From: Nanobdellota archaeon | GTDB lineage: Archaea > EX4484-52 > LFW-46 | NCBI GenBank assembly: GCA_018897155.1 | Contig: JAHILE010000029.1 | Location: 117-64,116, forward strand | Reading direction: 5' to 3' | DNA: 64,000 nucleotides | Shown: in pieces, positions 1 through 64,000 of the stretch | How the letters are laid out: every line of letters begins with the position of its first letter | How positions within the stretch are numbered: position 1 is the stretch's first letter | Program-made: the position numbers and the translations under genes | Notes under the pieces: generated by a model | The model's input: only the letters and a program-made list of their open reading frames with translations | What the model was told of the DNA's origin: nothing | Databases searched by the model: none

Positions 1-56
1 ATCATTTAGTTGAAAGTGTACTTAAGGTGGTGGAGATTTTTGATATGTGTGAGCAG

Positions 57-1397
57 TTATTGGGGGAGATACCTCATCGCTTTCAGCATTTCAATAACAG
101 AGTAAGAGGCGCGTGTCACACCCATGCTCCTCATATCTGTGTCAGTTCCAACCACATACATATTTTTTATCGGCGTTCTTACTTCAGGGAATTTTATATT
201 CGTGGATATCGCCGCTTTTTCAGGGATTAGTATTTGAGTATGCCTCATTTCTACATGATCTTCTATTCCTGGAATTGCAGAATATATTGTTTCAAGAAGG
301 TGTTTCTCATGTTTTATCGGATCCTCATCAGGGTGTAGAAATGCGCTGAATCCTATCAGCTGTTTTCCGGCCGGTGCAAGATGCGGGTCATATCCTGTTG
401 TTGGCATTGCCCAATAGGGCGCTCCGCTGGAAAACCACAATTCTGAGCCGCGATAATTCATCGTATTAATCGGATTTTTGAGGCCCAGCCATATTGTCAT
501 TGCTTTTGATTGCTTCAGTTTTTTTGCAGATGCCGCCCATTCGTTTGGCATGTCTGTAAGCTTCGGCAGGTTTTTTACCTCTCCGGAATAGATTATTGTA
601 TCGCATGAATATTCTTCTTTTTTTGTTTCAACTCTAAAACCGTTATTTTTCTCAGTTAGTTTTACAACTTCTTCATTTGTTTTCACACCAACATTTTTCG
701 TAAATGATTGAAGCACACAATTAGTTATTGTCTGTATTCCACCAAGGGGATAGCCTTGTTCATGGTAGCTTTTGTTTACCGCAAGCTTGAAAAAATCAGA
801 TATTTTTTCAGTTATCTTTCTGTCGCCGTCATTAACAAGCCCGCCGGCGCTTAATATGCGCCATGCTGGAGTTTCTTTCATTGAAATGCCGCTTGAGAAA
901 TACGAAAGTGCATCAATGAGCCGCAGGCTTGCATCGCTTAATCCTTCGTCTTTGACGAAATCGTAAGCAGATATGTCGCTTTTTTCAACTACGCTTAGGT
1001 GTGTTATTGCCTTAAGAACTGTTTTTGTAAGCTTTGCTCGATCTGATTTTGAAATGGCTTTGAAGTTCATGAATCCTTTTATGGTGTTTGGGAAACGCAC
1101 GAAACCTTCAGGATAACGCACATAATAATCACCATGAGGCACAAATTTTGGGGCGGAATTAAAGTATGCATCCATTAGTTTTACGAGCGGGCCGCCATCC
1201 AGCCCGGTTATCGCATGCACGCCGGTGTCGACAAAAAAACCCGTGTCCTGGACTTCATAAGTCCTGCAGTTTCCGCCAACAACACCGGATTTTTCAAGCA
1301 GAAGAACTTTTTTTCCTTCTTTTCCGAGAGCAAGCGCTGACAGAAGGCCGGAAATTCCCGCGCCGACAACAATTATATCATATGATTTTTCTGACAT
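57..1397 (-). CDS. FAD-dependent oxidoreductase (phytoene desaturase / amine oxidase-like)
   Basis: N-terminal Rossmann dinucleotide-binding motif IIVVGAGISGLLSALAL...LLLEKSGVVGG; 446 aa overall like CrtI-family flavoproteins. Confidence 0.7.
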   Translation of the reverse strand: MSEKSYDIIVVGAGISGLLSALALGKEGKKVLLLEKSGVVGGNCRTYEVQDTGFFVDTGVHAITGLDGGPLVKLMDAYFNSAPKFVPHGDYYVRYPEGFVRFPNTIKGFMNFKAISKSDRAKLTKTVLKAITHLSVVEKSDISAYDFVKDEGLSDASLRLIDALSYFSSGISMKETPAWRILSAGGLVNDGDRKITEKISDFFKLAVNKSYHEQGYPLGGIQTITNCVLQSFTKNVGVKTNEEVVKLTEKNNGFRVETKKEEYSCDTIIYSGEVKNLPKLTDMPNEWAASAKKLKQSKAMTIWLGLKNPINTMNYRGSELWFSSGAPYWAMPTTGYDPHLAPAGKQLIGFSAFLHPDEDPIKHEKHLLETIYSAIPGIEDHVEMRHTQILIPEKAAISTNIKFPEVRTPIKNMYVVGTDTDMRSMGVTRASYSVIEMLKAMRYLPQ

Positions 1398-1531
1398 GTG
1401 TTTGCACCATTAATCACTGATTTTATTTAAAGATTTTGCGAGTGAAAAAAAATACTGGGCGAGGTCCGTTTCCGAGCACAATCGTTCTGATTCCTCAGTT
1501 AGTATGGTCTCTATTTTCTGTTCTTCGGGCG

Positions 1532-1810
1532 TTATTTGCTGCGTAGGCGTTTGATTGATGTATATTTTTGAATGAATGTGCATAGTTCATGTAATGCAAT
1601 GATCTGTTTCATTTCCGGGCATTTTGAGTTTATGTACATACTAAATAGTTCTGTATGTCCATTTATGGGAACCAAGCGCCCAAGAGCATTCATGTGGCAC
1701 TGATAAATATTATTTATATTTTCCCGAAGTATGCGTTCTACGTCATTCTTTTCCATCGGATTATTTCGTAAATACTCATTCAGAGTCTCCGGCGTGTGCA
1801 CCGTATTCAC
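1532..1810 (-). CDS. hypothetical protein (92 aa)
   Basis: ORF overlaps alaS stop by 4 nt (operon-like); no recognisable motif. Confidence 0.4.
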   Translation of the reverse strand: MNTVHTPETLNEYLRNNPMEKNDVERILRENINNIYQCHMNALGRLVPINGHTELFSMYINSKCPEMKQIIALHELCTFIQKYTSIKRLRSK

Positions 1811-4737
1811 CTATGAAATAGTTCTTTTAAATTATCAAACAGTTTTACGTCAAACTTTCCTTGCTTCACTTCGGCGCCACCGCCTTTTGCGCCAAGGCTT
1901 TTCAGCTTTTCGAATTCTGCATCGTTTCCCTTAAAAACAAAAATTCCTGATTTGTTCACAAGCAGGACCTTGTCAAGCCGTTCTGCAATATTGCGCATTG
2001 TTTGGGCGTCAAAATCAACAAGCTTCACATCGCCTGATTTTATCAGCTTTGCTTTTACTTCCGCAATTTTTTGCGCCAGATATTCAATGTCTTTGCGTTC
2101 TTCTTTCCAGCGCGCAAATAACTCGCGCGAGAAGTCTTCAGGATTTTTGCGTTTGATGCCTTTTGCAAATTCCTGGAGATCCACATATTTTTTTCCCGCT
2201 TCATATTTTATGTTTTCTTTTGAAAGATTTTCGCGAAGCTCATTTATTTTTGATTTTTGGATTGCGTATTCTTCCGCAAAGCGCATAAGCGTTTCAAGGA
2301 CTTTCTCCCTTGGCACAGAAAATATTTGCGCGATTTTCTCAATATCTTTTTCATTCACTTTAATCTGCGGGGAGAGGCTTTCAAAGAATGCATTTAATTC
2401 CTGCAATTCTTTTTGCGCGCCTATTTCGTATTTTTTTGCGGCATTTCCTGCCGCGAATTCGATGCGCACAACGCCGTCCTGTATCTTGCTTGAGCCGATT
2501 ATTTTTATGATTTCGGCTTCTTTTGTGTTTTTCAGATGCGTTCCTCCGCAGGCTTCGACATCAACGCCTTCGATTATTATCGCGCGCAGGCGCTTTCCCG
2601 GAACTGCGCCGCCCTGATACAATCTAAAACCGTATTTCTTTTCCGCATCGGTTCTTGGAAGCAGCATGCTTTGGACCGGAATCGCGTCTTTTACAATCTT
2701 GTTTGCAATCGCCTCAATTTTTTTGATTTCATTGCTGTCAAGAGAATCATAATGAGTTATGTCCAGCCTTCCTTTATCAAGAGTTTTTTCCGCACCCGCC
2801 TGCCAGATGTGGCTGCCAAGTATAATTCTAGCCGCGCCGTTTATGATGTGTGCGGATGTGTGGTGCTGAGCAAGCTGCAGTCTTCTTGATTTTTCAATAT
2901 CGCACTTTACTGTTTCGCCTTCTTTAAACGAACTTGCCGGAGCTTTTAGTTCATGGATTATGACATTTCCTTGCTTAAAAACATCTGCGATTTCAATTCC
3001 ATTTATTTTCCCCATGTCGTGCATCTGCCCGCCAGATGTCGGATAGAACGCGGTTTTGTCAAGGACAATATATTTGCCTTCAATTATTTTCAGTACTTTT
3101 GCATCGAAATTCAGCAGCGCGTAATTGTCAAAGTACAGAATATTTGTTTCAGGAATGCTGCTTAGGTTAAATGTTTTTGCCTTTTTTGTTTCCGCCTTTG
3201 CTGCAACCTTCTCATGCCTTTCCGCGACTTTTTTGTAGAAATCGTCAGGAATAGTTATTTTCAGGCCTGCAGATTTCAGCATTTCCGGGCTGATGCCGTT
3301 TGAGTCGTAAAGCTCGATCAGCTTGCTTTCGGTTGCGTCTTTTTCAGAAAGCCCTGAAACTATTTTTCGCGATTTTTCCTTTGTCTCGGCGTATTTTCTT
3401 TTTTCGACTTCAATTATCTTTTTTACTTCTTCAAGGTTTTCCAGAAGCTCGGGATATTGCGCTTTCAGGTATTTTGCATGCCATTCGCAGACATCGTTTA
3501 AGTCTACATTCCAGCCATACTTGTTTGAGATGTCAAGCGATCTTCTAAGAAGCACGCGCAGATTGTATCCGCCTCCGACATTAGATGGCAGAACTCCATC
3601 AGAAAGCGCGACAAGCAGCGATCTTGTATGGTCGCCGATTGAATAAATTCCTGCAAGAGGCATGATGTGCTCTTTTAATTGCTTTGCGTCAATGCCGATT
3701 TTCTTTGCGATTTGCGCCCATGTTTTTTCAATGTCTGCGACCTCATCGATATTCAGAAGGCCTGATAGCGGAAGGAATTTTTTGAATATCTCTTTATTCG
3801 GCGCGATTCCTGTCAGTTTGTAAAGCTTTTCTGAAACTGTCGGAAAAACAGTTTCATAGCTTGTGCTTGCGCCGTTTGTGAACCATGAGTATCTTTCCTG
3901 CCCGGTGCCCATGTCAAGTACTTTGATATTAAGGTCTTTCACAGCGCCGGATTTTACATCGTACTGCATATATACTTGATTTCCGAGTTCAAGCCCTCCT
4001 GAAAAAAATTCAATTGAAGGCCCCATATTCCCTCCGCCGGCCCAAGCATCCTCATGGAATTGCAAATGCTCTTTCGGAATTTTAACGCCTTCAGTCAGCC
4101 ACGTGTATATGTGGCGCAGATAATCATGCGGCGCGTAATCCTTTGGCTTCATGAACGCATGTTGCCCAATCATGACAAATCCGGAATAATGCCTTCCGGT
4201 AATGCCTACATTATCAATATCGTTAAATCGCAGGCAGAATTGCGGCACAACAAGCGGGTTTGCAGGAGGGTCTACTTCGCCTGACACTACATACGGCTGA
4301 AAATCATAAATCGATGCCTGAACAAAATCCGTGTCGTCCCGCCATCTTGCGGCAACCGGATATCGCGCAATCGGGGTGTAGCCGAACTTTTTGAATGTTG
4401 ATGCGAATTTCTGCCATGTTTCGACATAGTCCATTTTGGCTTTTGCAGGCGTGTTTCCGATAAATGTGTAGCCGCCGGAGCAATCAGGCTCGCCGCACAC
4501 TGTTCTTTCGGAGTCTGTCGACCAGAAGAATGTTCCGCATTTCGCGCATTTTTTTCTCCGGAAGCCTTCTGCTTTGAGCACAGCTACGGGATAGTATTTT
4601 TCAGGCTCTGCCTGGGCTTTTAGCTTGAAGGCGCGCTTCATTTCTAATTCCAGCGCTTTCTGCGGCGCGATTGGGACCGGCATGCGATATGATTGGCGGG
4701 AAATTTTAATAAGCGTTGGTTTAATCACTACCGCCAA
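1807..4737 (-). CDS. alaS: alanyl-tRNA synthetase, archaeal type
   Basis: 976 aa; class II catalytic core, editing domain HxxxH motifs (HHTSAHIINGAARIILGSHIWQAG), C-terminal region typical of archaeal AlaRS. Confidence 0.95.
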   Translation of the reverse strand: MAVVIKPTLIKISRQSYRMPVPIAPQKALELEMKRAFKLKAQAEPEKYYPVAVLKAEGFRRKKCAKCGTFFWSTDSERTVCGEPDCSGGYTFIGNTPAKAKMDYVETWQKFASTFKKFGYTPIARYPVAARWRDDTDFVQASIYDFQPYVVSGEVDPPANPLVVPQFCLRFNDIDNVGITGRHYSGFVMIGQHAFMKPKDYAPHDYLRHIYTWLTEGVKIPKEHLQFHEDAWAGGGNMGPSIEFFSGGLELGNQVYMQYDVKSGAVKDLNIKVLDMGTGQERYSWFTNGASTSYETVFPTVSEKLYKLTGIAPNKEIFKKFLPLSGLLNIDEVADIEKTWAQIAKKIGIDAKQLKEHIMPLAGIYSIGDHTRSLLVALSDGVLPSNVGGGYNLRVLLRRSLDISNKYGWNVDLNDVCEWHAKYLKAQYPELLENLEEVKKIIEVEKRKYAETKEKSRKIVSGLSEKDATESKLIELYDSNGISPEMLKSAGLKITIPDDFYKKVAERHEKVAAKAETKKAKTFNLSSIPETNILYFDNYALLNFDAKVLKIIEGKYIVLDKTAFYPTSGGQMHDMGKINGIEIADVFKQGNVIIHELKAPASSFKEGETVKCDIEKSRRLQLAQHHTSAHIINGAARIILGSHIWQAGAEKTLDKGRLDITHYDSLDSNEIKKIEAIANKIVKDAIPVQSMLLPRTDAEKKYGFRLYQGGAVPGKRLRAIIIEGVDVEACGGTHLKNTKEAEIIKIIGSSKIQDGVVRIEFAAGNAAKKYEIGAQKELQELNAFFESLSPQIKVNEKDIEKIAQIFSVPREKVLETLMRFAEEYAIQKSKINELRENLSKENIKYEAGKKYVDLQEFAKGIKRKNPEDFSRELFARWKEERKDIEYLAQKIAEVKAKLIKSGDVKLVDFDAQTMRNIAERLDKVLLVNKSGIFVFKGNDAEFEKLKSLGAKGGGAEVKQGKFDVKLFDNLKELFHR

Positions 4738-5099
4738 TCTTCAATCCAGAAATCAAGATATTCTTCACCTACGCCGTTTTTGGCACCATATTCTTTAACT
4801 TCTTGAAATTCCTTTGATGACCATTTTTTCTCTTGCGGAATTTTGAATACTTTATTTACGAAAGAAACATAAACGAATTTACCATTCCAAAAATGAGCAT
4901 ACCGCCCATATTTTAGTTCTTTAGAGATTTTTTTAGCTACTTCTTCAATGTTTTTATCATCTGTTTCGATTTTAAATAAGTGCCAAAAGCGAGCGTTTTT
5001 TGATTCCGGACGGTCTTCAACTTTAACGTAAATTTTTCTAAATTCATTAAGTAGGGTTGGAGTATTCAATGACTCTGATAAGATAAATCCCTTAAACAT
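4728..5099 (-). CDS. hypothetical protein (123 aa)
   Basis: ORF overlapping alaS start by 10 nt; no recognised domain. Confidence 0.45.
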   Translation of the reverse strand: MFKGFILSESLNTPTLLNEFRKIYVKVEDRPESKNARFWHLFKIETDDKNIEEVAKKISKELKYGRYAHFWNGKFVYVSFVNKVFKIPQEKKWSSKEFQEVKEYGAKNGVGEEYLDFWIEDWR

Positions 5100-5265
5100 A
5101 CTGAAGAATTGTGGCTTGGAACTTAAAAACGTTCATTAGTTACTGAGTTATCTTTTTCAAGTATTTAGCAATATATAAACTTTCCCGCGAAAATCAAGAT
5201 ATGCAGAAAAATCAATCTGTACGAAAGAATAAATATAGTTCTTGTTCGAATATTATTGATGCTCT

Positions 5266-5355
5266 TTGGTGAATTTATGAAATCATGGAAATTTTTTAAC
5301 GGAAATGCAATTTCCAAGCTTTCATTTCCAAAGTAAAAGGTGAATGAAATGAAAT
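5266..5355 (+). promoter_or_regulatory. conserved promoter/5'-UTR module (copy A) upstream of RNase J-like gene
   Basis: TTTATGAAATCAT...GGAAATGCAATTTCCAAG...TTTCCAAAGTAAAAGGTGAATGAAATGAAA; near-identical module at 61240-61317; shorter copy at 59438-59477. Confidence 0.6.
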
Positions 5356-6662
5356 TTTACTCAGTAAGCGGCTATAATGAAGTCGGAAAAAACATGTCTG
5401 CTATTGAAGTGGGCGATGAAGTGATAATTCTTGACATGGGAATACACCTTGACAAGATTGTGACACTGACAGAGGAGGAGCGCAAAGTTCCGACAAAAGA
5501 GCTGATTGATATTGGCGCACTTCCAAATGATGAATGCCTCAAAGGAAAAAATGTCGTTGCGATAGTGCTTTCCCACGGGCATTTGGATCACTGCGCAGCT
5601 GTTCCGAGGATGGCTGAGCGCTACGGGTGCCCGATTGTTGGAACGCCGTTTACTCTTGCGATTATAAAAGGCCTTCTTGCAGATGATGGAAAAAGCGGCC
5701 TTGTGAAGAATTTGTGCCAGATAAACCACGGCGAAACAATGCGGATTTCAAAGAATTTTGCTGTTGAGATGGTACACATAACGCACAGCATCCCGCAGGC
5801 GTCAATGATAGCACTGCATACAAAAGAAGGAATAATAACATATGCCTGCGACTATAAGCTTGACAACAACCCCACATTTGGGCCCAAGCCGGATTATAAG
5901 CGCATAAAACAACTTGGCGCAGAAGGCGTGAAACTGCACATAAGCGAATGCCTGCGCGTGGCAGAAGAAGCTCGCACCCCTCCGGAATATGTTGCCAAAA
6001 TAATGGTTAATGATGCAATAGATCGTGCTTATGAGGACAATACCGCGGTTATCATAACGAGTTTTGCATCACACATAACACGGCTGCGCAATATAATCGA
6101 AGCAAATAACGGGCGTAGGGAAGTAATTATGCTTGGACGTTCGCTCGATTCGTACGTCAATGCCGCGAAAGAATGCAAGCTTATTGAGGCAGACGACATC
6201 AAGATTTATGGACGAAGAAAAACTATTGCAGCGGCGCTTGAAAAAGTGAAGAGTCATCCGGAAGACTTTCTACTTATTGCGACAGGAAATCAAGGAGAGC
6301 CGAATTCCGCGCTTTCAAGGCTTGCGAGAAAAGAGTTTCCATTTGCCTTGCGAAAGCAGGATCAGGTGATATTTTCTTCAGAAGCGATTCCGAATCCGAT
6401 AAATGAGGCGAACCGTTATATTCTAAAGCGCAATTTGTATGAGCAGGGCGCGCGGATAATGGAGCACGTTCACGTTTCAGGGCATGCGCGCAGGGAAGAC
6501 CACCGCGATATGTTGAAGATGCTTCAACCTCAGTATGTCATTCCGAACCACGGAGAAACAGAGCGGCTTGCGTCATTCGCATCCCTTGCAATGGAGGAGG
6601 GCTGGAAACTCGGCGACACTGTAAAGATAATGTCGAACGGGCAGAGCGTCGGGATAAAGTAG
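5340..6662 (+). CDS. RNase J-like beta-CASP metallo-beta-lactamase ribonuclease
   Basis: HxHxDH motif (VLSHGHLDHCAAVP), beta-CASP arrangement, ~440 aa like archaeal RNase J; GTG at 5340, more likely true start ATG at 5349 preceded by GGTGA SD. Confidence 0.85.
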   Translation: MNEMKFYSVSGYNEVGKNMSAIEVGDEVIILDMGIHLDKIVTLTEEERKVPTKELIDIGALPNDECLKGKNVVAIVLSHGHLDHCAAVPRMAERYGCPIVGTPFTLAIIKGLLADDGKSGLVKNLCQINHGETMRISKNFAVEMVHITHSIPQASMIALHTKEGIITYACDYKLDNNPTFGPKPDYKRIKQLGAEGVKLHISECLRVAEEARTPPEYVAKIMVNDAIDRAYEDNTAVIITSFASHITRLRNIIEANNGRREVIMLGRSLDSYVNAAKECKLIEADDIKIYGRRKTIAAALEKVKSHPEDFLLIATGNQGEPNSALSRLARKEFPFALRKQDQVIFSSEAIPNPINEANRYILKRNLYEQGARIMEHVHVSGHARREDHRDMLKMLQPQYVIPNHGETERLASFASLAMEEGWKLGDTVKIMSNGQSVGIK

Positions 6663-6663
6663 C

Positions 6664-7083
6664 CTAGAGATTGCCAAATTTCCAATTTTCAGGCAATTCG
6701 AAAGCCTCGTTTCCTGCGCCATAGAATTCAACAGCTTGTTTTATGTGGGGGACTAACGCATTTATAAAGCATTCTGACTTGATTGAAATGTATTTTTTAT
6801 ACAGCTCTTCCGGAATTTCTAGAAGTTTATAGGGAGTTTTTTGCGATGGGAATACGTTTAGCAAAACCGGTTTTTTCATATCAACTTTTAGAAATAACTC
6901 ACTTTGATTATTGACTGCTACAATGCCGTTTGGATTAATGCCGTTTTGATATGCATAATTTGGCATGAAATCAAGTATACTGAGGTATGCCTTTTTATCG
7001 CGTGTTATTGGCACTGCTAAAAGCTCAAAAGGACGGCTTTTTCCGATAGTGAAGCGGGAAGTTATGTTGGAATATCCTGTCAT
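6664..7083 (-). CDS. hypothetical protein (139 aa)
   Basis: ORF only; convergent with RNase J gene. Confidence 0.4.
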   Translation of the reverse strand: MTGYSNITSRFTIGKSRPFELLAVPITRDKKAYLSILDFMPNYAYQNGINPNGIVAVNNQSELFLKVDMKKPVLLNVFPSQKTPYKLLEIPEELYKKYISIKSECFINALVPHIKQAVEFYGAGNEAFELPENWKFGNL

Positions 7084-7238
7084 ATATTCACAATTCCTAC
7101 TAAGTGATGAAAGTTTATATATGGAGTTTATTGAATGATTGGAAGGTTAATTTTTCAAATCATTATTTGCGCAGTTGTGCAATATTTTCAAATTTGGTTC
7201 TCATTAAATATATAATGTATGGACACTCATAGTATTTC

Positions 7239-8159
7239 ATGATTTCAGTTTTCAAAAAAACCATTCGTGATAAAGAGCTCCAGCAGATTGATGAGCCGAA
7301 AGTGGGCTCGTGGATTTCTCTTGTTGATCCTACTGAAGAAGAAATAAACAAGATTGTTGATGAGCTGGAGCTTGACCGCAAGAATCTTACTGATGCGCTT
7401 GACGAATACGAGCTTCCAAGAATAGAAAAAGAAGAAGGCGTAATGTATGTTCTTATAAAAACACCGATTGAAGAGCAAGATGCAATATACACAATTCCAA
7501 TAGGCATTGTCGTGACCAAAGATTACATCATAACAATAACAAAGAAAACGAATAGCGTTATAGAAAGCGTATTGTCAAAAAATAAGAACATCTGCACAAC
7601 ACAAAAAATCAATTTTATGATACATTTATTTCTTCTTGTGAGTGATAAGTACGATCAATATCTGAAAAAAATATCCAAGGATATCAAGCGCAGAAAAACA
7701 AAGATGGCGGATCTTTCAAATGAAGACATAATTAATATTATTAAGCAAGAGGAAGTGCTTAACGATTTCATTTCATCTTTTTTGCCAACTGTAAATATTT
7801 TCGAAAAGCTTTTGGGCGGAAAATATATTCCGCTTTATCAGAATGACAAAGACATTATAGAAGACGTCCTCATAAATTCCAGGCAGACGCTTGACCTTTG
7901 CAGGAGCAACATAAAGACAGCAACAAACATACGTGAGGCGTATTCTACAGTGCTTTCAAACAACCTGAACAAGACAATAAAGCTCCTCACTGTTTTTACA
8001 ATAATCCTTGCCATTCCGACAACAATCGCGAGCCTGTTCGGCATGAATGTATTGCTGCCGATGAAGGATAATCCGCACATGTTTTTGTACATCCTGTCTT
8101 TTGTGTTTGGAATAACGTTGCTATTGGTATATATTTTTTTCAGGAAAAAGTGGATATGA
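7239..8159 (+). CDS. corA: CorA-family Mg2+/Co2+ transporter
   Basis: C-terminal two TM helices with signature GMN motif (TIASLFGMNVLLP); 306 aa. Confidence 0.85.
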   Translation: MISVFKKTIRDKELQQIDEPKVGSWISLVDPTEEEINKIVDELELDRKNLTDALDEYELPRIEKEEGVMYVLIKTPIEEQDAIYTIPIGIVVTKDYIITITKKTNSVIESVLSKNKNICTTQKINFMIHLFLLVSDKYDQYLKKISKDIKRRKTKMADLSNEDIINIIKQEEVLNDFISSFLPTVNIFEKLLGGKYIPLYQNDKDIIEDVLINSRQTLDLCRSNIKTATNIREAYSTVLSNNLNKTIKLLTVFTIILAIPTTIASLFGMNVLLPMKDNPHMFLYILSFVFGITLLLVYIFFRKKWI

Positions 8160-8181
8160 TTGGCGGATATGTTTTTCGGAT

Positions 8182-8823
8182 TCAGAAAGCATTTTCAAGA
8201 TGCTTCATCGCGCTTTCAAGAAACTTATTTGCGATTTTTATTCCTTCATCGGTCTTGATTTTACCCATCATCGCGCGCGTCTTTTCAATGCTTCTTGCCT
8301 TTGCTTCTGTTGGCGCAAGATTCTTTTTCTGCTCGTCAAAATATGATTTGTAGGTATCCTCAATGAAAATTATCCCGTCGGCATCCTGCAATATTCTCTG
8401 CTCCATTCCTTCAACAGGAGTGCCAAGAGGATGCGCTTTTATGGCTCCGAATATTTTGTCGCGCGTCCTTTTATCAAGCTTGAACTCTTCAAGAAATTGC
8501 TTAGCTATTTTCACGCTTTCTTTTGCGTGTTTTTCATCGCCTGCATCGGCGCCGATATCGTGCAGAAGCGCAGCCATGATAACCGTGAAAATATCCGCAT
8601 GATATATTTCCGCAAGGTGGCGCGCGTAATTCCTTGCGCCGAATACGTGCCTGAGGTATGCTTCTTCGGGCTGCCTTGTTTTCGGCACGCTGCACCTAAC
8701 AAAAGCTTCAGTTTCTCTGACTATTTTCTCCCTGTTTTCCATAGACATTAATGCGCGCGAAGTATGATAAAGGTATCTGCGTGTGTGTTGCATATGTGAT
8801 TTTTTGTACTCAATCCGAAACAA
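8182..8823 (-). CDS. HD-domain metal-dependent phosphohydrolase
   Basis: H...HD motif (LLHDIGADAG), 213 aa. Confidence 0.75.
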   Translation of the reverse strand: MFRIEYKKSHMQHTRRYLYHTSRALMSMENREKIVRETEAFVRCSVPKTRQPEEAYLRHVFGARNYARHLAEIYHADIFTVIMAALLHDIGADAGDEKHAKESVKIAKQFLEEFKLDKRTRDKIFGAIKAHPLGTPVEGMEQRILQDADGIIFIEDTYKSYFDEQKKNLAPTEAKARSIEKTRAMMGKIKTDEGIKIANKFLESAMKHLENAF

Positions 8824-8832
8824 AACCAGAGC

Positions 8833-9918
8833 TTATAGCCATTTTCTCTTTCGAAAGTATGCCAGCATGGAAATTGTTATTGCAATCATTACAACCCAAA
8901 CCGCAGCATAGCCCCAATACCAGTTGAGTTCAGGCATATTGAATGGCGATGCGCCTGTGTTGAAATTCATCCCATAAACGCCTACAATGAATGTCAGCGG
9001 GATGAATATCGTCGCAATTATTGTGAGGATTTTCATAACTTCGTTCATCTTGTTGCTCATGGTTGAAAGGTATAGATCTATCATGCCGGAAAGCATGTCG
9101 CGGTAAGTTTCCACAGTATCGATTATGCGCACAGTATGATCGTAAAGGTCTCTCAAATAAATTCTTGTGGACGCGCTTATCAAGCGCGATTCACCTCTCA
9201 GAAGAATGCCGACCATATCCCTCAGCGGCCAGACTGACTTGCGCATAAAAAGCATTTCCCTTTTCAGCCGATGAATGTTATATAATGTTTCATGCTTTGG
9301 CTCTTTCATGAGCCGTTCTTCAAACACCTCGGTTTCATCACCCATCTTTTCCAATACTATAAAATAGTTATCAATAACGGCATCCATAAGGCTGTATGCC
9401 AGATAATCCGCCCCTGCTTTTCTTATATGCCCCGTTCCCGCACGAATCCGTTCGCGAAGCGAATCAAAAACATCCCCTTCCAGACCTTCCTGAAATGATA
9501 TGACAAAATTCTTTCCCAATATGATGCTGACCTGCTCAGAAGTTATCTTTTTTTCAGAATCGGTATACGACAGCATATTAAGCACAATGAAAATATGGCT
9601 GTCAAAGATCTCTGCTTTTGGCCGCTGCATTGCGCTCATTATATCTTCAAGAATTGTTGGGTGTATCTTGTAATGCTTGCCTATGGACTCGACGATATCC
9701 GGCCGGTGAATGCCGTCTATATTTATCCAGGTGATTGTGGTCTTCTCTTTGTACTTGAAGCAATCTTCTACATTTCTTACTTCCCTTTCCTGGAACTTTT
9801 TTTCATTGTAATAGAATACGGTGATTTTTACAGGAGCGTTGCTTTTGTCTCCAAGATATATGAGACTTCCCGGCATAAGGCCTGCTTTTTTTGACATTTT
9901 TTTTAGGATGCGCGACAA
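8833..9918 (-). CDS. corA: CorA-family Mg2+/Co2+ transporter (second paralog)
   Basis: GMN motif (VGVYGMNFNTGASP), two C-terminal TM helices, 361 aa. Confidence 0.85.
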   Translation of the reverse strand: MSRILKKMSKKAGLMPGSLIYLGDKSNAPVKITVFYYNEKKFQEREVRNVEDCFKYKEKTTITWINIDGIHRPDIVESIGKHYKIHPTILEDIMSAMQRPKAEIFDSHIFIVLNMLSYTDSEKKITSEQVSIILGKNFVISFQEGLEGDVFDSLRERIRAGTGHIRKAGADYLAYSLMDAVIDNYFIVLEKMGDETEVFEERLMKEPKHETLYNIHRLKREMLFMRKSVWPLRDMVGILLRGESRLISASTRIYLRDLYDHTVRIIDTVETYRDMLSGMIDLYLSTMSNKMNEVMKILTIIATIFIPLTFIVGVYGMNFNTGASPFNMPELNWYWGYAAVWVVMIAITISMLAYFRKRKWL

Positions 9919-9993
9919 ACAAACACCATAAATACTTGCTGATAGTTATTTTGTGTTCTGAGTATATATAATTCGAACGTTCCGCGGATGATT

Positions 9994-11196
9994 TTATTTC
10001 GATGCGTGTATAATTTCAACAACATCTCGGTGCTTAAGTTCTGCATCCCCTGCTATGCGCTTTTTTGTCCTGACATCGATTGCGTAAAGAAAGTGCTTTC
10101 CAAAATCAGTATGAAGCGCGTATGCGAAGTCGCGCGCATTCGCTCCCGGCGGAAGAAGAAAGCAGTCCGGCAAAACATTGCCTTTACTATCTGTTAGCTT
10201 GTTTACACCCCCCGGAAAAATCGCGATGTATTTCAGGAAATCAAACACTGCGGCGTCAAGAACATTCTGCACACCGGTCGTTCCCCATTTTTTTAGGAAC
10301 TTCGACATCATCTCAAGCCCTACTTTCTGCTTGTCGTTCAGCGCATCCGGCGTAAGAATCTTAAAGTCATCATTTCCGGGCACATAATCTATCATGCCTT
10401 TGCGCGCAGCTTCCCTTAGCGCAAGCTCCATCTCTGACGAGCACGGAACAAAAAGAATGTCCGGGAACTCTTTTTTAAGCGACTCAATGTTTTTTTCTGC
10501 TGTTGAAATATCCATTTTGTTTGCGGCAACAAGTATTTTTTTTGTGTCGCGCCGAATATGTCTTGCAAGAGCCTTTCGATGTTCCGGAGTCCAAGCCTCC
10601 GGGTTTGCCGGAAGAGCGAGAGCTACAATGCCTTCGGTTATTGTTTTGTCAGTTACTTTGAAGCTTGAAAGCAATTCTGATAACTGCCCCTCAATATTTT
10701 TTTTCTGCATGTTTGCCGCGCGCGATATCTTAAACCAGTGGCGTTCAATGATTGAGGCATACCACAAGTCTATTTCATCCTCAAGGAATTTTACATCTAT
10801 TGCAGGATTGTGTGTTCCAGCAACTACATTTTCGCCTTTTTCATTTGTCGAGCCGGAGGCATCGATTACATGTATCAGGACATCAGCATTTGAGAGGTCG
10901 CTCAAGAACTGGTTGCCGAGGCCTTTTCCCTCATGCGCGCCAGGAACAAGCCCTGCCACATCAATCATTTCAACAGGCACAAATCGCATGTGGTCTTTGC
11001 ACATACCGAATCGCGGGTTGCATTGCACGCCAAAATCTTTGTCCGCGCATGCGACTCTCACATAGCCGGTGCCAAAATTCGGCTTTATTGTTGTAAATGG
11101 ATATGCCGCTATTGCAATATCCGCAAGCGTTGCCGCTTTAAAGAATGTCGATTTTCCTGCCGATGGTTTTCCTACAAGGCCTATGGTAAAACTCAT
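9994..11196 (-). CDS. Obg-like ATPase/GTPase, YchF/OLA1 family with C-terminal TGS-like domain
   Basis: G1 P-loop GLVGKPSAGKST, DVAGLVPGAHEGKGLGNQFL G3 region, ~400 aa typical of archaeal YchF homologs. Confidence 0.8.
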   Translation of the reverse strand: MSFTIGLVGKPSAGKSTFFKAATLADIAIAAYPFTTIKPNFGTGYVRVACADKDFGVQCNPRFGMCKDHMRFVPVEMIDVAGLVPGAHEGKGLGNQFLSDLSNADVLIHVIDASGSTNEKGENVVAGTHNPAIDVKFLEDEIDLWYASIIERHWFKISRAANMQKKNIEGQLSELLSSFKVTDKTITEGIVALALPANPEAWTPEHRKALARHIRRDTKKILVAANKMDISTAEKNIESLKKEFPDILFVPCSSEMELALREAARKGMIDYVPGNDDFKILTPDALNDKQKVGLEMMSKFLKKWGTTGVQNVLDAAVFDFLKYIAIFPGGVNKLTDSKGNVLPDCFLLPPGANARDFAYALHTDFGKHFLYAIDVRTKKRIAGDAELKHRDVVEIIHASK

Positions 11197-11276
11197 GATT
11201 ATCTGTAATTAAGTGTCTGGGAAATTATAAAAAGCAATATAGGAAAATTTGCATCCGTCAAATTAATTAATCTGCG

Positions 11277-12104
11277 TTGTTAATTGCTTTTATGGCTGAC
11301 GAAAATTCCAAAGCTGCTGCAGAAGATGCTGCTAATGCGGTCGGCAGAAAACCGGAAAGTCCGCGAGTCAGGCCGGTTTATTTTGTAATTGCTGTCGTTG
11401 TTTTTGGATTAGTAATTGGTATGATTTCTATCGGGGAAAAATCCGATATGCCCACAGGTAAAGTTCTTGAGCCTGTTGCGCCGAGCATTTTCCCTGAACA
11501 GATTGCTGAATTTAATACTGTCGTCGCAGAATGCAACCAATATATTGCAGAAAGGGACAACAATAATACAATAGATTGTTTGAGGAAGGCAGATGCGATT
11601 AAAACCGACCTGAAAGTTGTTTCTGCGCTTGCAGATCTTTATTATTTTACAGGGAATGATGGCGAGGCAATAGCATATTATTCGCGCGCAATAGAAATTG
11701 AGCCCAGTGATACGCGACTGAGGTATAATTACGCGCTTTCTCTTGAGCGAATGAACCGGACTGAAGATGCTCTTGCGCAATACGCAAAAGCCGCTGGCTT
11801 GGAGTCTAATTACACTGCTGCGATTAACAACCGGGGCATTCTTTTGCAGAAGCTCAAAAGATTCAATGAATCAAAGCAGGAATTTGAGAACGCGCTTGCG
11901 ATTGAGCCTAACAACACCATAATTCTTGTTAACTATGCGAACGTGCTTGCTGAAATGAATTTTAAAACAGAGGCTGAGCAGAAGTACCGAAAGGCCATTC
12001 AGCTAAGCCCTAATAATACGGGAATTTATAAAAATTTCGGGCAGTTTCTTTTCATGAACGGCAGATATGCCGAGGCAAAGGATATGTTTGATAAATCGGT
12101 TTGA
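11277..12104 (+). CDS. TPR-repeat protein with N-terminal transmembrane anchor
   Basis: N-terminal hydrophobic helix (VYFVIAVVVFGLVIGMISI) followed by several 34-aa TPR-like repeats (AIAYYSRAIEIEPSD, ALAQYAKAAGLESN, NALAIEPNN, KYRKAIQLSPNN). Confidence 0.7.
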   Translation: MLIAFMADENSKAAAEDAANAVGRKPESPRVRPVYFVIAVVVFGLVIGMISIGEKSDMPTGKVLEPVAPSIFPEQIAEFNTVVAECNQYIAERDNNNTIDCLRKADAIKTDLKVVSALADLYYFTGNDGEAIAYYSRAIEIEPSDTRLRYNYALSLERMNRTEDALAQYAKAAGLESNYTAAINNRGILLQKLKRFNESKQEFENALAIEPNNTIILVNYANVLAEMNFKTEAEQKYRKAIQLSPNNTGIYKNFGQFLFMNGRYAEAKDMFDKSV

Positions 12105-12176
12105 TGAATCATTTGTTGGTTAAAAAGCATTTAGTCGGGTGTAAACGTATTATAACTTGCACTGCAAATTCAATGC

Positions 12177-14537
12177 ATGAATGTTTCTGAACTTACACAA
12201 CTTCCGGAAAATGCGCGCAACACTCTAATCTCCGAAGGCATCACAATACTCAATCCGCCGCAGGAGCTTGCGGTGAATGCAGGCCTGCTAGATGGCAAAA
12301 ACATGATTGTTTTCGCGCCCACGGCATCAGGAAAAACATTTGTGGCAGAGCTTGCAATGCTTAACATAATTCTTAATCTGCGCAAAAAAGCAGTTTACAT
12401 AGTTCCATTAAAGGCACTTGGCTCCGAGAAATACGAGGAGTTTAAGGCGCGATACGCTCCTCTTGGCATAAAAGTCGGGGTCTCAATGGGCGACTATGAT
12501 TCAGAGGATTTGTGGCTTTCGTCGCAGGATCTTATAATTGTCACAAGCGAAAAATTGGATTCTCTTATGCGCCACTACATTCCATGGATTCATGACGTGG
12601 GGCTTGTTGTTGTTGACGAAATACATCTGCTGAATGACATTTCGCGCGGCCCGACTCTTGAAATTACAATCACCCGCATGCGCGATACAATCAGTCGGAA
12701 AGCAAATGCGCGTGAAAACGCGGCAATCGGCCAAAAAACAAATGCGCTTCAAACGGCAATAAGCGGCCAAAAAACATTATTTCAGATGCTCGGATTATCT
12801 GCAACAATTTCGAATGCAGAAGAGCTTGCAGGATGGCTTGGCGCTGAACTAGTTCAATCAGATTATCGTCCGATACCGCTTAAGAAAGGCGTTTATTTCG
12901 GCGGATGCATAAGTTATGGCAGCGAAAACGAACAAGTAAACCAAAAGCATGACGACGACGTTTCTGATATGATTGAACACGCGCTTGCTAAAGACAGACA
13001 GGTGCTTGTTTTTGTGAACTCCAGAAAATCAGCAGAGGCGCAGGCTGAAAAACTGGGTGATGTTGCAAAAAAATATGCTGATATCAGCATTTCAAAAACA
13101 ATGGCGCGTGACGCAATTGGTGCGCTTTCAACGCCAACAAAGCAATGCAAGCGACTCGGTTTATGCCTTGCTCAAGGAACTGCGTTTCATCATGCGGGCC
13201 TTGTGCCTAAGCAGAGAAAGCTGATTGAGGATTCGTTTAAATCAAAAAGCCTCAAGGTCATTTGCGCAACACCCACGCTTGCAATGGGCGTGAATCTTCC
13301 GTCATCGGTTGTCATAATAAAAGACATGCTGCGCTATGCCGAAGGCTACGGCATGCGGCCGATTCCGGTTCTTGAATACCAGCAGATGGCGGGCCGCGCA
13401 GGAAGGCCGAAATACGACAAAGAAGGCTTTGCAATTGCAGTCGCGCGAACAGAAAACGACATAGAGCATATTTTTGACAATTACATAAACGCCGACACTG
13501 AAAAGATTTTTTCAAAACTCGCGCTTGAGCCGGTTCTGCGCATGCATCTGCTTTCCCTCATTGCAACAGGCCATATCCATACAGAGGGCCAGCTTACAAG
13601 GTTTATGGAAAAAACATTTTACGCGCATCAGTACAGCGATTTGACAGAGCTTAAGGCAAAAATGAAGCGCATGCTCCAGCTGCTTTCTGATTACGGGCTG
13701 ATTGAAATTGATGGTGCTGGCGGGCTGAATAATGGCGCTAATGGGTCGCAAAATCAGAAGCCTAATCAAAAAAATACTCTAAATGCTCTTTTTATGACTG
13801 CCGATAATTTTGTAAAGAGTTCAACTTTAAATTCAATTTCAAGTTCAAATTCGGGTGATAAGCCAAAAGAGCTAAAAGCAACGCCTCTTGGAATACGGGT
13901 TGCAGAGATGTATATTGACCCGGAAACCGCAAACCTGATAGTTGAGTCGCTGAAAAACGCGCACTCAAAAAAACTTAACGAGCTTTCGTTTCTGCATTTG
14001 ATTTCAAACGCGCTTGAGCTTTATCCGCAGCTGCGCGTCCTTAAAAAAGACGAAGATTTAATAGACGGCGCGCTTACCGATTTTCAAGATTGCTTTATTG
14101 TTCCTGAAAAGCTTTTTGATTATGAATCGCAGGCATCAACAGTCAAAACCGCGCTTATGTTTAATGCATGGATGAACGAGAAAGGGGAAGATGCTTTGCT
14201 TGAAGAGTACAATATTGCGCCGGGAGAACTGCACGTAAAGCGCGACACAGCCGACTGGCTTTTGTACGCGGTTGACGAAATCGCGCGAATCGTCGGCATA
14301 GCAGGCATGCACAAAGAGATATCTGATTTGCGCATCCGCCTGAAGCACGGAGTAAAGCGCGAGCTTCTGCCGCTGGTTGCGCTGAAAGGGATTGGAAGGA
14401 TGCGCGCGAGAAAATTATTCAACGCAGGGCTCAAAAGCGCAAAGGATGTCAGGGAATGTGAAGCAGGCGCGCTTGAAAAAATTGTGGGAAAGAAAACTGC
14501 GGAATCGTTGAAAGCAAATTTGTGTGAAAGTCTGTAA
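12177..14537 (+). CDS. Ski2/Hel308-type DNA helicase (Hjm-like)
   Basis: Walker A APTASGKT, DEIH box (VVVDEIHLL), SAT, helicase C motifs (HHAGL, QMAGRAGR), WH and ratchet-like C-terminal part; 786 aa with two low-complexity insertions. Confidence 0.85.
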   Translation: MNVSELTQLPENARNTLISEGITILNPPQELAVNAGLLDGKNMIVFAPTASGKTFVAELAMLNIILNLRKKAVYIVPLKALGSEKYEEFKARYAPLGIKVGVSMGDYDSEDLWLSSQDLIIVTSEKLDSLMRHYIPWIHDVGLVVVDEIHLLNDISRGPTLEITITRMRDTISRKANARENAAIGQKTNALQTAISGQKTLFQMLGLSATISNAEELAGWLGAELVQSDYRPIPLKKGVYFGGCISYGSENEQVNQKHDDDVSDMIEHALAKDRQVLVFVNSRKSAEAQAEKLGDVAKKYADISISKTMARDAIGALSTPTKQCKRLGLCLAQGTAFHHAGLVPKQRKLIEDSFKSKSLKVICATPTLAMGVNLPSSVVIIKDMLRYAEGYGMRPIPVLEYQQMAGRAGRPKYDKEGFAIAVARTENDIEHIFDNYINADTEKIFSKLALEPVLRMHLLSLIATGHIHTEGQLTRFMEKTFYAHQYSDLTELKAKMKRMLQLLSDYGLIEIDGAGGLNNGANGSQNQKPNQKNTLNALFMTADNFVKSSTLNSISSSNSGDKPKELKATPLGIRVAEMYIDPETANLIVESLKNAHSKKLNELSFLHLISNALELYPQLRVLKKDEDLIDGALTDFQDCFIVPEKLFDYESQASTVKTALMFNAWMNEKGEDALLEEYNIAPGELHVKRDTADWLLYAVDEIARIVGIAGMHKEISDLRIRLKHGVKRELLPLVALKGIGRMRARKLFNAGLKSAKDVRECEAGALEKIVGKKTAESLKANLCESL

Positions 14538-14669
14538 TTGCATCCTTATTTTATCCGCTGTTATGCGTTCCTGATAGGGAAAAAAACAAAGTCGCGAAGG
14601 CGCCCGAAAATTCGTTGCCACCGCAGTTCTTAAGGGGTTGCCGTCTATTTTTGAATTTTGACCGAAAGC

Positions 14670-14697
14670 TTTATATAGTATTATGAATATATATTCA
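14670..14697 (+). promoter_or_regulatory. archaeal promoter (TATA TTTATATA) followed by palindromic operator TGAATA-TA-TATTCA upstream of DUF5320 gene
   Basis: TATA-like box at 14670-14677; perfect palindrome 14684-14697; SD GGAGGT at 14711-14716. Confidence 0.6.
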
Positions 14698-14722
14698 TAA
14701 TTAAACTATGGAGGTAGAAAAA

Positions 14723-14959
14723 ATGTCAGGACAAGATGGAACAGGGCCTTTAGGGTTAGGACCTCTTACAGGAAGAGGGCTTGGACCTTGTGGTTGCGGA
14801 ATGCGAAGAGGATTTGGCGGATGTTACGGAAGAGGTTTTTGGTCTAGAAGACAGGTAACTCTAACAAAAGAAGAAGAAAAGAAAATCCTTGAAGCAGAAC
14901 TTAAAGAAATTGATTTGGAAAAGCAAGAGATAGAGAAAAGACTAAAAGAAATGAAGTAA
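14723..14959 (+). CDS. DUF5320-family small protein (Gly-rich N-terminus, coiled-coil C-terminus)
   Basis: MSGQDGTGPLGLGPLTGRGLGPCGCG... then EEKKILEAELKEIDLEKQEIEKRLKEM; GGAGGT SD 7 nt upstream of this ATG (alternative ATG at 14708). Confidence 0.75.
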   Translation: MSGQDGTGPLGLGPLTGRGLGPCGCGMRRGFGGCYGRGFWSRRQVTLTKEEEKKILEAELKEIDLEKQEIEKRLKEMK

Positions 14960-15005
14960 ATCCTTTCTCTTGCTTTTTTCTTTTCGTAAAATTTAAATAA
15001 GAATC

Positions 15006-15019
15006 TGAATAAGTATTCA
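15006..15019 (+). promoter_or_regulatory. palindromic operator TGAATA-AG-TATTCA immediately upstream of DUF134 regulator gene
   Basis: Same half-sites as element at 14684-14697, between an AT-rich TATA-like box (14992-14999) and ATG 15022. Confidence 0.6.
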
Positions 15020-15021
15020 GT

Positions 15022-15483
15022 ATGGCACGCCCAAGATTGTGCAGAAGAGTCGAATTTAACCCAGATGTTACTTATTTCAAACCGCAAGGAATTCCTTTAA
15101 GAGAATTAGAAGAAGTTATTTTGCATGTTGACGAATACGAAGCAGTCAGGCTTAAAGAATTAGAAGGATTAGAGCAGGAAGAATGCGCTAAAAAAATGAA
15201 TATCTCACAGCCGACTTTTCATAGATTAATTTTATCTGCAAGAAAGAAAATAGCCGATGCTATTGTTAATGGTAAAGCAATCAAAATAGAAGGAGGTGTT
15301 TATAAAATGGCCGGAATGCCAAAAAGAAAATTCAGGTGCTATGATTGTGGGTTTGAGTGGGAACTTGATTACGGAACTGGAAGACCGGCAGAATGCCCAA
15401 AATGTAAATCAAAAAATATTCATAGGCATCCTGAAGACAGGGGACCTCAACGAGGAAGGGGTTTAAGAGTAGGAAGAATATAG
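15022..15483 (+). CDS. DUF134 (UPF0251) predicted DNA-binding protein fused to C-terminal zinc ribbon
   Basis: Hallmark N-terminus MARPRLCRRVEFNP..YFKPQG and sigma-70 region-4-like HTH (EECAKKMNISQPTFHRLILSARKKIA); C-terminal CxxC-x16-CxxC (CYDCG...CPKC). Confidence 0.75.
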   Translation: MARPRLCRRVEFNPDVTYFKPQGIPLRELEEVILHVDEYEAVRLKELEGLEQEECAKKMNISQPTFHRLILSARKKIADAIVNGKAIKIEGGVYKMAGMPKRKFRCYDCGFEWELDYGTGRPAECPKCKSKNIHRHPEDRGPQRGRGLRVGRI

Positions 15484-15763
15484 TGACGGCAACCTTCTTA
15501 AAAAGAAAGTCACGTTTGGTGACTCTTACTATGAGCTGCTTACATCAAACAGATTTATGCGTGACTATCCCAGTTCGCAAATATCCGGGTTTTATAGTTT
15601 ATGTGCCCCGAAAAATCCGAGGAAATCAAGCGCCTTATTGCGATATTTCTTAAAACTAAAAGTATGTTTTGATGATTGGTGCGGAGAGAAATTTCGAAAA
15701 TGCATCCAAAACATTAAAAAGCTTGTGAATTAACTTATGCGTATAAGTTTATGAGATGATCTT

Positions 15764-16168
15764 ATGGGTGACGAACCAATAGAAGGACAGCAAATTGAAG
15801 CAAAAGACTGCAAAAAAGGCGTTTTCATAATGGTTGAAGGCATACCGTGCAGAGTTACGAATCTGCAGATTGCAAAAACCGGAAAGCACGGTCACTCAAA
15901 GGCGCGTGTCGATTGCGAGGGCCTTTTTGACGGCAAAAAGCGCGTGTTTATTCAGCCAGGCGGCGCAAAGGTCCTTTCTCCAAATGTCGACAAGCGCGTA
16001 GGACAGATTCTTTCTATAGAAGGTGAAAACGCGCAGATAATGGATTCCAAGACATACGAAACATTTTACGCAAAAATTCTGGACGAAATAAAAAGCACAG
16101 TAAAAGACGGCCAGGAATGCGACTACTGGGTTGTTGCCGGTCAGAATGTTGTAATGGCTGTGCGTTAG
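15764..16168 (+). CDS. eif5a: translation initiation factor 5A (aIF-5A)
   Basis: Hypusination loop KTGKHGHSKARV, 134 aa. Confidence 0.9.
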   Translation: MGDEPIEGQQIEAKDCKKGVFIMVEGIPCRVTNLQIAKTGKHGHSKARVDCEGLFDGKKRVFIQPGGAKVLSPNVDKRVGQILSIEGENAQIMDSKTYETFYAKILDEIKSTVKDGQECDYWVVAGQNVVMAVR

Positions 16169-16275
16169 ATGATTTTGGTATTTGGGTGTTTTGTGCGCTT
16201 AGAGATTCTATCGTAGCCGATGCGTTTTAAAAACTACTTATTCAATAGGGTGCAATAGTAGTATGCGGTGTTTTA

Positions 16276-16827
16276 TTGATAATAAAGCAGTTTACAGCAA
16301 AAAACGGAACTATATTTGTTTTGCGCACATTTGAACGAAAGGATTTATCACGCGTAAACGAATTTATGAATTTTGTAAATGATATTGTCGAAGAAGACGA
16401 TTATATACACACCAATAAAAAACAAACGTTGAAAGAAACCAAAAAAGATCTTACCGATATGTTAAAAGCGAGTTTGAAAAAAGAATCATTTGCGGTTGTT
16501 GCTGAAATTGACCAAAAAATAGCCGGATTTGCAGACATTACATCAAAAAAATTTAGAGAGAATCATGTTGCAGTTATTGGAATAATTATTGGGCGAACAT
16601 ATCGCGGAATTGGTTTGGGCTCTCAAATTTTGTCAGCTTTGATGGCTGAAGGCAATTTAAAACTTAAGGAAAAACCAAAAATTATCGAATTAGAAGTCTT
16701 TGAAACAAATAAAAATGCTCGAATAGTTTATCAAAAACTGGGTTTTAAGAAAATTGCGGAATTGCCAAATAGAGTGCAAAGACGCGGAAACTTAGTATTT
16801 AAAATAATGATGGAAAAATATGTTTGA
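16276..16827 (+). CDS. GNAT-family N-acetyltransferase
   Basis: Acetyl-CoA binding motif region (RTYRGIGLGSQIL) in 183-aa ORF; apparent TTG start; stop overlaps leuS start. Confidence 0.65.
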   Translation: MIIKQFTAKNGTIFVLRTFERKDLSRVNEFMNFVNDIVEEDDYIHTNKKQTLKETKKDLTDMLKASLKKESFAVVAEIDQKIAGFADITSKKFRENHVAVIGIIIGRTYRGIGLGSQILSALMAEGNLKLKEKPKIIELEVFETNKNARIVYQKLGFKKIAELPNRVQRRGNLVFKIMMEKYV

Positions 16828-19721
16828 TGGTTCTTATGTTTGAAAAAAAAGAAAGTTTGGTTAGTGAATCCAAACCGCGCGACGATATCGTTTATTTTCA
16901 TTCTATCGAAAAGAAGTGGCAGAAGAAATGGGCTGAGGCAAAAATCTTTGAATCAGAAGCCGCGCCGGGAAAGCCGAAATTTTTTGCTAATTTTCCTTAT
17001 CCGTATATGAATGGCAAGCTTCACATAGGGCATCTTTATACTTTTTTGCGCGCGGAAATTTTCTCCCGCTACAAGCGCATGCGCGGATATAATGTTCTTT
17101 TTCCTTTCGCATTCCACTGCACAGGCACGCCTATTGTGGCTGCTGCAAGGCGAATAAAAGACAAGGAAGAAAAGCAGGTTAAGATTCTAAAGGACATGAA
17201 TATTCCTGATTCTGAACTCAAAAAGTTTGAGAATCCGCTTTATTGGATTGAATATTTTCCAAAAGCCGCCAAATCAGATCTTCAATCTCTTGGCGCAGCA
17301 ATAGATTGGCGCAGGTCTTTTCGAACCACTGAAGTAAATCCGCCGTATTCGAAGTTTATCGAATGGCAATTCAACAAACTTAAGGAAAAAAATTATGTTG
17401 TACGCGGCGAGCATCCGGTTGCATGGTGCCCAAAGGATAAAATGGCAACAGGCGACCATGATCGGATTCAGGGTGAAGGCGTTGTTCCGGAAGAAATGAC
17501 GCTTGTGAAATTTGAAATCGACGGGAAAATACTTCCTGCTGCAACATACCGGCCTGAGACAACTTTTGGCGTAACCAATATGTGGCTGAATCCGGATGCA
17601 GTTTATGTCGAGGTAAGGGTGGATAAAGAGACATGGATTGTCACAAAAGAGACTTTGGAAAAACTCAAAGACCAGAATCACGCGGTTTCAGTAATCAAAG
17701 AAATAAAAGGAAAGGAATTTGTCGGAAAATTTTGTATAAATATCGCAACCTGCGTCAGCGTGCCGATTCTTCCTGCTGTTTTTGTCGATCCGAAAATTGG
17801 TACGGGTGTTGTGATGTCAGTGCCAGGGCATGCGCCTTATGATTATATTGCGCTTCGCGATATTCAACGCGCGCCTGAAAAATACGGAATGAAAGTGGAG
17901 CAGGTTTCACAGATAAAGCCGATATCACTCATAAAGGTTGAAGGATTTGGGGATTTTCCAGCTGTTGAAATTGCGGGAAGCATGAAAATCGAGGGCCAAA
18001 GCGATGAAAAGCTTGAAGAGGCGACAAAAACAATTTACAAGAAAGAGTTTCATGGCGGTATACTTAAGGATATCACCGGCAAGTACAAGGGAATGACTGT
18101 TGCAAAAGCAAAGGATATTATCATATCTGATTTCAAAAAAGTTGGTGCAGCCGTCTCATTTTATGAGCTCCCGGAAGCCGTGGTCTGCAGGTGCCTCTCG
18201 CCATGCCATGTGAAAATAATTGATGATCAGTGGTTCATGAAATATTCTGATGCCGGATGGAAGGCAAAAACGCACAAGGCACTCGACAACATGAATCTTT
18301 GTCCGGATGAATCACGCGCCCAGTTCAACTATGTCATTGATTGGCTTAATGATTGGGCTTGCTCGCGAGAATTCGGGCTTGGCACGCGCATTCCTTGGGA
18401 CAAAAAATGGCTGATAGAATCGCTGTCGGATTCAACAATTTATATGGCGTATTATACAATCGCGCATATAATACAAAGCGAGAAAATCGACGCTTCAAAA
18501 AGCTACGATATTTTATTTGATTATGTTTTCCTTGGAAAAGGAACCGCAGCATCGGCTGAAAAAGATTCCGGCATAAATGTGGAAAAAATCGAGAAGATGC
18601 GATGTGAATTCCTTTACTGGTATCCATTTGATTTCAGGAATTCCGCAAAAGACCTTGTTGGAAATCATCTTACATTTTCACTTTTCAACCATACCGCAAT
18701 ATTTGATGAAAAATTCTGGCCAAAAGGCTTCGGCGTCAACGGCTATGTGACTGTTGAAGGAGAAAAAATGAGCAAGAGCAAAGGCAATTTTTACACTATG
18801 GAAGAAATACTTGTAAAATACGGCGCAGATGTTTCAAGAATCACAGATATGATGGGTGGCGAGGGGCTGGATGACGCAAACTGGGATTCCCGCCTTGCAG
18901 ATACTTTTTCAAAAAAGCTTTTTTCAATCAAGGAAATGGCTTTGAGCATTGCAGATAGAAAGAAAAAGAAAGGCAAAGGGGCGGAAAACTCCGGCCATAT
19001 CGACAGATGGCTTGTTTCACAAGTTCATCGCCAGATAAAGCTTGCAACAGTTGTAATGGATGAAACAAAATTCAGAAGCGCGCTTATGGCGTCATATTAT
19101 GACATGCAGGCGGCGCTTAAGTGGTATGAACGAAGGGCAGAGAATACAAATACTGATGCGGCTGCATTTTTTATCGATGCGCAATTGAAGATGCTTGCGC
19201 CGTTCACTCCGCACATATGCGAGGAGCTGTGGAGCGAACTCGGAAAAAAAGGCTTTATTTCGGCTGCCGAGTGGCCTGAATTTGATGCAAAGAAAATTGA
19301 TGAGAACGCCGAGAAAATGGAGGCCTTGATAAAACAGACACTTGAAGATGTGAACGCGATAAAGAAAATCGTCAAAAAAGATGCGAAGCAAATAAATATA
19401 TATGTTCCAGAGATATGGAAATACGATATGTACGCGCTTGCACTGACAAAGCCGAAAAATCTGATTGCAGAGGCAATGAAAAACACAGAGATAAAAAAAC
19501 AGAGCGAGGCTGCGGTAAAATTCGCGCAGCAGCTCGCGAAAAATATGAATGTTCTTGAAAAAACGCTGTCTAAAGAAGATGAGATTATCGCGCTAAAGAG
19601 CGCGGAAAAGTTCTTTGCAAAAGAATTTGGATGCGCGGTTTCTGTAATTGATGCAGACGGCGCAAAGTCAGACAAGGCGCAAAAAGCCGTGCCCGGAAAG
19701 CCGGGAATTGAGATTGTTTGA
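16824..19721 (+). CDS. leuS: leucyl-tRNA synthetase, archaeal/eukaryal type
   Basis: HIGH motif (PYMNGKLHIGHLYTF), KMSKS motif, CP1 editing domain, 965 aa. Confidence 0.95.
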   Translation: MMVLMFEKKESLVSESKPRDDIVYFHSIEKKWQKKWAEAKIFESEAAPGKPKFFANFPYPYMNGKLHIGHLYTFLRAEIFSRYKRMRGYNVLFPFAFHCTGTPIVAAARRIKDKEEKQVKILKDMNIPDSELKKFENPLYWIEYFPKAAKSDLQSLGAAIDWRRSFRTTEVNPPYSKFIEWQFNKLKEKNYVVRGEHPVAWCPKDKMATGDHDRIQGEGVVPEEMTLVKFEIDGKILPAATYRPETTFGVTNMWLNPDAVYVEVRVDKETWIVTKETLEKLKDQNHAVSVIKEIKGKEFVGKFCINIATCVSVPILPAVFVDPKIGTGVVMSVPGHAPYDYIALRDIQRAPEKYGMKVEQVSQIKPISLIKVEGFGDFPAVEIAGSMKIEGQSDEKLEEATKTIYKKEFHGGILKDITGKYKGMTVAKAKDIIISDFKKVGAAVSFYELPEAVVCRCLSPCHVKIIDDQWFMKYSDAGWKAKTHKALDNMNLCPDESRAQFNYVIDWLNDWACSREFGLGTRIPWDKKWLIESLSDSTIYMAYYTIAHIIQSEKIDASKSYDILFDYVFLGKGTAASAEKDSGINVEKIEKMRCEFLYWYPFDFRNSAKDLVGNHLTFSLFNHTAIFDEKFWPKGFGVNGYVTVEGEKMSKSKGNFYTMEEILVKYGADVSRITDMMGGEGLDDANWDSRLADTFSKKLFSIKEMALSIADRKKKKGKGAENSGHIDRWLVSQVHRQIKLATVVMDETKFRSALMASYYDMQAALKWYERRAENTNTDAAAFFIDAQLKMLAPFTPHICEELWSELGKKGFISAAEWPEFDAKKIDENAEKMEALIKQTLEDVNAIKKIVKKDAKQINIYVPEIWKYDMYALALTKPKNLIAEAMKNTEIKKQSEAAVKFAQQLAKNMNVLEKTLSKEDEIIALKSAEKFFAKEFGCAVSVIDADGAKSDKAQKAVPGKPGIEIV

Positions 19722-19801
19722 CGTAGAACTTCTCGTACCTACTTATGAAAAGTGAATATTTACGTATTTTTAAATATTCGCGATAAAATAATTTTGATAG
19801 T

Positions 19802-22309
19802 ATGACCGTTTCTAATGGTTTGGACAAAAATGCAGAGCCTCCATCGCCTCAAAAATATCGGCTCGGCATATTGCTGTGCGTAAAAAACGGCATTTTTGAA
19901 CCAGGGGTTATAGCAAACGTTTTACAGCTGGGGCCGCATTATACGGCAAATCTGATGCTTAGATATCAGGGATTACTTTCTAAAGACGGGGGATTAAAAA
20001 CAGACGGCATAAGTGTGCTTGAAACTCTAGAAAAAGAGTATGCTGAGCAAACTCATTTTTACAGAAAAAGAATGGCGGGGTTGTCTGAAAATGGCGAAAT
20101 AAGCAAGAATGTGCTTGCGACAAAAGAACCATATAATTCAACAGGGCGCGATACGTTTACACCATCAAATCCTAAAGCTAATGATCCGAATATGGCTGCA
20201 ACTATTGACAAACAGGCAATTCAAGAAGAATTATTCGGAAGCCAATACATGAAAGATGAAAAAGAAAAAACGATGAGATGTTTTGATCGTAAGGATTACC
20301 ATAAAGCCCGTTTATTATATCAGGTGAACCAAGGAAATAATAACAATGCCGAGATAGCAAAAATTTTGGGAATTTCTACACCTTATGTTTATCTTCTTTT
20401 GGCAGAACTTGAAAGAGATTCATTGTTTGTTGGCACTCGAAAATCGAAAAAGCTTAATGAAAAAGGCGCTGCAACACTTTCGCGCCTGACAGAAAAATAT
20501 GGCGCCTTAGACGATTCTCAAAAAGACGCACCACATACGGAATATAAACAAATAAAAGAATTGATAAAAAAACCATCAGAACCCGATACACGTCTTTCTC
20601 AAAACCTCGTGCAGAATCAAGTAAAAGAAGAAATTAAGCCGGCGAAAGTTGATACTAAAATCAGCGATATTATCGGCGTTAATGATGGGCTGCCTGCAAA
20701 TGAACTTTCCGATGAGCCCGAATATGTTAGAAATGATCTGCTTGTTCTTAAGCTTTTGATGGGGGTCGAAAGCGGGCTTAAAGCAGATGAATTATTGGAT
20801 TTATTATCCGATGATGGCGGTTTGTATACTCTTGAGTCGCGGCTTAGGAAAGAGAAGCTATTTTCAAAAAAACTTGATGTTTATAGGCTAGAGGGTTCCG
20901 GCCGCAAAAAGTTGGATTCTTTGAAACAGGAATGCAGCACAGTAGTTCCTGAATATGCGGATATTATCGATTATCTGCGCGTAAACAAAATGATGCCGCC
21001 ACAAAAAAAGAATGCATATATCACTGCTCCGGCCGGAAACGCCCCAATAGCAAAAGACGAAAAATTACAGGAGATTTCTAAATCAGAGCATGAAAAGCCG
21101 AAGTATGAAAAGGAAGAAACGCCTTATGTTTCAAAGGAAACTGTTGTTGAAGCTTCAATCGAAAAAAATCCTATTGAAGTAATACTTGCTGAAAGCACGC
21201 CGCCGGAAAAAGCCCCACAAAAAGAACAAAGACCTCATTTACTTTATCCGGATAAAGAACTATTCGATAAATTACATACTGAAGAAACTGCGCAATTAAA
21301 CGTTGATAGCGTTCCTTCAGATAAAAAGATTGCAGAAATAATTGAATCTCATAAATTTATTGATGTTGAAGAATCTTCGGCTGAAATAACATATAGTTTA
21401 AACCAGGGTTATGTAAGGATTACTGACGGTATGGCTGGCTTTAATCTGCTGAAAATCAATAATTCATATAATTCAAACCCAAATCCCTCTGATTACGGAA
21501 TGAGGGTCAAACTTAGCCCGGAACTCGTGCTTCTTGAACTTGTGAAGCGCACTAAATCGACAAAAAAAGATTTGATGCATTATGCCGACACATACAATAA
21601 AAGAGATTGGGTAAATAGTACCCGTGTTTTGAAGAATGGGGTATTAATAAAAGAATCCGAAGGTATGTTAACGCTTACCGAAAATGCTATGAAATTGCTT
21701 GATGATGCAGAATACTGGCTATCGATATACTTACGCGGAGAAGACGAGCATTGCACACGCCGTTTTGATGAAGACGAGTCGTGTCTTCCAGCATTTATTA
21801 GAGGTGTGGGGAAGGTGTCATTGCATTCGCCATCTTCGACAGTTCTTAACAAGATTAAAGAGTATTGTGCAATTCCAAAAATAGGAGAGAAAGAAGAGCA
21901 GCCTGAACGAACGGCTTTTGTTAAGCCTGAGCCAGTTGTTGTTTACGAGGAGCTGCCAAAAATAAAACCTGTAGTTGCCGAATCAACAATTTCAACAATT
22001 AAAAAGAACGGAGATTCTTTAAAAGATACCGGAATATATGTAAAAGGTCATAGGTATGTCGTTTTTCTTGGCGGCAGAGGGCAAAGAACAATTGTTGCGC
22101 GTAATCGTTTTCAAGATATCGGAAAAAAGTATCTAAACGCACTTAAGACAGAGGGATTAATTGACAATAATCTTGATGAAACATATTTGGATTTAAAAGA
22201 TTTGGGCTGGATTACAGATAATAACGTAGACAAAGTAAAAACGGATAAGGGACAGGCAGCAGAAAGAATATTGGAACAGCTTATGAGTTCATCCAATGTT
22301 GTGGCATAA
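19802..22309 (+). CDS. large hypothetical protein (835 aa) with several predicted winged-helix/HTH-like segments
   Basis: Long ORF with coding-like composition; HTH-like stretches (NNAEIAKILGISTPYVYLLLAELER); no catalytic motif recognised. Confidence 0.55.
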   Translation: MTVSNGLDKNAEPPSPQKYRLGILLCVKNGIFEPGVIANVLQLGPHYTANLMLRYQGLLSKDGGLKTDGISVLETLEKEYAEQTHFYRKRMAGLSENGEISKNVLATKEPYNSTGRDTFTPSNPKANDPNMAATIDKQAIQEELFGSQYMKDEKEKTMRCFDRKDYHKARLLYQVNQGNNNNAEIAKILGISTPYVYLLLAELERDSLFVGTRKSKKLNEKGAATLSRLTEKYGALDDSQKDAPHTEYKQIKELIKKPSEPDTRLSQNLVQNQVKEEIKPAKVDTKISDIIGVNDGLPANELSDEPEYVRNDLLVLKLLMGVESGLKADELLDLLSDDGGLYTLESRLRKEKLFSKKLDVYRLEGSGRKKLDSLKQECSTVVPEYADIIDYLRVNKMMPPQKKNAYITAPAGNAPIAKDEKLQEISKSEHEKPKYEKEETPYVSKETVVEASIEKNPIEVILAESTPPEKAPQKEQRPHLLYPDKELFDKLHTEETAQLNVDSVPSDKKIAEIIESHKFIDVEESSAEITYSLNQGYVRITDGMAGFNLLKINNSYNSNPNPSDYGMRVKLSPELVLLELVKRTKSTKKDLMHYADTYNKRDWVNSTRVLKNGVLIKESEGMLTLTENAMKLLDDAEYWLSIYLRGEDEHCTRRFDEDESCLPAFIRGVGKVSLHSPSSTVLNKIKEYCAIPKIGEKEEQPERTAFVKPEPVVVYEELPKIKPVVAESTISTIKKNGDSLKDTGIYVKGHRYVVFLGGRGQRTIVARNRFQDIGKKYLNALKTEGLIDNNLDETYLDLKDLGWITDNNVDKVKTDKGQAAERILEQLMSSSNVVA

Positions 22310-22328
22310 TCTGTATTGTGGATATTCT

Positions 22329-22598
22329 TTATTTTACAGCCTTTTCAAACTCATCCATGAAGTCTTTTGTCTCGGATTCACAGCGCTTTATTGCAGAAAC
22401 AAGGGCATTTCTTGGGTCCTTTGCCTTGACAATGATTTTCGGGCTTCCAAGCGAAGGGTGCTTCTTTTCATAGGCTGCAAGCGTTACGCTGTTGTCTTCC
22501 CATAGCGATTCTCTGATAAGATTAGGGATTGTATGCCTTTCGCCCTCGATTTCCACCACAAGGGAGTCTTTTTTCTCTTCAAGAACATTGATTTTCAT
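22329..22598 (-). CDS. rpoL: DNA-directed RNA polymerase subunit L (Rpb11 homolog)
   Basis: 89 aa; pattern MKINVLEEKKDSLVVEIEGERHTIPNLIRESLWEDNSVTLAAYEKKHPSLGSPKIIV matches RpoL/Rpb11 dimerisation fold. Confidence 0.8.
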   Translation of the reverse strand: MKINVLEEKKDSLVVEIEGERHTIPNLIRESLWEDNSVTLAAYEKKHPSLGSPKIIVKAKDPRNALVSAIKRCESETKDFMDEFEKAVK

Positions 22599-22926
22599 TT
22601 TTAATCACTTTCTTCACCGAAAAATGAAATCCTTTCACAAGCTTCGCTTGTTTTGGGATTTAATGTTCCCAAAAGCTTGAAAAGCCATAGGCTTTTCAGG
22701 ACTCTAGGCTTTTCGGCATTCCCGAAAAAGCTTCAAGTTCGCAGCAGCGAACGAGATGATTTTCATAATTATCAGTTTTCTATCATTGTGAGTATAGATT
22801 TAAATAGATTAAAAACCGCACAATTCTGTATTTTCGGCATGCGTCGAAAAATACATGCCCTAATCACAAAGATTCATAAATGCATTGCAGCACTTTTTAT
22901 ATATCTTCGCGCAACTAAGTTAACAT

Positions 22927-23751
22927 ATGGTCTTTATCACAAAGCATGATGGAAGGCGCGAGGAATTCAATCCCGATAAGGTGCGCCAGAGCTGCATCCG
23001 TTCGGGCGCGTCGGAGGCGCTTACTAAAGAAGTCCTCGAATATATCACAAAACGAATCTACAACGGCATGTCGACAAAAATCCTTATGAAGCTGGTCTAT
23101 GACCGGCTGAACCGCGAGGAAGTGCATATCGCGCGCAGATACCGCTTAAAAGAAGCCATAGCAGATCTTGGTCCGGAAGGATATGAGTTTGAGTGGTATA
23201 TCACACATTTGCTTAAGTGTTCCGGATACAAGACAATTCACAGCCCGGAGCCGAAGATTCAGGGCAAGCTTGTCGATCATGAGATTGATGTTTTTGCAGA
23301 AAAGGAAGGCGAACGGGCGATAATTGAATGTAAGCACCACTTCCAGTCGCACACCTATACAGGCCTTGAAGTGCCGTTGATTCAGTGGGCGCGCTTTGAT
23401 GATATAAATAATAACGGCCTGAAAATGACATCTGCATGGATTATAACAAACACGAAATTTTCGGAGTATGCTATAAGATATTCAAAAGGAAAGGGCATAA
23501 AGCTCATCGGATGGAATTATCCTTTTGGGAGTGGCCTTGAGCGGCTTATTGAAGATTATCGGGCATATCCTTTGACACTGCTAAAGCTTCCGAGATTTTT
23601 GCGCATCAATCTTACAGAAAGAGGCATAACAAATATACCTGACTTTTTGAAGGCCGACACAAGGGCGCTCGGGGATGCAGGGCTAACAAACGAAAAAATC
23701 GCAGAATTAAAAGAGCTTTCAAACAAACTGGTAAATCATGGAAATCAATGA
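22927..23751 (+). CDS. ATP-cone domain fused to Mrr-type restriction endonuclease-like (PD-(D/E)xK) domain
   Basis: N-terminal ATP-cone (FITKHDGRREEFNPDKVRQSCIRSG), then Mrr_cat-like core (DHEIDVFAEKEGERAIIECKHH...WIITNTKFSEYAIRYSKGKGIKLIG). Confidence 0.75.
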   Translation: MVFITKHDGRREEFNPDKVRQSCIRSGASEALTKEVLEYITKRIYNGMSTKILMKLVYDRLNREEVHIARRYRLKEAIADLGPEGYEFEWYITHLLKCSGYKTIHSPEPKIQGKLVDHEIDVFAEKEGERAIIECKHHFQSHTYTGLEVPLIQWARFDDINNNGLKMTSAWIITNTKFSEYAIRYSKGKGIKLIGWNYPFGSGLERLIEDYRAYPLTLLKLPRFLRINLTERGITNIPDFLKADTRALGDAGLTNEKIAELKELSNKLVNHGNQ

Positions 23752-23770
23752 ATCGAACGATTAAAAACAG

Positions 23771-24463
23771 ATGGGGATTGAAATGAACAATACTTCACAG
23801 AAGAACCGCAATAAAAATAAAATTTTTGTAATTTTTGTAGCGCTCATCTTTTTGGGCTCAATGGCTGGAGCAATGCTGTATTCAACAGGAGATACAAAAA
23901 AGGCCGCTGATCTTCCTGCTTCAAAGATAGTTTCGGGATTGTCTGATGATCAAAAGCAGAGGATATTATTCGGTTCGCAAGAGAATCCTGCAGACCGTTA
24001 TGTGTTAATTACGCTTAATGTTCCAAAGATATGCGATCCAGAATGCAATGGCATAAAACAACTGATGGGACAGGTGCTTTCCGCATATGATCCTGCGATT
24101 TATCTTTCAGAAGTTCAATCAGAATCTGCTTCTAATTTAGGTGTTAGCGTACGGATGGAATCGTATCTGGATAAAAAAGAGCTTTCGGAATTTAATCTGA
24201 CTGGTGTGGAAGACTTTATTTGCAGCAATACAATATATCGGATAGATGAGTGTGTGTTAAGAAAAATGGATTTTGGTGCTTCTAATGAAAACAAAACAGA
24301 AATCAAGGAAATCAAAGGAACTGCAGGAGGAGAAAATTCAAGCGCAATCAATATCACAGCCTCAAATGCATCAAACAGTACCGGACAAGGAAATGTTTCG
24401 GACAGCGCAGTTTCAAACATCACCGAGCAGCGAAATATATCAAACAGCACAGGAACTCAATAA
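23771..24463 (+). CDS. secreted/membrane-anchored protein with N-glycosylation-sequon-rich C-terminus
   Basis: N-terminal TM/signal helix (IFVIFVALIFLGSMAGAMLYS), C-terminal Asn/Ser-rich tail with many N-x-S/T sequons (NSSAINITASNASNSTGQGNVSDSAVSNITEQRNISNST). Confidence 0.55.
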   Translation: MGIEMNNTSQKNRNKNKIFVIFVALIFLGSMAGAMLYSTGDTKKAADLPASKIVSGLSDDQKQRILFGSQENPADRYVLITLNVPKICDPECNGIKQLMGQVLSAYDPAIYLSEVQSESASNLGVSVRMESYLDKKELSEFNLTGVEDFICSNTIYRIDECVLRKMDFGASNENKTEIKEIKGTAGGENSSAINITASNASNSTGQGNVSDSAVSNITEQRNISNSTGTQ

Positions 24464-24521
24464 GCCTGTTGAATCAAGCGAACGCGCGAAATCAGTAAAA
24501 CCCGAAGCATTACCGCTAGTT

Positions 24522-25049
24522 ATGAGCTCATATGGCCTTATTAGTACAGGCGATTTCAAAAAGGCTTTACTTGTTCTCGAACAGGCGCTTGAAATTGCAC
24601 CGAATGACTTGAGGGCGCTTTTGCTTAAAGTCCAAATTCTTCTGTTATTAAGAAAACTGCGCGATGCAGACAAAACCACGAGCCTCATAATGGAATTATA
24701 TCCTGGCGATCACCACGTATATCTTGCAAAGGCAATATCAACGCTTTTTTATACGACTAATATGGCTGAATCCCTAAAATACATCAACAAAGGGCTTGAG
24801 ATAAGATCAGATTGCATTGAGCTCGTTTTGGCAAAGGCACAAATACTTTACCTGATGAAGGACCCCACATACAATGCATGGGTGCTGCAGGCTTCAGAGA
24901 TAGACGCATCAAGGACAGATACATTTCTTAAAAAATACTGGATTGAGCACTTTCCGGAACCGCCATCGCATACCGGAGCAGAGATTCATGGCCTCTTGCA
25001 GACGTTGATGTTTCTTGCAAGCCAGCAGAGTTTTGGCGGATGGAAATGA
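24522..25049 (+). CDS. TPR-like repeat protein
   Basis: ORF track gives 24273..25049 overlapping the upstream gene in another frame; first ATG after the upstream stop is 24522; TPR-like helices (ALLVLEQALEIAPNDLRALLLKVQIL). Confidence 0.5.
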   Translation: MSSYGLISTGDFKKALLVLEQALEIAPNDLRALLLKVQILLLLRKLRDADKTTSLIMELYPGDHHVYLAKAISTLFYTTNMAESLKYINKGLEIRSDCIELVLAKAQILYLMKDPTYNAWVLQASEIDASRTDTFLKKYWIEHFPEPPSHTGAEIHGLLQTLMFLASQQSFGGWK

Positions 25050-25088
25050 TGCATGTGAGTTATATATTTTTATTCACAATTAATTAAT

Positions 25089-26090
25089 ATGACACTTATT
25101 AACGATCGCTTTCTTAAAATTGAGAATCCGCCATTTCAGGATATTAAAATCAAATACTCCGAGGTTATAGGTACTGCAAAAGGACCGTCGCTTTTTGTGA
25201 TTTCAGGAATTCACGGCAACGAACTGACAGGAGTTGAGCTTATACGCCGCCTGCGCCAGTACCTTGAGAAAAAATCAATATACGGAAAGATAGTGCTTCT
25301 TCCTGTTGCAAATCCCCTTGCTTTTTACTCGCGCCAGAGAAAGACGCTTTATGACGGAAAGGACCTGAATCGATGTTTTCCAGGAGACAGAAGCGGCTCG
25401 ATTACCGAGAAAATAGCATTTGCGATAACTGAGGAAATCATAAAAACCTGCGACTACGGGATTGACATACACACAGGTCCCGAGGGACGAATCCTCATGT
25501 CGCATTCAAAGATTATGTTTGATGAGGAAAAGGAAATACTTGAGCTTGCGCGCGCTTTTGGAACCCTTGTTGCAATACCTAGGAAAGGAACTCCGACAAT
25601 GCTTTCAGTTTATGCAACATCGCAGAAAATACCCTCCCTTGGCGTTGAGCTCGGCGAGGCGAACAAGCTTGACGAGGCATATATTAAAACCGGATTTTTC
25701 GGAGTGATAAATGTCGCAAGATATCTTGGCATATTGAAAGGCACAGTAAATGTCTTGAATAAGCAGTTCATAATCACAAATCGGCTGAATATAAAGCCGC
25801 GAATTTCTGGAATATTCTTTCCTAAAGTGGCACTTGGATCAGTTGTGGGAAAGGGAACGCTTCTTGCAGAAATACACAACCTTGAGACTGACGAAAAAGA
25901 GGAAATACGGGCAGAAAAGCGCGGTATTATTATGTCGGTTCAGACTTATAGTGTCGCGCTTGCAGGAACAACTGTTGTGAGCATTCTTGCGCTTGACAGC
26001 GTTGCGACAAATGATGTCGCATTAAAGAAGAAAGTGACGTATTATCACTCAAATGACCCGGAGATTCTTTGGAAGGAGATGGTGTTTTGA
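25089..26090 (+). CDS. succinylglutamate desuccinylase/aspartoacylase (AstE/AspA) family zinc hydrolase
   Basis: LFVISGIHGNELTGVE zinc-binding motif and overall 333-aa family length. Confidence 0.8.
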   Translation: MTLINDRFLKIENPPFQDIKIKYSEVIGTAKGPSLFVISGIHGNELTGVELIRRLRQYLEKKSIYGKIVLLPVANPLAFYSRQRKTLYDGKDLNRCFPGDRSGSITEKIAFAITEEIIKTCDYGIDIHTGPEGRILMSHSKIMFDEEKEILELARAFGTLVAIPRKGTPTMLSVYATSQKIPSLGVELGEANKLDEAYIKTGFFGVINVARYLGILKGTVNVLNKQFIITNRLNIKPRISGIFFPKVALGSVVGKGTLLAEIHNLETDEKEEIRAEKRGIIMSVQTYSVALAGTTVVSILALDSVATNDVALKKKVTYYHSNDPEILWKEMVF

Positions 26091-26121
26091 AAATAAGCTC
26101 GGATTTGAAAGATTGTAATTT

Positions 26122-26862
26122 TCAAGGAATCGGAACCCAAACAGGTTGTATTGAAGGATTTTCTTCAAGATGCGTTTCTTGTGCAAATTTGTAAATATCT
26201 TTTATTGGAAAGTTGGTATATTCTTCAATTAATAAATCCATTTCCTCAAGACCTATTTTTCCTAAGTATTTTTCTTTTAATTCTTTTTCTGCGCGAGCAT
26301 ATTCTTCAGGCAGATTCTTTCTTCCATTAATTTTGTTTGATAAGAATTTTCTAGTTTGCCATAATGCATTAGCAGGTATATAAAAAAGGTCAATAACGGG
26401 TATTGAAGGCCCTACCGGCATTATTCTATAATGCTCTTCGCGGGCGTAAATCACTCTTTTAATTCCAAGTTTATCGTTCGTCCTATCCATTGCAATAGGA
26501 CTATAACAACCCATTATTGAAAGTTCTTCAATCGTTTCTTCAAGTTCTTTTGATTTTGGACCCCAAATACACGGTTGATTAAACGGTATGTACACATTTT
26601 CTTTTTTAGGTATTTCTTTATCAATTAAAAATGCTATTTGTTGGTAATCCGGAGGATAAAACTCGATAGGTTTTTTTGATTTTCCAACAAGATGCAATAC
26701 GAAGTCTCTTAAATATTTCTCATTATCGGTTGTACGTCTCATAATAATCCTCAAAAATAAATTGTTTTTTGGAATTATTAAATATCCAACGCACTTACTT
26801 GCGCCAAAAATCCTTTCGCTTCGCTCTAGGCTTTTTAGCACAAATTTATTCCGGCGCGGCAA
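26122..26862 (-). CDS. hypothetical protein
   Basis: 246-aa ORF; real start probably at an internal Met (MRRTTDNEKYL); no recognised domain. Confidence 0.5.
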   Translation of the reverse strand: MPRRNKFVLKSLERSERIFGASKCVGYLIIPKNNLFLRIIMRRTTDNEKYLRDFVLHLVGKSKKPIEFYPPDYQQIAFLIDKEIPKKENVYIPFNQPCIWGPKSKELEETIEELSIMGCYSPIAMDRTNDKLGIKRVIYAREEHYRIMPVGPSIPVIDLFYIPANALWQTRKFLSNKINGRKNLPEEYARAEKELKEKYLGKIGLEEMDLLIEEYTNFPIKDIYKFAQETHLEENPSIQPVWVPIP

Positions 26863-26904
26863 TTTGTGATAAAAATCCTTTCGCTTCGCTCTAGGCTTTT
26901 TAGC
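26806..26904. repeat. tandem pair of identical 34-nt repeats separated by a 31-nt palindromic spacer; member of a dispersed intergenic repeat family
   Basis: AAAAATCCTTTCGCTTCGCTCTAGGCTTTTTAGC at 26806-26839 and 26871-26904; spacer ACAAATT...AATTTGT; diverged copies near 22660-22760, 35225-35295, 55262-55350, 59689-59730. Confidence 0.85.
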
Positions 26905-27864
26905 TCAATTGTCCAAAGCTGAGACTTGAGCTAAAAATGCTTCAATCTGCAAATCTTCAGTCCCGCCCTCAACAATTCGGAATTCATATTCTCCAAGCTT
27001 GTCAATCAGGGCTGCTTTTGATTTATCCGGAATGTCGATATGCAGAATTTCGCGATGAAACGCCTTTATTACATCGAGCCCTGAAAGCCCGCGCATAATC
27101 ATTAAATCCGCCAGTTTCTTTCGCGCGTCCAAAAACTTCTTGTCAAGAGCCATTTTAAGAATTTCTTTTACTTCTTCGGGGCGCAAGGATGCTGCAACGG
27201 AATAAACGTCGTCTGCATCCACAGTTTTCTTGATTATAGACACTGACTGGAGAAGGTTTATTGCGCGCCTCATGTCGCCTTCAGCGACTCTCAGAAGCGA
27301 GTCCATTCCCGCCTTTGTGATTTCGAGCCCTTCAGTTTTCTCAATGCGGCGTATCTCGTTTTCAACATCTGCATCAGTCAATGGCTTGAAGCGGAAAATC
27401 GCGCATCTGGACTGTATCGGAGGAATCAGCTTTGATGAGTAATTGCACGAAAGAATAAATCTGGTGGTGTTTGTGTATTTTTCCATTGTCCTGCGCATTG
27501 CCTGCTGTGCTTCCTGGGTAAGCGCATCAGATTCGTCAAGAAATATTATTTTGAAATCCGAATTGAACGGCTTTATTCTTGCAAAATCCTTTATTTTGCT
27601 TCTGACAACATTTATTCCTCTTTCGTCAGATGCATTCGTTTCCATGAAATTGCGCTTCCAATCCTCGCCGTAAATCTCCTTTGCAAGCGCTATTGCTGCA
27701 GTTGTTTTTCCGACTCCTGCAGGTCCTGTGAATAGCATGTTCGGAAGCGACTTTTCTTTTACAAAGGCCTTCAGCCTCCCGATTATTTCCGAGTGCCCTA
27801 CTATGTCGTTAAGGCGTTCCGGCCTGTATTTTTCTGTCCAGATTTCAAACATGATCTTTTTCAC
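26905..27864 (-). CDS. rfcS: replication factor C small subunit
   Basis: EKYRPERLNDIVGH, Walker A LFTGPAGVGKTT, DEAD-like IIFLDESD, SRC motif (QSRCAIFRF). Confidence 0.9.
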   Translation of the reverse strand: MKKIMFEIWTEKYRPERLNDIVGHSEIIGRLKAFVKEKSLPNMLFTGPAGVGKTTAAIALAKEIYGEDWKRNFMETNASDERGINVVRSKIKDFARIKPFNSDFKIIFLDESDALTQEAQQAMRRTMEKYTNTTRFILSCNYSSKLIPPIQSRCAIFRFKPLTDADVENEIRRIEKTEGLEITKAGMDSLLRVAEGDMRRAINLLQSVSIIKKTVDADDVYSVAASLRPEEVKEILKMALDKKFLDARKKLADLMIMRGLSGLDVIKAFHREILHIDIPDKSKAALIDKLGEYEFRIVEGGTEDLQIEAFLAQVSALDN

Positions 27865-27872
27865 CTACGCAC

Positions 27873-28295
27873 TTAATTCGCCAGCCGTATGTCAATGATT
27901 GTGCTTGTTCCGTTTCCTGTATCCACTTTGCACCTGCACATAGGGTCTGATTTTTGATCAACATAGTCTCCGCGGTTTGAATCGGCATCCAGAGGAACGC
28001 ATACAGTGGGATATTTAAGGTCTGGTGATTTTGATAGCTCGCTGCATCCCCGTTCAAGCATTTTTTTGCTTAATACGTTATTATATCCGTATGAAAGCGC
28101 AAGAATCACCATCACTCCGAAAACAATTGCCATTAGCCATACTTTGCGGCTGCTTTTGGATGTGTCTGGCTCTACCTTTTCGGAGCAATACTCTTTCTTA
28201 GAATCTTTGGAAACGGCAGTTTCTTCAGGCTTTGTGTTTTTTACAGTGTTTTCAAGTTTATTTTTTTCATCTTTTGTTTTTGCCATAATTATCAC
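27873..28295 (-). CDS. small single-pass membrane protein with Cys-containing extracytoplasmic tail
   Basis: Charged N-terminus, TM helix (VWLMAIVFGVMVILALSYGY), C-terminal part with 4 Cys; directly upstream of rfcS. Confidence 0.5.
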   Translation of the reverse strand: MIIMAKTKDEKNKLENTVKNTKPEETAVSKDSKKEYCSEKVEPDTSKSSRKVWLMAIVFGVMVILALSYGYNNVLSKKMLERGCSELSKSPDLKYPTVCVPLDADSNRGDYVDQKSDPMCRCKVDTGNGTSTIIDIRLAN

Positions 28296-28432
28296 ACAAG
28301 ATGATACTTTTGCAGAAATAAAAAGATATTGTGGATTTAAATCCCGGCTATAACTCAGAATGTTTTATCATGCGACTTATCTGACAAACATATTTATGAT
28401 GCAAACACCATATATATACACATAACCTAATA

Positions 28433-30226
28433 ATGGTGTGTCTATTAATTTATGTGGTGTCTATGGTTCTTCGCGGATGGCTGAGAAGGAATTTTGAAAA
28501 AGTAAAAGAAGAAGAGCGGCTTTTCGAGGAAGAGGTAAATCGTTTTTCTATAGGTGCGCCCAGTAAGATTTTGGTTCTGCCGGAACTGGACCAGATACTT
28601 CCAAAAAAAGGGGAAGAAAAAAATGTAAAGCAGTCTACGGATGTGCGATATGAATTGATACCTCCGTTTGCTTATGCGCGCATTTATTGGAGTGAGATTC
28701 AGGAAGGTCTAGTGTATGAGGTGTTGCAGCCTTCATTGAATTCCAAGGAAGAGGAGATTTTTGAAAAAATACGTTCGGGCCTTGCGAAAAGTATCGGGGT
28801 TGATATAGAGCAGTTTTCAAACAGCAAAAAAATGCTCGAGTATATTCAGGGCGAGGTACGTTCGGTAATTGATGAGCTAGGCATCATTCTTGAACCTGGG
28901 CAGTATACACGCCTACTTTACTATATTTATATAAATTTTGTCGGCCTTAATGAAATAGAGCCTTTAATGCATGATTCATACATAGAAGACATTGGCTGCG
29001 ACGGTGTTGGAGTGCCCATATATATCACCCATAAAAAGTATGGGAATCTGCGAACGAATATTAGCTATAATGATGTAAAACGACTTCAAGAGTTCGTTGT
29101 AAAGCTTGCAGAACGTACTGGGAGATATATTTCATATGCGGAGCCCCTTCTTGACGGTTCACTTCCTGACGGCTCCCGTATACAGGCTACGCTTACATCT
29201 GATGTAACTACAAAAGGACCTACGTTTTCTATCAGAAAGTTCAAGGAAATCCCATATAGCGCACCTGATTTGATACGCATGAAAACCGCATCTTCAGAGG
29301 TTATGGCATTCCTTTGGTTTGCAATAGAGCACAAACGAAACATACTTATTTGCGGAGGCACTGGTGCAGGAAAAACATCCTTCCTTAATTCACTTGTTTC
29401 ATTTATTCCGCCTGATGATAAGATAGTCTCAATAGAAGATACGCGAGAATTGAATTTACCTCACGAAAACTGGATTCCGGCAGTATCACGAGCAGGGTTT
29501 GGTACTGTTACAAAGGATGGCACCCGGTATGGCGAAATCTCGATGTTTGATCTTCTTAAGGAATCATTCAGGCAAAGACCTGACTATGTGGTCGTAGGAG
29601 AAGTCCGAGGCACTGAAGCATCTGTTCTTTTTCAGGGAATGGCTTCCGGGCATCCTTCTTTAGGCACAATTCACGGAGGTTCTGTGGATGATATCATAAA
29701 GAGAATGGAAACACCTCCCATAAGCCTTCCGCCAAGCCTGCTCGAATCTCTTGATATTGTGGTGGTGATTACGCATTCGGACCAGTTCGGAAAATCCGCC
29801 CGCAGAATCAAGGAAATCGCCGAGATGGAAAATATAGATTCGGAAACAGGGCGCGTCAGGGTTATGAAAAGCTTTCAGTGGTCTCCTGTTCTTGATGTTT
29901 TTGAGAGGCACCATAGCACAATTCTTGACCGGATAGGAGCGGAATACGGGATTTCAATGAGTAAGATAGAGGAGGAGCTGAAAAACCGCCAGAAAGTTTT
30001 GGAATGGCTCGTTAATAAGAAGACATTTGGCTTTATGGACGTATCAAATTATCTTGCTGAATACTATCGAAACAAGCAGAAAATATTGAAAGCTATTGAA
30101 GATGAAGAAGCTCCGGTTTTGGATAATCCGGCGTATAAGCCCAAGAAAAAAGGAATTAATATGGCGTTTTCTGCGCCGAAAATCATTGCCTCTGGTGACC
30201 CAACTAGAGACGCGCTTGATATGTGA
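28433..30226 (+). CDS. type II/IV secretion-system family ATPase (archaeal FlaI/PilB/VirB11-like)
   Basis: Walker A ILICGGTGAGKTSFLNSL, Asp box/Walker B (DYVVVGEVRG), His box; 597 aa; start may be downstream Met. Confidence 0.85.
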   Translation: MVCLLIYVVSMVLRGWLRRNFEKVKEEERLFEEEVNRFSIGAPSKILVLPELDQILPKKGEEKNVKQSTDVRYELIPPFAYARIYWSEIQEGLVYEVLQPSLNSKEEEIFEKIRSGLAKSIGVDIEQFSNSKKMLEYIQGEVRSVIDELGIILEPGQYTRLLYYIYINFVGLNEIEPLMHDSYIEDIGCDGVGVPIYITHKKYGNLRTNISYNDVKRLQEFVVKLAERTGRYISYAEPLLDGSLPDGSRIQATLTSDVTTKGPTFSIRKFKEIPYSAPDLIRMKTASSEVMAFLWFAIEHKRNILICGGTGAGKTSFLNSLVSFIPPDDKIVSIEDTRELNLPHENWIPAVSRAGFGTVTKDGTRYGEISMFDLLKESFRQRPDYVVVGEVRGTEASVLFQGMASGHPSLGTIHGGSVDDIIKRMETPPISLPPSLLESLDIVVVITHSDQFGKSARRIKEIAEMENIDSETGRVRVMKSFQWSPVLDVFERHHSTILDRIGAEYGISMSKIEEELKNRQKVLEWLVNKKTFGFMDVSNYLAEYYRNKQKILKAIEDEEAPVLDNPAYKPKKKGINMAFSAPKIIASGDPTRDALDM

Positions 30227-30441
30227 TGCTTTTGAATAGGGTTCTAAGAAGTTGTCGCGTTTTATTAGCATGTATACTAAATTACGGAGCATATTCTAAT
30301 TTACAATTTTTATATAAAAAACAAAAAAAGAACAATCGCGGGCAAGAATCATCTCGTTCGCTTGAGCGAATTCGAAGCCTTTTCGGCAAACCTATCGAGG
30401 AATGCCGAAAAGTCACCCGCGAATTTAATATTTTTAGGAAT

Positions 30442-30723
30442 TTACTTTAGCTTTCCTAGCCTATCAATTCCTAGTTTTTTAACATTTGGCTTCCATACTT
30501 TTGCGCCCATCCATTCGGGAGCATTTTCCGGAGCAGCAACCTGTTTTCTTGAGCCCTTGAAGATGTGTATCTTCTTGGTTCCGCGCTCTCTTAGCTTGAT
30601 ATCAGTATATCCGCGGTTTGCCGCTTTTAAAGCCGCCTGTCTTGGCTGCGATCCTGTAAATACGCCAACTTCCTTGTTTCCCTGTCTTAGGGAAAAGTAC
30701 CTTTTTTCTGCCATATTCATCAC
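30442..30723 (-). CDS. chromatin protein MC1 homolog
   Basis: 93 aa with VGVFTGSQPRQAALKAANRGYTDIKLRERGTKKIHIFKG... closely matching the Methanosarcina MC1 architectural protein. Confidence 0.85.
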   Translation of the reverse strand: MMNMAEKRYFSLRQGNKEVGVFTGSQPRQAALKAANRGYTDIKLRERGTKKIHIFKGSRKQVAAPENAPEWMGAKVWKPNVKKLGIDRLGKLK

Positions 30724-30842
30724 TCATTTTTTCAAAATATTCTAACTATGTATTGGTTATACTATAACTATGCGCGTATGTAGTATATATACTTTTTCAA
30801 TAGAAGCCGACCATAGCCGAAAAATCGTTTTCAAGCTTAAAA

Positions 30843-31012
30843 AGATGAGCGTTAGGCAACCGACTAATCGGCTGGCGCTTGGGGCGCATTGCTTCGCAAC
30901 GCACATGTTCTTGTAAGATTATGAGCGTCGGGAGAGAGATTTGAACTCTCGAGTCCTTGCGGACACCAGCTCTCGGGAAACTTTCCAGGCTGGCGCCATC
31001 TACTCCGCTCAT
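30843..31012. ncRNA. candidate structured non-coding RNA of unknown class
   Basis: 440-nt gene-free interval; ends pair (GATGAGCG...CGCTCAT), internal T-arm-like hairpin GAGAG-TTCAAAT-CTCTC on minus strand, GNRA hairpin GTCC-GCAA-GGAC, hairpin CCGA-CTAA-TCGG; shares a 16-nt motif TAATCGGCTGGCGCTT with the tRNA-Val(UAC) intron; only annotated ORF here (30797..31012) looks spurious. Confidence 0.3.
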
Positions 31013-31164
31013 TCAGGGATTATTTCAATAATATTGCGCGAGTGGACGCGAGTCCACTTTAAATGCATTTTGACATTCCTGACGAGCGCACCGAGCTAGG
31101 CGACCCCGACACAATGCCTTATTTTTGATTCAATCATTTAAAAGCTATTCGATTATTTATATGT

Positions 31165-32727
31165 ATGAAAGTTTCCGAAAAAACTCTTGCACGCAGCCTT
31201 ATAGAAAAAATACTATCCGGTGAGGTGAGTAAAGAAGGCCAGTTGAATGCGGAAAAGGCGCGCATTTCATCAAAACTGGGTGCATCAAAAATCCTTCGCA
31301 ATTCAGATATCCTTAAATATGCAACGCAGAAAGAGCGCGAAAAGCTTGCAATTCTTGTCAAAAAGCCGATAAGAACGCTTTCAGGCGTTGCAATTGTTGC
31401 GGTAATGGCAAGGCCCGGCGAATGCCCTGGAAAGTGCATCTACTGCCCGCAGGGCGAGAATGCGCCGAAAAGCTACACCGGAAAGGAGCCGGCAGCCCGC
31501 AGGGCGAAGATGTTTGATTACGACCCGTTTGTGCAGGTTACAAAGCGCGTGGAGCAATTAAAAGCAGTTGGCCATAGCATTGATAAAATAGAGCTTATCG
31601 TGATGGGCGGAACCTTTTTGTCGTATCCTAAGCAAGAGCAGGCGCTTTTTGTCAAGCGGTGCTTTGACGCGCTTAACAGAATCGATTCTAAGACCTTGAT
31701 TGAAGCTCAAAAAATCAACGAAACCGCAAAATCAAGATGTGTGGGCTTGACTATCGAGACGCGCCCGGATTTCTGCAAAAAAGAGCACATAGATACCATG
31801 CTTCTGCTCGGGGCTACGCGCGTGGAACTCGGCGTTCAGACACTGTCAGACGCAATTTATAAAAAAATAAGGCGCGGGCATATGATTAAAGACGTAGTCG
31901 AAGCAACGCGGCTTATGAAAGATTCCGGCTTGAAGGTTGTTTATCATATGATGCCCGGGCTTCTCCAGAGTAGAAAGCAGGATCTTGCAATGTTCAAAAA
32001 ACTGTTTAATGATCCTGATTTTCGGCCGGACATGCTGAAAATTTATCCAACGCTTGTTGTTTGCGGCACAGGGCTTTATGATCTTTGGAAGAGCGGAAAA
32101 TACAAGCCGCTTGAAAATGAAGAAGCTGCAGAGCTTGTTGCCGAAATAAAAAAGAACATTCCACATTACTGCAGGATAATGAGGGTGCAGCGTGACATTC
32201 CTCGAGACCAGATTGCGGCCGGCGTTACTGCGGGGAATCTTCGAGAATTAGCCCGGCAAAAACTGAAAGCAATAGGTGAAAAATGCAAATGCATCAGGTG
32301 CAGGGAGGTTGGGCATACGGATTTTAAGCAAAATACATTTGATGGTGTTGTGCAGTTTTGCGAAAAATATCGGGCCTCAGAAGGAACGGAATATTTCATA
32401 TCTTTAGAGGATAAAAATCGCGAAGTTCTCTACGGTTATTTGCGCCTGCGCATACTGGCAAGGCCATTTCGAAAAGAGCTTTCCGGAAAAACATCCGTTG
32501 TTCGCGAGCTGAAAATATTCGGCACATCAGTTCCTATTGGCGAAAAACAAACAGGCGCAATACAGCACAAAGGGCTTGGGAAGCGGCTGATGAAATTTGC
32601 CGAGGAGTTGTCAAAAAAAGAAGGCGCGCATAAAATTGTTGTGATTGCAGCGGTCGGGACGCGCGATTATTACCGCGCTCTAGAGTATTTTGATGATGGC
32701 GCGTATGTCTCGAAAAAACTGATATAA
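31165..32727 (+). CDS. elp3: Elp3-family tRNA uridine(34) acetyltransferase (radical SAM + GNAT)
   Basis: Radical SAM Cys cluster CPGKCIYCP and C-terminal GNAT domain; 520 aa. Confidence 0.9.
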   Translation: MKVSEKTLARSLIEKILSGEVSKEGQLNAEKARISSKLGASKILRNSDILKYATQKEREKLAILVKKPIRTLSGVAIVAVMARPGECPGKCIYCPQGENAPKSYTGKEPAARRAKMFDYDPFVQVTKRVEQLKAVGHSIDKIELIVMGGTFLSYPKQEQALFVKRCFDALNRIDSKTLIEAQKINETAKSRCVGLTIETRPDFCKKEHIDTMLLLGATRVELGVQTLSDAIYKKIRRGHMIKDVVEATRLMKDSGLKVVYHMMPGLLQSRKQDLAMFKKLFNDPDFRPDMLKIYPTLVVCGTGLYDLWKSGKYKPLENEEAAELVAEIKKNIPHYCRIMRVQRDIPRDQIAAGVTAGNLRELARQKLKAIGEKCKCIRCREVGHTDFKQNTFDGVVQFCEKYRASEGTEYFISLEDKNREVLYGYLRLRILARPFRKELSGKTSVVRELKIFGTSVPIGEKQTGAIQHKGLGKRLMKFAEELSKKEGAHKIVVIAAVGTRDYYRALEYFDDGAYVSKKLI

Positions 32728-32731
32728 AACT

Positions 32732-33493
32732 TTGTTGAGTAATTATATGTGGTGGATTATGTTGTATGTTGTAAGTCTCGGGCTTCATGACGAGAATGAT
32801 ATTTCGCTGCGCGGAATCGATGCGTTGAAAAAATGCAAGAGCATTTTTATTGAAACATATACCTCTTCAATCAAGATAGATTTTGAATCCCTTGAGAAAA
32901 TCGCAGGCAACAAAATAGAGCTTCTTGACAGACGCGGCGTTGAAGAATCCGGCGTGATTCTGGAATCTGCAAAATCGCGCGATACCGCATTTATTGTACC
33001 TGGAGACGCGCTTTCTGCGACAACTCATCATCAGGTTGTTTTTGATGCTCGAAAGGCAGGCATAGATGTCGAAATAATTCATGGTTCATCAATATTCAGT
33101 GCAATTGCTGAGACAGGTCTTTCGCTTTATAAGTTCGGAATGACTGTATCACTTCCAAAGCCGCAAGAAAATTATTTTCCGGAATCGCCGTATATGAACA
33201 TACTTGCGAACAAAAAAAGAGGGCTGCATACGCTGATTCTTCTTGACATCGGAATGACTGCAAAAGAAGGCATTGAAATTCTTTTGGAACTTGAAAAGAA
33301 AGTCGGGAAAAAACTATTCACAGAAAAAACAAAGCTTGTTGCAGTCGCGCATCTTGGAGTTAAAAGCACAATAAAATACGGACCGATTTCCGAGCTGAAA
33401 AAAGCAGACTTTGGAGCAATGCCGCATACGCTGATCCTGCCTGGTGATATGCATTTCTTAGAAGAGGATTTTGTTTCGCAGTTTGCGATTTGA
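32732..33493 (+). CDS. dph5: diphthine synthase
   Basis: Tetrapyrrole-methylase fold with MLYVVSLGLHDENDISLRGIDALKKCKSIFIETYTS; true start probably the internal Met at ~32759. Confidence 0.85.
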   Translation: MLSNYMWWIMLYVVSLGLHDENDISLRGIDALKKCKSIFIETYTSSIKIDFESLEKIAGNKIELLDRRGVEESGVILESAKSRDTAFIVPGDALSATTHHQVVFDARKAGIDVEIIHGSSIFSAIAETGLSLYKFGMTVSLPKPQENYFPESPYMNILANKKRGLHTLILLDIGMTAKEGIEILLELEKKVGKKLFTEKTKLVAVAHLGVKSTIKYGPISELKKADFGAMPHTLILPGDMHFLEEDFVSQFAI

Positions 33494-33500
33494 TACAAAT

Positions 33501-34403
33501 TCATGCAAGCGTGCCTATTTTCTGCCCCATTTTTATTTCTGCCCCGCGCACCAAGTCGCCAAAAGTTATTACGCCGCTTTCAAATAAAAGCACAACTGTC
33601 GAGCCTATTTCAAATCTGCCGATTTCTTCTCCTTTCTCTATCGGAATTTTTTTAGAATATGTTTTCTTTAACGCCATATTGCACGAAGTATCAAATGCAG
33701 CATTTTCGTAAGTCGCGCATATCTTTCCGACAACACACGCGCCCACTTTTACAATTGCAATCGTGTTTTTCCGGCATTCCAAATACGTTATCAAGCGCTC
33801 GTTTTTTGAGAATAGGTTTTCTATTGTTTCTGAAGATATCTTATTCACACAAAAAAGGCTGCCTGGAATGTATTGATATCCCGCGATTTTTCCGGAAATC
33901 GGTGCGTGTATTCTGTGGTAGTTTTTCGGCGCAAGATATATTGTTAGGAAACTGCCGTTCTCGAATTTTGAGGCAAGCGCACCATCTTCAAGAAGACTCT
34001 CAAGCATGTAAATTTTTCCCTTTGCCTGAATGAGCATATTTTTTTCTATTGCGCCGAATTCCATCATTTTACCATCTACAGGAGAAATTACCGAATTTTT
34101 TGAAACATCAATTTTCCGAATTCCGGATTTTAGTTCGCGTGTAAAGAATTCGTCGAATGTCTGAAAATCGTAAGCGTCTTTTTTGGATTCCGACATATTG
34201 ACTCCAAACAGCACGCAGTAGCTGCTTATCCAGGGGATGAGAATTATTTTTGGAAGTTTTTTTTTCGCTAGTTTCCCAAGCGCGCGGCTAATGAATTCTT
34301 TTGGAAAAACTTTGAATGCAAAAACAATGATTTTACTAAATAGATTCATAAACATTATTGCCTGCGCGTTATTATATTCTTTGCACATCTGGGCGCGAGT
34401 CAA
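33501..34403 (-). CDS. psd: phosphatidylserine (archaetidylserine) decarboxylase proenzyme
   Basis: C-terminal self-cleavage GST motif (RFEIGSTVVLLFE), 300 aa. Confidence 0.8.
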   Translation of the reverse strand: MTRAQMCKEYNNAQAIMFMNLFSKIIVFAFKVFPKEFISRALGKLAKKKLPKIILIPWISSYCVLFGVNMSESKKDAYDFQTFDEFFTRELKSGIRKIDVSKNSVISPVDGKMMEFGAIEKNMLIQAKGKIYMLESLLEDGALASKFENGSFLTIYLAPKNYHRIHAPISGKIAGYQYIPGSLFCVNKISSETIENLFSKNERLITYLECRKNTIAIVKVGACVVGKICATYENAAFDTSCNMALKKTYSKKIPIEKGEEIGRFEIGSTVVLLFESGVITFGDLVRGAEIKMGQKIGTLA

Positions 34404-34437
34404 GTCTTTTAAAGATTATTCATTAAGGTTTTTGCAT

Positions 34438-34554
34438 AGGTCCGTGGTCTAGTCATGCGATTGCATAGCAATTTTCCTTATGCTCCGTATGAGAAATTGG
34501 TATGACGCCGCACTCACACTGCGGAGATCCTGAGTTCAATCCTCAGCGGACCTA
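34438..34554 (+). tRNA. tRNA-Val(CAC) with a ~44-nt non-canonical intron in the D-loop
   Basis: Perfect 7-bp acceptor stem AGGTCCG/CGGACCT, T8, anticodon arm CCGCA-CTCACAC-TGCGG, T-arm CTGAG-TTCAATC-CTCAG, followed by T-run; D-arm is interrupted between AGT and TGGTA. Confidence 0.8.
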
Positions 34555-34682
34555 TTTTCATTTTTGAATTACCCTATGCATCGAAAAAATGAAAAGCCGC
34601 GAGTTGCGCGTTAACGCAACGAACGGATTTTTCGCCATCACACTATGTTTTGGGCGAAAACCATTTCATGAGGTGAATTTAA

Positions 34683-34958
34683 TTGTTAAATGAGAATAAT
34701 TGGGCCGCCAAATTAAAGCGGACTGCAACCGCATTTTTACCGATCGACAAAAGCCGCAAAGGCAATTGCATTCAATGCGGAAAATGCTGCGAACTTCCTG
34801 TTAAGTGCCCTTTCCTTTACAAAAAAGACGGAAGGAATTATTGCCGGATTTATAATGTGCGCCCGCTAAATTGCAGGAAATATCCGCGAACTGAAAGCGA
34901 GTGGCTGACAAAAGAGACTTGCGGTTATTGTTTTGATGCTGTAAAAAAGCAAAATTAG
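34683..34958 (+). CDS. YkgJ-family CxxCxxCC cysteine-cluster protein (putative Zn/Fe-chelating domain)
   Basis: CIQCGKCCELPVKCP motif plus further Cys pairs; 91 aa. Confidence 0.6.
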   Translation: MLNENNWAAKLKRTATAFLPIDKSRKGNCIQCGKCCELPVKCPFLYKKDGRNYCRIYNVRPLNCRKYPRTESEWLTKETCGYCFDAVKKQN

Positions 34959-35681
34959 GCAAAACACGTCTTTATAAATTTTAGTGGATTAGTATATGAT
35001 GCACAAATCGAACACTTAGACAACTATACGAAACTATTAATTGATTTTGAGGCAATGCCTCAAAAGCTTCGAATGAAGTGAGATGAGTTTTATGCCTTTT
35101 GGCAATCAAAAATAAGCGTCACACAACCAATATCGAAAATAGCAAATTGCTTAACTTTTTAAGCGCATGAGAACTGGATTGTGGAATGTTTGTGCATTTT
35201 TAATCATTTCCAATATTCATTGGATTAAAATCCAATCGCTTCGCTCTTGGCTTTTCGGTTATGCCGAAAAAGCATCGAACGCGAGTGAGAGGAATATTTT
35301 TTATTTAAATTTTTTTTATCGGTGATTGTGATGCCGGTGGACTTTATTTGTTAATCGCGGAAAATGAATCAATTTCTTCAGTTGCGCCCACAAGTTCTTT
35401 GAACCTTTCTGATAATTATTCGGATTTAGTTCCAAATGCGCGCGTTTCATTCGCGCAGAAGTTTTTCGGTTTTAGTTTTGGCTTTAACTTCGATTTTGGA
35501 GTTTTGAGCTTTGCTCAAAAGCTTGGTGCTCTTAGCACCATGATTTTTGGATTTGGCTTTATTGTTTAGTTAAGAGCCATGCTTCAAGTTTTTTCTGAAG
35601 AAAGGCGTTTACTGTTACGGTTAATTATGATTATGATTTATATTGATGCTGACGAATGTCGGAAAATGAATTAGGGAAATA

Positions 35682-35915
35682 GTGATTTTCATGCATACAA
35701 GCGAAACTTTGTGTTACATAAAATTAAATGGGAAACGAGACGATTTAGAAATCTATTTAGAGCAAAGAAAGGGATGCGAAGACAGCTGCATTAGATGGTA
35801 TGGTATCAACGATAACACGCACAAAGCGGAGATATGCATCGAAGGATATCGAAACGACCTTGTAAGGGAACTCGAAAAAATCGGAATTTCGCGTGAAGAG
35901 ATAGAATTATGCTGA
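35682..35915 (+). CDS. hypothetical protein (77 aa)
   Basis: ORF only. Confidence 0.35.
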   Translation: MIFMHTSETLCYIKLNGKRDDLEIYLEQRKGCEDSCIRWYGINDNTHKAEICIEGYRNDLVRELEKIGISREEIELC

Positions 35916-35950
35916 TTTTTGTCAAAAAAAAATGAATTGAGGAGAAAGAT

Positions 35951-36898
35951 ATGAAAAATAAGACAACTGGAAATGAAGACATTTATATAGGGCATTTAGA
36001 CCCGAAGTATTCTTGGAGCCATAGGGCGGCAGAATTATTGTCTGAAAAACTGGATTTTGAAGCCATGCTTAAAGGAAGGCCCAAAGTTGATGATGTGGTA
36101 TCTAATGCAGGATATGCAGACACATTAGGTGTTGTGCCCATCTACAACAGCATGAACGGAGATATCGAAAAACACATGCGCTTACTATTATCGCATTTGG
36201 GCGATGGTGTCTATGTTGGTGACGTTATTGATGTTCCAATCGAACAGTGTTTGGGTCTTAAGGGCGATGTGAGTGAAATCCTTCGCATATATTCGCATCC
36301 TGAAGCGATTAAACAAGTACGCCCATACATAGAAGAACTCAAAAAAGAATGTGGTCATGATATAACCGTTATTGATTGCGCATCCACTGCATTGGCTGCC
36401 GAAATAGTGAAAGATACGCCAGGAACGGATATTGCCGCGATATGTTCGCCAGCCGCAGCAAAAGCAAACGGATTAGAATACAAAAAACTAACTGATGGAG
36501 AACTTAATAAAACATCATTCGGCGTATTGGGTAAATCAACTTACTGGGCGGAATATTACGAAAAGCATCCGCATAAAAAGTCCGATGAACGTGTAACTGC
36601 TGTTCTTGTTCAGCCAGCAATTAAAAATTATTCCGGGCTTCTTGAGGATATTATTCATCCGCTTAGGGAAGAATGCGACATGTCCGTATTGACTTCACTT
36701 AGTAATGAAGGAACCCCCATATTCTATATTGAAATTGATGGTGGGCACGCACCAAAGATTTACCAAGCATTAAGCAAGATAGCGGTTGATATCCCCGCAC
36801 GTGTTAAGCCGATTGGCAGTTATCTAAAAATAGCGAGACCGAAAAATATGGATGATGCGGTTGAGCCGGGAATAAACATCCCTTCAAAATTGTGGTGA
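35951..36898 (+). CDS. pheA: prephenate dehydratase (PDT domain + ACT-like regulatory domain)
   Basis: PDT motifs (YIGHLDPKYSWSHRAA, GVVPIYNSMNGDI, ICSPAAAKANGLE) and C-terminal ACT-like segment. Confidence 0.75.
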   Translation: MKNKTTGNEDIYIGHLDPKYSWSHRAAELLSEKLDFEAMLKGRPKVDDVVSNAGYADTLGVVPIYNSMNGDIEKHMRLLLSHLGDGVYVGDVIDVPIEQCLGLKGDVSEILRIYSHPEAIKQVRPYIEELKKECGHDITVIDCASTALAAEIVKDTPGTDIAAICSPAAAKANGLEYKKLTDGELNKTSFGVLGKSTYWAEYYEKHPHKKSDERVTAVLVQPAIKNYSGLLEDIIHPLREECDMSVLTSLSNEGTPIFYIEIDGGHAPKIYQALSKIAVDIPARVKPIGSYLKIARPKNMDDAVEPGINIPSKLW

Positions 36899-37542
36899 GT
36901 TTAATGACCGAATTGATTTACTATCAAGACCAATACAAAAAAGAGCTTGAGGCAAAGGTTGTATCTGTTGAAGGGAATTACGCGCTTTTAGACAAAACAA
37001 TATTCATCCCGCAAACAAACACAGAGCCCGGCGATTTCGGAAAAATAAACGGAATGAAAATCGCAGGTTCCAAAAAAGACGGAAATAATATTTGGCACAT
37101 ATTTTCAAAGCCGGTTTCGTTTAAAGCAGGCGGCACAGTAAAATTAGAGCTTGACTGGAGCAAGCGGCTTTTGGCCATACGCATGCATTCCGCACTTCAT
37201 CTGCTTGCCGGCGCAATTGAGAAAAATTTTGGAAAGCGCGCGGTTGCCGGGGCAGTAAAAGGAAATCAGGCAGAGCTGGTTTTAAAAGAGCAGCTGCCTG
37301 ACGAAACAATAACGCGGGCAATTGAGGCGTCAAACAAAGATATCGAAAGCAGCCTTGAAATAAAAAGCTATTGGGACGAAAAACGCGAGGGTTTTAGATG
37401 GACGCAAATCGGAGAGTATCCGCCAATTCCTGACGGAGGGATTCATGTTAAAAACACAAAAGAAATTGGAAACCTTATATTGGTTGGTAAAGAATTAAAT
37501 GATGGGAAGCAAAAGATAATTATTGGCATAAATCAAGAATAA
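36892..37542 (+). CDS. alaX: AlaX-type alanyl-tRNA editing protein
   Basis: Editing-domain zinc motif RMHSALHLLAGAIEKNFG and second-site C-terminal region; 216 aa. Confidence 0.8.
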   Translation: MVSLMTELIYYQDQYKKELEAKVVSVEGNYALLDKTIFIPQTNTEPGDFGKINGMKIAGSKKDGNNIWHIFSKPVSFKAGGTVKLELDWSKRLLAIRMHSALHLLAGAIEKNFGKRAVAGAVKGNQAELVLKEQLPDETITRAIEASNKDIESSLEIKSYWDEKREGFRWTQIGEYPPIPDGGIHVKNTKEIGNLILVGKELNDGKQKIIIGINQE

Positions 37543-37549
37543 GTTATTT

Positions 37550-38169
37550 GTGGCGCTTTTTATGGCATTATCAAAATTGAGAGCGTATGATGTATTTTTG
37601 CTTTCAAATTCATTGCTAAATTTTTCAACAGGATTGTTTTATCCTTTCTGGATAGTATTTTTGCAGAATTTCGGCGGCAGTATTGAGCAGTTTGGTTTTT
37701 CTATAGGGTTGATGGCTTTTTCAGCAGCTATTGCATCTTATTATGCGGGAAAACAGTCAGATACGCTTGGAAGAAACCGCTATTGATAATCGGCGGAGTT
37801 ATGTTGGGATGTATGATGATTGCATACACACTCATCACATCTTTAATACAGTTGTATGTCTTGCAGATTTTAACTGGAATCACAACCGCTATGCAAATGA
37901 CAATGGAAGCTGCATTTTTGGGTGACGTGACTAAAAAAGAATCGCGAGGCAGGGATATTGGAAAATATCACGCGCTCGTAGGCATCATGGCAGCAGTCGC
38001 AATAATGGGCGGCGGATTTGTGGTCGGAAACTTGGGTTTTAAAGTAATTTTTTATATTACTGCGTCACTTGTTTTTATCTCAACCGCAATGTTGTTTTAT
38101 ATTGAGGAAAAACGTATTATCTCAAAGAAAATTCAAGGAAATAAGCATAAAAGTCACAAGTTCCAATAA
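37550..38169 (+). pseudogene. truncated, frameshifted major-facilitator-superfamily transporter (6-TM N-terminal half)
   Basis: ORFs 37550..37786 and 37783..38169 are contiguous in different frames; MFS motif A (GKQSDTLGRK-PLLIIGG) is split by a frame change at A-run 37774-37776; only ~6 TM helices total. Confidence 0.65.
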
Positions 38170-38174
38170 TACTT

Positions 38175-39380
38175 ATGCAACTCTCACCGCGCATTACTGC
38201 ACTTGAAGAAAGCATCCGCAAAATCTCGGAAGCTGCGGCAAAAATTTCAGGATGCGTGCGCTTTGACATAGGCCAGCCGGATTTTAAGACCCCGCAGCAC
38301 ATTCAAGATGCTGCAATACGCGCGATTCGGGAAAAGCCGATGGGCTATGCGCCGATGGTAGGCATTCCGGAACTGAGGCGCGCAATAGCGGATTATGAGA
38401 ACAAAAAAGGCCTTAATCTCGCGCCGGAAAACATAATGGTTACAAACGGCGGCAACGGATCTTTGTTTTGCACGTTTTTGGCGATCATCGAAAAAGACGA
38501 TGAAGTGCTTATTGCAGATCCTGCGTGGCCGCCTTATGAGATGATAGTGCGTTCTGTCGGGGGGGTTCCCGTTTACACGAAATTCTTTGAGGGTGGGGAG
38601 TCCTCAAAGGCTTCGAGTGGAGCGACAGCGAAACGAGATGATTTTGACGGCAAAAAACTGCTCGCGGATTCAATCGAATCTGCGATAACTTCAAAATCAA
38701 AAGCAATTATTGTTAACAGCCCTGAAAACCCTACAGGCCGCGTTGCAAGTGAAAGCGATTTGAAAACAATTGCTGAAATTGCGATTGAACACGGCATAAT
38801 GATTATTTCGGATGAAGTGTATGATAAACTGCTTTTTGGCGGCGCAAAGCATTATTCGATTGCTAAATTCGCGCCCGAAAACACAATACTCATAAACTCC
38901 ACTTCAAAAACATATTCAATGACGGGTTGGAGGCTTGGTTGGCTTGCAGCACCAAAGGATATTATAAAAGAGCTTGCTAAATGCAACCGCGTAACAACCG
39001 CATCGGTTAGCGCAGTAGTGCAATATGCCGCACTTGCGGCGCTTACTGAAAGCCAAGAGTGCGTCCAGGATATGTGCCACGAATACGAAAAGCGGTGCGA
39101 CACGACAGTAAAGCGCATGAAGCAGCTTAACTGGGATTTTATAAATCCGGAAGGTGCGTTTTATGCATTTCCGAAAATTCCCGGTTGCATTGATTCGTGG
39201 AAACTTGCGATGGAGCTTCTGGAAAAAGCAAAAGTCGCACTTGTTCCTGGCGTATCGTTCGGCCCCTCAGGCGAAGGTCATGTGCGCATATGTTATGGCT
39301 CGGTGAATTCGGAATGCATAAACGAGGGCTTTGACAGGATTGAAAAGTATATGAATATAGTCAATAAATGCAAATATTAG
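38175..39380 (+). CDS. class I pyridoxal-phosphate aminotransferase (aspartate aminotransferase family)
   Basis: PLP-lysine region SKTYSMTGWRLGW, 401 aa, small acidic/Ser-rich insertion. Confidence 0.85.
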   Translation: MQLSPRITALEESIRKISEAAAKISGCVRFDIGQPDFKTPQHIQDAAIRAIREKPMGYAPMVGIPELRRAIADYENKKGLNLAPENIMVTNGGNGSLFCTFLAIIEKDDEVLIADPAWPPYEMIVRSVGGVPVYTKFFEGGESSKASSGATAKRDDFDGKKLLADSIESAITSKSKAIIVNSPENPTGRVASESDLKTIAEIAIEHGIMIISDEVYDKLLFGGAKHYSIAKFAPENTILINSTSKTYSMTGWRLGWLAAPKDIIKELAKCNRVTTASVSAVVQYAALAALTESQECVQDMCHEYEKRCDTTVKRMKQLNWDFINPEGAFYAFPKIPGCIDSWKLAMELLEKAKVALVPGVSFGPSGEGHVRICYGSVNSECINEGFDRIEKYMNIVNKCKY

Positions 39381-39499
39381 TCAGTATTTACAAAAGCAGT
39401 TATTGCCTAAATAGATAAATCACGCAATTTCCGAAATAGCCAATTTGGCGTGATTTACTATGGCTATAAATAATTTTTTTTCAAATAATTAATTAATCG

Positions 39500-40984
39500 A
39501 TGGTTCTGATGTCGCAAAAATACAATCTCCAGCCGCACGAAATCAAAGTGCTCAAATTTCTTGAGGATGAGAAAAAGCGCTTTGCAACTGAGCTTGAAGC
39601 CGTGCTCGGGATGGATCAGGTTGCTGTTGCCCGCGCAATTTACGGCCTCCAGCAGTCAGGTCTTGTAAAATCAAAGGAAGAAGAAAAGCTTGTTTTGAGA
39701 ATAACTTCCGAAGGCGAGTCGGTCCTTAAGCAGGGGCTTATAGAAAAACAGCTTGTTTCAGAAGTAGGGGAAAAAGGAAAATCGCTTTCTGAAATAAAGC
39801 TTTCTGAGAAAAATATTGCTCTTGGTTTTGCAAAAAAGAAAGGTTATGTTGAATTTGACAAAAGCAGCTTAAAGGCTACAAAAGCAGGCATTGACGCGCT
39901 TGGAAAACAGGATGCTGAAGAAGTTCTTCTTAAAAGAGCTGCGCATGGCGAGGCTTTAAAAAAAGATGAACTCGACACACTTAAGTCAAGAAAGCTTGCA
40001 GATTATTCTCTTAAGACAATCCGCGAAGTCAGCATAACTGCTGAAGGAAAAAAAGCGGCTCAAGGGCTTGAGGTAAGGGATGAAGTTTCGAGTCTGGCTC
40101 CGGAAATGATAAAATCCAGGGGTTGGAAAGAAGTTAGCTTGAGGAAATATAATGTGACTGCTCCGGTAACTGCAGTTTATGGCGGCAGAAGGCATTTCGT
40201 GAATCAGGCGATTGATTATGTCCGAAGTGTTTGGCTTGACATGGGTTTCAAAGAAATGACCGGCCCTCTTGTCAATACAGGATTCTGGAACTTTGATGCG
40301 CTTTTTGTTCCGCAGGATCATCCTGCGCGCGAGATGCAGGACACATTCTTTTTTAACGGAAAGGGAATGCTGCCTGATAAAAAAACTATCTCTGCAGTAA
40401 AGAAGGCGCATGAATCCGGAGTCAACGGTTCAAGAGGGTGGCAGTACAAATGGAGTGAAGAGGAAGCGGCACGACTGCTTTTACGCACGCACACCACAGT
40501 TCTTTCCGCAAAGACCCTCGCGCAAATTAAGAAGGATAGCCTTCCTGCGAAGTATTTTGCAATAGGCCGGGTGTTCAGAAATGAGGCTCTTGACTGGAAG
40601 CATCTTTTTGAGTTCAATCAGGTTGAAGGAATTGTTGTGGATCCTAACGCCAATTTCAAGAATCTGCTCGGCTACCTTAAAGAATTCTTTGGAAAGCTGG
40701 GCTTTGAAAAAGCAAGATTCCGGCCGGGATATTTTCCATATACTGAGATGTCGATTGAAATCGATGTTTTCCACCCTGAAAGAAAGCAGTGGGTGGAGCT
40801 TGGCGGCGCCGGCATTTTCAGGCCGGAAGTTGTCGAGCCGCTATTGGGCGAGCCAATACCGGTTCTTGCATGGGGGCCGGGGTTTGACCGAATCATCATG
40901 GATTACTACAAGATAAAATACATCCGCGATTTGTACGGGAATGACATAAAGCAGTTGCGCGAGATGAAAGTTTGGATGAGATAA
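39500..40984 (+). CDS. pheS: phenylalanyl-tRNA synthetase alpha subunit (archaeal)
   Basis: N-terminal winged-helix repeats and class II core (FRPGYFPYTEMSIEIDVF...VELGGAGIFRPEV); 494 aa. Confidence 0.9.
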   Translation: MVLMSQKYNLQPHEIKVLKFLEDEKKRFATELEAVLGMDQVAVARAIYGLQQSGLVKSKEEEKLVLRITSEGESVLKQGLIEKQLVSEVGEKGKSLSEIKLSEKNIALGFAKKKGYVEFDKSSLKATKAGIDALGKQDAEEVLLKRAAHGEALKKDELDTLKSRKLADYSLKTIREVSITAEGKKAAQGLEVRDEVSSLAPEMIKSRGWKEVSLRKYNVTAPVTAVYGGRRHFVNQAIDYVRSVWLDMGFKEMTGPLVNTGFWNFDALFVPQDHPAREMQDTFFFNGKGMLPDKKTISAVKKAHESGVNGSRGWQYKWSEEEAARLLLRTHTTVLSAKTLAQIKKDSLPAKYFAIGRVFRNEALDWKHLFEFNQVEGIVVDPNANFKNLLGYLKEFFGKLGFEKARFRPGYFPYTEMSIEIDVFHPERKQWVELGGAGIFRPEVVEPLLGEPIPVLAWGPGFDRIIMDYYKIKYIRDLYGNDIKQLREMKVWMR

Positions 40985-41036
40985 TTTTGAAACATTCAAA
41001 ACATCTATTGGGTTCAAAAGTTTCGAACAAATTGAG

Positions 41037-41801
41037 ATGATGCTTATGAAAAAACTTGAAGGAAGAGTTGCAGTTATTACCGGTTCAAGCAGGGGCATCG
41101 GCAGGGCAATTGCTCTTGAGTTTGCGAAAGAAGGCGCGAAAATAATTATCAATTATATCCAATCAAAAAAAGAGGCAGAAGAAGTCGTTGCAGAGATAAA
41201 GAAACTCGGTTCAGATGCATTGGCTATGGAATGTGATGTATCCGACGAAAAACAAGTGAATGAACTAATAAGTACAGCAGTCAAAAAATTCGGTAAAATA
41301 GACATTCTTATAAACAATGCAGGAATTGTTGCGCCGAAACCATTTCAAGAATTGATGGCGCAAGATTGGGAAAATATACTGAGAGTTAACCTAATCGGAA
41401 CATTTTTGTGTTCAAAGGCAGCCGCTCCGCACATGCTCCATCAGAAATACGGCAAAATTGTTAATGTTTCTTCAATACGCGGGCTCGAATGCTGCGGCAG
41501 AGCTGGAATACTTGATTACAGCGCTTCAAAGGCTGGTGTAATTAATTTCACAAAAACATTGGCGAAGGAATTAGCACCGCATGTTAATGTTAATAGCGTG
41601 GCTCCAGGCCTCACTGAAACGGACCAGTGGAAAAATAAAGACGCTTCATTTGTGAAAGCCGAAACAGAAAAAACGCTTTTTAAAAGATTCGCCAGACCCG
41701 AAGAAATCGCAAAAGCGGCTTTGTTCTTGGCATCTGACGATTCAAGTTACATAACCGGCGATGTATTAATAGTTGACGGAGGATATCATTTGCGCGAGTA
41801 G
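41037..41801 (+). CDS. short-chain dehydrogenase/reductase (FabG-like)
   Basis: TGSSRGIGRAIA cofactor motif, NNAG, YSASKAG catalytic triad region. Confidence 0.85.
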   Translation: MMLMKKLEGRVAVITGSSRGIGRAIALEFAKEGAKIIINYIQSKKEAEEVVAEIKKLGSDALAMECDVSDEKQVNELISTAVKKFGKIDILINNAGIVAPKPFQELMAQDWENILRVNLIGTFLCSKAAAPHMLHQKYGKIVNVSSIRGLECCGRAGILDYSASKAGVINFTKTLAKELAPHVNVNSVAPGLTETDQWKNKDASFVKAETEKTLFKRFARPEEIAKAALFLASDDSSYITGDVLIVDGGYHLRE

Positions 41802-41828
41802 AAAAGCTTATAAACTCATGTAACAAAT

Positions 41829-42383
41829 ATGTTACATATGGAACAAAAAATATCTTTTGAAATTATTGCCGCGATTATGCGGGAGCCAATGCATGCGCGG
41901 GCAATTGCCAAAAAGCTCGGCACAAACCATATGGCTGTAGTGCGCGGGCTAAAGGCTCTTGTAGTGGAAAATGCAGTGGATTTTCAGGCAGAAGGCAGGA
42001 ATAAAGTGTATTTTCCCAAAAAAAGCCTTGAGGCAAGGAATTTTGCAGTTATGGCAGAGCTTTACCGGCTTAACAAAACAATTGAAAAATATCCTGAATT
42101 AAGGGCGATTATTGAATCCATTCAGAAAAATCCGAAAATAGGGCTTGCGATGCTTTTTGGAAGCTATGCAAAAGGGATTGCCAGAACCGACAGCGACATT
42201 GATATTTTCATAGAATCAGAAGACAGAAAAATAAAGCAAGAAATCGAGCTTCTGAATTCGAAACTAATCGTAAAAATCGGAAGCTACGACCGCGATAATT
42301 TATTGATAAAAGAAATAGAAAAAAATCATGTAATGATTAAAGGAGCTGAAACCTACTATGAAAGAAACCGATTTTTTTATTAA
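41829..42383 (+). CDS. HTH domain fused to minimal nucleotidyltransferase (MNT-type)
   Basis: N-terminal wHTH-like segment then NTase motif MLFGSYAKGIARTDSDIDIF. Confidence 0.7.
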   Translation: MLHMEQKISFEIIAAIMREPMHARAIAKKLGTNHMAVVRGLKALVVENAVDFQAEGRNKVYFPKKSLEARNFAVMAELYRLNKTIEKYPELRAIIESIQKNPKIGLAMLFGSYAKGIARTDSDIDIFIESEDRKIKQEIELLNSKLIVKIGSYDRDNLLIKEIEKNHVMIKGAETYYERNRFFY

Positions 42384-42519
42384 GCTGCAAAAGGAAGGCA
42401 AGCGGATGATTTGTTCTATCGGCAACCTCAAGCCAACACAGATAAAAATGAGTAAAATAAAATATGCCTCAAGTCTGTAAGGTATTCGTGGTAGATTGAT
42501 TTAGTATTGAAGTGGTTTT

Positions 42520-43092
42520 ATGTTTAGTAAATCGTTTAATGATTTGGAAGATGAAGAAAAAATTATCTTGTATTCTTTAGGTGCTTTAAGTAACACCCCC
42601 CTTAGAAGTAAAATAAAACTGCAAAAGCTATTATTTTTGGTATCGAATGTTTTTAAAGAGTATAAAGATCTTTTGGAATTTGAACCCCATCTTTTTGGAC
42701 CTTATAGTGAAACTGTAAATTACGTATTAGAAGATTTGATGAAATTGGGATTGGTTTATCAGGAAGGAAGTAAATATACCCTAACTGAAAATGGTTTCGA
42801 ATTATTTAATCATCTTAAACCAAAAAAGGAACTTTTGAAAGTTATCGAAGATTTCAAAGAATTTTTAAATGATCTTTCAGATGACGAGGTGCTAGCATTT
42901 ATTTACGCATCTTATCCGAACTACATTTCAGAGTCAGCTAAATGGGATGAACTAAAGGTTAATAGAGCAAGATTTGCTGTTTCTCTCTTAAAGAAGCAGA
43001 AAATTAGTTTTGGGAAAGCTGCTGAACTCGCTGGATTAAAAACCGCGGAATTTGAAGATCTATTGATGAAAGCCAAGGTTCGATGGAAATGA
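42520..43092 (+). CDS. Panacea (DUF4065)-like domain fused to UPF0175-like antitoxin HTH
   Basis: N-terminal KIKLQKLLFLVSNVF...LFGPYSETVNYVLEDL resembles Panacea domain; C-terminal KISFGKAAELAGLKTAEFEDLLMKAKV resembles UPF0175 antitoxins; stop overlaps next gene start. Confidence 0.55.
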   Translation: MFSKSFNDLEDEEKIILYSLGALSNTPLRSKIKLQKLLFLVSNVFKEYKDLLEFEPHLFGPYSETVNYVLEDLMKLGLVYQEGSKYTLTENGFELFNHLKPKKELLKVIEDFKEFLNDLSDDEVLAFIYASYPNYISESAKWDELKVNRARFAVSLLKKQKISFGKAAELAGLKTAEFEDLLMKAKVRWK

Positions 43093-43658
43093 CGACGACG
43101 AAGGTAATGGATAATACGATAATTAGTACGAGTCTTAAAGAAATAAAATGCGTGAATCTCATTAAGAAATGTTCTGAACGATATACAATTGCGACATCAT
43201 ACGAAGTATATTTGGAATCGTGTAAAGGATTTAGTGAGACCGTTTTAAAAGAATTATATAAAACTGTTGTTGTTCGTAATTTGACTGATGATAAAAAATA
43301 TATTTTGCTTATTGATTATCTTCAAACAAGATACCCCTATCTACATAGCGGCGAATTATCATCATTCCTTCTTGCACTTTTAGATTATGAACTAAACAGA
43401 AAAGAATATTATTACGTTACTGACGACAACAAAATGAAAAAAGTTATTTCAAAAATGGGTGGAGATGATTTATTTTCTGAAAAAATAGGTAGCCCGATTA
43501 AAACATTTAATGTAACTGGTACTATCGGCTTGATAAGAAAACTGTATGAAAATGACAGTTTATCAACAGAAGATATCAAAAGGATAATAGAAGACTTGAA
43601 AAATAGTACTTTTTATATTACCCCCGACCTAATAAGTTATCTGAAGGTGGCTAAATGA
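43083..43658 (+). CDS. PIN-like nuclease, DUF3368-type putative toxin
   Basis: N-terminal acidic residue context (VMDNTIIS), DD pair (YYVTDDNKMKK), C-terminal GTIGLIRKL motif like DUF3368; overlapping start and stop with neighbours. Confidence 0.5.
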   Translation: MEMTTTKVMDNTIISTSLKEIKCVNLIKKCSERYTIATSYEVYLESCKGFSETVLKELYKTVVVRNLTDDKKYILLIDYLQTRYPYLHSGELSSFLLALLDYELNRKEYYYVTDDNKMKKVISKMGGDDLFSEKIGSPIKTFNVTGTIGLIRKLYENDSLSTEDIKRIIEDLKNSTFYITPDLISYLKVAK

Positions 43659-44740
43659 AGTTAAATGTTAAATTAGAAAAAGTTGATGATGAATTAATGT
43701 TTAAACGTACGAGCATTTGCTTAGGGAGTAAATCAATAATGACTCCCATAAAAGCAAGCTACTGTGAAAATCCCATAAGTGATATAAATGAAATATATAA
43801 GAAATTTTCATTGGAAAAATTAAACAACTGCCTTTCCGATGAACAACATGAAAGAAGAACTAATTCGGAAATAAAACGTGAGATGACAAACGGGCTCAAC
43901 ATGTGCATTGTTGATTATTCGAGTTCTACAATCCCTGAAAGAAAGCATATCGAAATGCTTGCAGATATACAGTACGAACATAGCGATATAGTTGTTACTC
44001 CAATTTTCTCAAACCTGTTGAGGAAAAAAGATTTGGTGGGTGAGTCATTGACAAAGACATTCATAGAATTAACGAATCAATATATTGAAATTGTTGAAAC
44101 TCTAAATCATAAAAGTATTGTTGGAGTCATACCGTCAAAAATGCCGCGAGAGCTTTTGAGACCGATAGTAGAAAACTATTGCGATAAGAACATAACATCA
44201 TTTGTTCTTGATTTTGACGGTAGATCTATTGATAATACAACTTGGATAAGACACTTAACAAGATTAATGAATGACTTTGATTTAACGGAAAAATCATTTT
44301 TATATTCAGTTAACGCGAACGAAGGTAAATTTATGAAAAATGCCGTCGAAATACCCGCAAAAGATTTCATAAATAGTGGATTTGGAATTGATATTTTGGG
44401 TTTAAATCATTTGCAACCGCGAATGAATTCCGAAGCGTGGGCTAAAATAAAGGCAAAGAGAGAAGAAAACACCTACAGAATATTCAATAGAGGTACTTAT
44501 GGATATGTGAAAAAGACAGAAGGTGAATTATTAAGACTTTTTGATATGTCCGATAAAAATAAATTAAGGGGGCAACGAAAAAAGTTTAATGTTTCTGAAC
44601 AACATAATGAGACAATAACATTACAAACAAAATTAAAGGAAGAACGCACTATCGAGCCATATATTAAATCTAAGTCTCAAATTAATGAGGATCTTATAAA
44701 GAAGATTAAGAAGTTAAGATCTGAAACATTTAGAAGATAA
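43655..44740 (+). CDS. hypothetical protein (361 aa), alternating beta/alpha pattern suggestive of a TIM-barrel-like fold
   Basis: ATGA overlap with preceding PIN gene; AT-rich codon usage like rest of island; no recognised motif. Confidence 0.55.
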   Translation: MKLNVKLEKVDDELMFKRTSICLGSKSIMTPIKASYCENPISDINEIYKKFSLEKLNNCLSDEQHERRTNSEIKREMTNGLNMCIVDYSSSTIPERKHIEMLADIQYEHSDIVVTPIFSNLLRKKDLVGESLTKTFIELTNQYIEIVETLNHKSIVGVIPSKMPRELLRPIVENYCDKNITSFVLDFDGRSIDNTTWIRHLTRLMNDFDLTEKSFLYSVNANEGKFMKNAVEIPAKDFINSGFGIDILGLNHLQPRMNSEAWAKIKAKREENTYRIFNRGTYGYVKKTEGELLRLFDMSDKNKLRGQRKKFNVSEQHNETITLQTKLKEERTIEPYIKSKSQINEDLIKKIKKLRSETFRR

Positions 44741-44747
44741 TTTATTA

Positions 44748-46397
44748 GTGATTTTTATGCCGACAGTTACGCTTAACAAAAAAAGAGTCCTTGAGCTTCT
44801 TGGAAAGAAGTACGATGATAAATTCCTCGCTGACAGAATTGCAATGCTTGGGACTGATTTAGAGTCCATTACAGATACAGAAATTATTGTCGAGGTTTTT
44901 CCGAACAGGCCGGATATGCTTTCTGAAGAGGGACTTGCGCGCGGCCTTCGCAGCTTTCTTGGCATTGAGACAGGGTTCAAAAAATACGAAGTGAAAAAAT
45001 CCGGATTCTCTACAACAAATGCAAATCCGCTTCCATATTGGCCTTATGTGGTTACAGCAATTGTGAAAGGGCTCGAACTGGATGATGCAAAAATAAGGCA
45101 GATTATCCAGATTCAGGAAAAGCTCGGAATCACGTTGCTGCGCAAAAGAAAAAAAGGCGGCATCGGATTATATCCGCTTGACAGGATAAAGATGCCGATA
45201 AAATTCGTATCTGATGCCCCGGAAAAAATACGCTATCGTCCTCTTGAATATCCTGAAGTAATTTCAGGAAAAGAAATACTTGAAAAGCACCCGACAGGAA
45301 AGACATATGCGCACATATGCAATGACTGGAAAAAAATCACTTATTTTGTCGATGCGTCGGGCACAATAATGTCCATGCCGCCTATTGTGAACTCGTATGA
45401 TGTCGGGAAAATCGACGAGAAAACAAAAGATGTCTTTATCGAGGCGACAGGCACGGATTTGAACACTTTGAAAATCGCGCTCAATATTGTCGTAACTGCT
45501 CTTGCAGATATGGGCGGGAAAATATATTCAATGGAAATCATTCAGGGGAACGAGAAATTCACCACACCTGATTTAACTCCGTCAAAAAGGAAGATTGACA
45601 GAAAATACGTCAATAAGCTTCTTGGTCTTGAACTAACCGACGCTGAGATGAAGCAGCTTCTTGCAAAAATGGGCATTGGATTCGAGGCAGGCTCTGCATT
45701 GATTCCGGCGTATCGCGCGGACATTTTGCATCCGATGGACCTTGTCGAGGATATTGCAATCGCATACGGCTATGAAAATTTTGATGCCCAGATTCCGAAA
45801 GTTGCGACAATCGGTGAAGAGTCTCGCGGAGCAATACTTAAGCGAAAAATTGCAGAAGTCCTTTCAGGGCTTGGATTTTTGGAATGCAACACATATCATC
45901 TTTCGAATGGAAAAGACCTTATTGAAAAGATGAATGCAAAAAAGACAAGCCTGGTAAAGCTTTCAAATTCCGTGAATATCGATTACGATGCGATGCGAAA
46001 CGCAATACTTCCGATTTTGATGAAAGTGCTTTCAGAGAACAGGCATAACGAATATCCGCAGAGAATTTTCGAATCGGGAATTGTTTTTGCAGAGGATTCC
46101 AAAGAAGAGACCGGCGTTTCCGAGCGCGCATCTTTATCCGCAGTATCCGTGCATCCGAATGTCGATTTCTCCGAAATAAAGGCAACACTAGATGCTCTAA
46201 TGCGCGCCTTTGACATAAAATACGAAATGAAAGAAAAGGAATATTCTTCATATATTTCAGGAAGGTGCGCGGAAATAGTCGTTGCAGGAAAATCCGTCGG
46301 CATGATTGGAGAACTGCATCCGCAGGTCCTGAACAACTGGGAAATCGAGATGCCTGTTGCAGGATTTGAAATTGATGTCGAGATGGTATTTGAGTGA
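44748..46397 (+). CDS. pheT: phenylalanyl-tRNA synthetase beta subunit (archaeal)
   Basis: N-terminal B1/B3-B4 region (MPTVTLNKKRVLELLGKKYDDKFLADRIAMLGTDLE...VFPNRPDMLSEEG) and B5 plus catalytic-like C-terminus; 549 aa. Confidence 0.9.
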   Translation: MIFMPTVTLNKKRVLELLGKKYDDKFLADRIAMLGTDLESITDTEIIVEVFPNRPDMLSEEGLARGLRSFLGIETGFKKYEVKKSGFSTTNANPLPYWPYVVTAIVKGLELDDAKIRQIIQIQEKLGITLLRKRKKGGIGLYPLDRIKMPIKFVSDAPEKIRYRPLEYPEVISGKEILEKHPTGKTYAHICNDWKKITYFVDASGTIMSMPPIVNSYDVGKIDEKTKDVFIEATGTDLNTLKIALNIVVTALADMGGKIYSMEIIQGNEKFTTPDLTPSKRKIDRKYVNKLLGLELTDAEMKQLLAKMGIGFEAGSALIPAYRADILHPMDLVEDIAIAYGYENFDAQIPKVATIGEESRGAILKRKIAEVLSGLGFLECNTYHLSNGKDLIEKMNAKKTSLVKLSNSVNIDYDAMRNAILPILMKVLSENRHNEYPQRIFESGIVFAEDSKEETGVSERASLSAVSVHPNVDFSEIKATLDALMRAFDIKYEMKEKEYSSYISGRCAEIVVAGKSVGMIGELHPQVLNNWEIEMPVAGFEIDVEMVFE

Positions 46398-46408
46398 TTT
46401 TTATATAA

Positions 46409-46810
46409 TTAAAACTCAGGAATTTTTCTTACTGTTTGTAATGCGCTATTAAGGTTGTTTCGCTTTTCTTCATATGAATTAATGAATTCATCCAAATCAA
46501 ATTGGCCTTCATCAGTACCTCTAAAACAAAGAGTTCCTGATTCATGAGTTCCTTTAACATTTTTTTCAATATTCCAGCTTTGCTCTGGAAATAGTTCGTT
46601 TAAATTAAGATACGCTCTTAATGTATAGAGATTATCAGGTTTGAATAGTATAAGTTCAATATTTACTCCCGAGAAAAAACGTTTATAAAATTCTTGGCGA
46701 TTGGTCTCCTCAAGCGGGAGTGCAAGTTCCTCGAAACCCATAGATTTCAGATGGTCTGTGAGTGCATCTCTTGTGACATATTTCATAGTATACTCATTGA
46801 GTAATAACAT
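46409..46810 (-). CDS. hypothetical protein (133 aa)
   Basis: ORF only. Confidence 0.45.
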   Translation of the reverse strand: MLLLNEYTMKYVTRDALTDHLKSMGFEELALPLEETNRQEFYKRFFSGVNIELILFKPDNLYTLRAYLNLNELFPEQSWNIEKNVKGTHESGTLCFRGTDEGQFDLDEFINSYEEKRNNLNSALQTVRKIPEF

Positions 46811-46964
46811 TTATAAAAGACTGTAAAACGTGAGCTGTTAAGTCTTCTGGATATAATCCCGATTCTATTTCTAAAAAATCAATACAAGGGAGTGGTATTC
46901 GATGAATAACACCTCTTAAAGCGCGCCTACAAACGATATAAAGGAGAATGAACAAAAATATATT

Positions 46965-47117
46965 ATGAGGATGAAAAACTTAGAACGAGCTTTTTTTGGA
47001 TTTATGGGTGGCGTGCTTACAATATCTGGCATAATCTTAGGGCTTTCTGGAAATATCCCTTTGAGCGTTTTTTCAATAGTTATCGGATTGTTTAGTTTTT
47101 ATGTCGCTGCAAAATAA
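46965..47117 (+). CDS. possible small two-TM membrane protein (50 aa), not in ORF track
   Basis: ATG ORF MRMKNLERAFFGFMGGVLTISGIILGLSGNIPLSVFSIVIGLFSFYVAAK with two hydrophobic helices. Confidence 0.3.
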   Translation: MRMKNLERAFFGFMGGVLTISGIILGLSGNIPLSVFSIVIGLFSFYVAAK

Positions 47118-47158
47118 AGATAAACGTAAAACAATAAAAACACACTGAGATTATTTTT

Positions 47159-47485
47159 ATGTCAGAACAACAACAGACTGATAAAAGTTCTTTAGGACAG
47201 AAAATTGAATGTTGTTTAAAGTATCCATTTACAAAACTAATTAATGCAATTACTCATTTGCTTAAAGAATTTAAAGATGCAGAGAAGCTACCTGCTTTAT
47301 TTGTAATAAGTATTGTCATACTTAGTCTTGCAGTTATGACCTACTTTAAAAACAGTTCGGAATTAGTAACAATAGTTGTATATAGCATTGCTATTGGTTG
47401 TATTGCATTAGTTTGCATCCTTTATTTTTTTACTCGGATTGCTGAATCTAAAAATAAAGCTAACTTGAATAACATATTTTATTAA
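47159..47485 (+). CDS. hypothetical membrane protein (108 aa)
   Basis: Two predicted TM helices (LPALFVISIVILSLAVMTYF; IVVYSIAIGCIALVCILYFF). Confidence 0.5.
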   Translation: MSEQQQTDKSSLGQKIECCLKYPFTKLINAITHLLKEFKDAEKLPALFVISIVILSLAVMTYFKNSSELVTIVVYSIAIGCIALVCILYFFTRIAESKNKANLNNIFY

Positions 47486-47820
47486 AAAAGTGAAGCAAGC
47501 CTAATTATCCCCCGCCACCTATTAATCCCAGCTTCTAGTTTCAGCCCTGCAAGCTCGCAGGGTATCTTACCGGTCGTTGTATGCGCTTCTATGAAGTTGT
47601 GCTGTAATATGATGCCTGCCATGAGTATTGGCGCAGACCATAAGGCTTTGAAACCTCTAAAATCATATACCCTATCCTTTATTTTGCTAAAGACAGTTTC
47701 TATTCTTACGTTGTGTTTTCCAGTCTTGCTGACGTTATTTATTCGGTGTTCTACCCGAAGCCTGTATTTTGAATAAAATACTGGGCTGTTAAGTCTGATG
47801 GTGAGGAACGGTGAAATTCC
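47482..47820 (-). pseudogene. C-terminal remnant of an IS6-family-like DDE transposase
   Basis: Stop-to-stop minus-strand frame encodes ...RLRVEHRINNVSKTGKHNVRIETVFSKIKDRVYDFRGFKALWSAPILMAGIILQHNFIEAH..., matching the C-terminal region of IS6-family transposases; no start codon and no N-terminal DDE region. Confidence 0.55.
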
Positions 47821-47875
47821 TTACCCCTACATTTACTAAAAATAGCAAACATTTATATATTTGTGGGGATAATAT

Positions 47876-48784
47876 ATGCGCATGGCAGCAATAAGGAAAA
47901 AGAAAGTTGGCGCAGAGGAATATTATTATCTAGCGCATAGCTTTCGGGAAGGCGGCAAAATCGTGAAAAAGGAGAAGTATTTAGGAAAAGTCTTGCCAAA
48001 AAACATTGATGAAATCAAGCGCATATTTCTATCAGAAATTTACAAAGAAAAATGGTTCTCACAATTTGATAAAATAAAGCAGAGCTTCTCGAAAGACAGA
48101 AAAGCAACTCCGCCGTCGGCTCTTGAAAAGGAAATAAAGACCTTCGCAATCAGGTTTACCTATGACACAAACAAGATCGAAGGTTCGACTTTGACACTGC
48201 GGGAAACCGCGGACTTGCTTGGCAGAGGCATAACTCCATCTGAAAAACCTCTTCGCGACGTAAAGGAAGCAGAAGCCCATATGAAAGCATTCTACGAAAT
48301 GCGGGAATATAAAAAAGATATTTCTTTGCAGATGGTGCTTTATTTTCACAAAAAGCTATTCGAAGGAACAAAGCCCGACATCGCAGGAAAAATCAGACAG
48401 CATCAAGTGGCTATAGCCGGAAGCAAATTCATGCCGCCGTTTCCTGCGGAAGTGTATCCATTGCTTTCCGATTTTTTCAGGGGGTATAACAAGAATAAAT
48501 CGTCTTTGCATCCTGTAGAACTTGCCGCAGGGGTTCATATAAAGCTTGTGACAATCCATCCCTTTGCCGACGGAAACGGAAGAATAAGCCGTTTGATGAT
48601 GAATTTCGTATTGAACAAAAATGGATTTCCCATGCTGAACATACCATACGAAAAAAGAGGTGGGTATTATACTGCTTTAGAGCGCGCGCAGGTAAAAAAA
48701 GACGAGAGCATTTTTTTGCATTGGTTCTTCAAAAAATATCTTAATGAGTGCAAAAGATATGTGCGAAATAAAGAAATTGCTTAA
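47876..48784 (+). CDS. Fic/Doc-family protein (probable AMPylator)
   Basis: Canonical Fic motif HPFADGNGRISRL in 302-aa protein. Confidence 0.85.
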   Translation: MRMAAIRKKKVGAEEYYYLAHSFREGGKIVKKEKYLGKVLPKNIDEIKRIFLSEIYKEKWFSQFDKIKQSFSKDRKATPPSALEKEIKTFAIRFTYDTNKIEGSTLTLRETADLLGRGITPSEKPLRDVKEAEAHMKAFYEMREYKKDISLQMVLYFHKKLFEGTKPDIAGKIRQHQVAIAGSKFMPPFPAEVYPLLSDFFRGYNKNKSSLHPVELAAGVHIKLVTIHPFADGNGRISRLMMNFVLNKNGFPMLNIPYEKRGGYYTALERAQVKKDESIFLHWFFKKYLNECKRYVRNKEIA

Positions 48785-48786
48785 AA

Positions 48787-50715
48787 CTAACTTATTTTTA
48801 CAATCTCTTTCGCCAATTCCGTAACTTTCCTAAAATCGCGCGCATTGGGCTCGTATTTTGCGAAGTTCACAAGGTCACAGGTTGAGAAGCACTCGCGCAC
48901 GTTCTTTATATAGTCTGCGTCTTCGGAACTGATTGCGCGTAGAATATCAGAACTCGTCATTTCAGTTTTGTCGAATCGGTGCTTGAAGTAGAAGCGAACC
49001 GCGCGCGACACAGTGACATACGCCTCTTTCTGCAAACTATTCGCAAAAAGCTTCTCAGCTTCTTCAATCATCTGGCGCGCCTTTTTTCTGTAGTCCAGCG
49101 GCCTTTTCTTATGCGCTTTGGCAATTACGGGTACGACGGGCGCCATTCGAGTTTTCTTATAATATAAATAAGCGACTGCGGCAGCAATTAAAAGCGCAAT
49201 AAGCCAATACCAAAAATTGTTTTTATTCTCGCCATTTTTTTCAATATTTATTTTAGTCACATTTATAGTGTTTCCAATAATCGTTGCGTTTCCATTTATT
49301 GATGCAGTTGCGTTTGTCGCAGGATTTGCGTAGTTGTATTGGAATGATGCCGCGGTTTTTTGTGTTGCATTTTCGGTTTGATTTGCACTCTGATTTTGCG
49401 TTTGAGCATTTTGATTGTTTGATTGCTGCGCATTGGTGCCTTGGTTTGCGCTTTGCTGCGCGTTTGCACCATGATTCTGGTTTTGTCCGGCGCTTTTTGC
49501 ATCAGGCGTTATTGATTTATTCTGCAACTCGAATCCCTGTTTTTTTAATTCTTCTTCAAGCTTCTGGAACTGCGAGCTGTTTTTAATTCCTTTTGCAGCA
49601 TTTTTTTCATCCTCGCTTGACCATTTCTGCATATTCTGAATTGTGCCGTTTTGCATATTCCCTTTTATCGAAGCGGTTTCTCCGCTCTCTTTTTTATACT
49701 GATAATTAAACGAGCCTTCATTCGGGTTGCTTTCTCCGCTTTGATTCTGCTCAGGAGATGCAATTTTCTCGCTTTGCCGATACCCCTGCTTTTGCAGTTC
49801 TTGATCCTGCTTTTGGAAATCAGGATTTGACTCAATATTTTTCATCATTTCCTGCTTTACAGCTTCTTCTTCTTGCGCCTGCTTCTGCAGTTCCTGCTTT
49901 ATTTGCTCCATGTTCTGGTTTTGCTGTTGCATGCTGTTGACTTTATCCTGCATCTGGTTTTGAGCCTGCTGATTCTGCTGCTGATTTTGATTGTTCTGAT
50001 TTTGGTTCTGTTGATTTTGCGAGCTGCTTGAGCTTGAGTATGACGTTGATTGCATTGAAACGCCGTTGCACTGGTAAACTGTTGTTATTCCTTGTTGTTG
50101 GACGTTTTGTGCAGACGCGGATTTTTTTATTAAAACTTCAATTTCGCCCGAAGTGACATTTTCCTCTTTTCCAGTTTCTGGATTTGTGTAGGTTATTAAT
50201 GCTTGCTCAAGCGTAAAATCGCCACTATCAAATGCCTGTATTGCAGGGTATGAAACATCAACAGTTTTCTGTTCGGGGATTATGTATTCCATGCACTGTA
50301 TGTCAACACCGTTTCCGCCAAGAATATTTTTGTCTTGTATTTTTAGGGGGATTGCCTTTCCGAAAGGATTTTCAAACTTCAGAATTATTTCGACATTGTC
50401 GCCTACGGAAATGTCACTTGTCTTCAGCGCCTTTTGAACTGAAAGCTGCTCTATTGAAAACGCGAAAGGCGCGGCTATAACAAACGCGCAAAAAAATACG
50501 AAGAGACATATTGTTTTTTTTATTTCGAATATTGAAGCTTCACAATGTATTGCAGAGCGGAAATTTCGAAAGCTTGAAAATCTGGACAAGCTCTGACATT
50601 TATGTCGGAGTACGCACAAGATTTTCATGACAATCATCTCAAACACCTCTAATGGATTACTGAGTATTTTCCATAATTCAGGTAAATTCCTCCTATTGCA
50701 AGAATAATGGCACAT
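48787..50715 (-). CDS. BatD-like membrane protein with long Q/N-rich low-complexity region and C-terminal TM anchor
   Basis: Last gene of MoxR-DUF58-vWA operon; N-terminal hydrophobic signal-like helix (ICLFVFFCAFVIAAPFAFS), ~250 aa of Q/N-rich repeats, C-terminal TM (WYWLIALLIAAAVAYLYY) plus cytoplasmic tail; start uncertain (track start 50715 overlaps upstream gene; ATGs at ~50634/50625 plausible). Confidence 0.6.
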   Translation of the reverse strand: MCHYSCNRRNLPELWKILSNPLEVFEMIVMKILCVLRHKCQSLSRFSSFRNFRSAIHCEASIFEIKKTICLFVFFCAFVIAAPFAFSIEQLSVQKALKTSDISVGDNVEIILKFENPFGKAIPLKIQDKNILGGNGVDIQCMEYIIPEQKTVDVSYPAIQAFDSGDFTLEQALITYTNPETGKEENVTSGEIEVLIKKSASAQNVQQQGITTVYQCNGVSMQSTSYSSSSSSQNQQNQNQNNQNQQQNQQAQNQMQDKVNSMQQQNQNMEQIKQELQKQAQEEEAVKQEMMKNIESNPDFQKQDQELQKQGYRQSEKIASPEQNQSGESNPNEGSFNYQYKKESGETASIKGNMQNGTIQNMQKWSSEDEKNAAKGIKNSSQFQKLEEELKKQGFELQNKSITPDAKSAGQNQNHGANAQQSANQGTNAQQSNNQNAQTQNQSANQTENATQKTAASFQYNYANPATNATASINGNATIIGNTINVTKINIEKNGENKNNFWYWLIALLIAAAVAYLYYKKTRMAPVVPVIAKAHKKRPLDYRKKARQMIEEAEKLFANSLQKEAYVTVSRAVRFYFKHRFDKTEMTSSDILRAISSEDADYIKNVRECFSTCDLVNFAKYEPNARDFRKVTELAKEIVKIS

Positions 50716-51605
50716 GCTATAAACCAGTCCTTTATGGACGTATCCTTTTTTTCGCGGTCTATTTTTTCAGATAGTTGCGAGTAAATGTTTTCAAGAGTTT
50801 TTGCGTCAACTGATTTGTGGTATTCGCCGCCAGTGTCACGCGCGATTCCTTTGAGAGCTTCTTCGTCAAGCTGTGCATATTGCGGATTTCCGAACGGGTC
50901 ATATCCCATTATTGCGGGCTGGTTTGAGCCGACGCCTATTGTGTAGACTTGTATCTTGTTGTCTTTTGCGAATTTTGCTGCTTCCTCTGGCGATATAACC
51001 CCTGCATTATTTACTCCGTCGCTAAGAAGTATGACTACTTTTTTCTTGTTAGGTATGCTTGTTGCCATATCCACTGCAAGCGCAAGGCCATCACCGATCG
51101 CAGTCTGGCTCTGAGGAGAAATTGCTGCGAGCTTTTCTTTCGCGCGATCTTTCATAGGTGAGAGGTATGCTGTTGTTGTTGCTCCGGAAGAGAATGTGAC
51201 AATGCCGACATAATCGTTTGTGTTGAGGCTGTCTATCAATATCTGCGCAGATTTTTTTGCGGCTTCAAGGCGTGTCGGTTGGTAATCGTTTGCCTGCATG
51301 CTGCCTGAAACATCGATTGCAAGAACCACATTTACTCCCTTTTTCTCCTGCTTAAGCGGAATATGAGGGTCTGCAAGGGCTAATATAAGCAAAAGTATCA
51401 CCATACTATTTATAATAAATAATATTTTTTCGATATTTTTCGGCTTGTGATTGCTTAATTTCATTGCCTGCCTGACAAGATGCAGGTTGTTGAATTGCAT
51501 TGCGCGCTTTTTCTTTTTCTTAAGCGAGCGGCTGTAGAAGTAATAGATTATCGGAATCGCGGCTAGTAAAATCAAGTATTCCGGATTGAAAAAATTAAAC
51601 GGCAT
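50649..51605 (-). CDS. von Willebrand factor A domain protein, BatA-like (N-terminal two TM helices, C-terminal TM)
   Basis: MIDAS motif DVSGSM, vWA fold, membrane helices at both ends. Confidence 0.8.
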   Translation of the reverse strand: MPFNFFNPEYLILLAAIPIIYYFYSRSLKKKKKRAMQFNNLHLVRQAMKLSNHKPKNIEKILFIINSMVILLLILALADPHIPLKQEKKGVNVVLAIDVSGSMQANDYQPTRLEAAKKSAQILIDSLNTNDYVGIVTFSSGATTTAYLSPMKDRAKEKLAAISPQSQTAIGDGLALAVDMATSIPNKKKVVILLSDGVNNAGVISPEEAAKFAKDNKIQVYTIGVGSNQPAIMGYDPFGNPQYAQLDEEALKGIARDTGGEYHKSVDAKTLENIYSQLSEKIDREKKDTSIKDWFIACAIILAIGGIYLNYGKYSVIH

Positions 51606-51636
51606 AGTATACCCACTTGAAAATGTTTTTATCTTT

Positions 51637-52710
51637 TTATCTTATCCGTCTTCTTTTCTGGCGCATCTTAAAAAAAGACGCAACAGAAAAAAACCATTCT
51701 TTTGATGTCGAAGTTTCGATGAAATCGACTTTGCTTTCAGTCATTATTTTCTTTATTTCGTTTTTTCTTTTTTTTGAAATCTCGCTGAAATTCTTTCTGA
51801 ACAGTTCGTTTGATGTGTCAACAAGTACTTGTTCCCCGGTCTCGCCATCCTCAAGCTCTATAAAACCGACATTAGGAATAAGATATTCTCGTTCATCGGC
51901 CAGATTTATTGCAATGACGTCGTGTTTTTTCCCAAGTATACTCAATTCTTTTCGGAAGTTTGCGGGACTATCGAAAAAGTCAGAGACTATAAAAATTATG
52001 CTTTTCTGCTTCAAAACTTTTGACAAAAAATGCAGCGGCTTTTTTAGGTTTGTTGCCTTGCTTTTCGGCTCAAAAAAAAGTATGTCTGAAAGCAGGCGCA
52101 TTGCGTGTTTTTTTCCTTTTTTTGGCGGCACATATTTTTCAATGAAATCTGTCGCAAGCAACAATCCTGCGCGGTCATTATTCCTTGTTGCTGAAAATAT
52201 GATGCTTGAAGCAATTTCTGCGCCGATTTCTTTTTTCAGCGCGTTTTCAGTTCCGAAATTTCCGCTTCCCGAGATATCAAGTAGGACAATTGCCGCGAGG
52301 TCGCGCTCCTCGATAAATTCCTTGACAAACGGCTTGTTCATCTTTGCCGAGACATTCCAGTTTATTGTCCGTATGTCGTCGCCTGCTTCGTATTCGCGCA
52401 TGTCTGAAAATTCTATTCCACGGCCTTTGAAAACCGAATGATACGCGCCCTGCATAAGGCCGTTCACAAGCCTGCGCGTCTTTATTTCCAAGAGCTTTAT
52501 GCGCTTTATAGCTTTCTGCTTTTCGGCAACGTTTTTTATTTTTTTTGGGATTTCCTGTTTTTTGATGGTTTTATCAGCATCATTGGCTTCTGTTTTTTTG
52601 AACTTTTGAAATATTTTCGAGCCTATTGGATGCGCCATTTTAAAAACGCGCGAAGCATAATGGTGCAGTTTTTTTCCTTTTTGTCCGAGTGTATTCAAAT
52701 AATTTTTCAT
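51637..52710 (-). CDS. DUF58-family protein (vWA-like, MoxR partner)
   Basis: RGIEFSDMREYEAGDDIRTINWNVSAKMNKPFVKEF signature of DUF58. Confidence 0.8.
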   Translation of the reverse strand: MKNYLNTLGQKGKKLHHYASRVFKMAHPIGSKIFQKFKKTEANDADKTIKKQEIPKKIKNVAEKQKAIKRIKLLEIKTRRLVNGLMQGAYHSVFKGRGIEFSDMREYEAGDDIRTINWNVSAKMNKPFVKEFIEERDLAAIVLLDISGSGNFGTENALKKEIGAEIASSIIFSATRNNDRAGLLLATDFIEKYVPPKKGKKHAMRLLSDILFFEPKSKATNLKKPLHFLSKVLKQKSIIFIVSDFFDSPANFRKELSILGKKHDVIAINLADEREYLIPNVGFIELEDGETGEQVLVDTSNELFRKNFSEISKKRKNEIKKIMTESKVDFIETSTSKEWFFSVASFFKMRQKRRRIR

Positions 52711-52749
52711 GAGTATTATGAAGAATTGCCAATTATTCGCGGCACTTAT

Positions 52750-53760
52750 CTATGGAACTCTGACTTCTTTTAATATTCCGTCAATAACGCTGTCTGTTGT
52801 TACATTTTCAGCTTCAGCTTCGTATGTCAATATCAGCCTGTGGCGCAGAACGTCATGAGCAACAGCCTTTATGTCCTCTGGAATCACATAGCCGCGGCCT
52901 GCAAGAAGGGCGTGCGCTTTGCCGCCAAGAACCATCCAGATTGACGCGCGCGGGGATGCGCCGTACTCTACAATTCCGTCATTCCTGTTTCTTGTAGCGT
53001 GCACTATGTCAGTTGCGTAGCACATGATTTTTTCATCGGCGTAGATTTTGCGCACAAAAGACTGTATTTCAAGTATTTTATCGGGCGAGATTATTTTTTT
53101 GACATTCGGGATTTCAGAACCCGTCATTCTTTGCACAATTTGCAGTTCCTCTTCTTTCGAGGGGTATCCGACAAACACTTTGAACATGAACCGGTCTACC
53201 TGCGCTTCAGGAAGGCTGTACGTACCTTCTGTTTCAATAGGATTTTGCGTCGCAAGGACGAGAAATGGCTTCTGAAGCATGAAAGTTTCATCGGATATTG
53301 TAACCTGCTTTTCCTGCATTGCTTCAAGAAGTGCGGATTGGACTTTTGGAGGCGCGCGGTTTATTTCGTCCGCCAGAATGAAATTTGCAAATATCGGGCC
53401 TTTTTTTGTCGAGAAAGAACTGCTTTTATGGTTGTATATTTTTGTACCGAGAATATCTGCCGGAAGAAGGTCGGGCGTGAACTGGATTCTTTTAAATGTC
53501 GTATTGATGGAATCGGAAAGCGTTTTTATCATTATTGTCTTTGCAAGCCCGGGCATGCCTTCAAGAAGTATGTGGCCGTCAGAAACAAGGGAAATAATCA
53601 GGCGCTGAATGACTTTTTCCTGGCCGACAATGACTTTTTTCATTTCATTTGATATCTTGTCAAGTTCTGCGGCATACGCCACCGCCTTTTTGTTCAGCTC
53701 AAGAATTTCTTTGTTCTCTTTAATTTCTTTATCCGGCATATTTCCCTCCCCATTGCGCAA
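52750..53760 (-). CDS. MoxR-family AAA+ ATPase
   Basis: Walker A LLEGMPGLAKT, Walker B ILADEINRA, 336 aa. Confidence 0.9.
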   Translation of the reverse strand: MRNGEGNMPDKEIKENKEILELNKKAVAYAAELDKISNEMKKVIVGQEKVIQRLIISLVSDGHILLEGMPGLAKTIMIKTLSDSINTTFKRIQFTPDLLPADILGTKIYNHKSSSFSTKKGPIFANFILADEINRAPPKVQSALLEAMQEKQVTISDETFMLQKPFLVLATQNPIETEGTYSLPEAQVDRFMFKVFVGYPSKEEELQIVQRMTGSEIPNVKKIISPDKILEIQSFVRKIYADEKIMCYATDIVHATRNRNDGIVEYGASPRASIWMVLGGKAHALLAGRGYVIPEDIKAVAHDVLRHRLILTYEAEAENVTTDSVIDGILKEVRVP

Positions 53761-53834
53761 GGCGCGATAGCTAATAATGGGAGATTAAAAATATAAGCAT
53801 TACACTAATTGAAACAGAGCGAATGCTTTTAGAA

Positions 53835-54038
53835 TTATTTTTTCACAGCGGATTTTTCCTTAATCTTTTCATTTCTATATGTGTCAGTCCACTTTACATG
53901 CCTCGGGTTCCTGATTTCTTTGTTGCTCTGGCACTTAGAATTACAGAAAAAATATGCTGTTCCGTCAATTTTTACGAACATCTTTCCAGTGCCTACAAGT
54001 ATTTCTTTTCCGCAAAATGTGCATTTCATACTATTCAC
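53835..54038 (-). CDS. rpl24e: ribosomal protein L24e
   Basis: MKCTFCGKEILVGTGKMFV...FFCNSKCQSN zinc-ribbon typical of L24e. Confidence 0.85.
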   Translation of the reverse strand: MNSMKCTFCGKEILVGTGKMFVKIDGTAYFFCNSKCQSNKEIRNPRHVKWTDTYRNEKIKEKSAVKK

Positions 54039-54060
54039 CTATTTTATCGCATCGTGTGAA

Positions 54061-54282
54061 TTATGCGTTTTTATTCAAACCTATTATATAATTACGATCT
54101 ATTTCTCTTTTAGGACAAATTGTATCATTACAGATGGGTTTATCATCTGTAGTATTATTCCTTTTTCTTTCAAGACAAAAAATATCGTTACAGGTACTTG
54201 TATCGATATCATTTATTGTTTTCTCCCCATATTGTTGTTCTAAATGTCTATATTGGGATATGTCCATTATGATATTACTCAA
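54061..54282 (-). CDS. hypothetical Cys-containing small protein (73 aa), uncertain
   Basis: AT-rich ORF between rpl24e and rps28e, overlaps rps28e stop by 8 nt; may be spurious. Confidence 0.3.
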   Translation of the reverse strand: MSNIIMDISQYRHLEQQYGEKTINDIDTSTCNDIFCLERKRNNTTDDKPICNDTICPKREIDRNYIIGLNKNA

Positions 54283-54469
54283 TCAACGTTGCAGTCTCCA
54301 TTTCTGCTTCAGGCACCATTAATATGTCGCCTATGCGGACCGGACCAAGAACATTTCTAACAAGGACTTTGTCGCGCCCTGAATCCGAGGTGACTTTGCA
54401 CCTGACGCGCGATATTCCTTTTACGCCTGCTCGACCCATAATTAAAATAACTTTTGTTGGTACTGCCAT
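54275..54469 (-). CDS. rps28e: ribosomal protein S28e
   Basis: AEVI..MGRTGMTG-like pattern (VILIMGRAGVKGISRVRCKV...GPVRIGDILMVPE). Confidence 0.85.
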   Translation of the reverse strand: MAVPTKVILIMGRAGVKGISRVRCKVTSDSGRDKVLVRNVLGPVRIGDILMVPEAEMETATLIE

Positions 54470-54490
54470 AAAAAATCACGGATATTGGTT

Positions 54491-54874
54491 CTACTTTCTT
54501 TGAAGTTCCTTTATTCTCTCGATAACTTCATCAACATTCTTTTTTCCTCTGCCTTCTTCGACAACTGCAACAGAAGCTGTTGAAACTTCGAGGCCCACCG
54601 CTTTTCCAAGCTCTTCTTTGCTTTCAACAAAGATATATGGAGCTTTTTTCTCTTTGCAGAGTGCTGGAATATGCATTACTATTTCTTCCGGCTGGACATC
54701 CATAGCAACAACAACAAGCTTTGCGATTCCTCGCTCTATTGCTTTTGTTGTTTCATTCACGCCTTTGCGTATGTTGCCTGATTCCTTAACTGCTTCAAGA
54801 GCGTCAAGAACTTTTTCAGAATCTTCCTTTGAAACTTCGTATTCTACAAAAATTTTTCCTGCCATAAAAAACAC
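54491..54874 (-). CDS. rpl7ae: ribosomal protein L7Ae (K-turn binding)
   Basis: KLVVVAMDVQPEEIVMHIPALCKEKKAPYIFVESKEELGKAVG highly characteristic. Confidence 0.9.
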   Translation of the reverse strand: MFFMAGKIFVEYEVSKEDSEKVLDALEAVKESGNIRKGVNETTKAIERGIAKLVVVAMDVQPEEIVMHIPALCKEKKAPYIFVESKEELGKAVGLEVSTASVAVVEEGRGKKNVDEVIERIKELQRK

Positions 54875-54941
54875 CTTTTAGCCCAAGAGGGCATCATCAA
54901 GTTCTATTATCCTTTTTTTCAAAGATTTAAATAACTTCGAT

Positions 54942-55250
54942 TTATCCATTCTTTTTGACAAATCTCTTCTTTGTCACTTTGAATCCGGTTTCATCGCGCT
55001 TCTGTACAATTCCTCGGTGCCTTGCGCATGAAGGGCATACATAAATTTTATGTGATCCTAAGCTGACGTTTCTCGGGTCTATTTCACGCCGAAGCAACGG
55101 GTCGTTTAGCCGAAATCCGCGGTATGTGGTGAATGTCTTGTGGCGCGGAACAATTCTTCCGCAAAATCCACAGAGCGTTGTTCCCTGATGGCCTCTGCCG
55201 CCCGTGTGTTTGTATCCGCGTTTGTATGTAACGATTTCTGGCATTTTCAA
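54942..55250 (-). CDS. rps26e: ribosomal protein S26e
   Basis: GGRGHQG...LCGFCGRIVPRHKTF ... YVCPSCARHRGIVQKR mirrors the S26e pattern GRGHV..C.NC.RCVPKDKAI...YCVSCAIH.KVV.NR. Confidence 0.7.
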   Translation of the reverse strand: MKMPEIVTYKRGYKHTGGRGHQGTTLCGFCGRIVPRHKTFTTYRGFRLNDPLLRREIDPRNVSLGSHKIYVCPSCARHRGIVQKRDETGFKVTKKRFVKKNG

Positions 55251-55475
55251 TCATCTCAACATGCATTGGATTGAAATCCTTTCGCAAGCTTTGCTTGCTC
55301 TAGGCTTTTTCAATATCCTCGAAAAAAGCTTGAAAGCGCTATCAAGCTTTCAAGATTTTTAGCCATTTTGAACTATTCACAAAGTTCATTGGGTTCGAAA
55401 GCATGAAAATTCACAAGAATCTTCAAGATTTATCAATTTATTTGGGCTAAAATCAACTTCCTGATAATGAATAAT

Positions 55476-55799
55476 TTACTGGCCGGTTGCCTGCGCAATC
55501 TCGAATTTTTTCATTCGTATTGCATTCATTGACTGAGTCTTTTTTCCGCAGGTTTTACATCCGTATCGTATCATGACTTTTTGCGATGTTTTTGCTCCTG
55601 CACGCCTGTTGTTTTCAAGTTTCGGATAAGGCGAGCCTCCGTAGCCATAGTCCAGCTTGACTGTTTTTCTTCGGCCTTTTTTCAATGAAGAGCCTGAGCG
55701 CCTTCCTGATGTTTTCACGCGCTCAAGCTTCTGATCAGTATGCTTATTACACTTTGGACAATAACGTTTTGCTTCTCTTGGGTACTTCATAAGGGGCAC
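55476..55799 (-). CDS. rpl44e: ribosomal protein L44e
   Basis: YCPKCNKHTDQKLERVKTSGRRSG...GCKTCGKK zinc ribbon typical of L44e. Confidence 0.85.
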   Translation of the reverse strand: MPLMKYPREAKRYCPKCNKHTDQKLERVKTSGRRSGSSLKKGRRKTVKLDYGYGGSPYPKLENNRRAGAKTSQKVMIRYGCKTCGKKTQSMNAIRMKKFEIAQATGQ

Positions 55800-55867
55800 C
55801 TTTTTTCTTCAAATGCACTAATAATCTGCAACTTAACTTTATAAACCTTCAGCCTTACGCACACCAT

Positions 55868-56461
55868 TCATTCGGTTTTTTCAGCCATTTTTGCAGTTAT
55901 CAGCAATTCTGCGGCTTTTTTTGGAAATTCTGCTGTTTGTCCTGCGTTCAAAGGACCATAAGAATTCATATCTTGCGCAACAAACGTAGGTATGTCACAA
56001 AGCGCCTTTATTTTCAGGATTTCTTTTATTGCTTTTACACCAATTGGTGCGTTTTTTTCAGCGGCTTTTTCCATTATTGCGACAGTCTCTGATTTATTGG
56101 GCGCAGAAATATTTTGCGCTGCAACAAAATCAATGTATTTTCCGGAAAGCACATCATTTATTATCACGCGGTTTATTTTCAATAGTTCTACTATCTTTGA
56201 AAAAAGCGTTTCTTCCTCTGAAAGCAAATTTTCCGGCTTTATATCGGCGCGCGCGGATTGCAGCGCAGCGGTCACTATTTTTCGCTCACGCGTGTCAAGT
56301 ATGCTTTTGACAAGTGGCCGTATGCTTTCGGCCTCTGTTGAATCGCTGTCAAGGCATTTTGAGCATGCGGCATAGAAACTGGATTCGATTTTCTGGAGCG
56401 TCGAGGCATCTCTTTCGCTTTTCTGAAGCTCTCTGAGATATTTGAATGTAAGGACAGTCAT
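55868..56461 (-). CDS. probable GINS subunit (Gins51/Gins15-like)
   Basis: N-terminal A-domain pattern LTFKYLRELQKSERDASTLQKIESSFY and length ~197 aa; assignment by pattern only. Confidence 0.45.
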   Translation of the reverse strand: MTVLTFKYLRELQKSERDASTLQKIESSFYAACSKCLDSDSTEAESIRPLVKSILDTRERKIVTAALQSARADIKPENLLSEEETLFSKIVELLKINRVIINDVLSGKYIDFVAAQNISAPNKSETVAIMEKAAEKNAPIGVKAIKEILKIKALCDIPTFVAQDMNSYGPLNAGQTAEFPKKAAELLITAKMAEKTE

Positions 56462-56537
56462 ATGTTTTTCTTTGCATTCAAATCTTAAAAATCAATCGGG
56501 AGCTTTTTAGTTTTTCTTGATATGTGTATTTAAATTA

Positions 56538-56621
56538 TGCAGGGGAAGGGATTTGAACCCTCGAACTCACTAAGAGACTGGGTCCTAAGCCCAGCACCGT
56601 TGGCCGCTTGGTTACCCCTGC
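56538..56621 (-). tRNA. tRNA-Leu(UAG), class II with long variable arm
   Basis: Acceptor GCAGGGG/CCCCTGC, anticodon arm CTGGG-CTTAGGA-CCCAG, variable hairpin CTC-TTAGT-GAG, T-arm GAGGG-TTCAAAT-CCCTT, discriminator A. Confidence 0.85.
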
Positions 56622-56677
56622 ATAGAAAGAATATTGTGGTGGAAGAAGTTTAAAAACATGTATTAAGAACAATGTGT

Positions 56678-57937
56678 TCAGCTTTTCTTATTTAGCTTTT
56701 TTATTAAATCTCCGCTTTTTTTCATGCCTTCTTCGAGCCGATTTTTGAAAAATGCTTTTGTCGTATCAAATTGATTTTGATAACCTTTTGTATCGCCGTT
56801 TCCAATGATTGTCGCCCATTCTCTGACAGCAGTGTGGAATTCCAAATCATCGCCCCTGATTTCTTTATTATACAAAGCAGCATCCAATGACTCTTTAAGC
56901 AAATCTGGATTTTTAAACAAGTGTTCGACAATGCCGAGTCTTAATCTGAACGGTGGTGTTTGGCAAATCATATTTTCGTAAGGATTTGTTTTTAGTTGAT
57001 ACCATGCATCGACCATAGATAAAAGGCTTAAGTGAGAGTTTGGCATTTTGTTTTCGGAAGATAATCCCAAACCAAACTCGCGCATAATAGCCTCATCCAA
57101 AAGAATAGGTGTATTATCGTGCCCGAACACATATTCACCGGCTTTTTTGATTCTATCAGTAAACTCTTGCGCATTTTCTTTTATCATAAGCTTGAATAAT
57201 TCTGATTCAGATACTGCATATTGCTTAACCTGTTCCCGCGCATATGGGTTAAGGATAGCTAATCCTGAATATACGTGTGGCTTTCCTGAGTATATCCGTA
57301 GGCACATTAGAACTTTGACATTGTCAATCCCTCCAACATAAGAAGGATTTTCCCAAGGATAGACGCCAACATTTTTCCATGCAGTTCCCATGGCTTCAAA
57401 ACCTACATGTGTAACAACTTGTGTGTCAGCTGTTATCTTATCATGCTCTTGACACGATAACTCTATAAGATTGGTCCCTATCGATTCAAAAGCTTTTTTT
57501 GCTTCTTCGTATGCCTCATCTGAACTCCGATAATTTACTAAAACCGTGGGCTGTCCCTTTGGATTTATTGAAGGACCAAAGAGCCAATGCCAATTAATTA
57601 TATTTACATCTTCCGGCATGTATTTTTCAAATGCGTTTATGGATGGCGTCATGACCGATGTTCCGGATGATACAATCGCATTTTTCTTTGTTGATGGACC
57701 GTATTTTGCTACGGTTTCTTCTATGCTTTCAGTTGGCACTAAATAGAAAATTAAATCGCTTCTGCTTGAAACTGCTACTCCATCAGACAGTATATTAATT
57801 CCGGTGCCATTGAAATCCTCTTCCAACTTTTTTGTGTTTTGGGGCAAATCGCAGCAGTTCACTCTATAACCTGCTTTATCAAATACCTTTGCATATCGTT
57901 TGCCCATATCGCCGGTTCCTATAACTCCTATTTCCAT
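56678..57937 (-). CDS. tyrA: prephenate dehydrogenase, eukaryote-like TYR1 type
   Basis: Collinear similarity from memory to yeast Tyr1 (IGVIGTGDMG, EHDKITADTQVVTH, GGIDNVKV..LRIYSGKPHVYSGLAILNP); leaderless promoter with TATA ~25 nt upstream. Confidence 0.8.
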   Translation of the reverse strand: MEIGVIGTGDMGKRYAKVFDKAGYRVNCCDLPQNTKKLEEDFNGTGINILSDGVAVSSRSDLIFYLVPTESIEETVAKYGPSTKKNAIVSSGTSVMTPSINAFEKYMPEDVNIINWHWLFGPSINPKGQPTVLVNYRSSDEAYEEAKKAFESIGTNLIELSCQEHDKITADTQVVTHVGFEAMGTAWKNVGVYPWENPSYVGGIDNVKVLMCLRIYSGKPHVYSGLAILNPYAREQVKQYAVSESELFKLMIKENAQEFTDRIKKAGEYVFGHDNTPILLDEAIMREFGLGLSSENKMPNSHLSLLSMVDAWYQLKTNPYENMICQTPPFRLRLGIVEHLFKNPDLLKESLDAALYNKEIRGDDLEFHTAVREWATIIGNGDTKGYQNQFDTTKAFFKNRLEEGMKKSGDLIKKLNKKS

Positions 57938-57954
57938 ATTTAACTACTGTACAG

Positions 57955-57965
57955 TAAATTTATAT
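57955..57965 (-). promoter_or_regulatory. TATA box of leaderless tyrA promoter
   Basis: Minus-sense GAAAGCATATAAATTTA ~25 nt upstream of ATG at 57937. Confidence 0.5.
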
Positions 57966-58276
57966 GCTTTCAAGCATACTGAAGAATTAATATGGGGCCC
58001 CCGGGAATTCCACGACGTTCAGGTTTTTGACCTCTGCAACAGCAGAGGTCTGTTGTTCTTTCTTTTCTACCCGGACTTGTCTTTTCTTTCTTACAAGAAA
58101 GAAAAGAAACCGAATTGAACCCGGATCGCCAGCAATTTCGAACCGCAAAATTTAATTAATCATAAATTATGCGGCTGCCCCAAGCTGGAAGGCTACCAAG
58201 TTACCCCAAGACCCCAACGTCATAAGAATTGATGCGCATATTTAATAAGGTTTGAAATGCGTGGGGTTTTCTTCAA

Positions 58277-59062
58277 TTACAGCCTAAAATACGCCAATGC
58301 ATCATCCATTGTCGCAATCTCTATAATTGGAATTCCCGCTTCCTTCGAAGCGTTTATAATTTGCGGCTTGAATTCCGGATAGCAGTATTCATAATCACCC
58401 CACATTTTGCAGTATTCACTTTCTGTGTAATTCGCCGCAAGATTTGCAAGCGAGCCTACAGGAACCAAGAATATCTTTGCGCCGGCTTCTTTTGCTGCAA
58501 TTGCTTTTTCAAGAATCTTTCCGGACGGCCCGATTGAGCCGTCGTGATTCAAAGTTCCTGTTAGCATAACATCTTCAGCAGGGCTTTCATTTCTGAGTGT
58601 GGCTATTGTTGCCACTGCAAATGCAGCGCCCGCGGACGGGCCTTCAAGAACCGGTGCGAGCGCTTTGATGCCGTAAAATAAGTCAACGCTTCCGGAGCTT
58701 ATGTTTTCATGCTCTTTTGCAAATTCGGCGGCAAGGCGCACCGAATGCTGGGTGTCTTCCTTGGAAAGTACGCTATTGACATCAAGAAATACGTTTCCTG
58801 TACCTTTGCGTGCAGCTACGATTAAGTATGCCGACACTCCGGTGTTATTTGTGTTTACTGCAGGGAGCTTGAGCGTTGTGGATTGATAATCTCCTTTGAA
58901 TATGCGCTGAGGTGGATATAGTGTAATGCCGCCATCATCGTGAATATTATCGATTTTTGAAATTGTTTTGTAGCTGTATATAATTATGGCGGACGCCGCA
59001 AGTACGGCAAGCATAAGCAGAACAATTAGTTTCCTGTTTTTGATATTTTTCTTTTCAATCAT
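58277..59062 (-). CDS. membrane-anchored Lon-like S16 peptidase domain protein
   Basis: N-terminal TM helix; S16 catalytic region GPSAGAAFAVATIATL...MLTGTLNHDGSIGPSGKILEKAIAAKEAGAKIFLVPV. Confidence 0.75.
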   Translation of the reverse strand: MIEKKNIKNRKLIVLLMLAVLAASAIIIYSYKTISKIDNIHDDGGITLYPPQRIFKGDYQSTTLKLPAVNTNNTGVSAYLIVAARKGTGNVFLDVNSVLSKEDTQHSVRLAAEFAKEHENISSGSVDLFYGIKALAPVLEGPSAGAAFAVATIATLRNESPAEDVMLTGTLNHDGSIGPSGKILEKAIAAKEAGAKIFLVPVGSLANLAANYTESEYCKMWGDYEYCYPEFKPQIINASKEAGIPIIEIATMDDALAYFRL

Positions 59063-59064
59063 AA

Positions 59065-59222
59065 TGGGTCAAGCCAGATTTGAACTGGCGACCTCCGCCT
59101 TTCATAAACTGCAAAGTGCTGGACTGCTGATAAATGACCATGCCGAAGGCATGGTCGCTCTAAGCGCCAGCCGATTATGCGGCTGTGTAAGGGCGGCGTC
59201 ATAACCACTAGACTATTGACCC
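59065..59222 (-). tRNA. tRNA-Val(UAC) with ~85-nt intron at the canonical 37/38 position
   Basis: Acceptor GGGTCAA/TTGACCC, D-arm GTCT-AGTGGTTA-TGAC, anticodon stem CCGCC...GGCGG with loop CTTACA interrupted by intron; T-arm GCCAG-TTCAAAT-CTGGC; intron contains perfect hairpin GACCATGCC-TTCG-GCATGGTC. Confidence 0.8.
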
Positions 59223-59437
59223 GTTTGAGATATTTTCGTGCTGATATTGTGGATTTAATAAATTCAAGTAATATTCTTTTAAAATGCTTAAATTCACAAT
59301 CTACTTAATCGCAGATATCAGAGATATCTGAAGAGCGCGATTAACTATAGTTATATAAATCTTAAAAGTATTAAGAACGTATGCTTTTTTAAAAGCACTC
59401 GAATAGTGAAACTGATGAAATCCTGATACTTCGTGTC

Positions 59438-59477
59438 AGGCTTTCGTTTCCAAAGAATGTGGTGAATGAAATGAAAT
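59438..59477 (+). promoter_or_regulatory. conserved 5'-UTR module (copy B, short) upstream of Zn-ribbon protein gene
   Basis: GGCTTTCGTTTCCAAAGAATGTGGTGAATGAAATGAAA. Confidence 0.55.
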
Positions 59478-59629
59478 GCACAGTATGTAGCGCGAATATA
59501 ATTCCGGGTGAAAATTACGTTGAATTCGCATGCCCTAAATGCGGCGAAGAGAAGGTTATCCGATGCAAAAAATGCAAGATGACTGCAAACGAATACGCAT
59601 GCAAGAAATGTGGATTCGTTGGTCCGTAA
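59471..59629 (+). CDS. Zn-ribbon RNA-binding protein (COG2888-like), 52 aa, not in ORF track
   Basis: MKCTVCSANIIPGENYVEFACPKCGEEKVIRCKKCKMTANEYACKKCGFVGP with four CxxC pairs; GGTGA SD upstream; conserved neighbour of aEF-1beta. Confidence 0.65.
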   Translation: MKCTVCSANIIPGENYVEFACPKCGEEKVIRCKKCKMTANEYACKKCGFVGP

Positions 59630-59766
59630 TTTAAGGAGGATATTTTTATCTTGAAAATTCTTGCGAATTTTCAAGCTTTTTAATACAAAGAAAATCCTTT
59701 CGCTTTGCTCAAGGCTTTTTAGCCCAAAGTGAATGGCGAATAGTTAAAAATGGGGAGTGATTAAAA

Positions 59767-60033
59767 ATGGTACGAAACGTAATTCTAACATTGCAAGTGA
59801 TGCCGGAATCGGTTGAAGTAAGCCTTGAGAGCATAAAGGCTGAGATCAAAAAAATGCCGATTATGGGCCAGATAAAAGACATGAAAGAAGAGCCTGTAGC
59901 ATTCGGTCTTAAGTCGCTTAAAGTCCTCACAATTCTTCCTGATGAAGGTGGCATTACAGACAAAATCGAGGAAGCTGTGCGCAAAATAAAAGGAGTGCAA
60001 AGCGCGGAAACTGTCGGAGTAACTTTAATTTAA
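59767..60033 (+). CDS. elongation factor 1-beta (aEF-1beta)
   Basis: 88 aa; LQVMPESVEVSLESIKAEI...EEPVAFGLKSLKV typical of aEF-1beta. Confidence 0.85.
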   Translation: MVRNVILTLQVMPESVEVSLESIKAEIKKMPIMGQIKDMKEEPVAFGLKSLKVLTILPDEGGITDKIEEAVRKIKGVQSAETVGVTLI

Positions 60034-60054
60034 TTAGCGTTCGAGGCAACTTAT

Positions 60055-60246
60055 ATGGCGTGGAAAGATCACCAATATATTTCAAAAGCTAAAAATGATA
60101 TTGAAATAAATGCTCTTTCACAAATGCATTCTCAGGGAATGAATCCAGTTTCCATTGAAGTTATGGAAAAAGACAGCACTTATAAGGCGATTTCATTGAT
60201 AGATGATCCCTTAAGGCTTCTCAGAGCGTATGGCGTTCTGGAATAA
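60055..60246 (+). CDS. hypothetical protein (63 aa)
   Basis: ORF only. Confidence 0.35.
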   Translation: MAWKDHQYISKAKNDIEINALSQMHSQGMNPVSIEVMEKDSTYKAISLIDDPLRLLRAYGVLE

Positions 60247-60280
60247 AACTATATTAAACTCGCGCACCACATAACATAGA

Positions 60281-61045
60281 ATGACAAAGCTCGCAGATAT
60301 CGTTCAATTTCTTAACGAAACGCTGAATGTTTCAAAAATAAGTGACGATAGCGTGAACGGCCTGCAGGTTGAAGGCGCGCCAGAAGTCAAAAAAATTGTT
60401 CTTGGCGTTGACGCTTCTATAGACTTGTTCGGAAAAGCAAAAGCATCCGGCGCGAATCTTATAATTGTCCATCACGGCATTTTCTGGGATGGCAAAGATT
60501 GCCGAGCAGTCGGGATAATGGCAAACCGGCTGAAATATCTTTTAGAGCACGGAATTTCTCTTTATGCGGTACATCATCCGCTCGATGTCCATACACAAAC
60601 AGGAAACAGTGCAGTTATAGCTTTAAAAATAGGATTGAAAAAAACCATGCCTTTCGGAAAACTCGCGGACGGCAGCTGCGTAGGTATTTTAGGCGAACTT
60701 GAGATGGAAATGCCTGTTGATTCTATACTATCCAAAATTGAGGAGGTTATCGGAAAAGCAGTGCGCAAAGACCTTTTCGGAAAGAAAACTGTCAGAAAAA
60801 TCGCGATTGTTTCAGGAGGGGGGGTAAGCTATGCAGAAGAAGCTGCAAAAGAAGGCGCAGACCTCTTTCTTACAGGAGAGCCGAAGCATGTGGCATACCA
60901 CAATATAAAGGAGCTTGAAATCAACGCGGTTTATGCAGGCCACTATGAAACCGAAAAATTCGGAGTGATTGCGCTTGGCAAAACCCTTGAAAACAGATTT
61001 AAAGGTTTAAAGACAGAATTTATTAATTGTCCGACAGGACTTTGA
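60281..61045 (+). CDS. Nif3-family (DUF34) dinuclear metal-centre protein
   Basis: NGLQVEG, IIVHHGIFWDG, VHHPLD motifs. Confidence 0.85.
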   Translation: MTKLADIVQFLNETLNVSKISDDSVNGLQVEGAPEVKKIVLGVDASIDLFGKAKASGANLIIVHHGIFWDGKDCRAVGIMANRLKYLLEHGISLYAVHHPLDVHTQTGNSAVIALKIGLKKTMPFGKLADGSCVGILGELEMEMPVDSILSKIEEVIGKAVRKDLFGKKTVRKIAIVSGGGVSYAEEAAKEGADLFLTGEPKHVAYHNIKELEINAVYAGHYETEKFGVIALGKTLENRFKGLKTEFINCPTGL

Positions 61046-61055
61046 TATTTGGTGA

Positions 61056-61241
61056 TACAATATTACAATAAAATATGACCGTTCAAAATGCCTTTGTTGT
61101 GCAGGATGTGTTTCTATCTGCCAGAAGAACGCGATAACTTTTACAAAGATGCGGCCTGAAGTGGATGCAAAACTCTGCATTGACTGTGCCACCTGTGTTA
61201 AGTTCTGTCCAGTGGGCGCGATATCGATTTCTAAAAAATGA
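61056..61241 (+). CDS. 2x[4Fe-4S] ferredoxin, apparently frameshifted or lacking canonical start
   Basis: Stop-to-stop frame encodes C-x2-C-x3-C (CAGCVSIC) and CIDCATCVKFCP clusters; ATG at 61075 is in the +1 frame; one extra A in the A-run 61084-61088 would give MTVQKCLCCAGC... (58 aa). Confidence 0.55.
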   Translation, partial: YNITIKYDRSKCLCCAGCVSICQKNAITFTKMRPEVDAKLCIDCATCVKFCPVGAISISKK

Positions 61242-61317
61242 TTTTATGAAGTCATAAGGTTATGAAGGAAATGCATTCCAAGAGTTCCTTTCCAAAGAAT
61301 AGGTGAATGAAATGAAA
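61240..61317 (+). promoter_or_regulatory. conserved promoter/5'-UTR module (copy C) upstream of geranylgeranyl reductase
   Basis: TTTATGAAGTCATAAGG...GGAAATGCATTCCAAG...TTTCCAAAGAATAGGTGAATGAAATGAAA. Confidence 0.6.
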
Positions 61318-62499
61318 CTTGAAAATTCATACGATGTCGTTATTGTCGGAGCAGGTCCCGGAGGCTCGATTACTGCAAGAGACTGTGCAAAGGCCGGATT
61401 AAAAGTGCTTTTACTTGAAAAACGGCCGGAAATTGGAGCCCCTAAACGATGTGGCGAGGGTATGAGTCTTGAAGCGCTTCAAAAAATAGGGTATTTCGGA
61501 AACGAGCGATTTGTCACTCAAAGAATCGAGACTGGTTTTTTTATTGCACCGAACGGTAAATCAATTGAAATTCCAAGCGGCACTGGCGGTTATGTACTTG
61601 AAAGAAAAGTTTTTGACAAATTTCTTGCATATGATGCCGCGAAAGCCGGCGCAAAAATAGTGTCAAATGCGGAAGCAATAGAGTTGATCAAAACAGACGG
61701 CAAAATCTCAGGTGTTGTCGTTAATTATAATGAATCAAAACATAGAATTGGCGCAAAAGTGGTTGTGGCCGCTGATGGAATTGAATCAAAAATCGCAAAG
61801 ATGGCTGGGCTCAATACTTCCAGTAGCCTAATGAATATGGCTTCAGGCTATCAATATGAAATGGCTGGTATTGATATAGAAAATCCGAAAGCTCTTTATT
61901 TTTATTTTGGAAAAAGCATTGCTCCAAGCGGCTACGTCTGGATATTCCCAAAAGGCGAACACATCGCAAACGTAGGCATCGGCATCATTGCGCAAAAAGA
62001 CGGAAGAACCGCAAAACATTATCTTGATAAATGGATTGATTCGATGCCTTTTGTTAAAAAGGGCTCGATTATAGAGGAGAATGCCGGCGGGATACCTATA
62101 GGGAATTTCCTTAAAAAAATGACTGCTGATAATTTCCTTGCAGTAGGGGATGCTGCGCATCAGGTTAATCCAATACATGGCGGAGGGCTTGCCGAAGCGA
62201 CAAGCGCCGGGATGTTTGCCGCTAAATTAATCGTTAAGTCAATAAAAGAAGGAAACACTTCTGATAAAAAGCTTGACGAATACAATGGGCTTTGGTGGAA
62301 TGAACGCGGGAATCATCTTCTGAAGCTTGAAAAGCTGATGAATGCTTTCTCAAAGATATCCGATGATGATGTAAATAATATAACAAATTCTATTGACAGC
62401 GATGGCATTTCAAAAATAATTAACGGTGATTTGGCATTCTCGGCAAAGCTGCTGATGAAAAATCCGAAGCTTATAAAATTGGCTGCCACTCTTATTTAG
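61303..62499 (+). CDS. geranylgeranyl reductase (digeranylgeranylglycerophospholipid reductase family)
   Basis: FAD motif YDVVIVGAGPGGSITARDCAKAGLKVLLLEK, GGR-family length; likely true start ATG at 61312 after GGTGA SD. Confidence 0.85.
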   Translation: MNEMKLENSYDVVIVGAGPGGSITARDCAKAGLKVLLLEKRPEIGAPKRCGEGMSLEALQKIGYFGNERFVTQRIETGFFIAPNGKSIEIPSGTGGYVLERKVFDKFLAYDAAKAGAKIVSNAEAIELIKTDGKISGVVVNYNESKHRIGAKVVVAADGIESKIAKMAGLNTSSSLMNMASGYQYEMAGIDIENPKALYFYFGKSIAPSGYVWIFPKGEHIANVGIGIIAQKDGRTAKHYLDKWIDSMPFVKKGSIIEENAGGIPIGNFLKKMTADNFLAVGDAAHQVNPIHGGGLAEATSAGMFAAKLIVKSIKEGNTSDKKLDEYNGLWWNERGNHLLKLEKLMNAFSKISDDDVNNITNSIDSDGISKIINGDLAFSAKLLMKNPKLIKLAATLI

Positions 62500-62513
62500 C
62501 AGAGGCGAATATT

Positions 62514-63572
62514 TTGATAAAAATTCTTGGTGCGGGTTTAAGCGGTCTTTCAGCGGCGATAAATCTTGCAAAGGCGGGAAAAGAAGTTGAAGTGCACGAA
62601 CTAAAAAGTGATGTCGGAATGCACATAAAAACCAATTTTCAGGCGCTTCTTAGCGATTCTGCACCGGAAGACTACTTGAGAAATCTAAATCTCAATCCCG
62701 AATTTTTTTATCATTCTTTAAGCAATGTTTTGTTTTGCACACGCAAAAAGGAATTCGACTTGAAAATACAAAAGAGCATTCCGTTTGTCTGCCGCGGCGG
62801 AAAACAATCTCTTGAATACGGGCTGTTTAAGGAAGCTGAAAAGGTTGGAGTACGTTTCGTGTTTAAGACTACGAAGAGAGAGAGAGACGTTGATATAATA
62901 GCTACTGGGCATAAAAACGCAGACATCGCAGCATTTGGCGCGGTTTACAAGGATAATGGTTTTCTAGGCGAAAGATTTCTAATGATGTATGATGATAAGT
63001 ATTCTCCAAAAGGCTGGTACTTATATGCAACGCCGCACCTCAAAGGCTATGTCAAGATAATGAATTGCGTTCTTAAGCCGCACACGCCAAAGGTTAAGGA
63101 TTTGTTCTTTAAGGCAATCAACGAGCGGGAAATACTGAAGAAAATAGTCGGCGGCCAAAAGCCCGTAGACTATCTTGGAGGTATCGGCGGGCTTGATTTT
63201 CCGATAAATGGCGTTATTGGCGGAAAATACTATCTTGGCGAGGCAGCAGGCTTTCAGGATCCTTTTCGAGGGTTTGGTATGAATTACGCTCTTGAATCAG
63301 GCAAGCTTGTAGCAGACGCCATACTTCAGAACAAGGACTACAACAAACTATGGAAGGAAGCATTTATGCCGCACATAAAAAAAGACTTCAGCAGACGCTT
63401 TATAATGTCTGTTTTTGGCGATATGTTTGTCGAAAATGTTTTTTCTAAAAGGATAAGAAATGGAGTGGTCGATTTTGAAAGCTTTGCTCCAGCAGGATTT
63501 TTTGGCAGGATCGCAATCGACTTTTTCTTTCGCATGGAATTGCTAAGACATAAAATCACAGGCTATTGGTAA
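62514..63572 (+). CDS. FAD-dependent oxidoreductase, GGR-related paralog
   Basis: N-terminal GxGxxG (IKILGAGLSGLSAAINLAKAGKEVEVHE); 352 aa. Confidence 0.6.
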   Translation: MIKILGAGLSGLSAAINLAKAGKEVEVHELKSDVGMHIKTNFQALLSDSAPEDYLRNLNLNPEFFYHSLSNVLFCTRKKEFDLKIQKSIPFVCRGGKQSLEYGLFKEAEKVGVRFVFKTTKRERDVDIIATGHKNADIAAFGAVYKDNGFLGERFLMMYDDKYSPKGWYLYATPHLKGYVKIMNCVLKPHTPKVKDLFFKAINEREILKKIVGGQKPVDYLGGIGGLDFPINGVIGGKYYLGEAAGFQDPFRGFGMNYALESGKLVADAILQNKDYNKLWKEAFMPHIKKDFSRRFIMSVFGDMFVENVFSKRIRNGVVDFESFAPAGFFGRIAIDFFFRMELLRHKITGYW

Positions 63573-63769
63573 ATTGCGGTATTCTTCGGGGTTCTTTAAT
63601 AGGGATCATGCATTTCATGGATTCGTATAACCATGATATTGACAGGGTGCAAAGGTGCGTCATACATTACGCAGTTCCCGACGGAAGAATTATTCCGTTC
63701 TGCGCGTTTAATGTCCTTCCGGAAAGTTACCGTGAGCAGATAAACAAAAAATTCGGAATTTCTACCTAA
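63566..63769 (+). CDS. hypothetical small protein (67 aa)
   Basis: ORF overlapping previous stop; 3' end overlaps first copy of terminal direct repeat. Confidence 0.3.
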   Translation: MVNCGILRGSLIGIMHFMDSYNHDIDRVQRCVIHYAVPDGRIIPFCAFNVLPESYREQINKKFGIST

Positions 63770-63933
63770 CTTCGCCACATGAACATTAAAGTTATTCAAG
63801 TTTTGCGTTTTTTAAAATTCACACTCAAATTTCAGTTTTTGTGAATTGATATTTGAGCTCAACTGCCCAAAAAACGCAAAACTTCAGAAAGTTACATTTT
63901 CTACCTAACTTCGCCACATGAACATTAAAGTTA
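63761..63933. repeat. 34-nt direct repeat (two copies, 139-nt period) enclosing nested inverted repeats
   Basis: TCTACCTAACTTCGCCACATGAACATTAAAGTTA at 63761-63794 and 63900-63933; internal inverted repeats GTTTTGCGTTTTTT/AAAAAACGCAAAAC and AATTCAC/GTGAATT. Confidence 0.8.
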
Positions 63934-64000
63934 CATTTTCTAACACTTTTTGTGAAAAACATGAAAGAAAATGTAATTTTCCCCGTAGAGAATTTAGCAT

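Follow-up and report, generated by a model that had tools for sequence, protein, structure and literature searches.

An ATP-cone fused to a PD-(D/E)xK nuclease and an (HhH)2-like domain in a Nanobdellota archaeon: a candidate nucleotide-gated housekeeping nuclease

The stretch of Nanobdellota archaeon DNA analysed here, a window of 64,000 nt, encodes a protein, X, in which a nucleotide-sensing ATP-cone is followed by a nuclease and a helical domain. Our preferred reading, to which we give a probability of about one half, is that X is an ATP/dATP-gated housekeeping nuclease that controls the breakdown of nucleic acid for salvage or repair, and not a defence enzyme. Gating by ATP or dATP had been predicted in an earlier note on this DNA and is a reasonable expectation, because the cone keeps the nucleotide-contact residues of the NrdR type; the catalytic residues of the nuclease are invariant. 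In the open-access literature we found no biochemical data on any member of the X family. The architecture, predicted fold, conservation, distribution and gene neighbourhoods described below are observed, whereas what X binds, in which direction it is regulated, whether it cuts DNA or RNA and what it does in the cell are inferred.

The gene lies at 22927..23751 on the + strand, the strand also of the domains, the connector, the TATA-like box and the downstream gene located below. According to the list of open reading frames it is complete, starts with ATG and encodes 274 aa, exactly as first described, and it is the only member of its family in the window. X is tripartite, with the ATP-cone first, the PD-(D/E)xK nuclease in the middle and the (HhH)2-like domain last, a layout that follows from the Pfam matches, the similarity to PDB 1Y88, the fold and the profile matches of the C-terminal region. 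The AlphaFold model, for which the input was a 27-sequence alignment, is confident (pLDDT 94, pTM 0.88), and an NCBIfam scan of X finds no equivalog. The earlier note had proposed a fusion of an ATP-cone with an Mrr_cat domain, and both domains indeed score above the Pfam gathering thresholds. The motifs that it quoted are also present in X, as VDHEIDVF (containing H118, E119 and D121) and IIECKHH (containing E134, K136 and H138). Its description of the C-terminal part, approximately 170 aa, as carrying a PD-(D/E)xK core can be refined: the Mrr_cat domain accounts for about residues 84–195 (∼110 aa), while the rest, about residues 196–270 (∼75 aa), is a separate (HhH)2-like domain that had been missed.

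The N-terminal approximately 90 aa had been compared with the cones of NrdR and ribonucleotide reductase (RNR), and this comparison stands up well. The cone covers residues 3–82 (22933..23172), as judged from Pfam, Foldseek, hhalign and conservation within the family. Specifically, Pfam PF03477 matches residues 3–74 with 33.8 bits against a cut-off of 25.8, and the cone of the AlphaFold model superposes on the E. coli NrdR cones with an rmsd of 1.6–2.0 Å over 81 residues in Foldseek, where the next matches of the N-terminal domain after NrdR are RNR cones. The model also shows the fold that defines an ATP-cone, a β-hairpin lid with a four-helix bundle. Searching the PDB by phmmer with the cone alone gave nothing meaningful; a profile with hhalign was required, and the cone profile then aligns with E. 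coli NrdR at a probability of 94%. This alignment pairs K6, K18, R25, T50 and Y72 of X with K53, K65, R72, S105 and Y131 of NrdR, respectively. NrdR residues K65, R72, S105 and Y131 contact the nucleotide phosphates or act as the ‘gatekeeper’ between ATP and dATP (bioRxiv 10.1101/2025.03.28.645925). K53, which pairs with K6, is not among the residues to which that paper gives such a role. In an alignment of 315 full-length members, collected from three database searches, the cone is conserved at K6 (100%), G9 (99%), K18 (99%), T50 (97%) and Y72 (97%), and 81% of members have R or K at position 25. The family does not conserve the Arg of the canonical RNR ‘KRDG’ motif at the corresponding position; E. 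coli NrdR likewise does not have this Arg. X is not an NrdR in the strict sense: with the NrdR model TIGR00244 (NCBIfam) it reaches 14 bits, far short of the 125 required, and it has no zinc ribbon.

The nuclease is a PD-(D/E)xK core of the Mrr_cat type at residues 84–195 (23176..23511), identified from Pfam, PDB 1Y88 and family conservation. PF04471 matches residues 84–194 with 32 bits against a cut-off of 21, and the complete catalytic motif E...D...ExK is present. Its residues are E89 (23191–23193), D121 (23287–23289), E134 (23326–23328) and K136 (23332–23334), each of which is about 100% conserved in the 315 members, and H118, E119, R156, D159 and N175 are conserved at 98% or more in the same alignment. 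Homologues without the catalytic D/E/K residues, which the earlier note had named as evidence against its proposal, are not seen among these members.

This conservation bears directly on the idea that X is a nucleotide-responsive DNA-binding regulator similar to NrdR, which would use its nuclease fold and HhH domain for DNA binding only. The cone is certainly most similar to NrdR cones, and JGI names one member of the family ‘transcriptional regulator NrdR family protein/Holliday junction resolvase-like’. However, near-complete conservation of four catalytic residues is unexpected in a non-catalytic scaffold, the zinc ribbon is missing, and no linkage to an RNR gene is seen in the window or in any of the loci examined. 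We therefore regard a purely regulatory protein as scarcely credible.

Cone and nuclease are joined by a highly conserved connector, RYxLKxAIxxLGPxGYxFE, at residues 71–89 (23137..23193), delimited from the alignments and from the secondary structure that the model predicts. Through it the final cone helix continues directly into the helix of the nuclease on which the invariant E89 sits, and we infer that the connector is a likely route for allosteric coupling between the two domains.

The third module is an AF1548-like helical domain of the (HhH)2/RAD51-N type at residues 196–270 (23512..23736), recognised by profile, by PF22357 and by a domain model, and presumed to be a DNA-binding module. 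The strongest relationship is to AF1548 of Archaeoglobus fulgidus (PDB 1Y88), a structural-genomics protein made up of a nuclease and a C-terminal helical domain; it represents the nuclease half of the combination seen in X and was crystallised in 2004. Residues 84–268 of X match it by phmmer with E = 3.5e-32 and 37% identity, a profile search gives E = 5e-60, and the C-terminal two-thirds of the X model align with the structure at a TM of 0.88 (Foldseek). AF1548 has been predicted to be a restriction-type endonuclease with the residues D38/E51/K53 (PMC1821046, GOS paper). A profile of the last 79 residues alone still finds 1Y88 at 8.5e-20, followed by a RAD51 N-terminal HhH domain at E = 0.004. 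Of 21 aligned homologues, 15 match PF22357 (AF1548-like_C), whereas X itself does not at E ≤ 1; weak HHH_5, HhH-GPD and RAD51D_N matches also occur among these homologues. Modelled separately, the domain resembles NusA AR2 and the N-terminal domains of RAD51/RadA (TM about 0.6, rmsd about 2 Å).

Patescibacteria (CPR) dominate this large family, which extends to DPANN-type archaea, Bacteroidota and Chlamydiota. When 1.84 billion representatives were searched exhaustively with a profile, 645 clusters (50% identity) were found at E ≤ 1e-30, and the best 150 of the 645 are nearly all 265–300 aa long with full-length coverage. Starting from one bacterial member, 5189 clusters (90% identity) were found at E ≤ 1e-20, with Patescibacteria, Parcubacteria, Paceibacterota and Taylorbacteria as the named organisms. 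Other members come from Aenigmarchaeota and other archaea, Chlorobi, Flavobacteriia (Sediminicola, Maribacter, Sinomicrobium), Chitinophagales, Pontibacter and Criblamydia. A scan of genome contigs with the single protein gave six distant loci only. The family looks vertically inherited and syntenic. Databases call its members ‘restriction endonuclease’, ‘ATP cone domain-containing protein’ or ‘ATPase’, and some ‘Holliday junction resolvase-like’. The combination of ATP-cone and nuclease is already visible in database annotations, and we found no paper on the fusion, its distribution or its function in the open-access literature.

In the window, X sits among housekeeping genes: leucyl-tRNA synthetase (LeuRS), RpoL, the RFC small subunit, Hel308, aIF5A, ELP3 and diphthine synthase. 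The gene content is archaeal, and the closest named sequences to the RFC small subunit are from DPANN/Nanohaloarchaeota, at 58–66% identity, which suggests a place near these groups. The same order is kept in relatives at 78–86% identity: X is preceded by LeuRS, a large unknown protein, (arginase) and rpoL, the last on the opposite strand, and followed by a membrane protein, a TPR protein and an AstE-like protein. X has an unremarkable GC content of 44.6%, against 40.6% for the whole window. Only 19 nt separate the stop codon of X from the next gene (23771..24463), and the two are probably co-transcribed. Its product carries a membrane anchor at the N-terminus and four invariant cysteines, as seen from pairwise similarity to the proteins of loci L007 and L012 and from a six-protein alignment; a Pfam scan of it gave no match. 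Throughout the archaeal sub-clade to which the window belongs it stays next to X, as the loci L001, L012, L019 and L020 show, and it is the only conserved partner of X there. No nuclease or nucleotide-metabolism partner adjoins X in this lineage, and homologues of deoA, e2b2 and β-CASP genes were not found within the 64 kb.

Upstream of X the earlier note had seen an intergenic region of approximately 330 nt with hairpins and repeats. Its length is 328 nt (22599–22926), its folding is strong relative to shuffled sequence (z = −5.55), and it holds one expanded copy of a ∼30-nt repeat of which the window has five copies, all on the + strand. An Rfam scan in and around the region found nothing. 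We considered this hairpin-rich DNA as a regulator of X and rejected it: the approximately 170 nt at 22599–22772, which contain the hairpins and the repeat copy, are a lineage-specific insertion beside the start of rpoL that is absent from syntenic relatives, and what is conserved with the relatives is the 154 nt nearest to X (22773–22926), with two TATA-like boxes, one for each of the divergent genes. The box on the side of X, TTTTTATATATC (22894..22905), is an archaeal TATA-like element in a block conserved in the syntenic relatives L007 and L009, its position being read from the sequence. By comparison with archaeal promoters in general it is a putative promoter element. It is centred about 27 nt before the ATG of X, and the implied mRNA would therefore be leaderless or near-leaderless.

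To compare gene neighbourhoods we surveyed 80 metagenomic loci together with others, which gave 77 non-redundant loci, and clustered the neighbours. The recurrent partners are nucleases (β-CASP, Cas4-like), enzymes of nucleotide catabolism (AMP/thymidine-phosphorylase family, PRPP synthase, R15P isomerase) and DNA-repair genes (UDG, MGMT-like). In the Bacteroidota/Chlamydiota clade a β-CASP metallo-hydrolase lies directly 3′ of X in eight loci. For example, Criblamydia sequanensis and Pontibacter actiniarum (RefSeq) share an operon of X, an MBL/β-CASP gene, a gene of the thymidine-phosphorylase family and ribose-phosphate pyrophosphokinase, whose members overlap or nearly abut. Since the β-CASP partners bear the RNA-specificity domain RMMBL, the substrate of X could be RNA. 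Flavobacteriia copies of X are flanked by universal stress protein (Usp) genes. In two divergent archaeal loci, one of them from Aenigmarchaeota, a gene of the AMP-phosphorylase type ends 5–6 nt before X, and in the Aenigmarchaeota locus an IF-2B/R15P-isomerase gene is also found upstream. AMP phosphorylase and R15P isomerase make up the archaeal AMP pathway, a salvage route for ribose and nucleotides on which there are many reports from CPR and DPANN (10.1101/386292; PMC9563170). Among single cases, X is overlapped in L022 by a gene of the QRPTase family and followed in L039 by a DHH/DHHA1 phosphoesterase.

The Patescibacteria clade shows a different order: yceG, mnmA, X, a Cas4-like PDDEXK_1 nuclease, in some loci an MGMT-like gene, UDG and, further on, alaS. 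A PDDEXK_1 gene and/or UDG follows within 2.5 kb on the same strand in 17 of the 21 non-redundant CPR loci with enough downstream sequence, and is directly adjacent in 11; an MGMT-like gene is also present in six loci of the data set. This tight operon gives some support to the DNA-damage response suggested by the earlier note, and it speaks for a reading in which X is dedicated to repair, as an endonuclease of base-excision repair, of alternative excision repair or of recombination intermediates, with a cone that licenses incision only when dNTPs or ATP are available for resynthesis. Further points in its favour are UDG near X in the archaeal locus L022, a C-terminal domain of the HhH type as in many repair enzymes, with its weak RAD51-N and HhH-GPD-like matches, and the names that liken some members to Holliday junction resolvases. 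However, the partners outside CPR are catabolic (thymidine-phosphorylase family, Prs, β-CASP with its RNA-specificity domain, Usp), no repair partner adjoins X in the window, and the conserved order inside CPR could be simple lineage synteny because mnmA, alaS and peptidases are also part of it. We regard a role dedicated to repair as rather unlikely. Repair as a role in CPR is a close rival to salvage, and the two are not mutually exclusive. The family perhaps has no single role, because its CPR partners point to repair while its partners in Bacteroidota and archaea point to catabolism.

The earlier note had named an antiviral response as one attractive use of such gating. In this reading X would be an antiviral nuclease, or a restriction nuclease like those of type IV, and would cut DNA once it sensed that a phage had shifted the ATP/dATP pool. 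The Mrr_cat domain is common to Mrr-type restriction enzymes and ZorD, and the layout of a sensor followed by a PD-(D/E)xK nuclease is formally like that of Can2/Card1 and Cap4. Similarity in profile and fold is confined to the nuclease: PADLOC matches X to ZorD with E = 2.9e-7 at profile positions 949–1052 of 1071, in the nuclease domain only, its CARF_PDDEXK match (E = 0.005–0.02) is sub-threshold and again covers the nuclease region only, and Foldseek of the X model gives weak Can2 matches. Two family members are plasmid-borne, but these are two of 72,556 plasmids and both copies lie within a metabolic operon. No family member was found in 2.9 million viral contigs, in two scans with archaeal and bacterial sub-alignments, nor in 50,697 phage genomes searched by tblastn. 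The earlier note had suggested looking for defence islands around homologues. In 148 neighbours, taken from 76 non-redundant loci, PADLOC recognises no coherent defence system, only QueC matches on MnmA genes, Cas4 matches on solitary PDDEXK_1 genes and scattered singletons. There is no helicase as in ZorD, no Zor partners and no cyclase or CRISPR genes lie near X, no DNA methyltransferase partner was seen, and X has no Pfam match to the Mrr_N winged-helix domain. X itself lies in conserved housekeeping synteny, and nucleotide-metabolism operons, whose conserved occurrence the earlier note had set against its own proposal, are found in several lineages, though not in that of the window. Taken together this makes an antiviral function very improbable, and we do not follow the earlier note here.

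For a housekeeping nuclease gated by ATP or dATP, the following scheme can be proposed. X would be a cytoplasmic, metal-dependent PD-(D/E)xK endonuclease, held on nucleic acid, most likely DNA, by its C-terminal (HhH)2-like domain and controlled allosterically by its N-terminal NrdR-type cone. As happens in NrdR and ribonucleotide reductase, ATP and/or dATP bound to the cone would alter the conformation and probably also how the protein oligomerises; the rigid conserved connector would pass this change to the E89 helix and so turn cleavage on or off. Cutting would in this way be tied to the adenylate/dATP status of the cell. X would form the regulated entry step of nucleic-acid breakdown, with its products handed to exonucleases (β-CASP or Cas4-like) and then to salvage or catabolism by the AMP/thymidine-phosphorylase family, R15P isomerase and PRPP synthase. 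In CPR bacteria X may also act in DNA repair.

A more specific version is that X is the first ATP-cone-regulated nuclease, a ‘gatekeeper’ gated by the energy or dATP charge that controls when imported, damaged or the cell's own nucleic acid is turned into nucleotides. We offer this as a tentative proposal, possible but on the unlikely side. If it is true, X would supply the regulated entry step so far missing from the AMP-phosphorylase/pentose-bisphosphate salvage route of CPR, DPANN and some Bacteroidota and Chlamydiota. Patescibacteria and DPANN-type archaea have no de novo nucleotide synthesis and probably live by scavenging nucleic acids, and the X family would bear on which nucleases feed this salvage and how the cell's own genome is spared. 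To our knowledge, functional studies of ATP-cones concern ribonucleotide reductases and NrdR only, and a nuclease under the control of a cone would extend this allosteric module to a new class of enzyme. X is small, soluble and confidently modelled, and with homologues in cultured hosts (Pontibacter, Sinomicrobium, Sediminicola) the proposal is directly testable.

The known systems each share some of these features. NrdR has a cone of the same sub-type, with K65, R72, S105 and Y131 equivalents conserved in X, and also couples a nucleotide-sensing cone to a module that interacts with DNA, acting through ATP/dATP-dependent oligomerisation. It differs in order and content: NrdR starts with a zinc ribbon and lacks a catalytic domain, whereas X begins with the cone and continues with an active-looking nuclease and an HhH domain, and X shows no linkage to RNR genes in the loci examined. 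AF1548 is homologous to X across the nuclease and C-terminal domains, but the crystallised protein has no ATP-cone and begins just past the position of the invariant F88–E89 of X. In XPF/Mus81/Hef, presumably, a nuclease with the restriction-endonuclease fold is likewise followed by a C-terminal (HhH)2 domain; we take these to be unlike X in belonging to the ERCC4 nuclease family, having no ATP-cone and showing no detectable sequence similarity. Mrr type IV enzymes share the Pfam catalytic domain and the D...ExK core, but X does not have the Mrr_N reader of modified DNA, lies outside variable or defence loci and is vertically inherited. The ZorD protein of Zorya is an SNF2 helicase fused to an Mrr-like nuclease with ZorABC partners, whereas X has no helicase. 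Can2/Card1 (CRISPR type III) and Cap4 (CBASS) follow the same principle as X, an N-terminal nucleotide sensor that controls a PD-(D/E)xK nuclease, with a similarity in fold and PADLOC profile that is weak and limited to the nuclease part. Their sensors are CARF or SAVED domains and their ligands second messengers, whereas the sensor of X is an ATP-cone and its presumed ligand a primary metabolite (ATP/dATP). The principle of the ligand-gated PD-(D/E)xK nuclease is thus already known, and what is new in X is the ATP-cone as its sensor.

The gene immediately 3' of the ATP-cone gene (22927-23751, + strand) keeps this position in archaea whose ATP-cone proteins share just 39-46% identity, even where the remaining neighbours differ. 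In the window this gene (23771-24463, + strand) encodes a membrane-anchored protein with a tail rich in N-x-S/T and four invariant cysteines, C88, C92, C151 and C161, which include a CxxxC motif; its product has no match in Pfam. Counterparts are found at 8864-9355 in locus L001, 1360-1950 in L012, 908-1501 in L019 and 4613-5167 in L020.

Alanyl-tRNA synthetase is encoded a few genes 3' of the ATP-cone gene in many Patescibacteria (e.g., L038 7897-9726, L096 9303-end and L097 8583-10307) and in one low-GC archaeon, L001, where the order is cysS, the ATP-cone gene, the membrane-protein gene and alaS (9333-12014). This recurrence may be a coincidence or the trace of a block transfer.

Further downstream in the window, the first ~190 nt of the TPR-protein ORF as listed (24273-25049, + strand, TTG start) lie within the preceding gene. 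Judging from its counterparts in relatives, which are 173-191 aa long, the true start probably lies near 24470-24500. Beyond the AstE-like gene lies a 246-aa ORF (26122-26862) that has no annotation and is encoded on the opposite strand; in its place, a relative with 86% identity (L009/L010/L011) has a nucleotidyltransferase/HEPN pair resembling MNT-HEPN toxin-antitoxin systems.

Upstream of the ATP-cone gene, a hairpin-rich insertion of ~170 nt (22599-22772) is missing in the syntenic relatives L007 and L009. It lies directly 5' of the start codon of rpoL, the gene on the opposite strand, and would belong to the leader/promoter region of rpoL and not to that of the ATP-cone gene. A dispersed repeat of ~30 nt, with the consensus AAATCCTTTCGC[AAGC]TT[CT]GCTCTAGGCTTTTT(AGC), occurs five times in the window, always on the + strand (22627-22714, 26808-26836, 26873-26901, 55274-55310 and 59692-59720), against none expected from shuffled sequence, and a small hairpin is possible within it (AAAAATCC...GGCTTTTT). 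The 835-aa ORF at 19802-22309 (+ strand) matches wHTH-PRTase_assc below threshold (23.8 bits; cut-off 27), and its counterparts in the syntenic relatives are far shorter, 484 and 631 aa, lengths by which its product is to be read as a rapidly changing protein.

Two tRNA candidates were found with Rfam, neither of which was called in the window by ARAGORN. One is a full-length match spanning 158 nt (59065-59222, - strand) that probably represents a tRNA with an intron; the other (34481-34554, + strand) is marginal at 30.9 bits.

The homologous Archaeoglobus fulgidus protein AF1548, as crystallised (PDB 1Y88), begins just past the invariant F88-E89 of the ATP-cone protein family (compared with residues 84-92 of the window protein), and the tag residues of 1Y88 align to this F88-E89 motif. 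The true start of AF1548 may lie upstream of the annotated one, and a cone, or if not that then the catalytic Glu, may be encoded by the native gene.

Follow-up and report, generated by a model that had tools for sequence, protein, structure and literature searches.

Among the nearest described relatives in form of the repeats reported here are the REP/BIME elements of enterobacteria and pseudomonads. They are imperfect intergenic palindromes of approximately 35 nt, found singly or in alternating clusters with linker motifs, transcribed as hairpins at mRNA 3' ends and conserved in sequence at the stem foot and the mismatches, and the family studied here is predicted to share these properties. 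However, REP/BIME are GC-rich, whereas our family is AT-rich with A/T-run arms, resides in an archaeal host, is also present in coding sequence, has no GTAG-type 5' tetranucleotide and is without a RAYT gene in the ~120 kb surveyed. For archaea, there is a generic report of REP-like palindromes (PMC12306157). A second point of comparison is the RPE of Rickettsia, whose hallmark is the in-frame insertion of palindromes into conserved protein-coding genes in addition to intergenic positions (PMC10969869). As may be the case here, RPEs are palindromic selfish repeats in a host of reduced genome; they are bacterial and 100-150 bp long, while our elements measure 35-60 nt and include one in-CDS copy among approximately 14.

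The SPRITE, RUP and BOX elements of pneumococcus and the Correia elements of Neisseria are likewise small, non-autonomous and terminator-shaped, and alter operon junctions as the present family does. Nevertheless, they have defined TIRs, fixed TSDs and an identifiable parent IS, none of which is established for our family. Non-autonomous repeats are also known from archaeal genomes, such as the SM1-4 MITEs of Sulfolobus and the PATEs of Haloquadratum, the latter relying on subterminal hairpins of the IS200/IS605 type; with a length of hundreds of bp and a known IS partner, these elements contrast with the single hairpin of 35-60 nt described here. Among archaea, MITE density is highest in some DPANN genomes (PMC11602168). 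Finally, intrinsic bidirectional terminators show the same order of A-run, stem-loop and T-run and lie, as here, after stop codons and in convergent spacers, but in our family the U-run is inside the stem and the sequence of loop and mismatches is conserved between loci. Archaeal termination is known to need only oligo-T.

DPANN archaea have very small and dense genomes, and their transcript ending and genome change are little understood. We analyzed a stretch of 64,000 nt from a Nanobdellota archaeon (the window) that holds two exact copies of a 34-mer after the gene of an RFC subunit. We consider it probable that this 34-mer is a member of a non-autonomous, terminator-shaped palindromic repeat family of the REP/MITE/RPE kind, present in this DPANN archaeon and its relatives. 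A full-text search of the literature found no account of this hairpin family or of the rows of RFC C-terminal cassettes described below.

The repeat pair after the RFC gene

The gene upstream of the pair encodes the RFC small subunit, according to its translation and its Pfam domains (Rep_fac_C, AAA, Rad17). On the plus strand, the 34-mer AAAAATCCTTTCGCTTCGCTCTAGGCTTTTTAGC occurs exactly twice, at 26806-26839 and 26871-26904, with no match in shuffled sequences, and the second copy abuts the TGA stop codon of RFC (26905-26907, minus strand), as the initial annotation had described. The 31-nt spacer between them (26840-26870) is ACAAATTTATTCCGGCGCGGCAATTTGTGAT and does have the inverted ends ACAAATT/AATTTGT for which it had been called palindromic. 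Compared with the adjacent gene, this spacer turns out to repeat the last RFC codons in decayed form, a relation that had been missed. The pseudo-copy extends from the T-run in the 3' arm of hairpin 1 across most of the spacer, and a second pseudo-copy follows the other hairpin (Table 1). The hairpin parts of the two units are identical while their cassette parts are only 48-70% identical, which points to conversion or to independent insertion. In addition, the RFC codons TTTTTAGCTCAA are complementary to TTGAGCTAAAAA, a segment covering both the stop codon and hairpin 1's 5' arm. Four near-identical MAG assemblies are identical across the repeat at the same locus; such near-identical assemblies of the same species (L001-L013) are uninformative on repeat conservation.

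A repeat of 34 nt, a spacer of 31 nt and a second, identical repeat of 34 nt have sizes that fit a minimal or orphan CRISPR array. The probability of this reading is negligible, and it is effectively refuted by the spacer and the sequence after repeat 2, which copy the C-terminal codons of the adjacent RFC gene, and by a window annotation without cas genes. Moreover, there are two repeats only, and diverged copies are dispersed singly, one of them inside a CDS. A strict 26-nt pattern had no match in the GTDB representative genomes or in IMG/VR and only two chance matches in the JGI metagenomes, both in a glnD-like bacterial gene of high GC content. One IMG/VR match, of uncertain meaning, came from a looser pattern that allowed gaps. 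RFC, spacer and next gene lie in one frame, and read-through of the stop codon was considered and rejected; the shared frame was judged a coincidence, since relatives have further in-frame stops and different stop codons.

Hairpin architecture and members of the family

The informative strand is not the 34-mer itself but its complement, which had also escaped the initial annotation. Read in the sense of RFC, hairpin 1 is GCUAAAAAGCC-UAGA-GC-GAA-GC-GAAA-GGAUUUUU, and the informative strand takes the form AAAAAGCC-UAGA-(inner stem-loop)-GAAA-GGAUUUUU. Inwards, it consists of an A-run, a G.A mismatch, four covarying pairs, a tandem G.A/A.G and at least two pairs with a loop, and a U-run closes the other arm; all copies fold into this one type of imperfect hairpin. 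The inner stem is free in sequence and length (2-9 bp) and fully compensated, as in GC/GC, GCAAGC/GCTTGC, ACAAGC/GCTTGT, GTTGCG/CGCAAC and GCGCCAC/GTGGCGC; the last of these belongs to the orthologous copy at tRNA-Val in the sister species, where the window has GTTGCG/CGCAAC. The arms are an A-run with GCC and GGA with a T-run, the whole element being one hairpin in which separate TIRs are not definable.

Covariance analysis of the copies bore out this structure, 11 of 14 pairs changing on both sides among 37 model-aligned copies. In 14 hand-picked copies, the share of paired cells was 75.9%, compared with 67.4% after shuffling (none of 500 shuffles reached the observed value) and 31-51% in slid registers. 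The 37 model-aligned copies gave 80.7% against 68.7% shuffled, in an alignment that was fitted to the model and so leans towards structure. The mismatched purines are near-invariant (G 37/37, G 35/37, A 37/37, G 35/37, A 36/37 and A 36/37), which suggests that a specific protein may recognize the G.A positions; the conserved core would then be a handle for finding that protein. A K-turn of the kind bound by L7Ae was rejected on inspection of the folds, in which the tandem G.A belongs to a symmetric 4x4 loop or a continuous helix and a 3-nt bulge is absent. K-loop, C/D box, H/ACA, BHB and SECIS were rejected too, as the folds are without box motifs, and in an Rfam scan no family reached the gathering threshold for the hairpin, with only tRNAs passing.

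The census covered ~0.4 Mb of DNA, with the covariance models (CM) R1 and R2 applied to the window and to relatives. In the window, nhmmer found six copies, a structural descriptor seven (0 in 30 shuffles) and the covariance models 12-14, with 13 matches of E < 0.02 and some weaker ones; one of the 13, at 5331-5362, is probably a false positive. The dispersed copies of the initial annotation are all real. Copies are at 22622, 26803, 26868, 35223, 55269 and 59687 and, beyond those listed initially, at 22722, 30342, 34588, 35058, 35264, 35513 and 38602 (Table 1). A copy of AAAAATCCTTTCGCTTCGCTCTAGGCTTTTTAGC with three mismatches is found at 59690-59723, none being expected by chance from shuffles. 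No two dispersed copies are identical and the best pair agrees at 31 of 34 positions, so that there is no sign of recent movement. Outside the window, the models gave 7-10 matches in a 27.8-kb contig of the sister species LFW-46, and R2 is usable to annotate the family in related metagenome-assembled genomes.

Table 1. Hairpin copies and RFC-derived segments in the window, with the evidence for each.
Feature	Position	Strand	Evidence
Hairpin copy 1, immediately following the stop codon of RFC	26871-26904	-	Exact 34-mer; CM match 26868-26904, 53.7 bits; fold
Hairpin copy 2, sequence identical to copy 1	26806-26839	-	Exact 34-mer; CM match 26803-26839, 55.6 bits
True RFC tail, last 10 codons and stop (FLAQVSALDN-stop)	26905-26937	-	Inverted-repeat search
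Pseudo-copy of RFC C-terminal codons (FLSQIAAPE-stop)	26846-26875	-	Sequence comparison
Second RFC C-terminal pseudo-copy (FLAQVSALDI-stop), overlapping the TATA-like box of the next gene	26778-26810	-	Sequence comparison
Long-form copy with inner stem ACAAGC/GCTTGT, ahead of the start codon of rpoL by 26 nt	22622-22661	-	nhmmer, descriptor, CM
Copy of the CGAGATGATTTT subfamily	22722-22767	+	CM, 25 bits, E 0.0012
Copy 56 nt past the MC1 stop, in the convergent MC1/ATPase spacer	30342-30386	-	CM; annotated gene positions
Copy (inner stem GTTGCG/CGCAAC) ~35 nt past tRNA-Val	34588-34635	+	Descriptor, CM
Copy of UUCGAA-UGAA-GUGAGA type, preceded by junction hairpin TTTTGAGG..CCTCAAAA	35058-35095	+	CM
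Inverted pair with shared junction hairpin 35249-35273	35223-35259 and 35264-35305	- and +	CM
Diverged copy without tandem GA	35513-35551	+	CM, 22.6 bits
57-nt in-frame insertion in aminotransferase gene (junction hairpin and hairpin copy, CM match 38602-38648)	38589-38645	+	Homologue alignment
Long-form copy (inner stem GCAAGC/GCTTGC) in the L44e/S26e spacer, 26 nt upstream of the S26e start	55269-55313	-	Descriptor, CM
Short-form copy between aS21 and EF-1beta, antisense to both	59687-59723	-	34-mer near match, CM

Second hairpins often link the copies into chains of alternating orientation and have the A/T-run arms in common with them, a layout that resembles the BIME mosaics of E. coli. 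The hairpins of the form GCTTTTCGG-loop-CCGAAAAAGC, noticed at the outset, exist at 22707-22731 and 35249-35273, and each is the junction of two inverted copies; inverted pairs lie at 22622-22767 and 35223-35305. The copy at 22722 is linked through the junction hairpin 22707-22731 to a partial copy at 22700. The arms of the junction hairpins combine a shared T-run or A-run with a tetramer specific to the locus or subfamily (for example CGG/CCG, GAGG/CCTC, AGCC/GGCT, AACC/GGTT and CAATC/GATTG), and several of these hairpins take in the next gene's start codon together with a Shine-Dalgarno-like GGTGA.

The copies are dispersed across the window, and their orientation relative to genes is mixed: ~14 are sense and 8 antisense to flanking genes in the window and the sister species, so a strictly strand-specific RNA role cannot hold for all of them. 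Within the window, seven copies point one way and five to six the other. A strand bias with a link to replication direction had been considered because the first six copies were all on the plus strand, and it was dropped when the covariance models returned the five to six opposite ones. A promoter or 5'-UTR element was rejected as well, since early copies lie 26-64 nt upstream of start codons but others are in convergent spacers (MC1/ATPase, and in relatives).

Filled and empty insertion sites

Comparison with relatives distinguishes sites with and without the element. In a class I/II aminotransferase gene, a 57-nt in-frame insert at 38589-38645 adds the 19 codons EGGESSKASSGATAKRDDF. It is present in two of 15 aligned sequences, those of the window species and of one relative at 81% protein identity, and absent from the 13 others. 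The insert consists of a junction hairpin (TTTGAGG..CCTCAAA) and a hairpin copy, and it sits in a T-run (AAATTTTTTGAC at the empty site) with TTTTG(A) at its flanks. At RFC, L027 has a 60-nt block within the last codons, flanked by ATTTTTGGCGCA and more, for which L028 and L029 represent the empty site. A 98-nt stretch at ~35222-35319 that holds the inverted pair is missing from LFW-46. Likewise, the L44e-S26e spacer has 230 nt in the window and 220 nt in LFW-46, both with copies, versus 22-24 nt in two further relatives, and the aS21-EF1b spacer has 137 and 268 nt in the window and LFW-46, respectively, versus ~27 nt in relatives. These four comparisons show that the elements are inserted DNA.

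In this sense, the option of a small MITE-like element, raised in the initial annotation, stands in part. The elements are short, multi-copy, dispersed and non-coding as MITEs are, at the densities given above (12-14 for the 64-kb window and 7-10 for the 27.8 kb from the sister species), and they are present or absent at orthologous sites. They also share with REP/REPIN the form of an imperfect extragenic palindrome of ~20-40 nt, often in inverted pairs, and with RPE an in-frame insert in a conserved CDS that is absent from orthologues. On the other side, target-site duplications of a fixed length were not found, as the direct repeats differ in length between the aminotransferase (5-6 nt), the site at 35.2 kb (~8-10 nt) and RFC (12-25 nt), and the ~120 kb of genome annotated showed no HUH/Y1, RAYT or matching IS as partner transposase. 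Pfam annotation of the window showed no cas, integrase or Y1/HUH transposase gene. A DDE_Tnp_1 gene at the end of the contig is the sole transposase near the window; the repeats that adjoin it are unrelated to the hairpin sequence.

The varying length of the flanking repeats points to no single fixed transposition chemistry; it argues against a classical transposase and leaves hairpin-directed or template-switch copying. The element would copy itself into oligo-T tracts and duplicate the flanking target, by a mobilization unlike that of a classical cut-and-paste transposase. Mobilization might proceed through recognition of the hairpin in single-stranded form, or else through template switches at quasi-palindromes.

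Local events might also do without any transposition, if repeated slippage and template switching took place at quasi-palindromes and oligo-A/T tracts and the likeness between copies came from mutational bias and gene conversion. The tandem hairpin arrays after RFC have species-specific periods, of 65 nt in the window, 71 nt in L022 (three copies) and 60 nt in L030 (four copies), in agreement with this. The inconstant flanking repeats, arms that are complementary to locus-specific neighboring sequence, and the identity of the RFC hairpins beside cassettes that are only 48-70% alike agree with it too. However, the same core of 25-30 nt with its invariant purines is found at unrelated loci, in species of 60-75% protein identity, and inside an unrelated CDS, and slippage does not make the same core de novo. 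We thus regard a purely local origin as quite improbable and prefer that of a dispersed palindromic repeat family.

With this family, the hairpin repeat splits ribosomal-protein operons, replaces the last codons of an essential replication gene and adds 19 residues to a conserved enzyme. These three effects suggest that even minimal genomes are reshaped by palindromic DNA, selfish or semi-domesticated, much as the genomes of Rickettsia are by RPEs.

RFC tails and possible transcript ends

A hairpin at the RFC end, as predicted from the genomes compared, is common to distant DPANN relatives, a point absent from the initial annotation. A related hairpin begins 0-5 nt from the RFC stop codon in 11 relatives by covariance-model matches at their RFC loci, and in 14 by eye, with RFC identities of 62-73%. 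The next gene is convergent in L019, L021, L022, L025, L026 and L038, and arrays lie in these spacers. In relatives, as in the window, copies of the RFC tail follow the hairpins. The RFC codons F-L-A-Q, ~25 nt upstream, are complementary to the 5' arm of the hairpin, stop codon included, and this arm tracks their synonymous changes: TTTCTTGCTCA goes with TGAGCAAGAAA in L018 and TTTTTGGCGCA with GCGCCAAAAA in L023.

Integration at RFC would be another way to obtain such tails. Phage 21 at icd is an example of an integrating element that supplies its own gene 3' end, and RFC might similarly be an attachment or recombination site where integrating elements bring their own RFC 3' end and leave displaced cassettes behind, with the hairpin as att core. 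In agreement, the displaced cassettes keep an open frame and differ mostly synonymously (in L023, the relic and the real RFC end show only synonymous differences, seven of them), the relic of L027 equals the real RFC end of the hairpin-free L028 and L029, and the gene downstream of RFC differs between relatives. Against it, only 31-36 nt lie between the repeats, no integrase is nearby and the hairpin is present at many loci unrelated to RFC, which makes an attachment site very improbable.

Besides a protein-binding site, the initial annotation had also proposed a terminator-associated repeat, and the latter holds for the shape (A-run, hairpin, T-run, alike on both strands) and for some copies that follow gene ends, including those in convergent spacers. 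The T-runs after the hairpins are of 2-5 nt, often only 3-4, and with one copy inside a CDS many copies cannot be strong terminators. Still, some copies probably serve as mRNA ends consisting of a hairpin and a U-tract. Once inserted, an element would be transcribed as a hairpin with a U-tract in either direction and could serve as transcript end or stabilizer, which may explain its persistence after RFC and MC1.

Taken further, this role could be the reason for the whole family: a functional RNA element, rather than a selfish one, in which a lineage-specific protein binds the G.A features to end, process or stabilize transcripts and copies are recruited where useful. Its non-canonical purines are the most conserved positions and its pairs covary; the hairpin is at the RFC stop in 11-14 relatives; copies occupy the convergent spacers after RFC and MC1; and, between L018 and L023, three positions of the stop-codon arm covary with synonymous codons of RFC. 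Moreover, the MC1 spacer of LFW-46 has an unrelated hairpin and T5 at the position of the MC1 copy of the window. Nevertheless, the ~14 sense and 8 antisense copies, the in-frame copy within a CDS, the copies that break operon junctions of 22-27 nt in relatives, and the lack of an Rfam match or of a K-turn fit all speak against this explanation, which we hold to be rather unlikely in comparison with that of a mobile palindromic family used only in part for transcript ends.

The two aspects could meet in the core itself. In a speculative and, in our opinion, unlikely scenario, the G.A/tandem-GA core would be the site for a lineage-specific RNA 3'-end enzyme or an HUH-type ssDNA nuclease that copies the element into oligo-T tracts, the target being duplicated and inverted, and gives rise to RFC C-terminal cassettes that recombination could swap. 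If true, archaea would thereby possess an undescribed means of remodeling the ends of genes and the junctions of operons.

Two further observations concern the hairpin as such. As a counterpoint to the mobile reading, the invariant G.A positions together with the hairpin at the RFC stop, which is kept in relatives of ~70% RFC identity, resemble functional constraint and not junk. In addition, a GC clamp is often present outside the U-run, which itself forms part of the stem.

Repeats, hairpins and gene starts

The stretch of about 800 nt in which neither a credible ORF nor an Rfam match was found nevertheless retains 72-85% identity in blocks with the sister species LFW-46. It contains four copies of the dispersed palindromic hairpin family. 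The S26e 5' region is also represented there by a pseudo-copy, which comprises the SD, the ATG and 12 codons. We also found a second hairpin family, CTTGAAAATTCTTRCGAATTTTCAAGCTTTTT, whose copies in the window and in L014, the LFW-46 contig used for comparison, are 93% identical at non-orthologous sites, and related forms occur elsewhere in the window. An 88-nt segment, 83% identical between non-orthologous places of the window and L014, is a further dispersed repeat. Three near-identical 41-nt modules, CTTTCRTTTCCAAAG..GGTGAATGAAATGAAAT, each precede a gene, the three genes being unrelated, and each module can fold into a hairpin enclosing the SD and the start codon.

Coordinates of the features described in this section and the following ones
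Feature	Window	Strand	L014	Remark
Gene-start modules	5315-5355; 59437-59477; 61278-61318
Shared RFC frame	26742-27852	-
tRNA-Val(CAC)	34440-34557	+	~3290-3365	apparent intron, D-loop region
Stretch with no credible ORF	34959-35750
S26e pseudo-copy	~35160-35222
MFS_1-like ORF	37783-38169	+		128 aa
Second hairpin family	59649-59681		9450-9492
Related forms	55326-55354
88-nt segment	58026-58112		6784-6870
tRNA with long intron	59065-59222	-		tRNA match of 158 nt
rpoL-NIF3 interval	22598-60281
36-nt direct repeats	63759-63794; 63898-63933			exact

The covariance model built here for the first hairpin family gave a single match of 27 bits in the IMG/VR viral contig UViG_3300046171_000287 (L046, 6246-6293). 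This match, apparently inside a coding sequence, may be due to chance or represent another copy within a CDS.

tRNA introns and reading frames

tRNA-Val(CAC) appears to carry an intron in the D-loop region; the Rfam match covers only 34481-34554, ARAGORN did not detect this gene, and the LFW-46 orthologue is intron-free. For the second tRNA, likewise absent from the ARAGORN output, a long intron is deduced from the length of the match.

Between an AlaX-like gene and an aminotransferase gene lies an ORF that matches the MFS_1 transporter model only in part and looks like a gene fragment. A single frame runs through RFC (RFC small subunit), its TGA stop, a 162-nt spacer and the next gene with no other stop; this shared frame was judged a coincidence, since it is not conserved in relatives.

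Probable IS end and the rpoL-NIF3 interval

The two copies of the direct repeat TTTCTACCTAACTTCGCCACATGAACATTAAAGTTA, immediately 5' of a DDE_Tnp_1 transposase gene, are probably part of an IS end. The gene starts near 63961 and extends past the window end; in L010, a near-identical assembly of the same species, it occupies 13681-15072. The distance from rpoL to the NIF3 gene is 37.7 kb in the window, versus ~75.3 kb in GCA_043814905.1 (contig JBDRJO010000032.1), which has either ~37.6 kb of additional DNA or another arrangement. The difference could be due to an integrated element or to misassembly.

Follow-up and report, generated by a model that had tools for sequence, protein, structure and literature searches.

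A probably functional tRNA-Ser(GGA) gene with two introns, and a tRNA-associated repeat module in its 3' flank, in a DPANN archaeon

Results and Discussion

A predicted tRNA-Ser(GGA) gene in the gap between MC1 and Elp3

The window analysed here is a stretch of 64,000 nt from a Nanobdellota archaeon (contig JAHILE010000029.1). Within it, a gene-free gap of about 440 nt separates the gene for MC1 (start 30714/30723, minus strand) from the gene for Elp3 (start 31165, plus strand). The GC fraction of this segment is 0.49-0.54 over 30800-31050, compared with 0.27-0.37 in the adjacent intergenic DNA. The 71-aa open reading frame at 30797-31012 (minus strand) is spurious; it has no Pfam match and overlaps the tRNA sequence described here. 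The original prediction, which placed a structured RNA of unidentified family at 30843-31012, was correct in all of these respects, and also in noting that signature motifs of SRP RNA and RNase P RNA are lacking: Rfam gave no signal for either RNA. The three hairpins that it listed are present as well, namely GAGAG-TTCAAAT-CTCTC on the minus strand, GTCC-GCAA-GGAC and CCGA-CTAA-TCGG. We found that the first two of these correspond to the T arm and the long variable arm of a class II tRNA, tRNA-Ser(GGA).

The remainder of this tRNA lies in part outside the interval originally considered. The 5' strand of the acceptor stem, GTCGGGG at 31110-31104 (minus strand), is located upstream of that interval; its complement is TCCCGAC at 30933-30927. 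Next come TC, the D-stem strand GCC, whose partner is GGC at 30997-30995, and TAGCTCGGT, with A14, G18 and G19 as is normal for the beginning of a D loop. Beyond this point, the tRNA is interrupted twice, once in the D loop and once in the anticodon loop (Table 1); its 3' end does not encode CCA. An earlier attempt to fold the interval into a cloverleaf failed because exon 1 lies upstream (31110-31090) and because the 11-nt intron breaks the anticodon loop.

Table 1. Predicted features of the locus, listed from the promoter side of the tRNA-Ser gene
Feature	Position	Strand	Content and evidence
TATA-like box, TTTTAAAT	31136-31143	-	about 26 nt 5' of tRNA-Ser position 1; sequence
tRNA-Ser exon 1, GTCGGGGTCGCCTAGCTCGGT, 21 nt	31090-31110	-	acceptor 1-7, U8, C9, D-stem GCC, D loop to U20
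tRNA-Ser intron 1, 90 nt, D loop between nt 20 and 21	31000-31089	-	no counterpart in L130
tRNA-Ser exon 2, ATGGCGCCAGCCTGGAA, 17 nt	30983-30999	-	A21, U22, D-stem GGC, G26, anticodon-stem CCAGC, C32, U33, anticodon G34-G35-A36, A37; partial Rfam alignment, ARAGORN on the spliced sequence, relatives identical
tRNA-Ser intron 2, AGTTTCCCGAG, 11 nt, canonical 37/38 site	30972-30982	-	no counterpart in L132 and L135; junction ambiguous by 1 nt (A/A)
tRNA-Ser exon 3, 46 nt	30926-30971	-	A38, GCTGG, variable arm GTCC-GCAA-GGAC, T arm GAGAG-TTCAAAT-CTCTC, acceptor TCCCGAC, discriminator G; Rfam alignment, ARAGORN, relatives; 3' end is the insertion breakpoint in GCA_043814905.1
Direct repeat copy 1, CCCGACGCTCAT	30921-30932	-	7 nt from the tRNA 3' end and 5 nt of flank
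Three-hairpin repeat module, about 54 nt	30857-30910	+	sense taken from other copies, antisense to tRNA-Ser; sequence matches
Direct repeat copy 2, CCTAACGCTCAT	30845-30856	-	10/12 identical to copy 1
TTTTT run	30839-30843	-	first oligo-T 3' of tRNA-Ser; kept after repeat copy 2 in L132

When the three exons were joined in silico, ARAGORN at default settings called the resulting 84 nt as tRNA-Ser(gga); it called none of 2000 shuffled sequences. The spliced 84-mer forms a clean class II cloverleaf: the acceptor stem has 7 bp and the anticodon stem 5 bp, the D stem pairs GCC with GGC, the variable arm is long, and the T loop reads GTTCAAATC. In the minimum free energy fold of the unspliced precursor (31110-30926), the acceptor stem (7 bp) and the T arm both form, as does a long helix inside the 90-nt intron; none of 200 shuffles equalled the stability of this fold (z = -4.33).

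The unspliced gene was called neither by Rfam at the gathering score nor by ARAGORN in a scan of the window; at the gathering threshold Rfam reported three other tRNAs in the window, and ARAGORN reported one, also elsewhere. The Rfam scan proposed with the original prediction nonetheless points, weakly, to a known family: with the tRNA model at a permissive threshold, positions 9-63 align to 31009-30934 (minus strand) with 13.4 bits, compared with a gathering score of 29, and the insertion in the anticodon loop, the long variable arm and the T arm are all visible in the alignment. This match to the genomic DNA is partial because introns interrupt the gene. The corresponding locus of one relative, L130, which contains only an 11-nt intron, also scored below the Rfam threshold. 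The identity of the gene is thus based on in-silico splicing and on comparative evidence, rather than on the Rfam score.

The TATA-like box and its spacing are conserved in the five relatives that we designate L130, L132, L135, L137 and L138, and the box is likely to be the archaeal promoter of the tRNA-Ser gene. The TTTTT run downstream is likely to serve as its transcription stop.

The exons are invariant among relatives, and the introns are not

The Elp3 protein of the window was found unchanged in GCA_022013375.1, in GCA_043814905.1 and in one Logan contig. Among Elp3 relatives with 85-65% protein identity, the order MC1, gap, Elp3 is kept or, at minimum, the tRNA adjoins Elp3. The locus is syntenic in all of the relatives examined, with the same tRNA 5' of Elp3 and with different introns. 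The exon bases are identical (84/84) in each of the five designated genomes, where the neighbouring Elp3 DNA shares 67-82% identity with the window and the four-fold-type third positions share 39-60%. These data indicate that the tRNA-Ser exons are under purifying selection, as they are invariant beside an Elp3 gene with near-saturated synonymous sites.

Intron-less alleles are available for both interruptions. In L130, exon 1 is fused to exon 2, reading GTCGGGGTCGCCTAGCTCGGT/ATGGCGCC (...CTCGGT/ATGGCG...), so that intron 1 is absent exactly at its junction. Intron 2 is precisely absent from L132 and L135, which read CCTGGAAAGCTGG. Because these alleles share exact junctions with the window gene, they fix its splice junctions. 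With its intron option, ARAGORN called tRNA-Ser(gga) i(37,11) directly from the genomic sequence of L130.

The fused L130 allele also bears on the earlier suggestion of a split or permuted tRNA fragment. The suggestion was right in that the interval contains tRNA sequence, but the three exons follow one another in colinear order on the same strand, with no split and no permutation. In its explicit form, a split or circularly permuted tRNA would take its 5' half from the downstream GTCGGTTGCCTAACGCTCATC and would be joined via a GATGAGCG/CGCTCATC helix. We considered this arrangement because of the downstream sequence GTCGGTTGCC...CGCTCATC: this piece bears a loose resemblance to exon 1 and the beginning of intron 1, and the sequence after it is complementary to the stretch just 5' of exon 2. 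The perfect colinear 5' exon upstream, however, yields an acceptor stem of 7 bp; with the downstream piece the stem would have 5 bp, and nucleotides 8-9 would be missing. Furthermore, the downstream piece consists of hairpin 1 of the repeat module on the opposite strand together with repeat copy 2, and it is absent in L137. Given the upstream exon 1 and the fusion of exons 1 and 2 in L130, this arrangement was ruled out, and the probability that we would still assign to it is close to nil.

The introns of the colinear tRNA-Ser gene vary from genome to genome. The D-loop intron measures 90, 0, 92, 92, 28 and 95 nt, and the anticodon-loop intron 11, 11, 0, 0, 12 and 151 nt, in the window, L130, L132, L135, L137 and L138, respectively; the 11-nt intron of L130 is unlike that of the window in sequence. 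A third intron, at A59/U60 in the T loop, is present in L132, L135 and L137 (about 111, 33 and 117 nt) and absent in the window and L130; the contig of L138 ends inside it. The D-loop introns of L132, L135 and L138 have diverged in sequence, with their pairing kept. These six orthologous loci, with the same exons and with varied introns at 20/21, 37/38 and 59/60, constitute a compact series for the study of intron gain and loss.

Both intron junctions are predicted to form relaxed bulge-helix-bulge motifs

Intron 1 of the window can form an inner helix of 7+4 bp, CGCTCGT-CAGG / CCTG-A-ATGAGCG, in which CGCTCGT lies at 31088-31082. Its central helix has 4 bp and joins GCUC (G15-C17a) to GAGU, located directly before the last two intron bases. 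The 5' bulge, GGU/G, has 4 nt, the 3' bulge is AG/A, and the outer helix is weak, consisting of just the 3-bp D stem beside mismatches. At intron 2, three of the four central pairs can form and the inner helix is absent. A strict hBHBh' scan of the precursor (two 3-nt bulges, a 4-bp helix and flanking helices) found no candidate that fits a tRNA. We therefore regard both junctions as modelled, relaxed forms of the bulge-helix-bulge (BHB) motif. ARAGORN was of no use for placing the splice site, as at a lowered threshold it accepts nearly any D-loop junction.

The 28-nt D-loop intron of L137 has a canonical BHB (CUCG/CGAG, with 3-nt bulges GU/A and AU/A). The partner of GCUC in the central helix is GAGU in the window, GAGC in L138 and GUGU in L135, and the inner intron helix is CGCTCGT/ATGAGCG in the window versus CGCTCGTGCA/TGCATGGGCG in L135. 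In a comparison of five sequences, the junction helices, central and inner, are kept with substitutions in L132, L135 and L138.

Because intron 1 does not have a strict BHB, its splicing would require an endonuclease with relaxed specificity, and we infer from the modelled junctions that the introns are removed by such a broad-specificity enzyme. A loop-bearing EndA that is able to cut relaxed BHB motifs is reported for DPANN lineages (PMC5829648). In the pathway that we propose, transcription would begin about 26 nt 3' of the TTTTAAAT box, and each intron-exon junction would fold as a relaxed BHB. The archaeal splicing endonuclease would then cleave both bulges, an RtcB-type ligase would seal the exons, and the 3' trailer would be trimmed before the addition of CCA.

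The sites involved are familiar ones. Positions 20/21, 37/38 and 59/60 are all listed intron sites, of which 20/21 and 59/60 are non-canonical (PMC4090602); the introns of this tRNA-Ser occupy 20/21 and 37/38 in the window, and 59/60 in relatives. Archaeal tRNAs with up to three introns are known (PMC4033280). Archaeal tRNA genes that carry several introns, among them non-canonical BHB introns, are described by Marck & Grosjean 2003 and Sugahara 2008 and are reviewed in PMC4090602 and PMC4033280. The present gene resembles the multi-intron tRNAs of Thermoproteales, Nanoarchaeota and ARMAN in its colinear exons, its introns at 37/38 and at the non-canonical site 20/21, its relaxed BHB borders, and its introns that vary between close relatives while the exons remain fixed. 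Unlike the crenarchaeal examples, it belongs to a DPANN metagenome-assembled genome, its D-loop junction has a 4-nt 5' bulge, and its splicing is predicted from sequence. With the split or permuted tRNAs of Nanoarchaeum equitans, Thermofilum and Cyanidioschyzon (PMC3978253) it shares the BHB machinery and membership of the class of disrupted tRNAs, but its exons keep the usual order on a single strand and span 185 nt in all.

That the D-loop junction is not a strict BHB, and that the standard finders make no call, could also mean that the sequence is a pseudogene disabled by the D-loop insertion, with the true tRNA-Ser(GGA) located elsewhere. This interpretation is difficult to reconcile with 84 exon bases that are identical across lineages with near-saturated synonymous sites, with the conserved promoter box, with intron helices that are maintained through changes, or with the synteny of the locus in every relative examined, and we consider it highly improbable. 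Instead, the evidence makes it very likely that this DPANN archaeon encodes, on the minus strand at 31110-30926, a functional class II tRNA-Ser(GGA), whose variable arm is long. The gene has no prior annotation; probably functional, it would be of a kind that is already well described, and our finding leaves the known working of such tRNA genes unchanged.

What the locus illustrates is how such a gene can be missed. An essential tRNA, the G34 decoder of UCC and UCU, escapes ARAGORN and thresholded Rfam, and a spurious 71-aa open reading frame is called instead. DPANN archaea, including Pace- and Woesearchaeota, are reported to have more disrupted tRNA genes and predicted tRNA sets that are incomplete, and undetected disrupted tRNAs are considered likely in this group (PMC5829648). 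The window contains a second case of the missed type, a tRNA-Val(CAC) with a 45-nt D-loop intron. Both cases fit the published view that DPANN tRNA sets seem incomplete because disrupted genes go undetected.

A 37.6-kb insertion marks the 3' end of the tRNA

GCA_043814905.1, which encodes an identical Elp3, matches the window through ...CTCTCTCCCGACG, that is, up to the predicted discriminator G, and then diverges. At this point an insertion of about 37.6 kb starts with a gene for a 458-aa tyrosine recombinase, which matches the Pfam families Phage_integrase (32.8 bits) and Phage_int_SAM_1 (29 bits), both above threshold. At the far end of the insertion we found the repeat TCTCTCCCGACG, after which the flank of the window, CTCATAATCTTAC..., resumes. 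From this repeat and the breakpoint it follows that the attachment site of the element is the last 12 nt of the tRNA-Ser. An attachment site at the end of a tRNA gene is usual for integrating elements, and the insertion displays both hallmarks of an att site, a direct repeat of the tRNA end and a recombinase gene that adjoins the tRNA. In this, it resembles integration of the pNOB8/SSV type at tRNA genes: a recombinase-encoding element of about 37.6 kb at the tRNA-Ser end, with a 12-nt repeat. The breakpoint of the insertion gives independent evidence for where the tRNA ends.

The same insertion bears on the unity of the interval first described. Taken as one unit, 30843-31012 combines part of the tRNA gene (exons 2 and 3, intron 2 and the final 13 nt of intron 1) with an unrelated 3' flank. 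The terminal pairing that was thought to close it involves real sequences, GATGAGCG at 30844-30851 and CGCTCAT at 31006-31012, but the two strands belong to different features. ATGAGCG (31012-31006, minus strand) is the 3' strand of the intron 1 helix, with CGCTCGT at 31088-31082 as its true partner; CGCTCAT at 30851-30845 is part of flank repeat copy 2 and lies 37.6 kb from ATGAGCG in GCA_043814905.1. A single novel structured non-coding RNA would agree with the locally GC-rich sequence and with its several hairpins. All of these hairpins, however, are explained by the arms of the tRNA, by a strand of the intron helix or by the repeat module, and those listed in support of a novel or highly reduced RNA include arms of a normal tRNA-Ser(GGA). 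The two halves also have different histories, with exons that are invariant and a flank that is variable, absent or replaced in relatives, and they are separated by 37.6 kb in GCA_043814905.1. We therefore attach almost no weight to a single RNA and treat the tRNA gene and its flank separately.

The 3' flank resembles an integration scar

The flank at 30925-30845 is native sequence; GCA_022013375.1 and GCA_043814905.1 both have it, and so do two metagenomic contigs, L008 and L009. Within it, imperfect 12-nt copies of the tRNA 3' end enclose an insert that measures about 76 nt when one repeat copy is counted with its 64 nt. In L132, a longer related insert of 113 nt lies between CCCGACGCTCAT and CCCGACGCCCAT and is followed by the same T-run; in L137 the insert is absent from this position, and L130 and L135 have other DNA there. 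The flank by itself folds no better than shuffled sequences on either strand (z = -1.46 and -1.37).

The flank lies outside the predicted tRNA, and its repeats may be the signature of site-specific integration at the tRNA att site. Like the insertion in GCA_043814905.1, the 76-nt insert is bracketed by a repeat, similar to and overlapping that of the large element. Unlike pNOB8/SSV-type elements, the insert is small and contains no genes, and its link to an integrase is putative; of the att-site hallmarks it has the repeats alone, which are short and match at 10 of 12 positions. We regard the flank as most likely a scar, or else a hitch-hiking repeat, and not as an active RNA. We infer the scar rather than observe it, because the repeats are short, because no integrase or other element gene was found between them, and because the repeat module that the insert carries gave nothing convincing near the ends of the 37.6-kb element (best match 11.5 bits, E = 0.17).

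A three-hairpin module is associated with several tRNA loci

The repeat module in the flank consists of the hairpins CAACCG-ACTAAT-CGGCTG, CGCT-TGG-GGCG and CATTGC-TTC-GCAACG, followed by the tail CACATGTTC. We found its closest counterpart in the JGI contig L139 (87% identity over 54 nt, E = 9e-12), where it lies 26 nt 5' of an intron-containing tRNA-Tyr(GTA), in the same sense. Within the window, the module also matches the intron of tRNA-Val(TAC), with 77% identity over 47 nt (E = 2e-4) and in the sense of the tRNA-Val. Because this intron has 27-28 nt (hairpin 1 plus TTATGAA) in three relatives, the 84-nt intron of the window is an expanded version. A hairpin-3-like piece lies 15-24 nt 5' of tRNA-Val in L146 and L147, within an insert of 150-190 nt whose first part is an incomplete copy of the 5' end of that tRNA. 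We thus count three full and two to three partial copies. The idea of a degenerate intron-derived element, also raised in the original prediction, is accordingly fair for 30845-30925, a stretch that shares homology with part of the tRNA-Val(TAC) intron, but does not apply to the tRNA half of the interval.

Searches for further members of this family were negative within their respective scopes. With Rfam 15 at E<=10 there was nothing for the module, and the matches to the interval were the tRNA and one chance match to a plastid sequence. A covariance model of the module, R1, found no additional full copies in about 170 kb of sequence. The viral contigs scanned gave only GC-rich chance matches of 13-16 bits, and a scan of genome contigs with the 14-mer ATCGGCTGGCGCTT, a pattern too short for this use, gave 120 chance matches in GC-rich bacteria.

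One interpretation of these copies is that the module at 30857-30910 is a functional small RNA carried on tRNA transcription units, freed by tRNA processing or, in the window, transcribed from the plus strand. Release could occur by splicing (tRNA-Val) or by RNase P cleavage of the leader (tRNA-Tyr and tRNA-Val). In agreement with such a function, three hairpins are kept across the copies even though hairpin 3 is wholly different in sequence (GCATTGC/GCAACGC, GCGTTGC/GCAACGC and GACCATGCC/GGCATGGTC). In L139, L146 and L147 the module is in sense orientation, 15-26 nt 5' of a complete tRNA and 3' of a TATA box, and the flank element is kept in two lineages, that of the window and that of L132. 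The window copy, however, is antisense to its own tRNA-Ser, has two A.C mismatches in its stems (on the presumed sense strand) and folds no better than shuffles on either strand. The module is also missing from the flank position in L137, has only three full copies and has no Rfam match. Boxes C (RUGAUGA) and D (CUGA) at the termini were not seen as a pair by inspection of the three module copies, and H/ACA boxes were not seen either; a C/D-box or H/ACA identity was rejected on inspection for the module and also for intron 1. We regard a functional small RNA as unlikely.

Slightly less doubtful, and still no more than tentative, is the notion that the module represents a small sequence family that moves specifically between tRNA loci in this DPANN lineage. 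Its locations would then comprise the anticodon intron of tRNA-Val (about 28 nt expanded to 84 nt), the 5' leaders of tRNA-Tyr and tRNA-Val, and, in antisense, the 3' flank of tRNA-Ser. A module that is common to different tRNA loci recalls the transposition of tRNA introns in Thermoproteales, described by Fujishima et al. 2010 (cited in PMC4033280 and PMC4090602). The likeness to that process is incomplete: most copies of the present module, with its three full and two to three partial examples, sit in leaders or trailers, outside the mature tRNA, with one of them in antisense.

The tRNA-associated module is the sole mildly novel point of this locus. The att-like repeats, together with a module that several tRNA loci share, hint at a connection with mobile-element integration. 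According to one model, integration of mobile elements at tRNA genes leaves tRNA fragments behind (Sugahara 2012 model, PMC3293823). If the module were a portable element end or a reverse-spliced intron, the loci described here would be snapshots of archaeal tRNA intron gain, and the module would tie att-site integration scars to the birth of introns, as PMC3293823 proposes.

A shorter motif, GGCTGGCGC/GCGCCAGCC, had been noticed earlier as duplicated in the interval and present in the tRNA-Val intron, and we found it at three places in the window, 30870-30878, 30988-30996 and 59164-59172. About 0.4 copies would be expected by chance, and three were reached in 1 of 100 shuffles. Two of the GCGCCAGCC copies are homologous, as parts of the modules in the tRNA-Ser flank and the tRNA-Val intron; the third is the junction of the D stem and anticodon stem of tRNA-Ser and may be coincidental.

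D-loop introns in tRNA-Ser(GGA) and tRNA-Val(CAC)

We compared the D-loop intron and promoter spacer of tRNA-Ser(GGA) in the window with those of L132, a related genome's locus with the same tRNA-Ser upstream of Elp3. We found that the intron is 94% and the 55-nt spacer 98% identical, while identity at Elp3 four-fold-type third positions is only 48%. At L135, whose Elp3 distance is the same as that of L132, the D-loop intron is only 66% identical to the window's. The pattern suggests either that this intron is under selection or that the locus was recently exchanged.

Four relatives' loci (L132, L135, L137 and L138) carry a third tRNA-Ser(GGA) intron in the T loop, between A59 and U60, with the common core GTTTCTTTTCTTTCTT…AAGAAAGAA; the window gene lacks it.

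As in tRNA-Ser, tRNA-Val(CAC) of the window contains a D-loop intron (45 nt). The genomic gene scored only 30.9 bits with Rfam, its 5' end wrongly placed, and ARAGORN did not call it on the genomic window sequence; the 72-mer obtained by in-silico splicing was called as tRNA-Val(cac). The gene is uninterrupted in L130 and L137, where the orthologues scored 66.7 and 65.5 bits, respectively.

Integration at the tRNA-Ser 3' end

In GCA_043814905.1, an assembly whose Elp3 is identical to the window's, an integrated element of ~37.6 kb occupies the tRNA-Ser 3' end; the window lacks it. Its 458-aa tyrosine recombinase adjoins the tRNA, its att repeat is the 12-nt TCTCTCCCGACG, and it includes a DDE_Tnp_IS240 transposase. 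Downstream of tRNA-Ser in L135, two tandem CCCGACGT repeats precede a stretch similar to the beginning of this element's integrase gene (…GAATGAACAGGAAATGCGGGAAGCAATATATAG). The same att site seems to have been used repeatedly across different lineages. In L130, the closest relative (Elp3 85%), a 236-aa ORF without a Pfam match stands between tRNA-Ser and MC1, in place of the window's flank element.

Intron and leader of tRNA-Val(TAC)

In the window, tRNA-Val(TAC) has an 84-nt intron, but in three relatives (L145, L146 and L147) the intron measures 27-28 nt. The surplus comprises the repeat module's hairpins 2 and 3 and a further ~35 nt. The 5' leader, which separates the tRNA from the conserved TATA box, also varies in length (0, ~115 or 150-190 nt). 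The leader inserts of L146 and L147 open, immediately after the promoter, with a partial copy of the tRNA 5' end (GGGTCAAYAGCCYAGCRAGG); such an insert has the appearance of an att-type duplication or of a D-loop-intron allele that has decayed.

Coordinates of the features described, in window or locus positions unless stated
Feature	Sequence	Position	Strand
Compared intron and spacer	window	31000-31165	
Compared intron and spacer	L132	2834-3000	
Third tRNA-Ser(GGA) intron	L132	2783-2671	-
Third tRNA-Ser(GGA) intron	L135	1784-1750	-
Third tRNA-Ser(GGA) intron	L137	1831-1713	-
Third tRNA-Ser(GGA) intron	L138	30-1	-
tRNA-Val(CAC) gene	window	34438-34554	+
tRNA-Val(CAC) exon 1	window	34438-34453	+
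tRNA-Val(CAC) intron	window	34454-34498	+
tRNA-Val(CAC) exon 2	window	34499-34554	+
~37.6-kb element	L003 + L006	1-9790 + 1-9789	
same, record positions	JBDRJO010000032.1	~33,100-70,780	
Tandem repeat region	L135	1755-1560	-
236-aa ORF	L130	2120-2830	+
tRNA-Val(TAC)	window	59222-59065	-
tRNA-Val(TAC)	L145	1227-1327	
tRNA-Val(TAC)	L146	1289-1389	
tRNA-Val(TAC)	L147	1148-1248	
Leader insert	L146	1120-1288	
Leader insert	L147	950-1147
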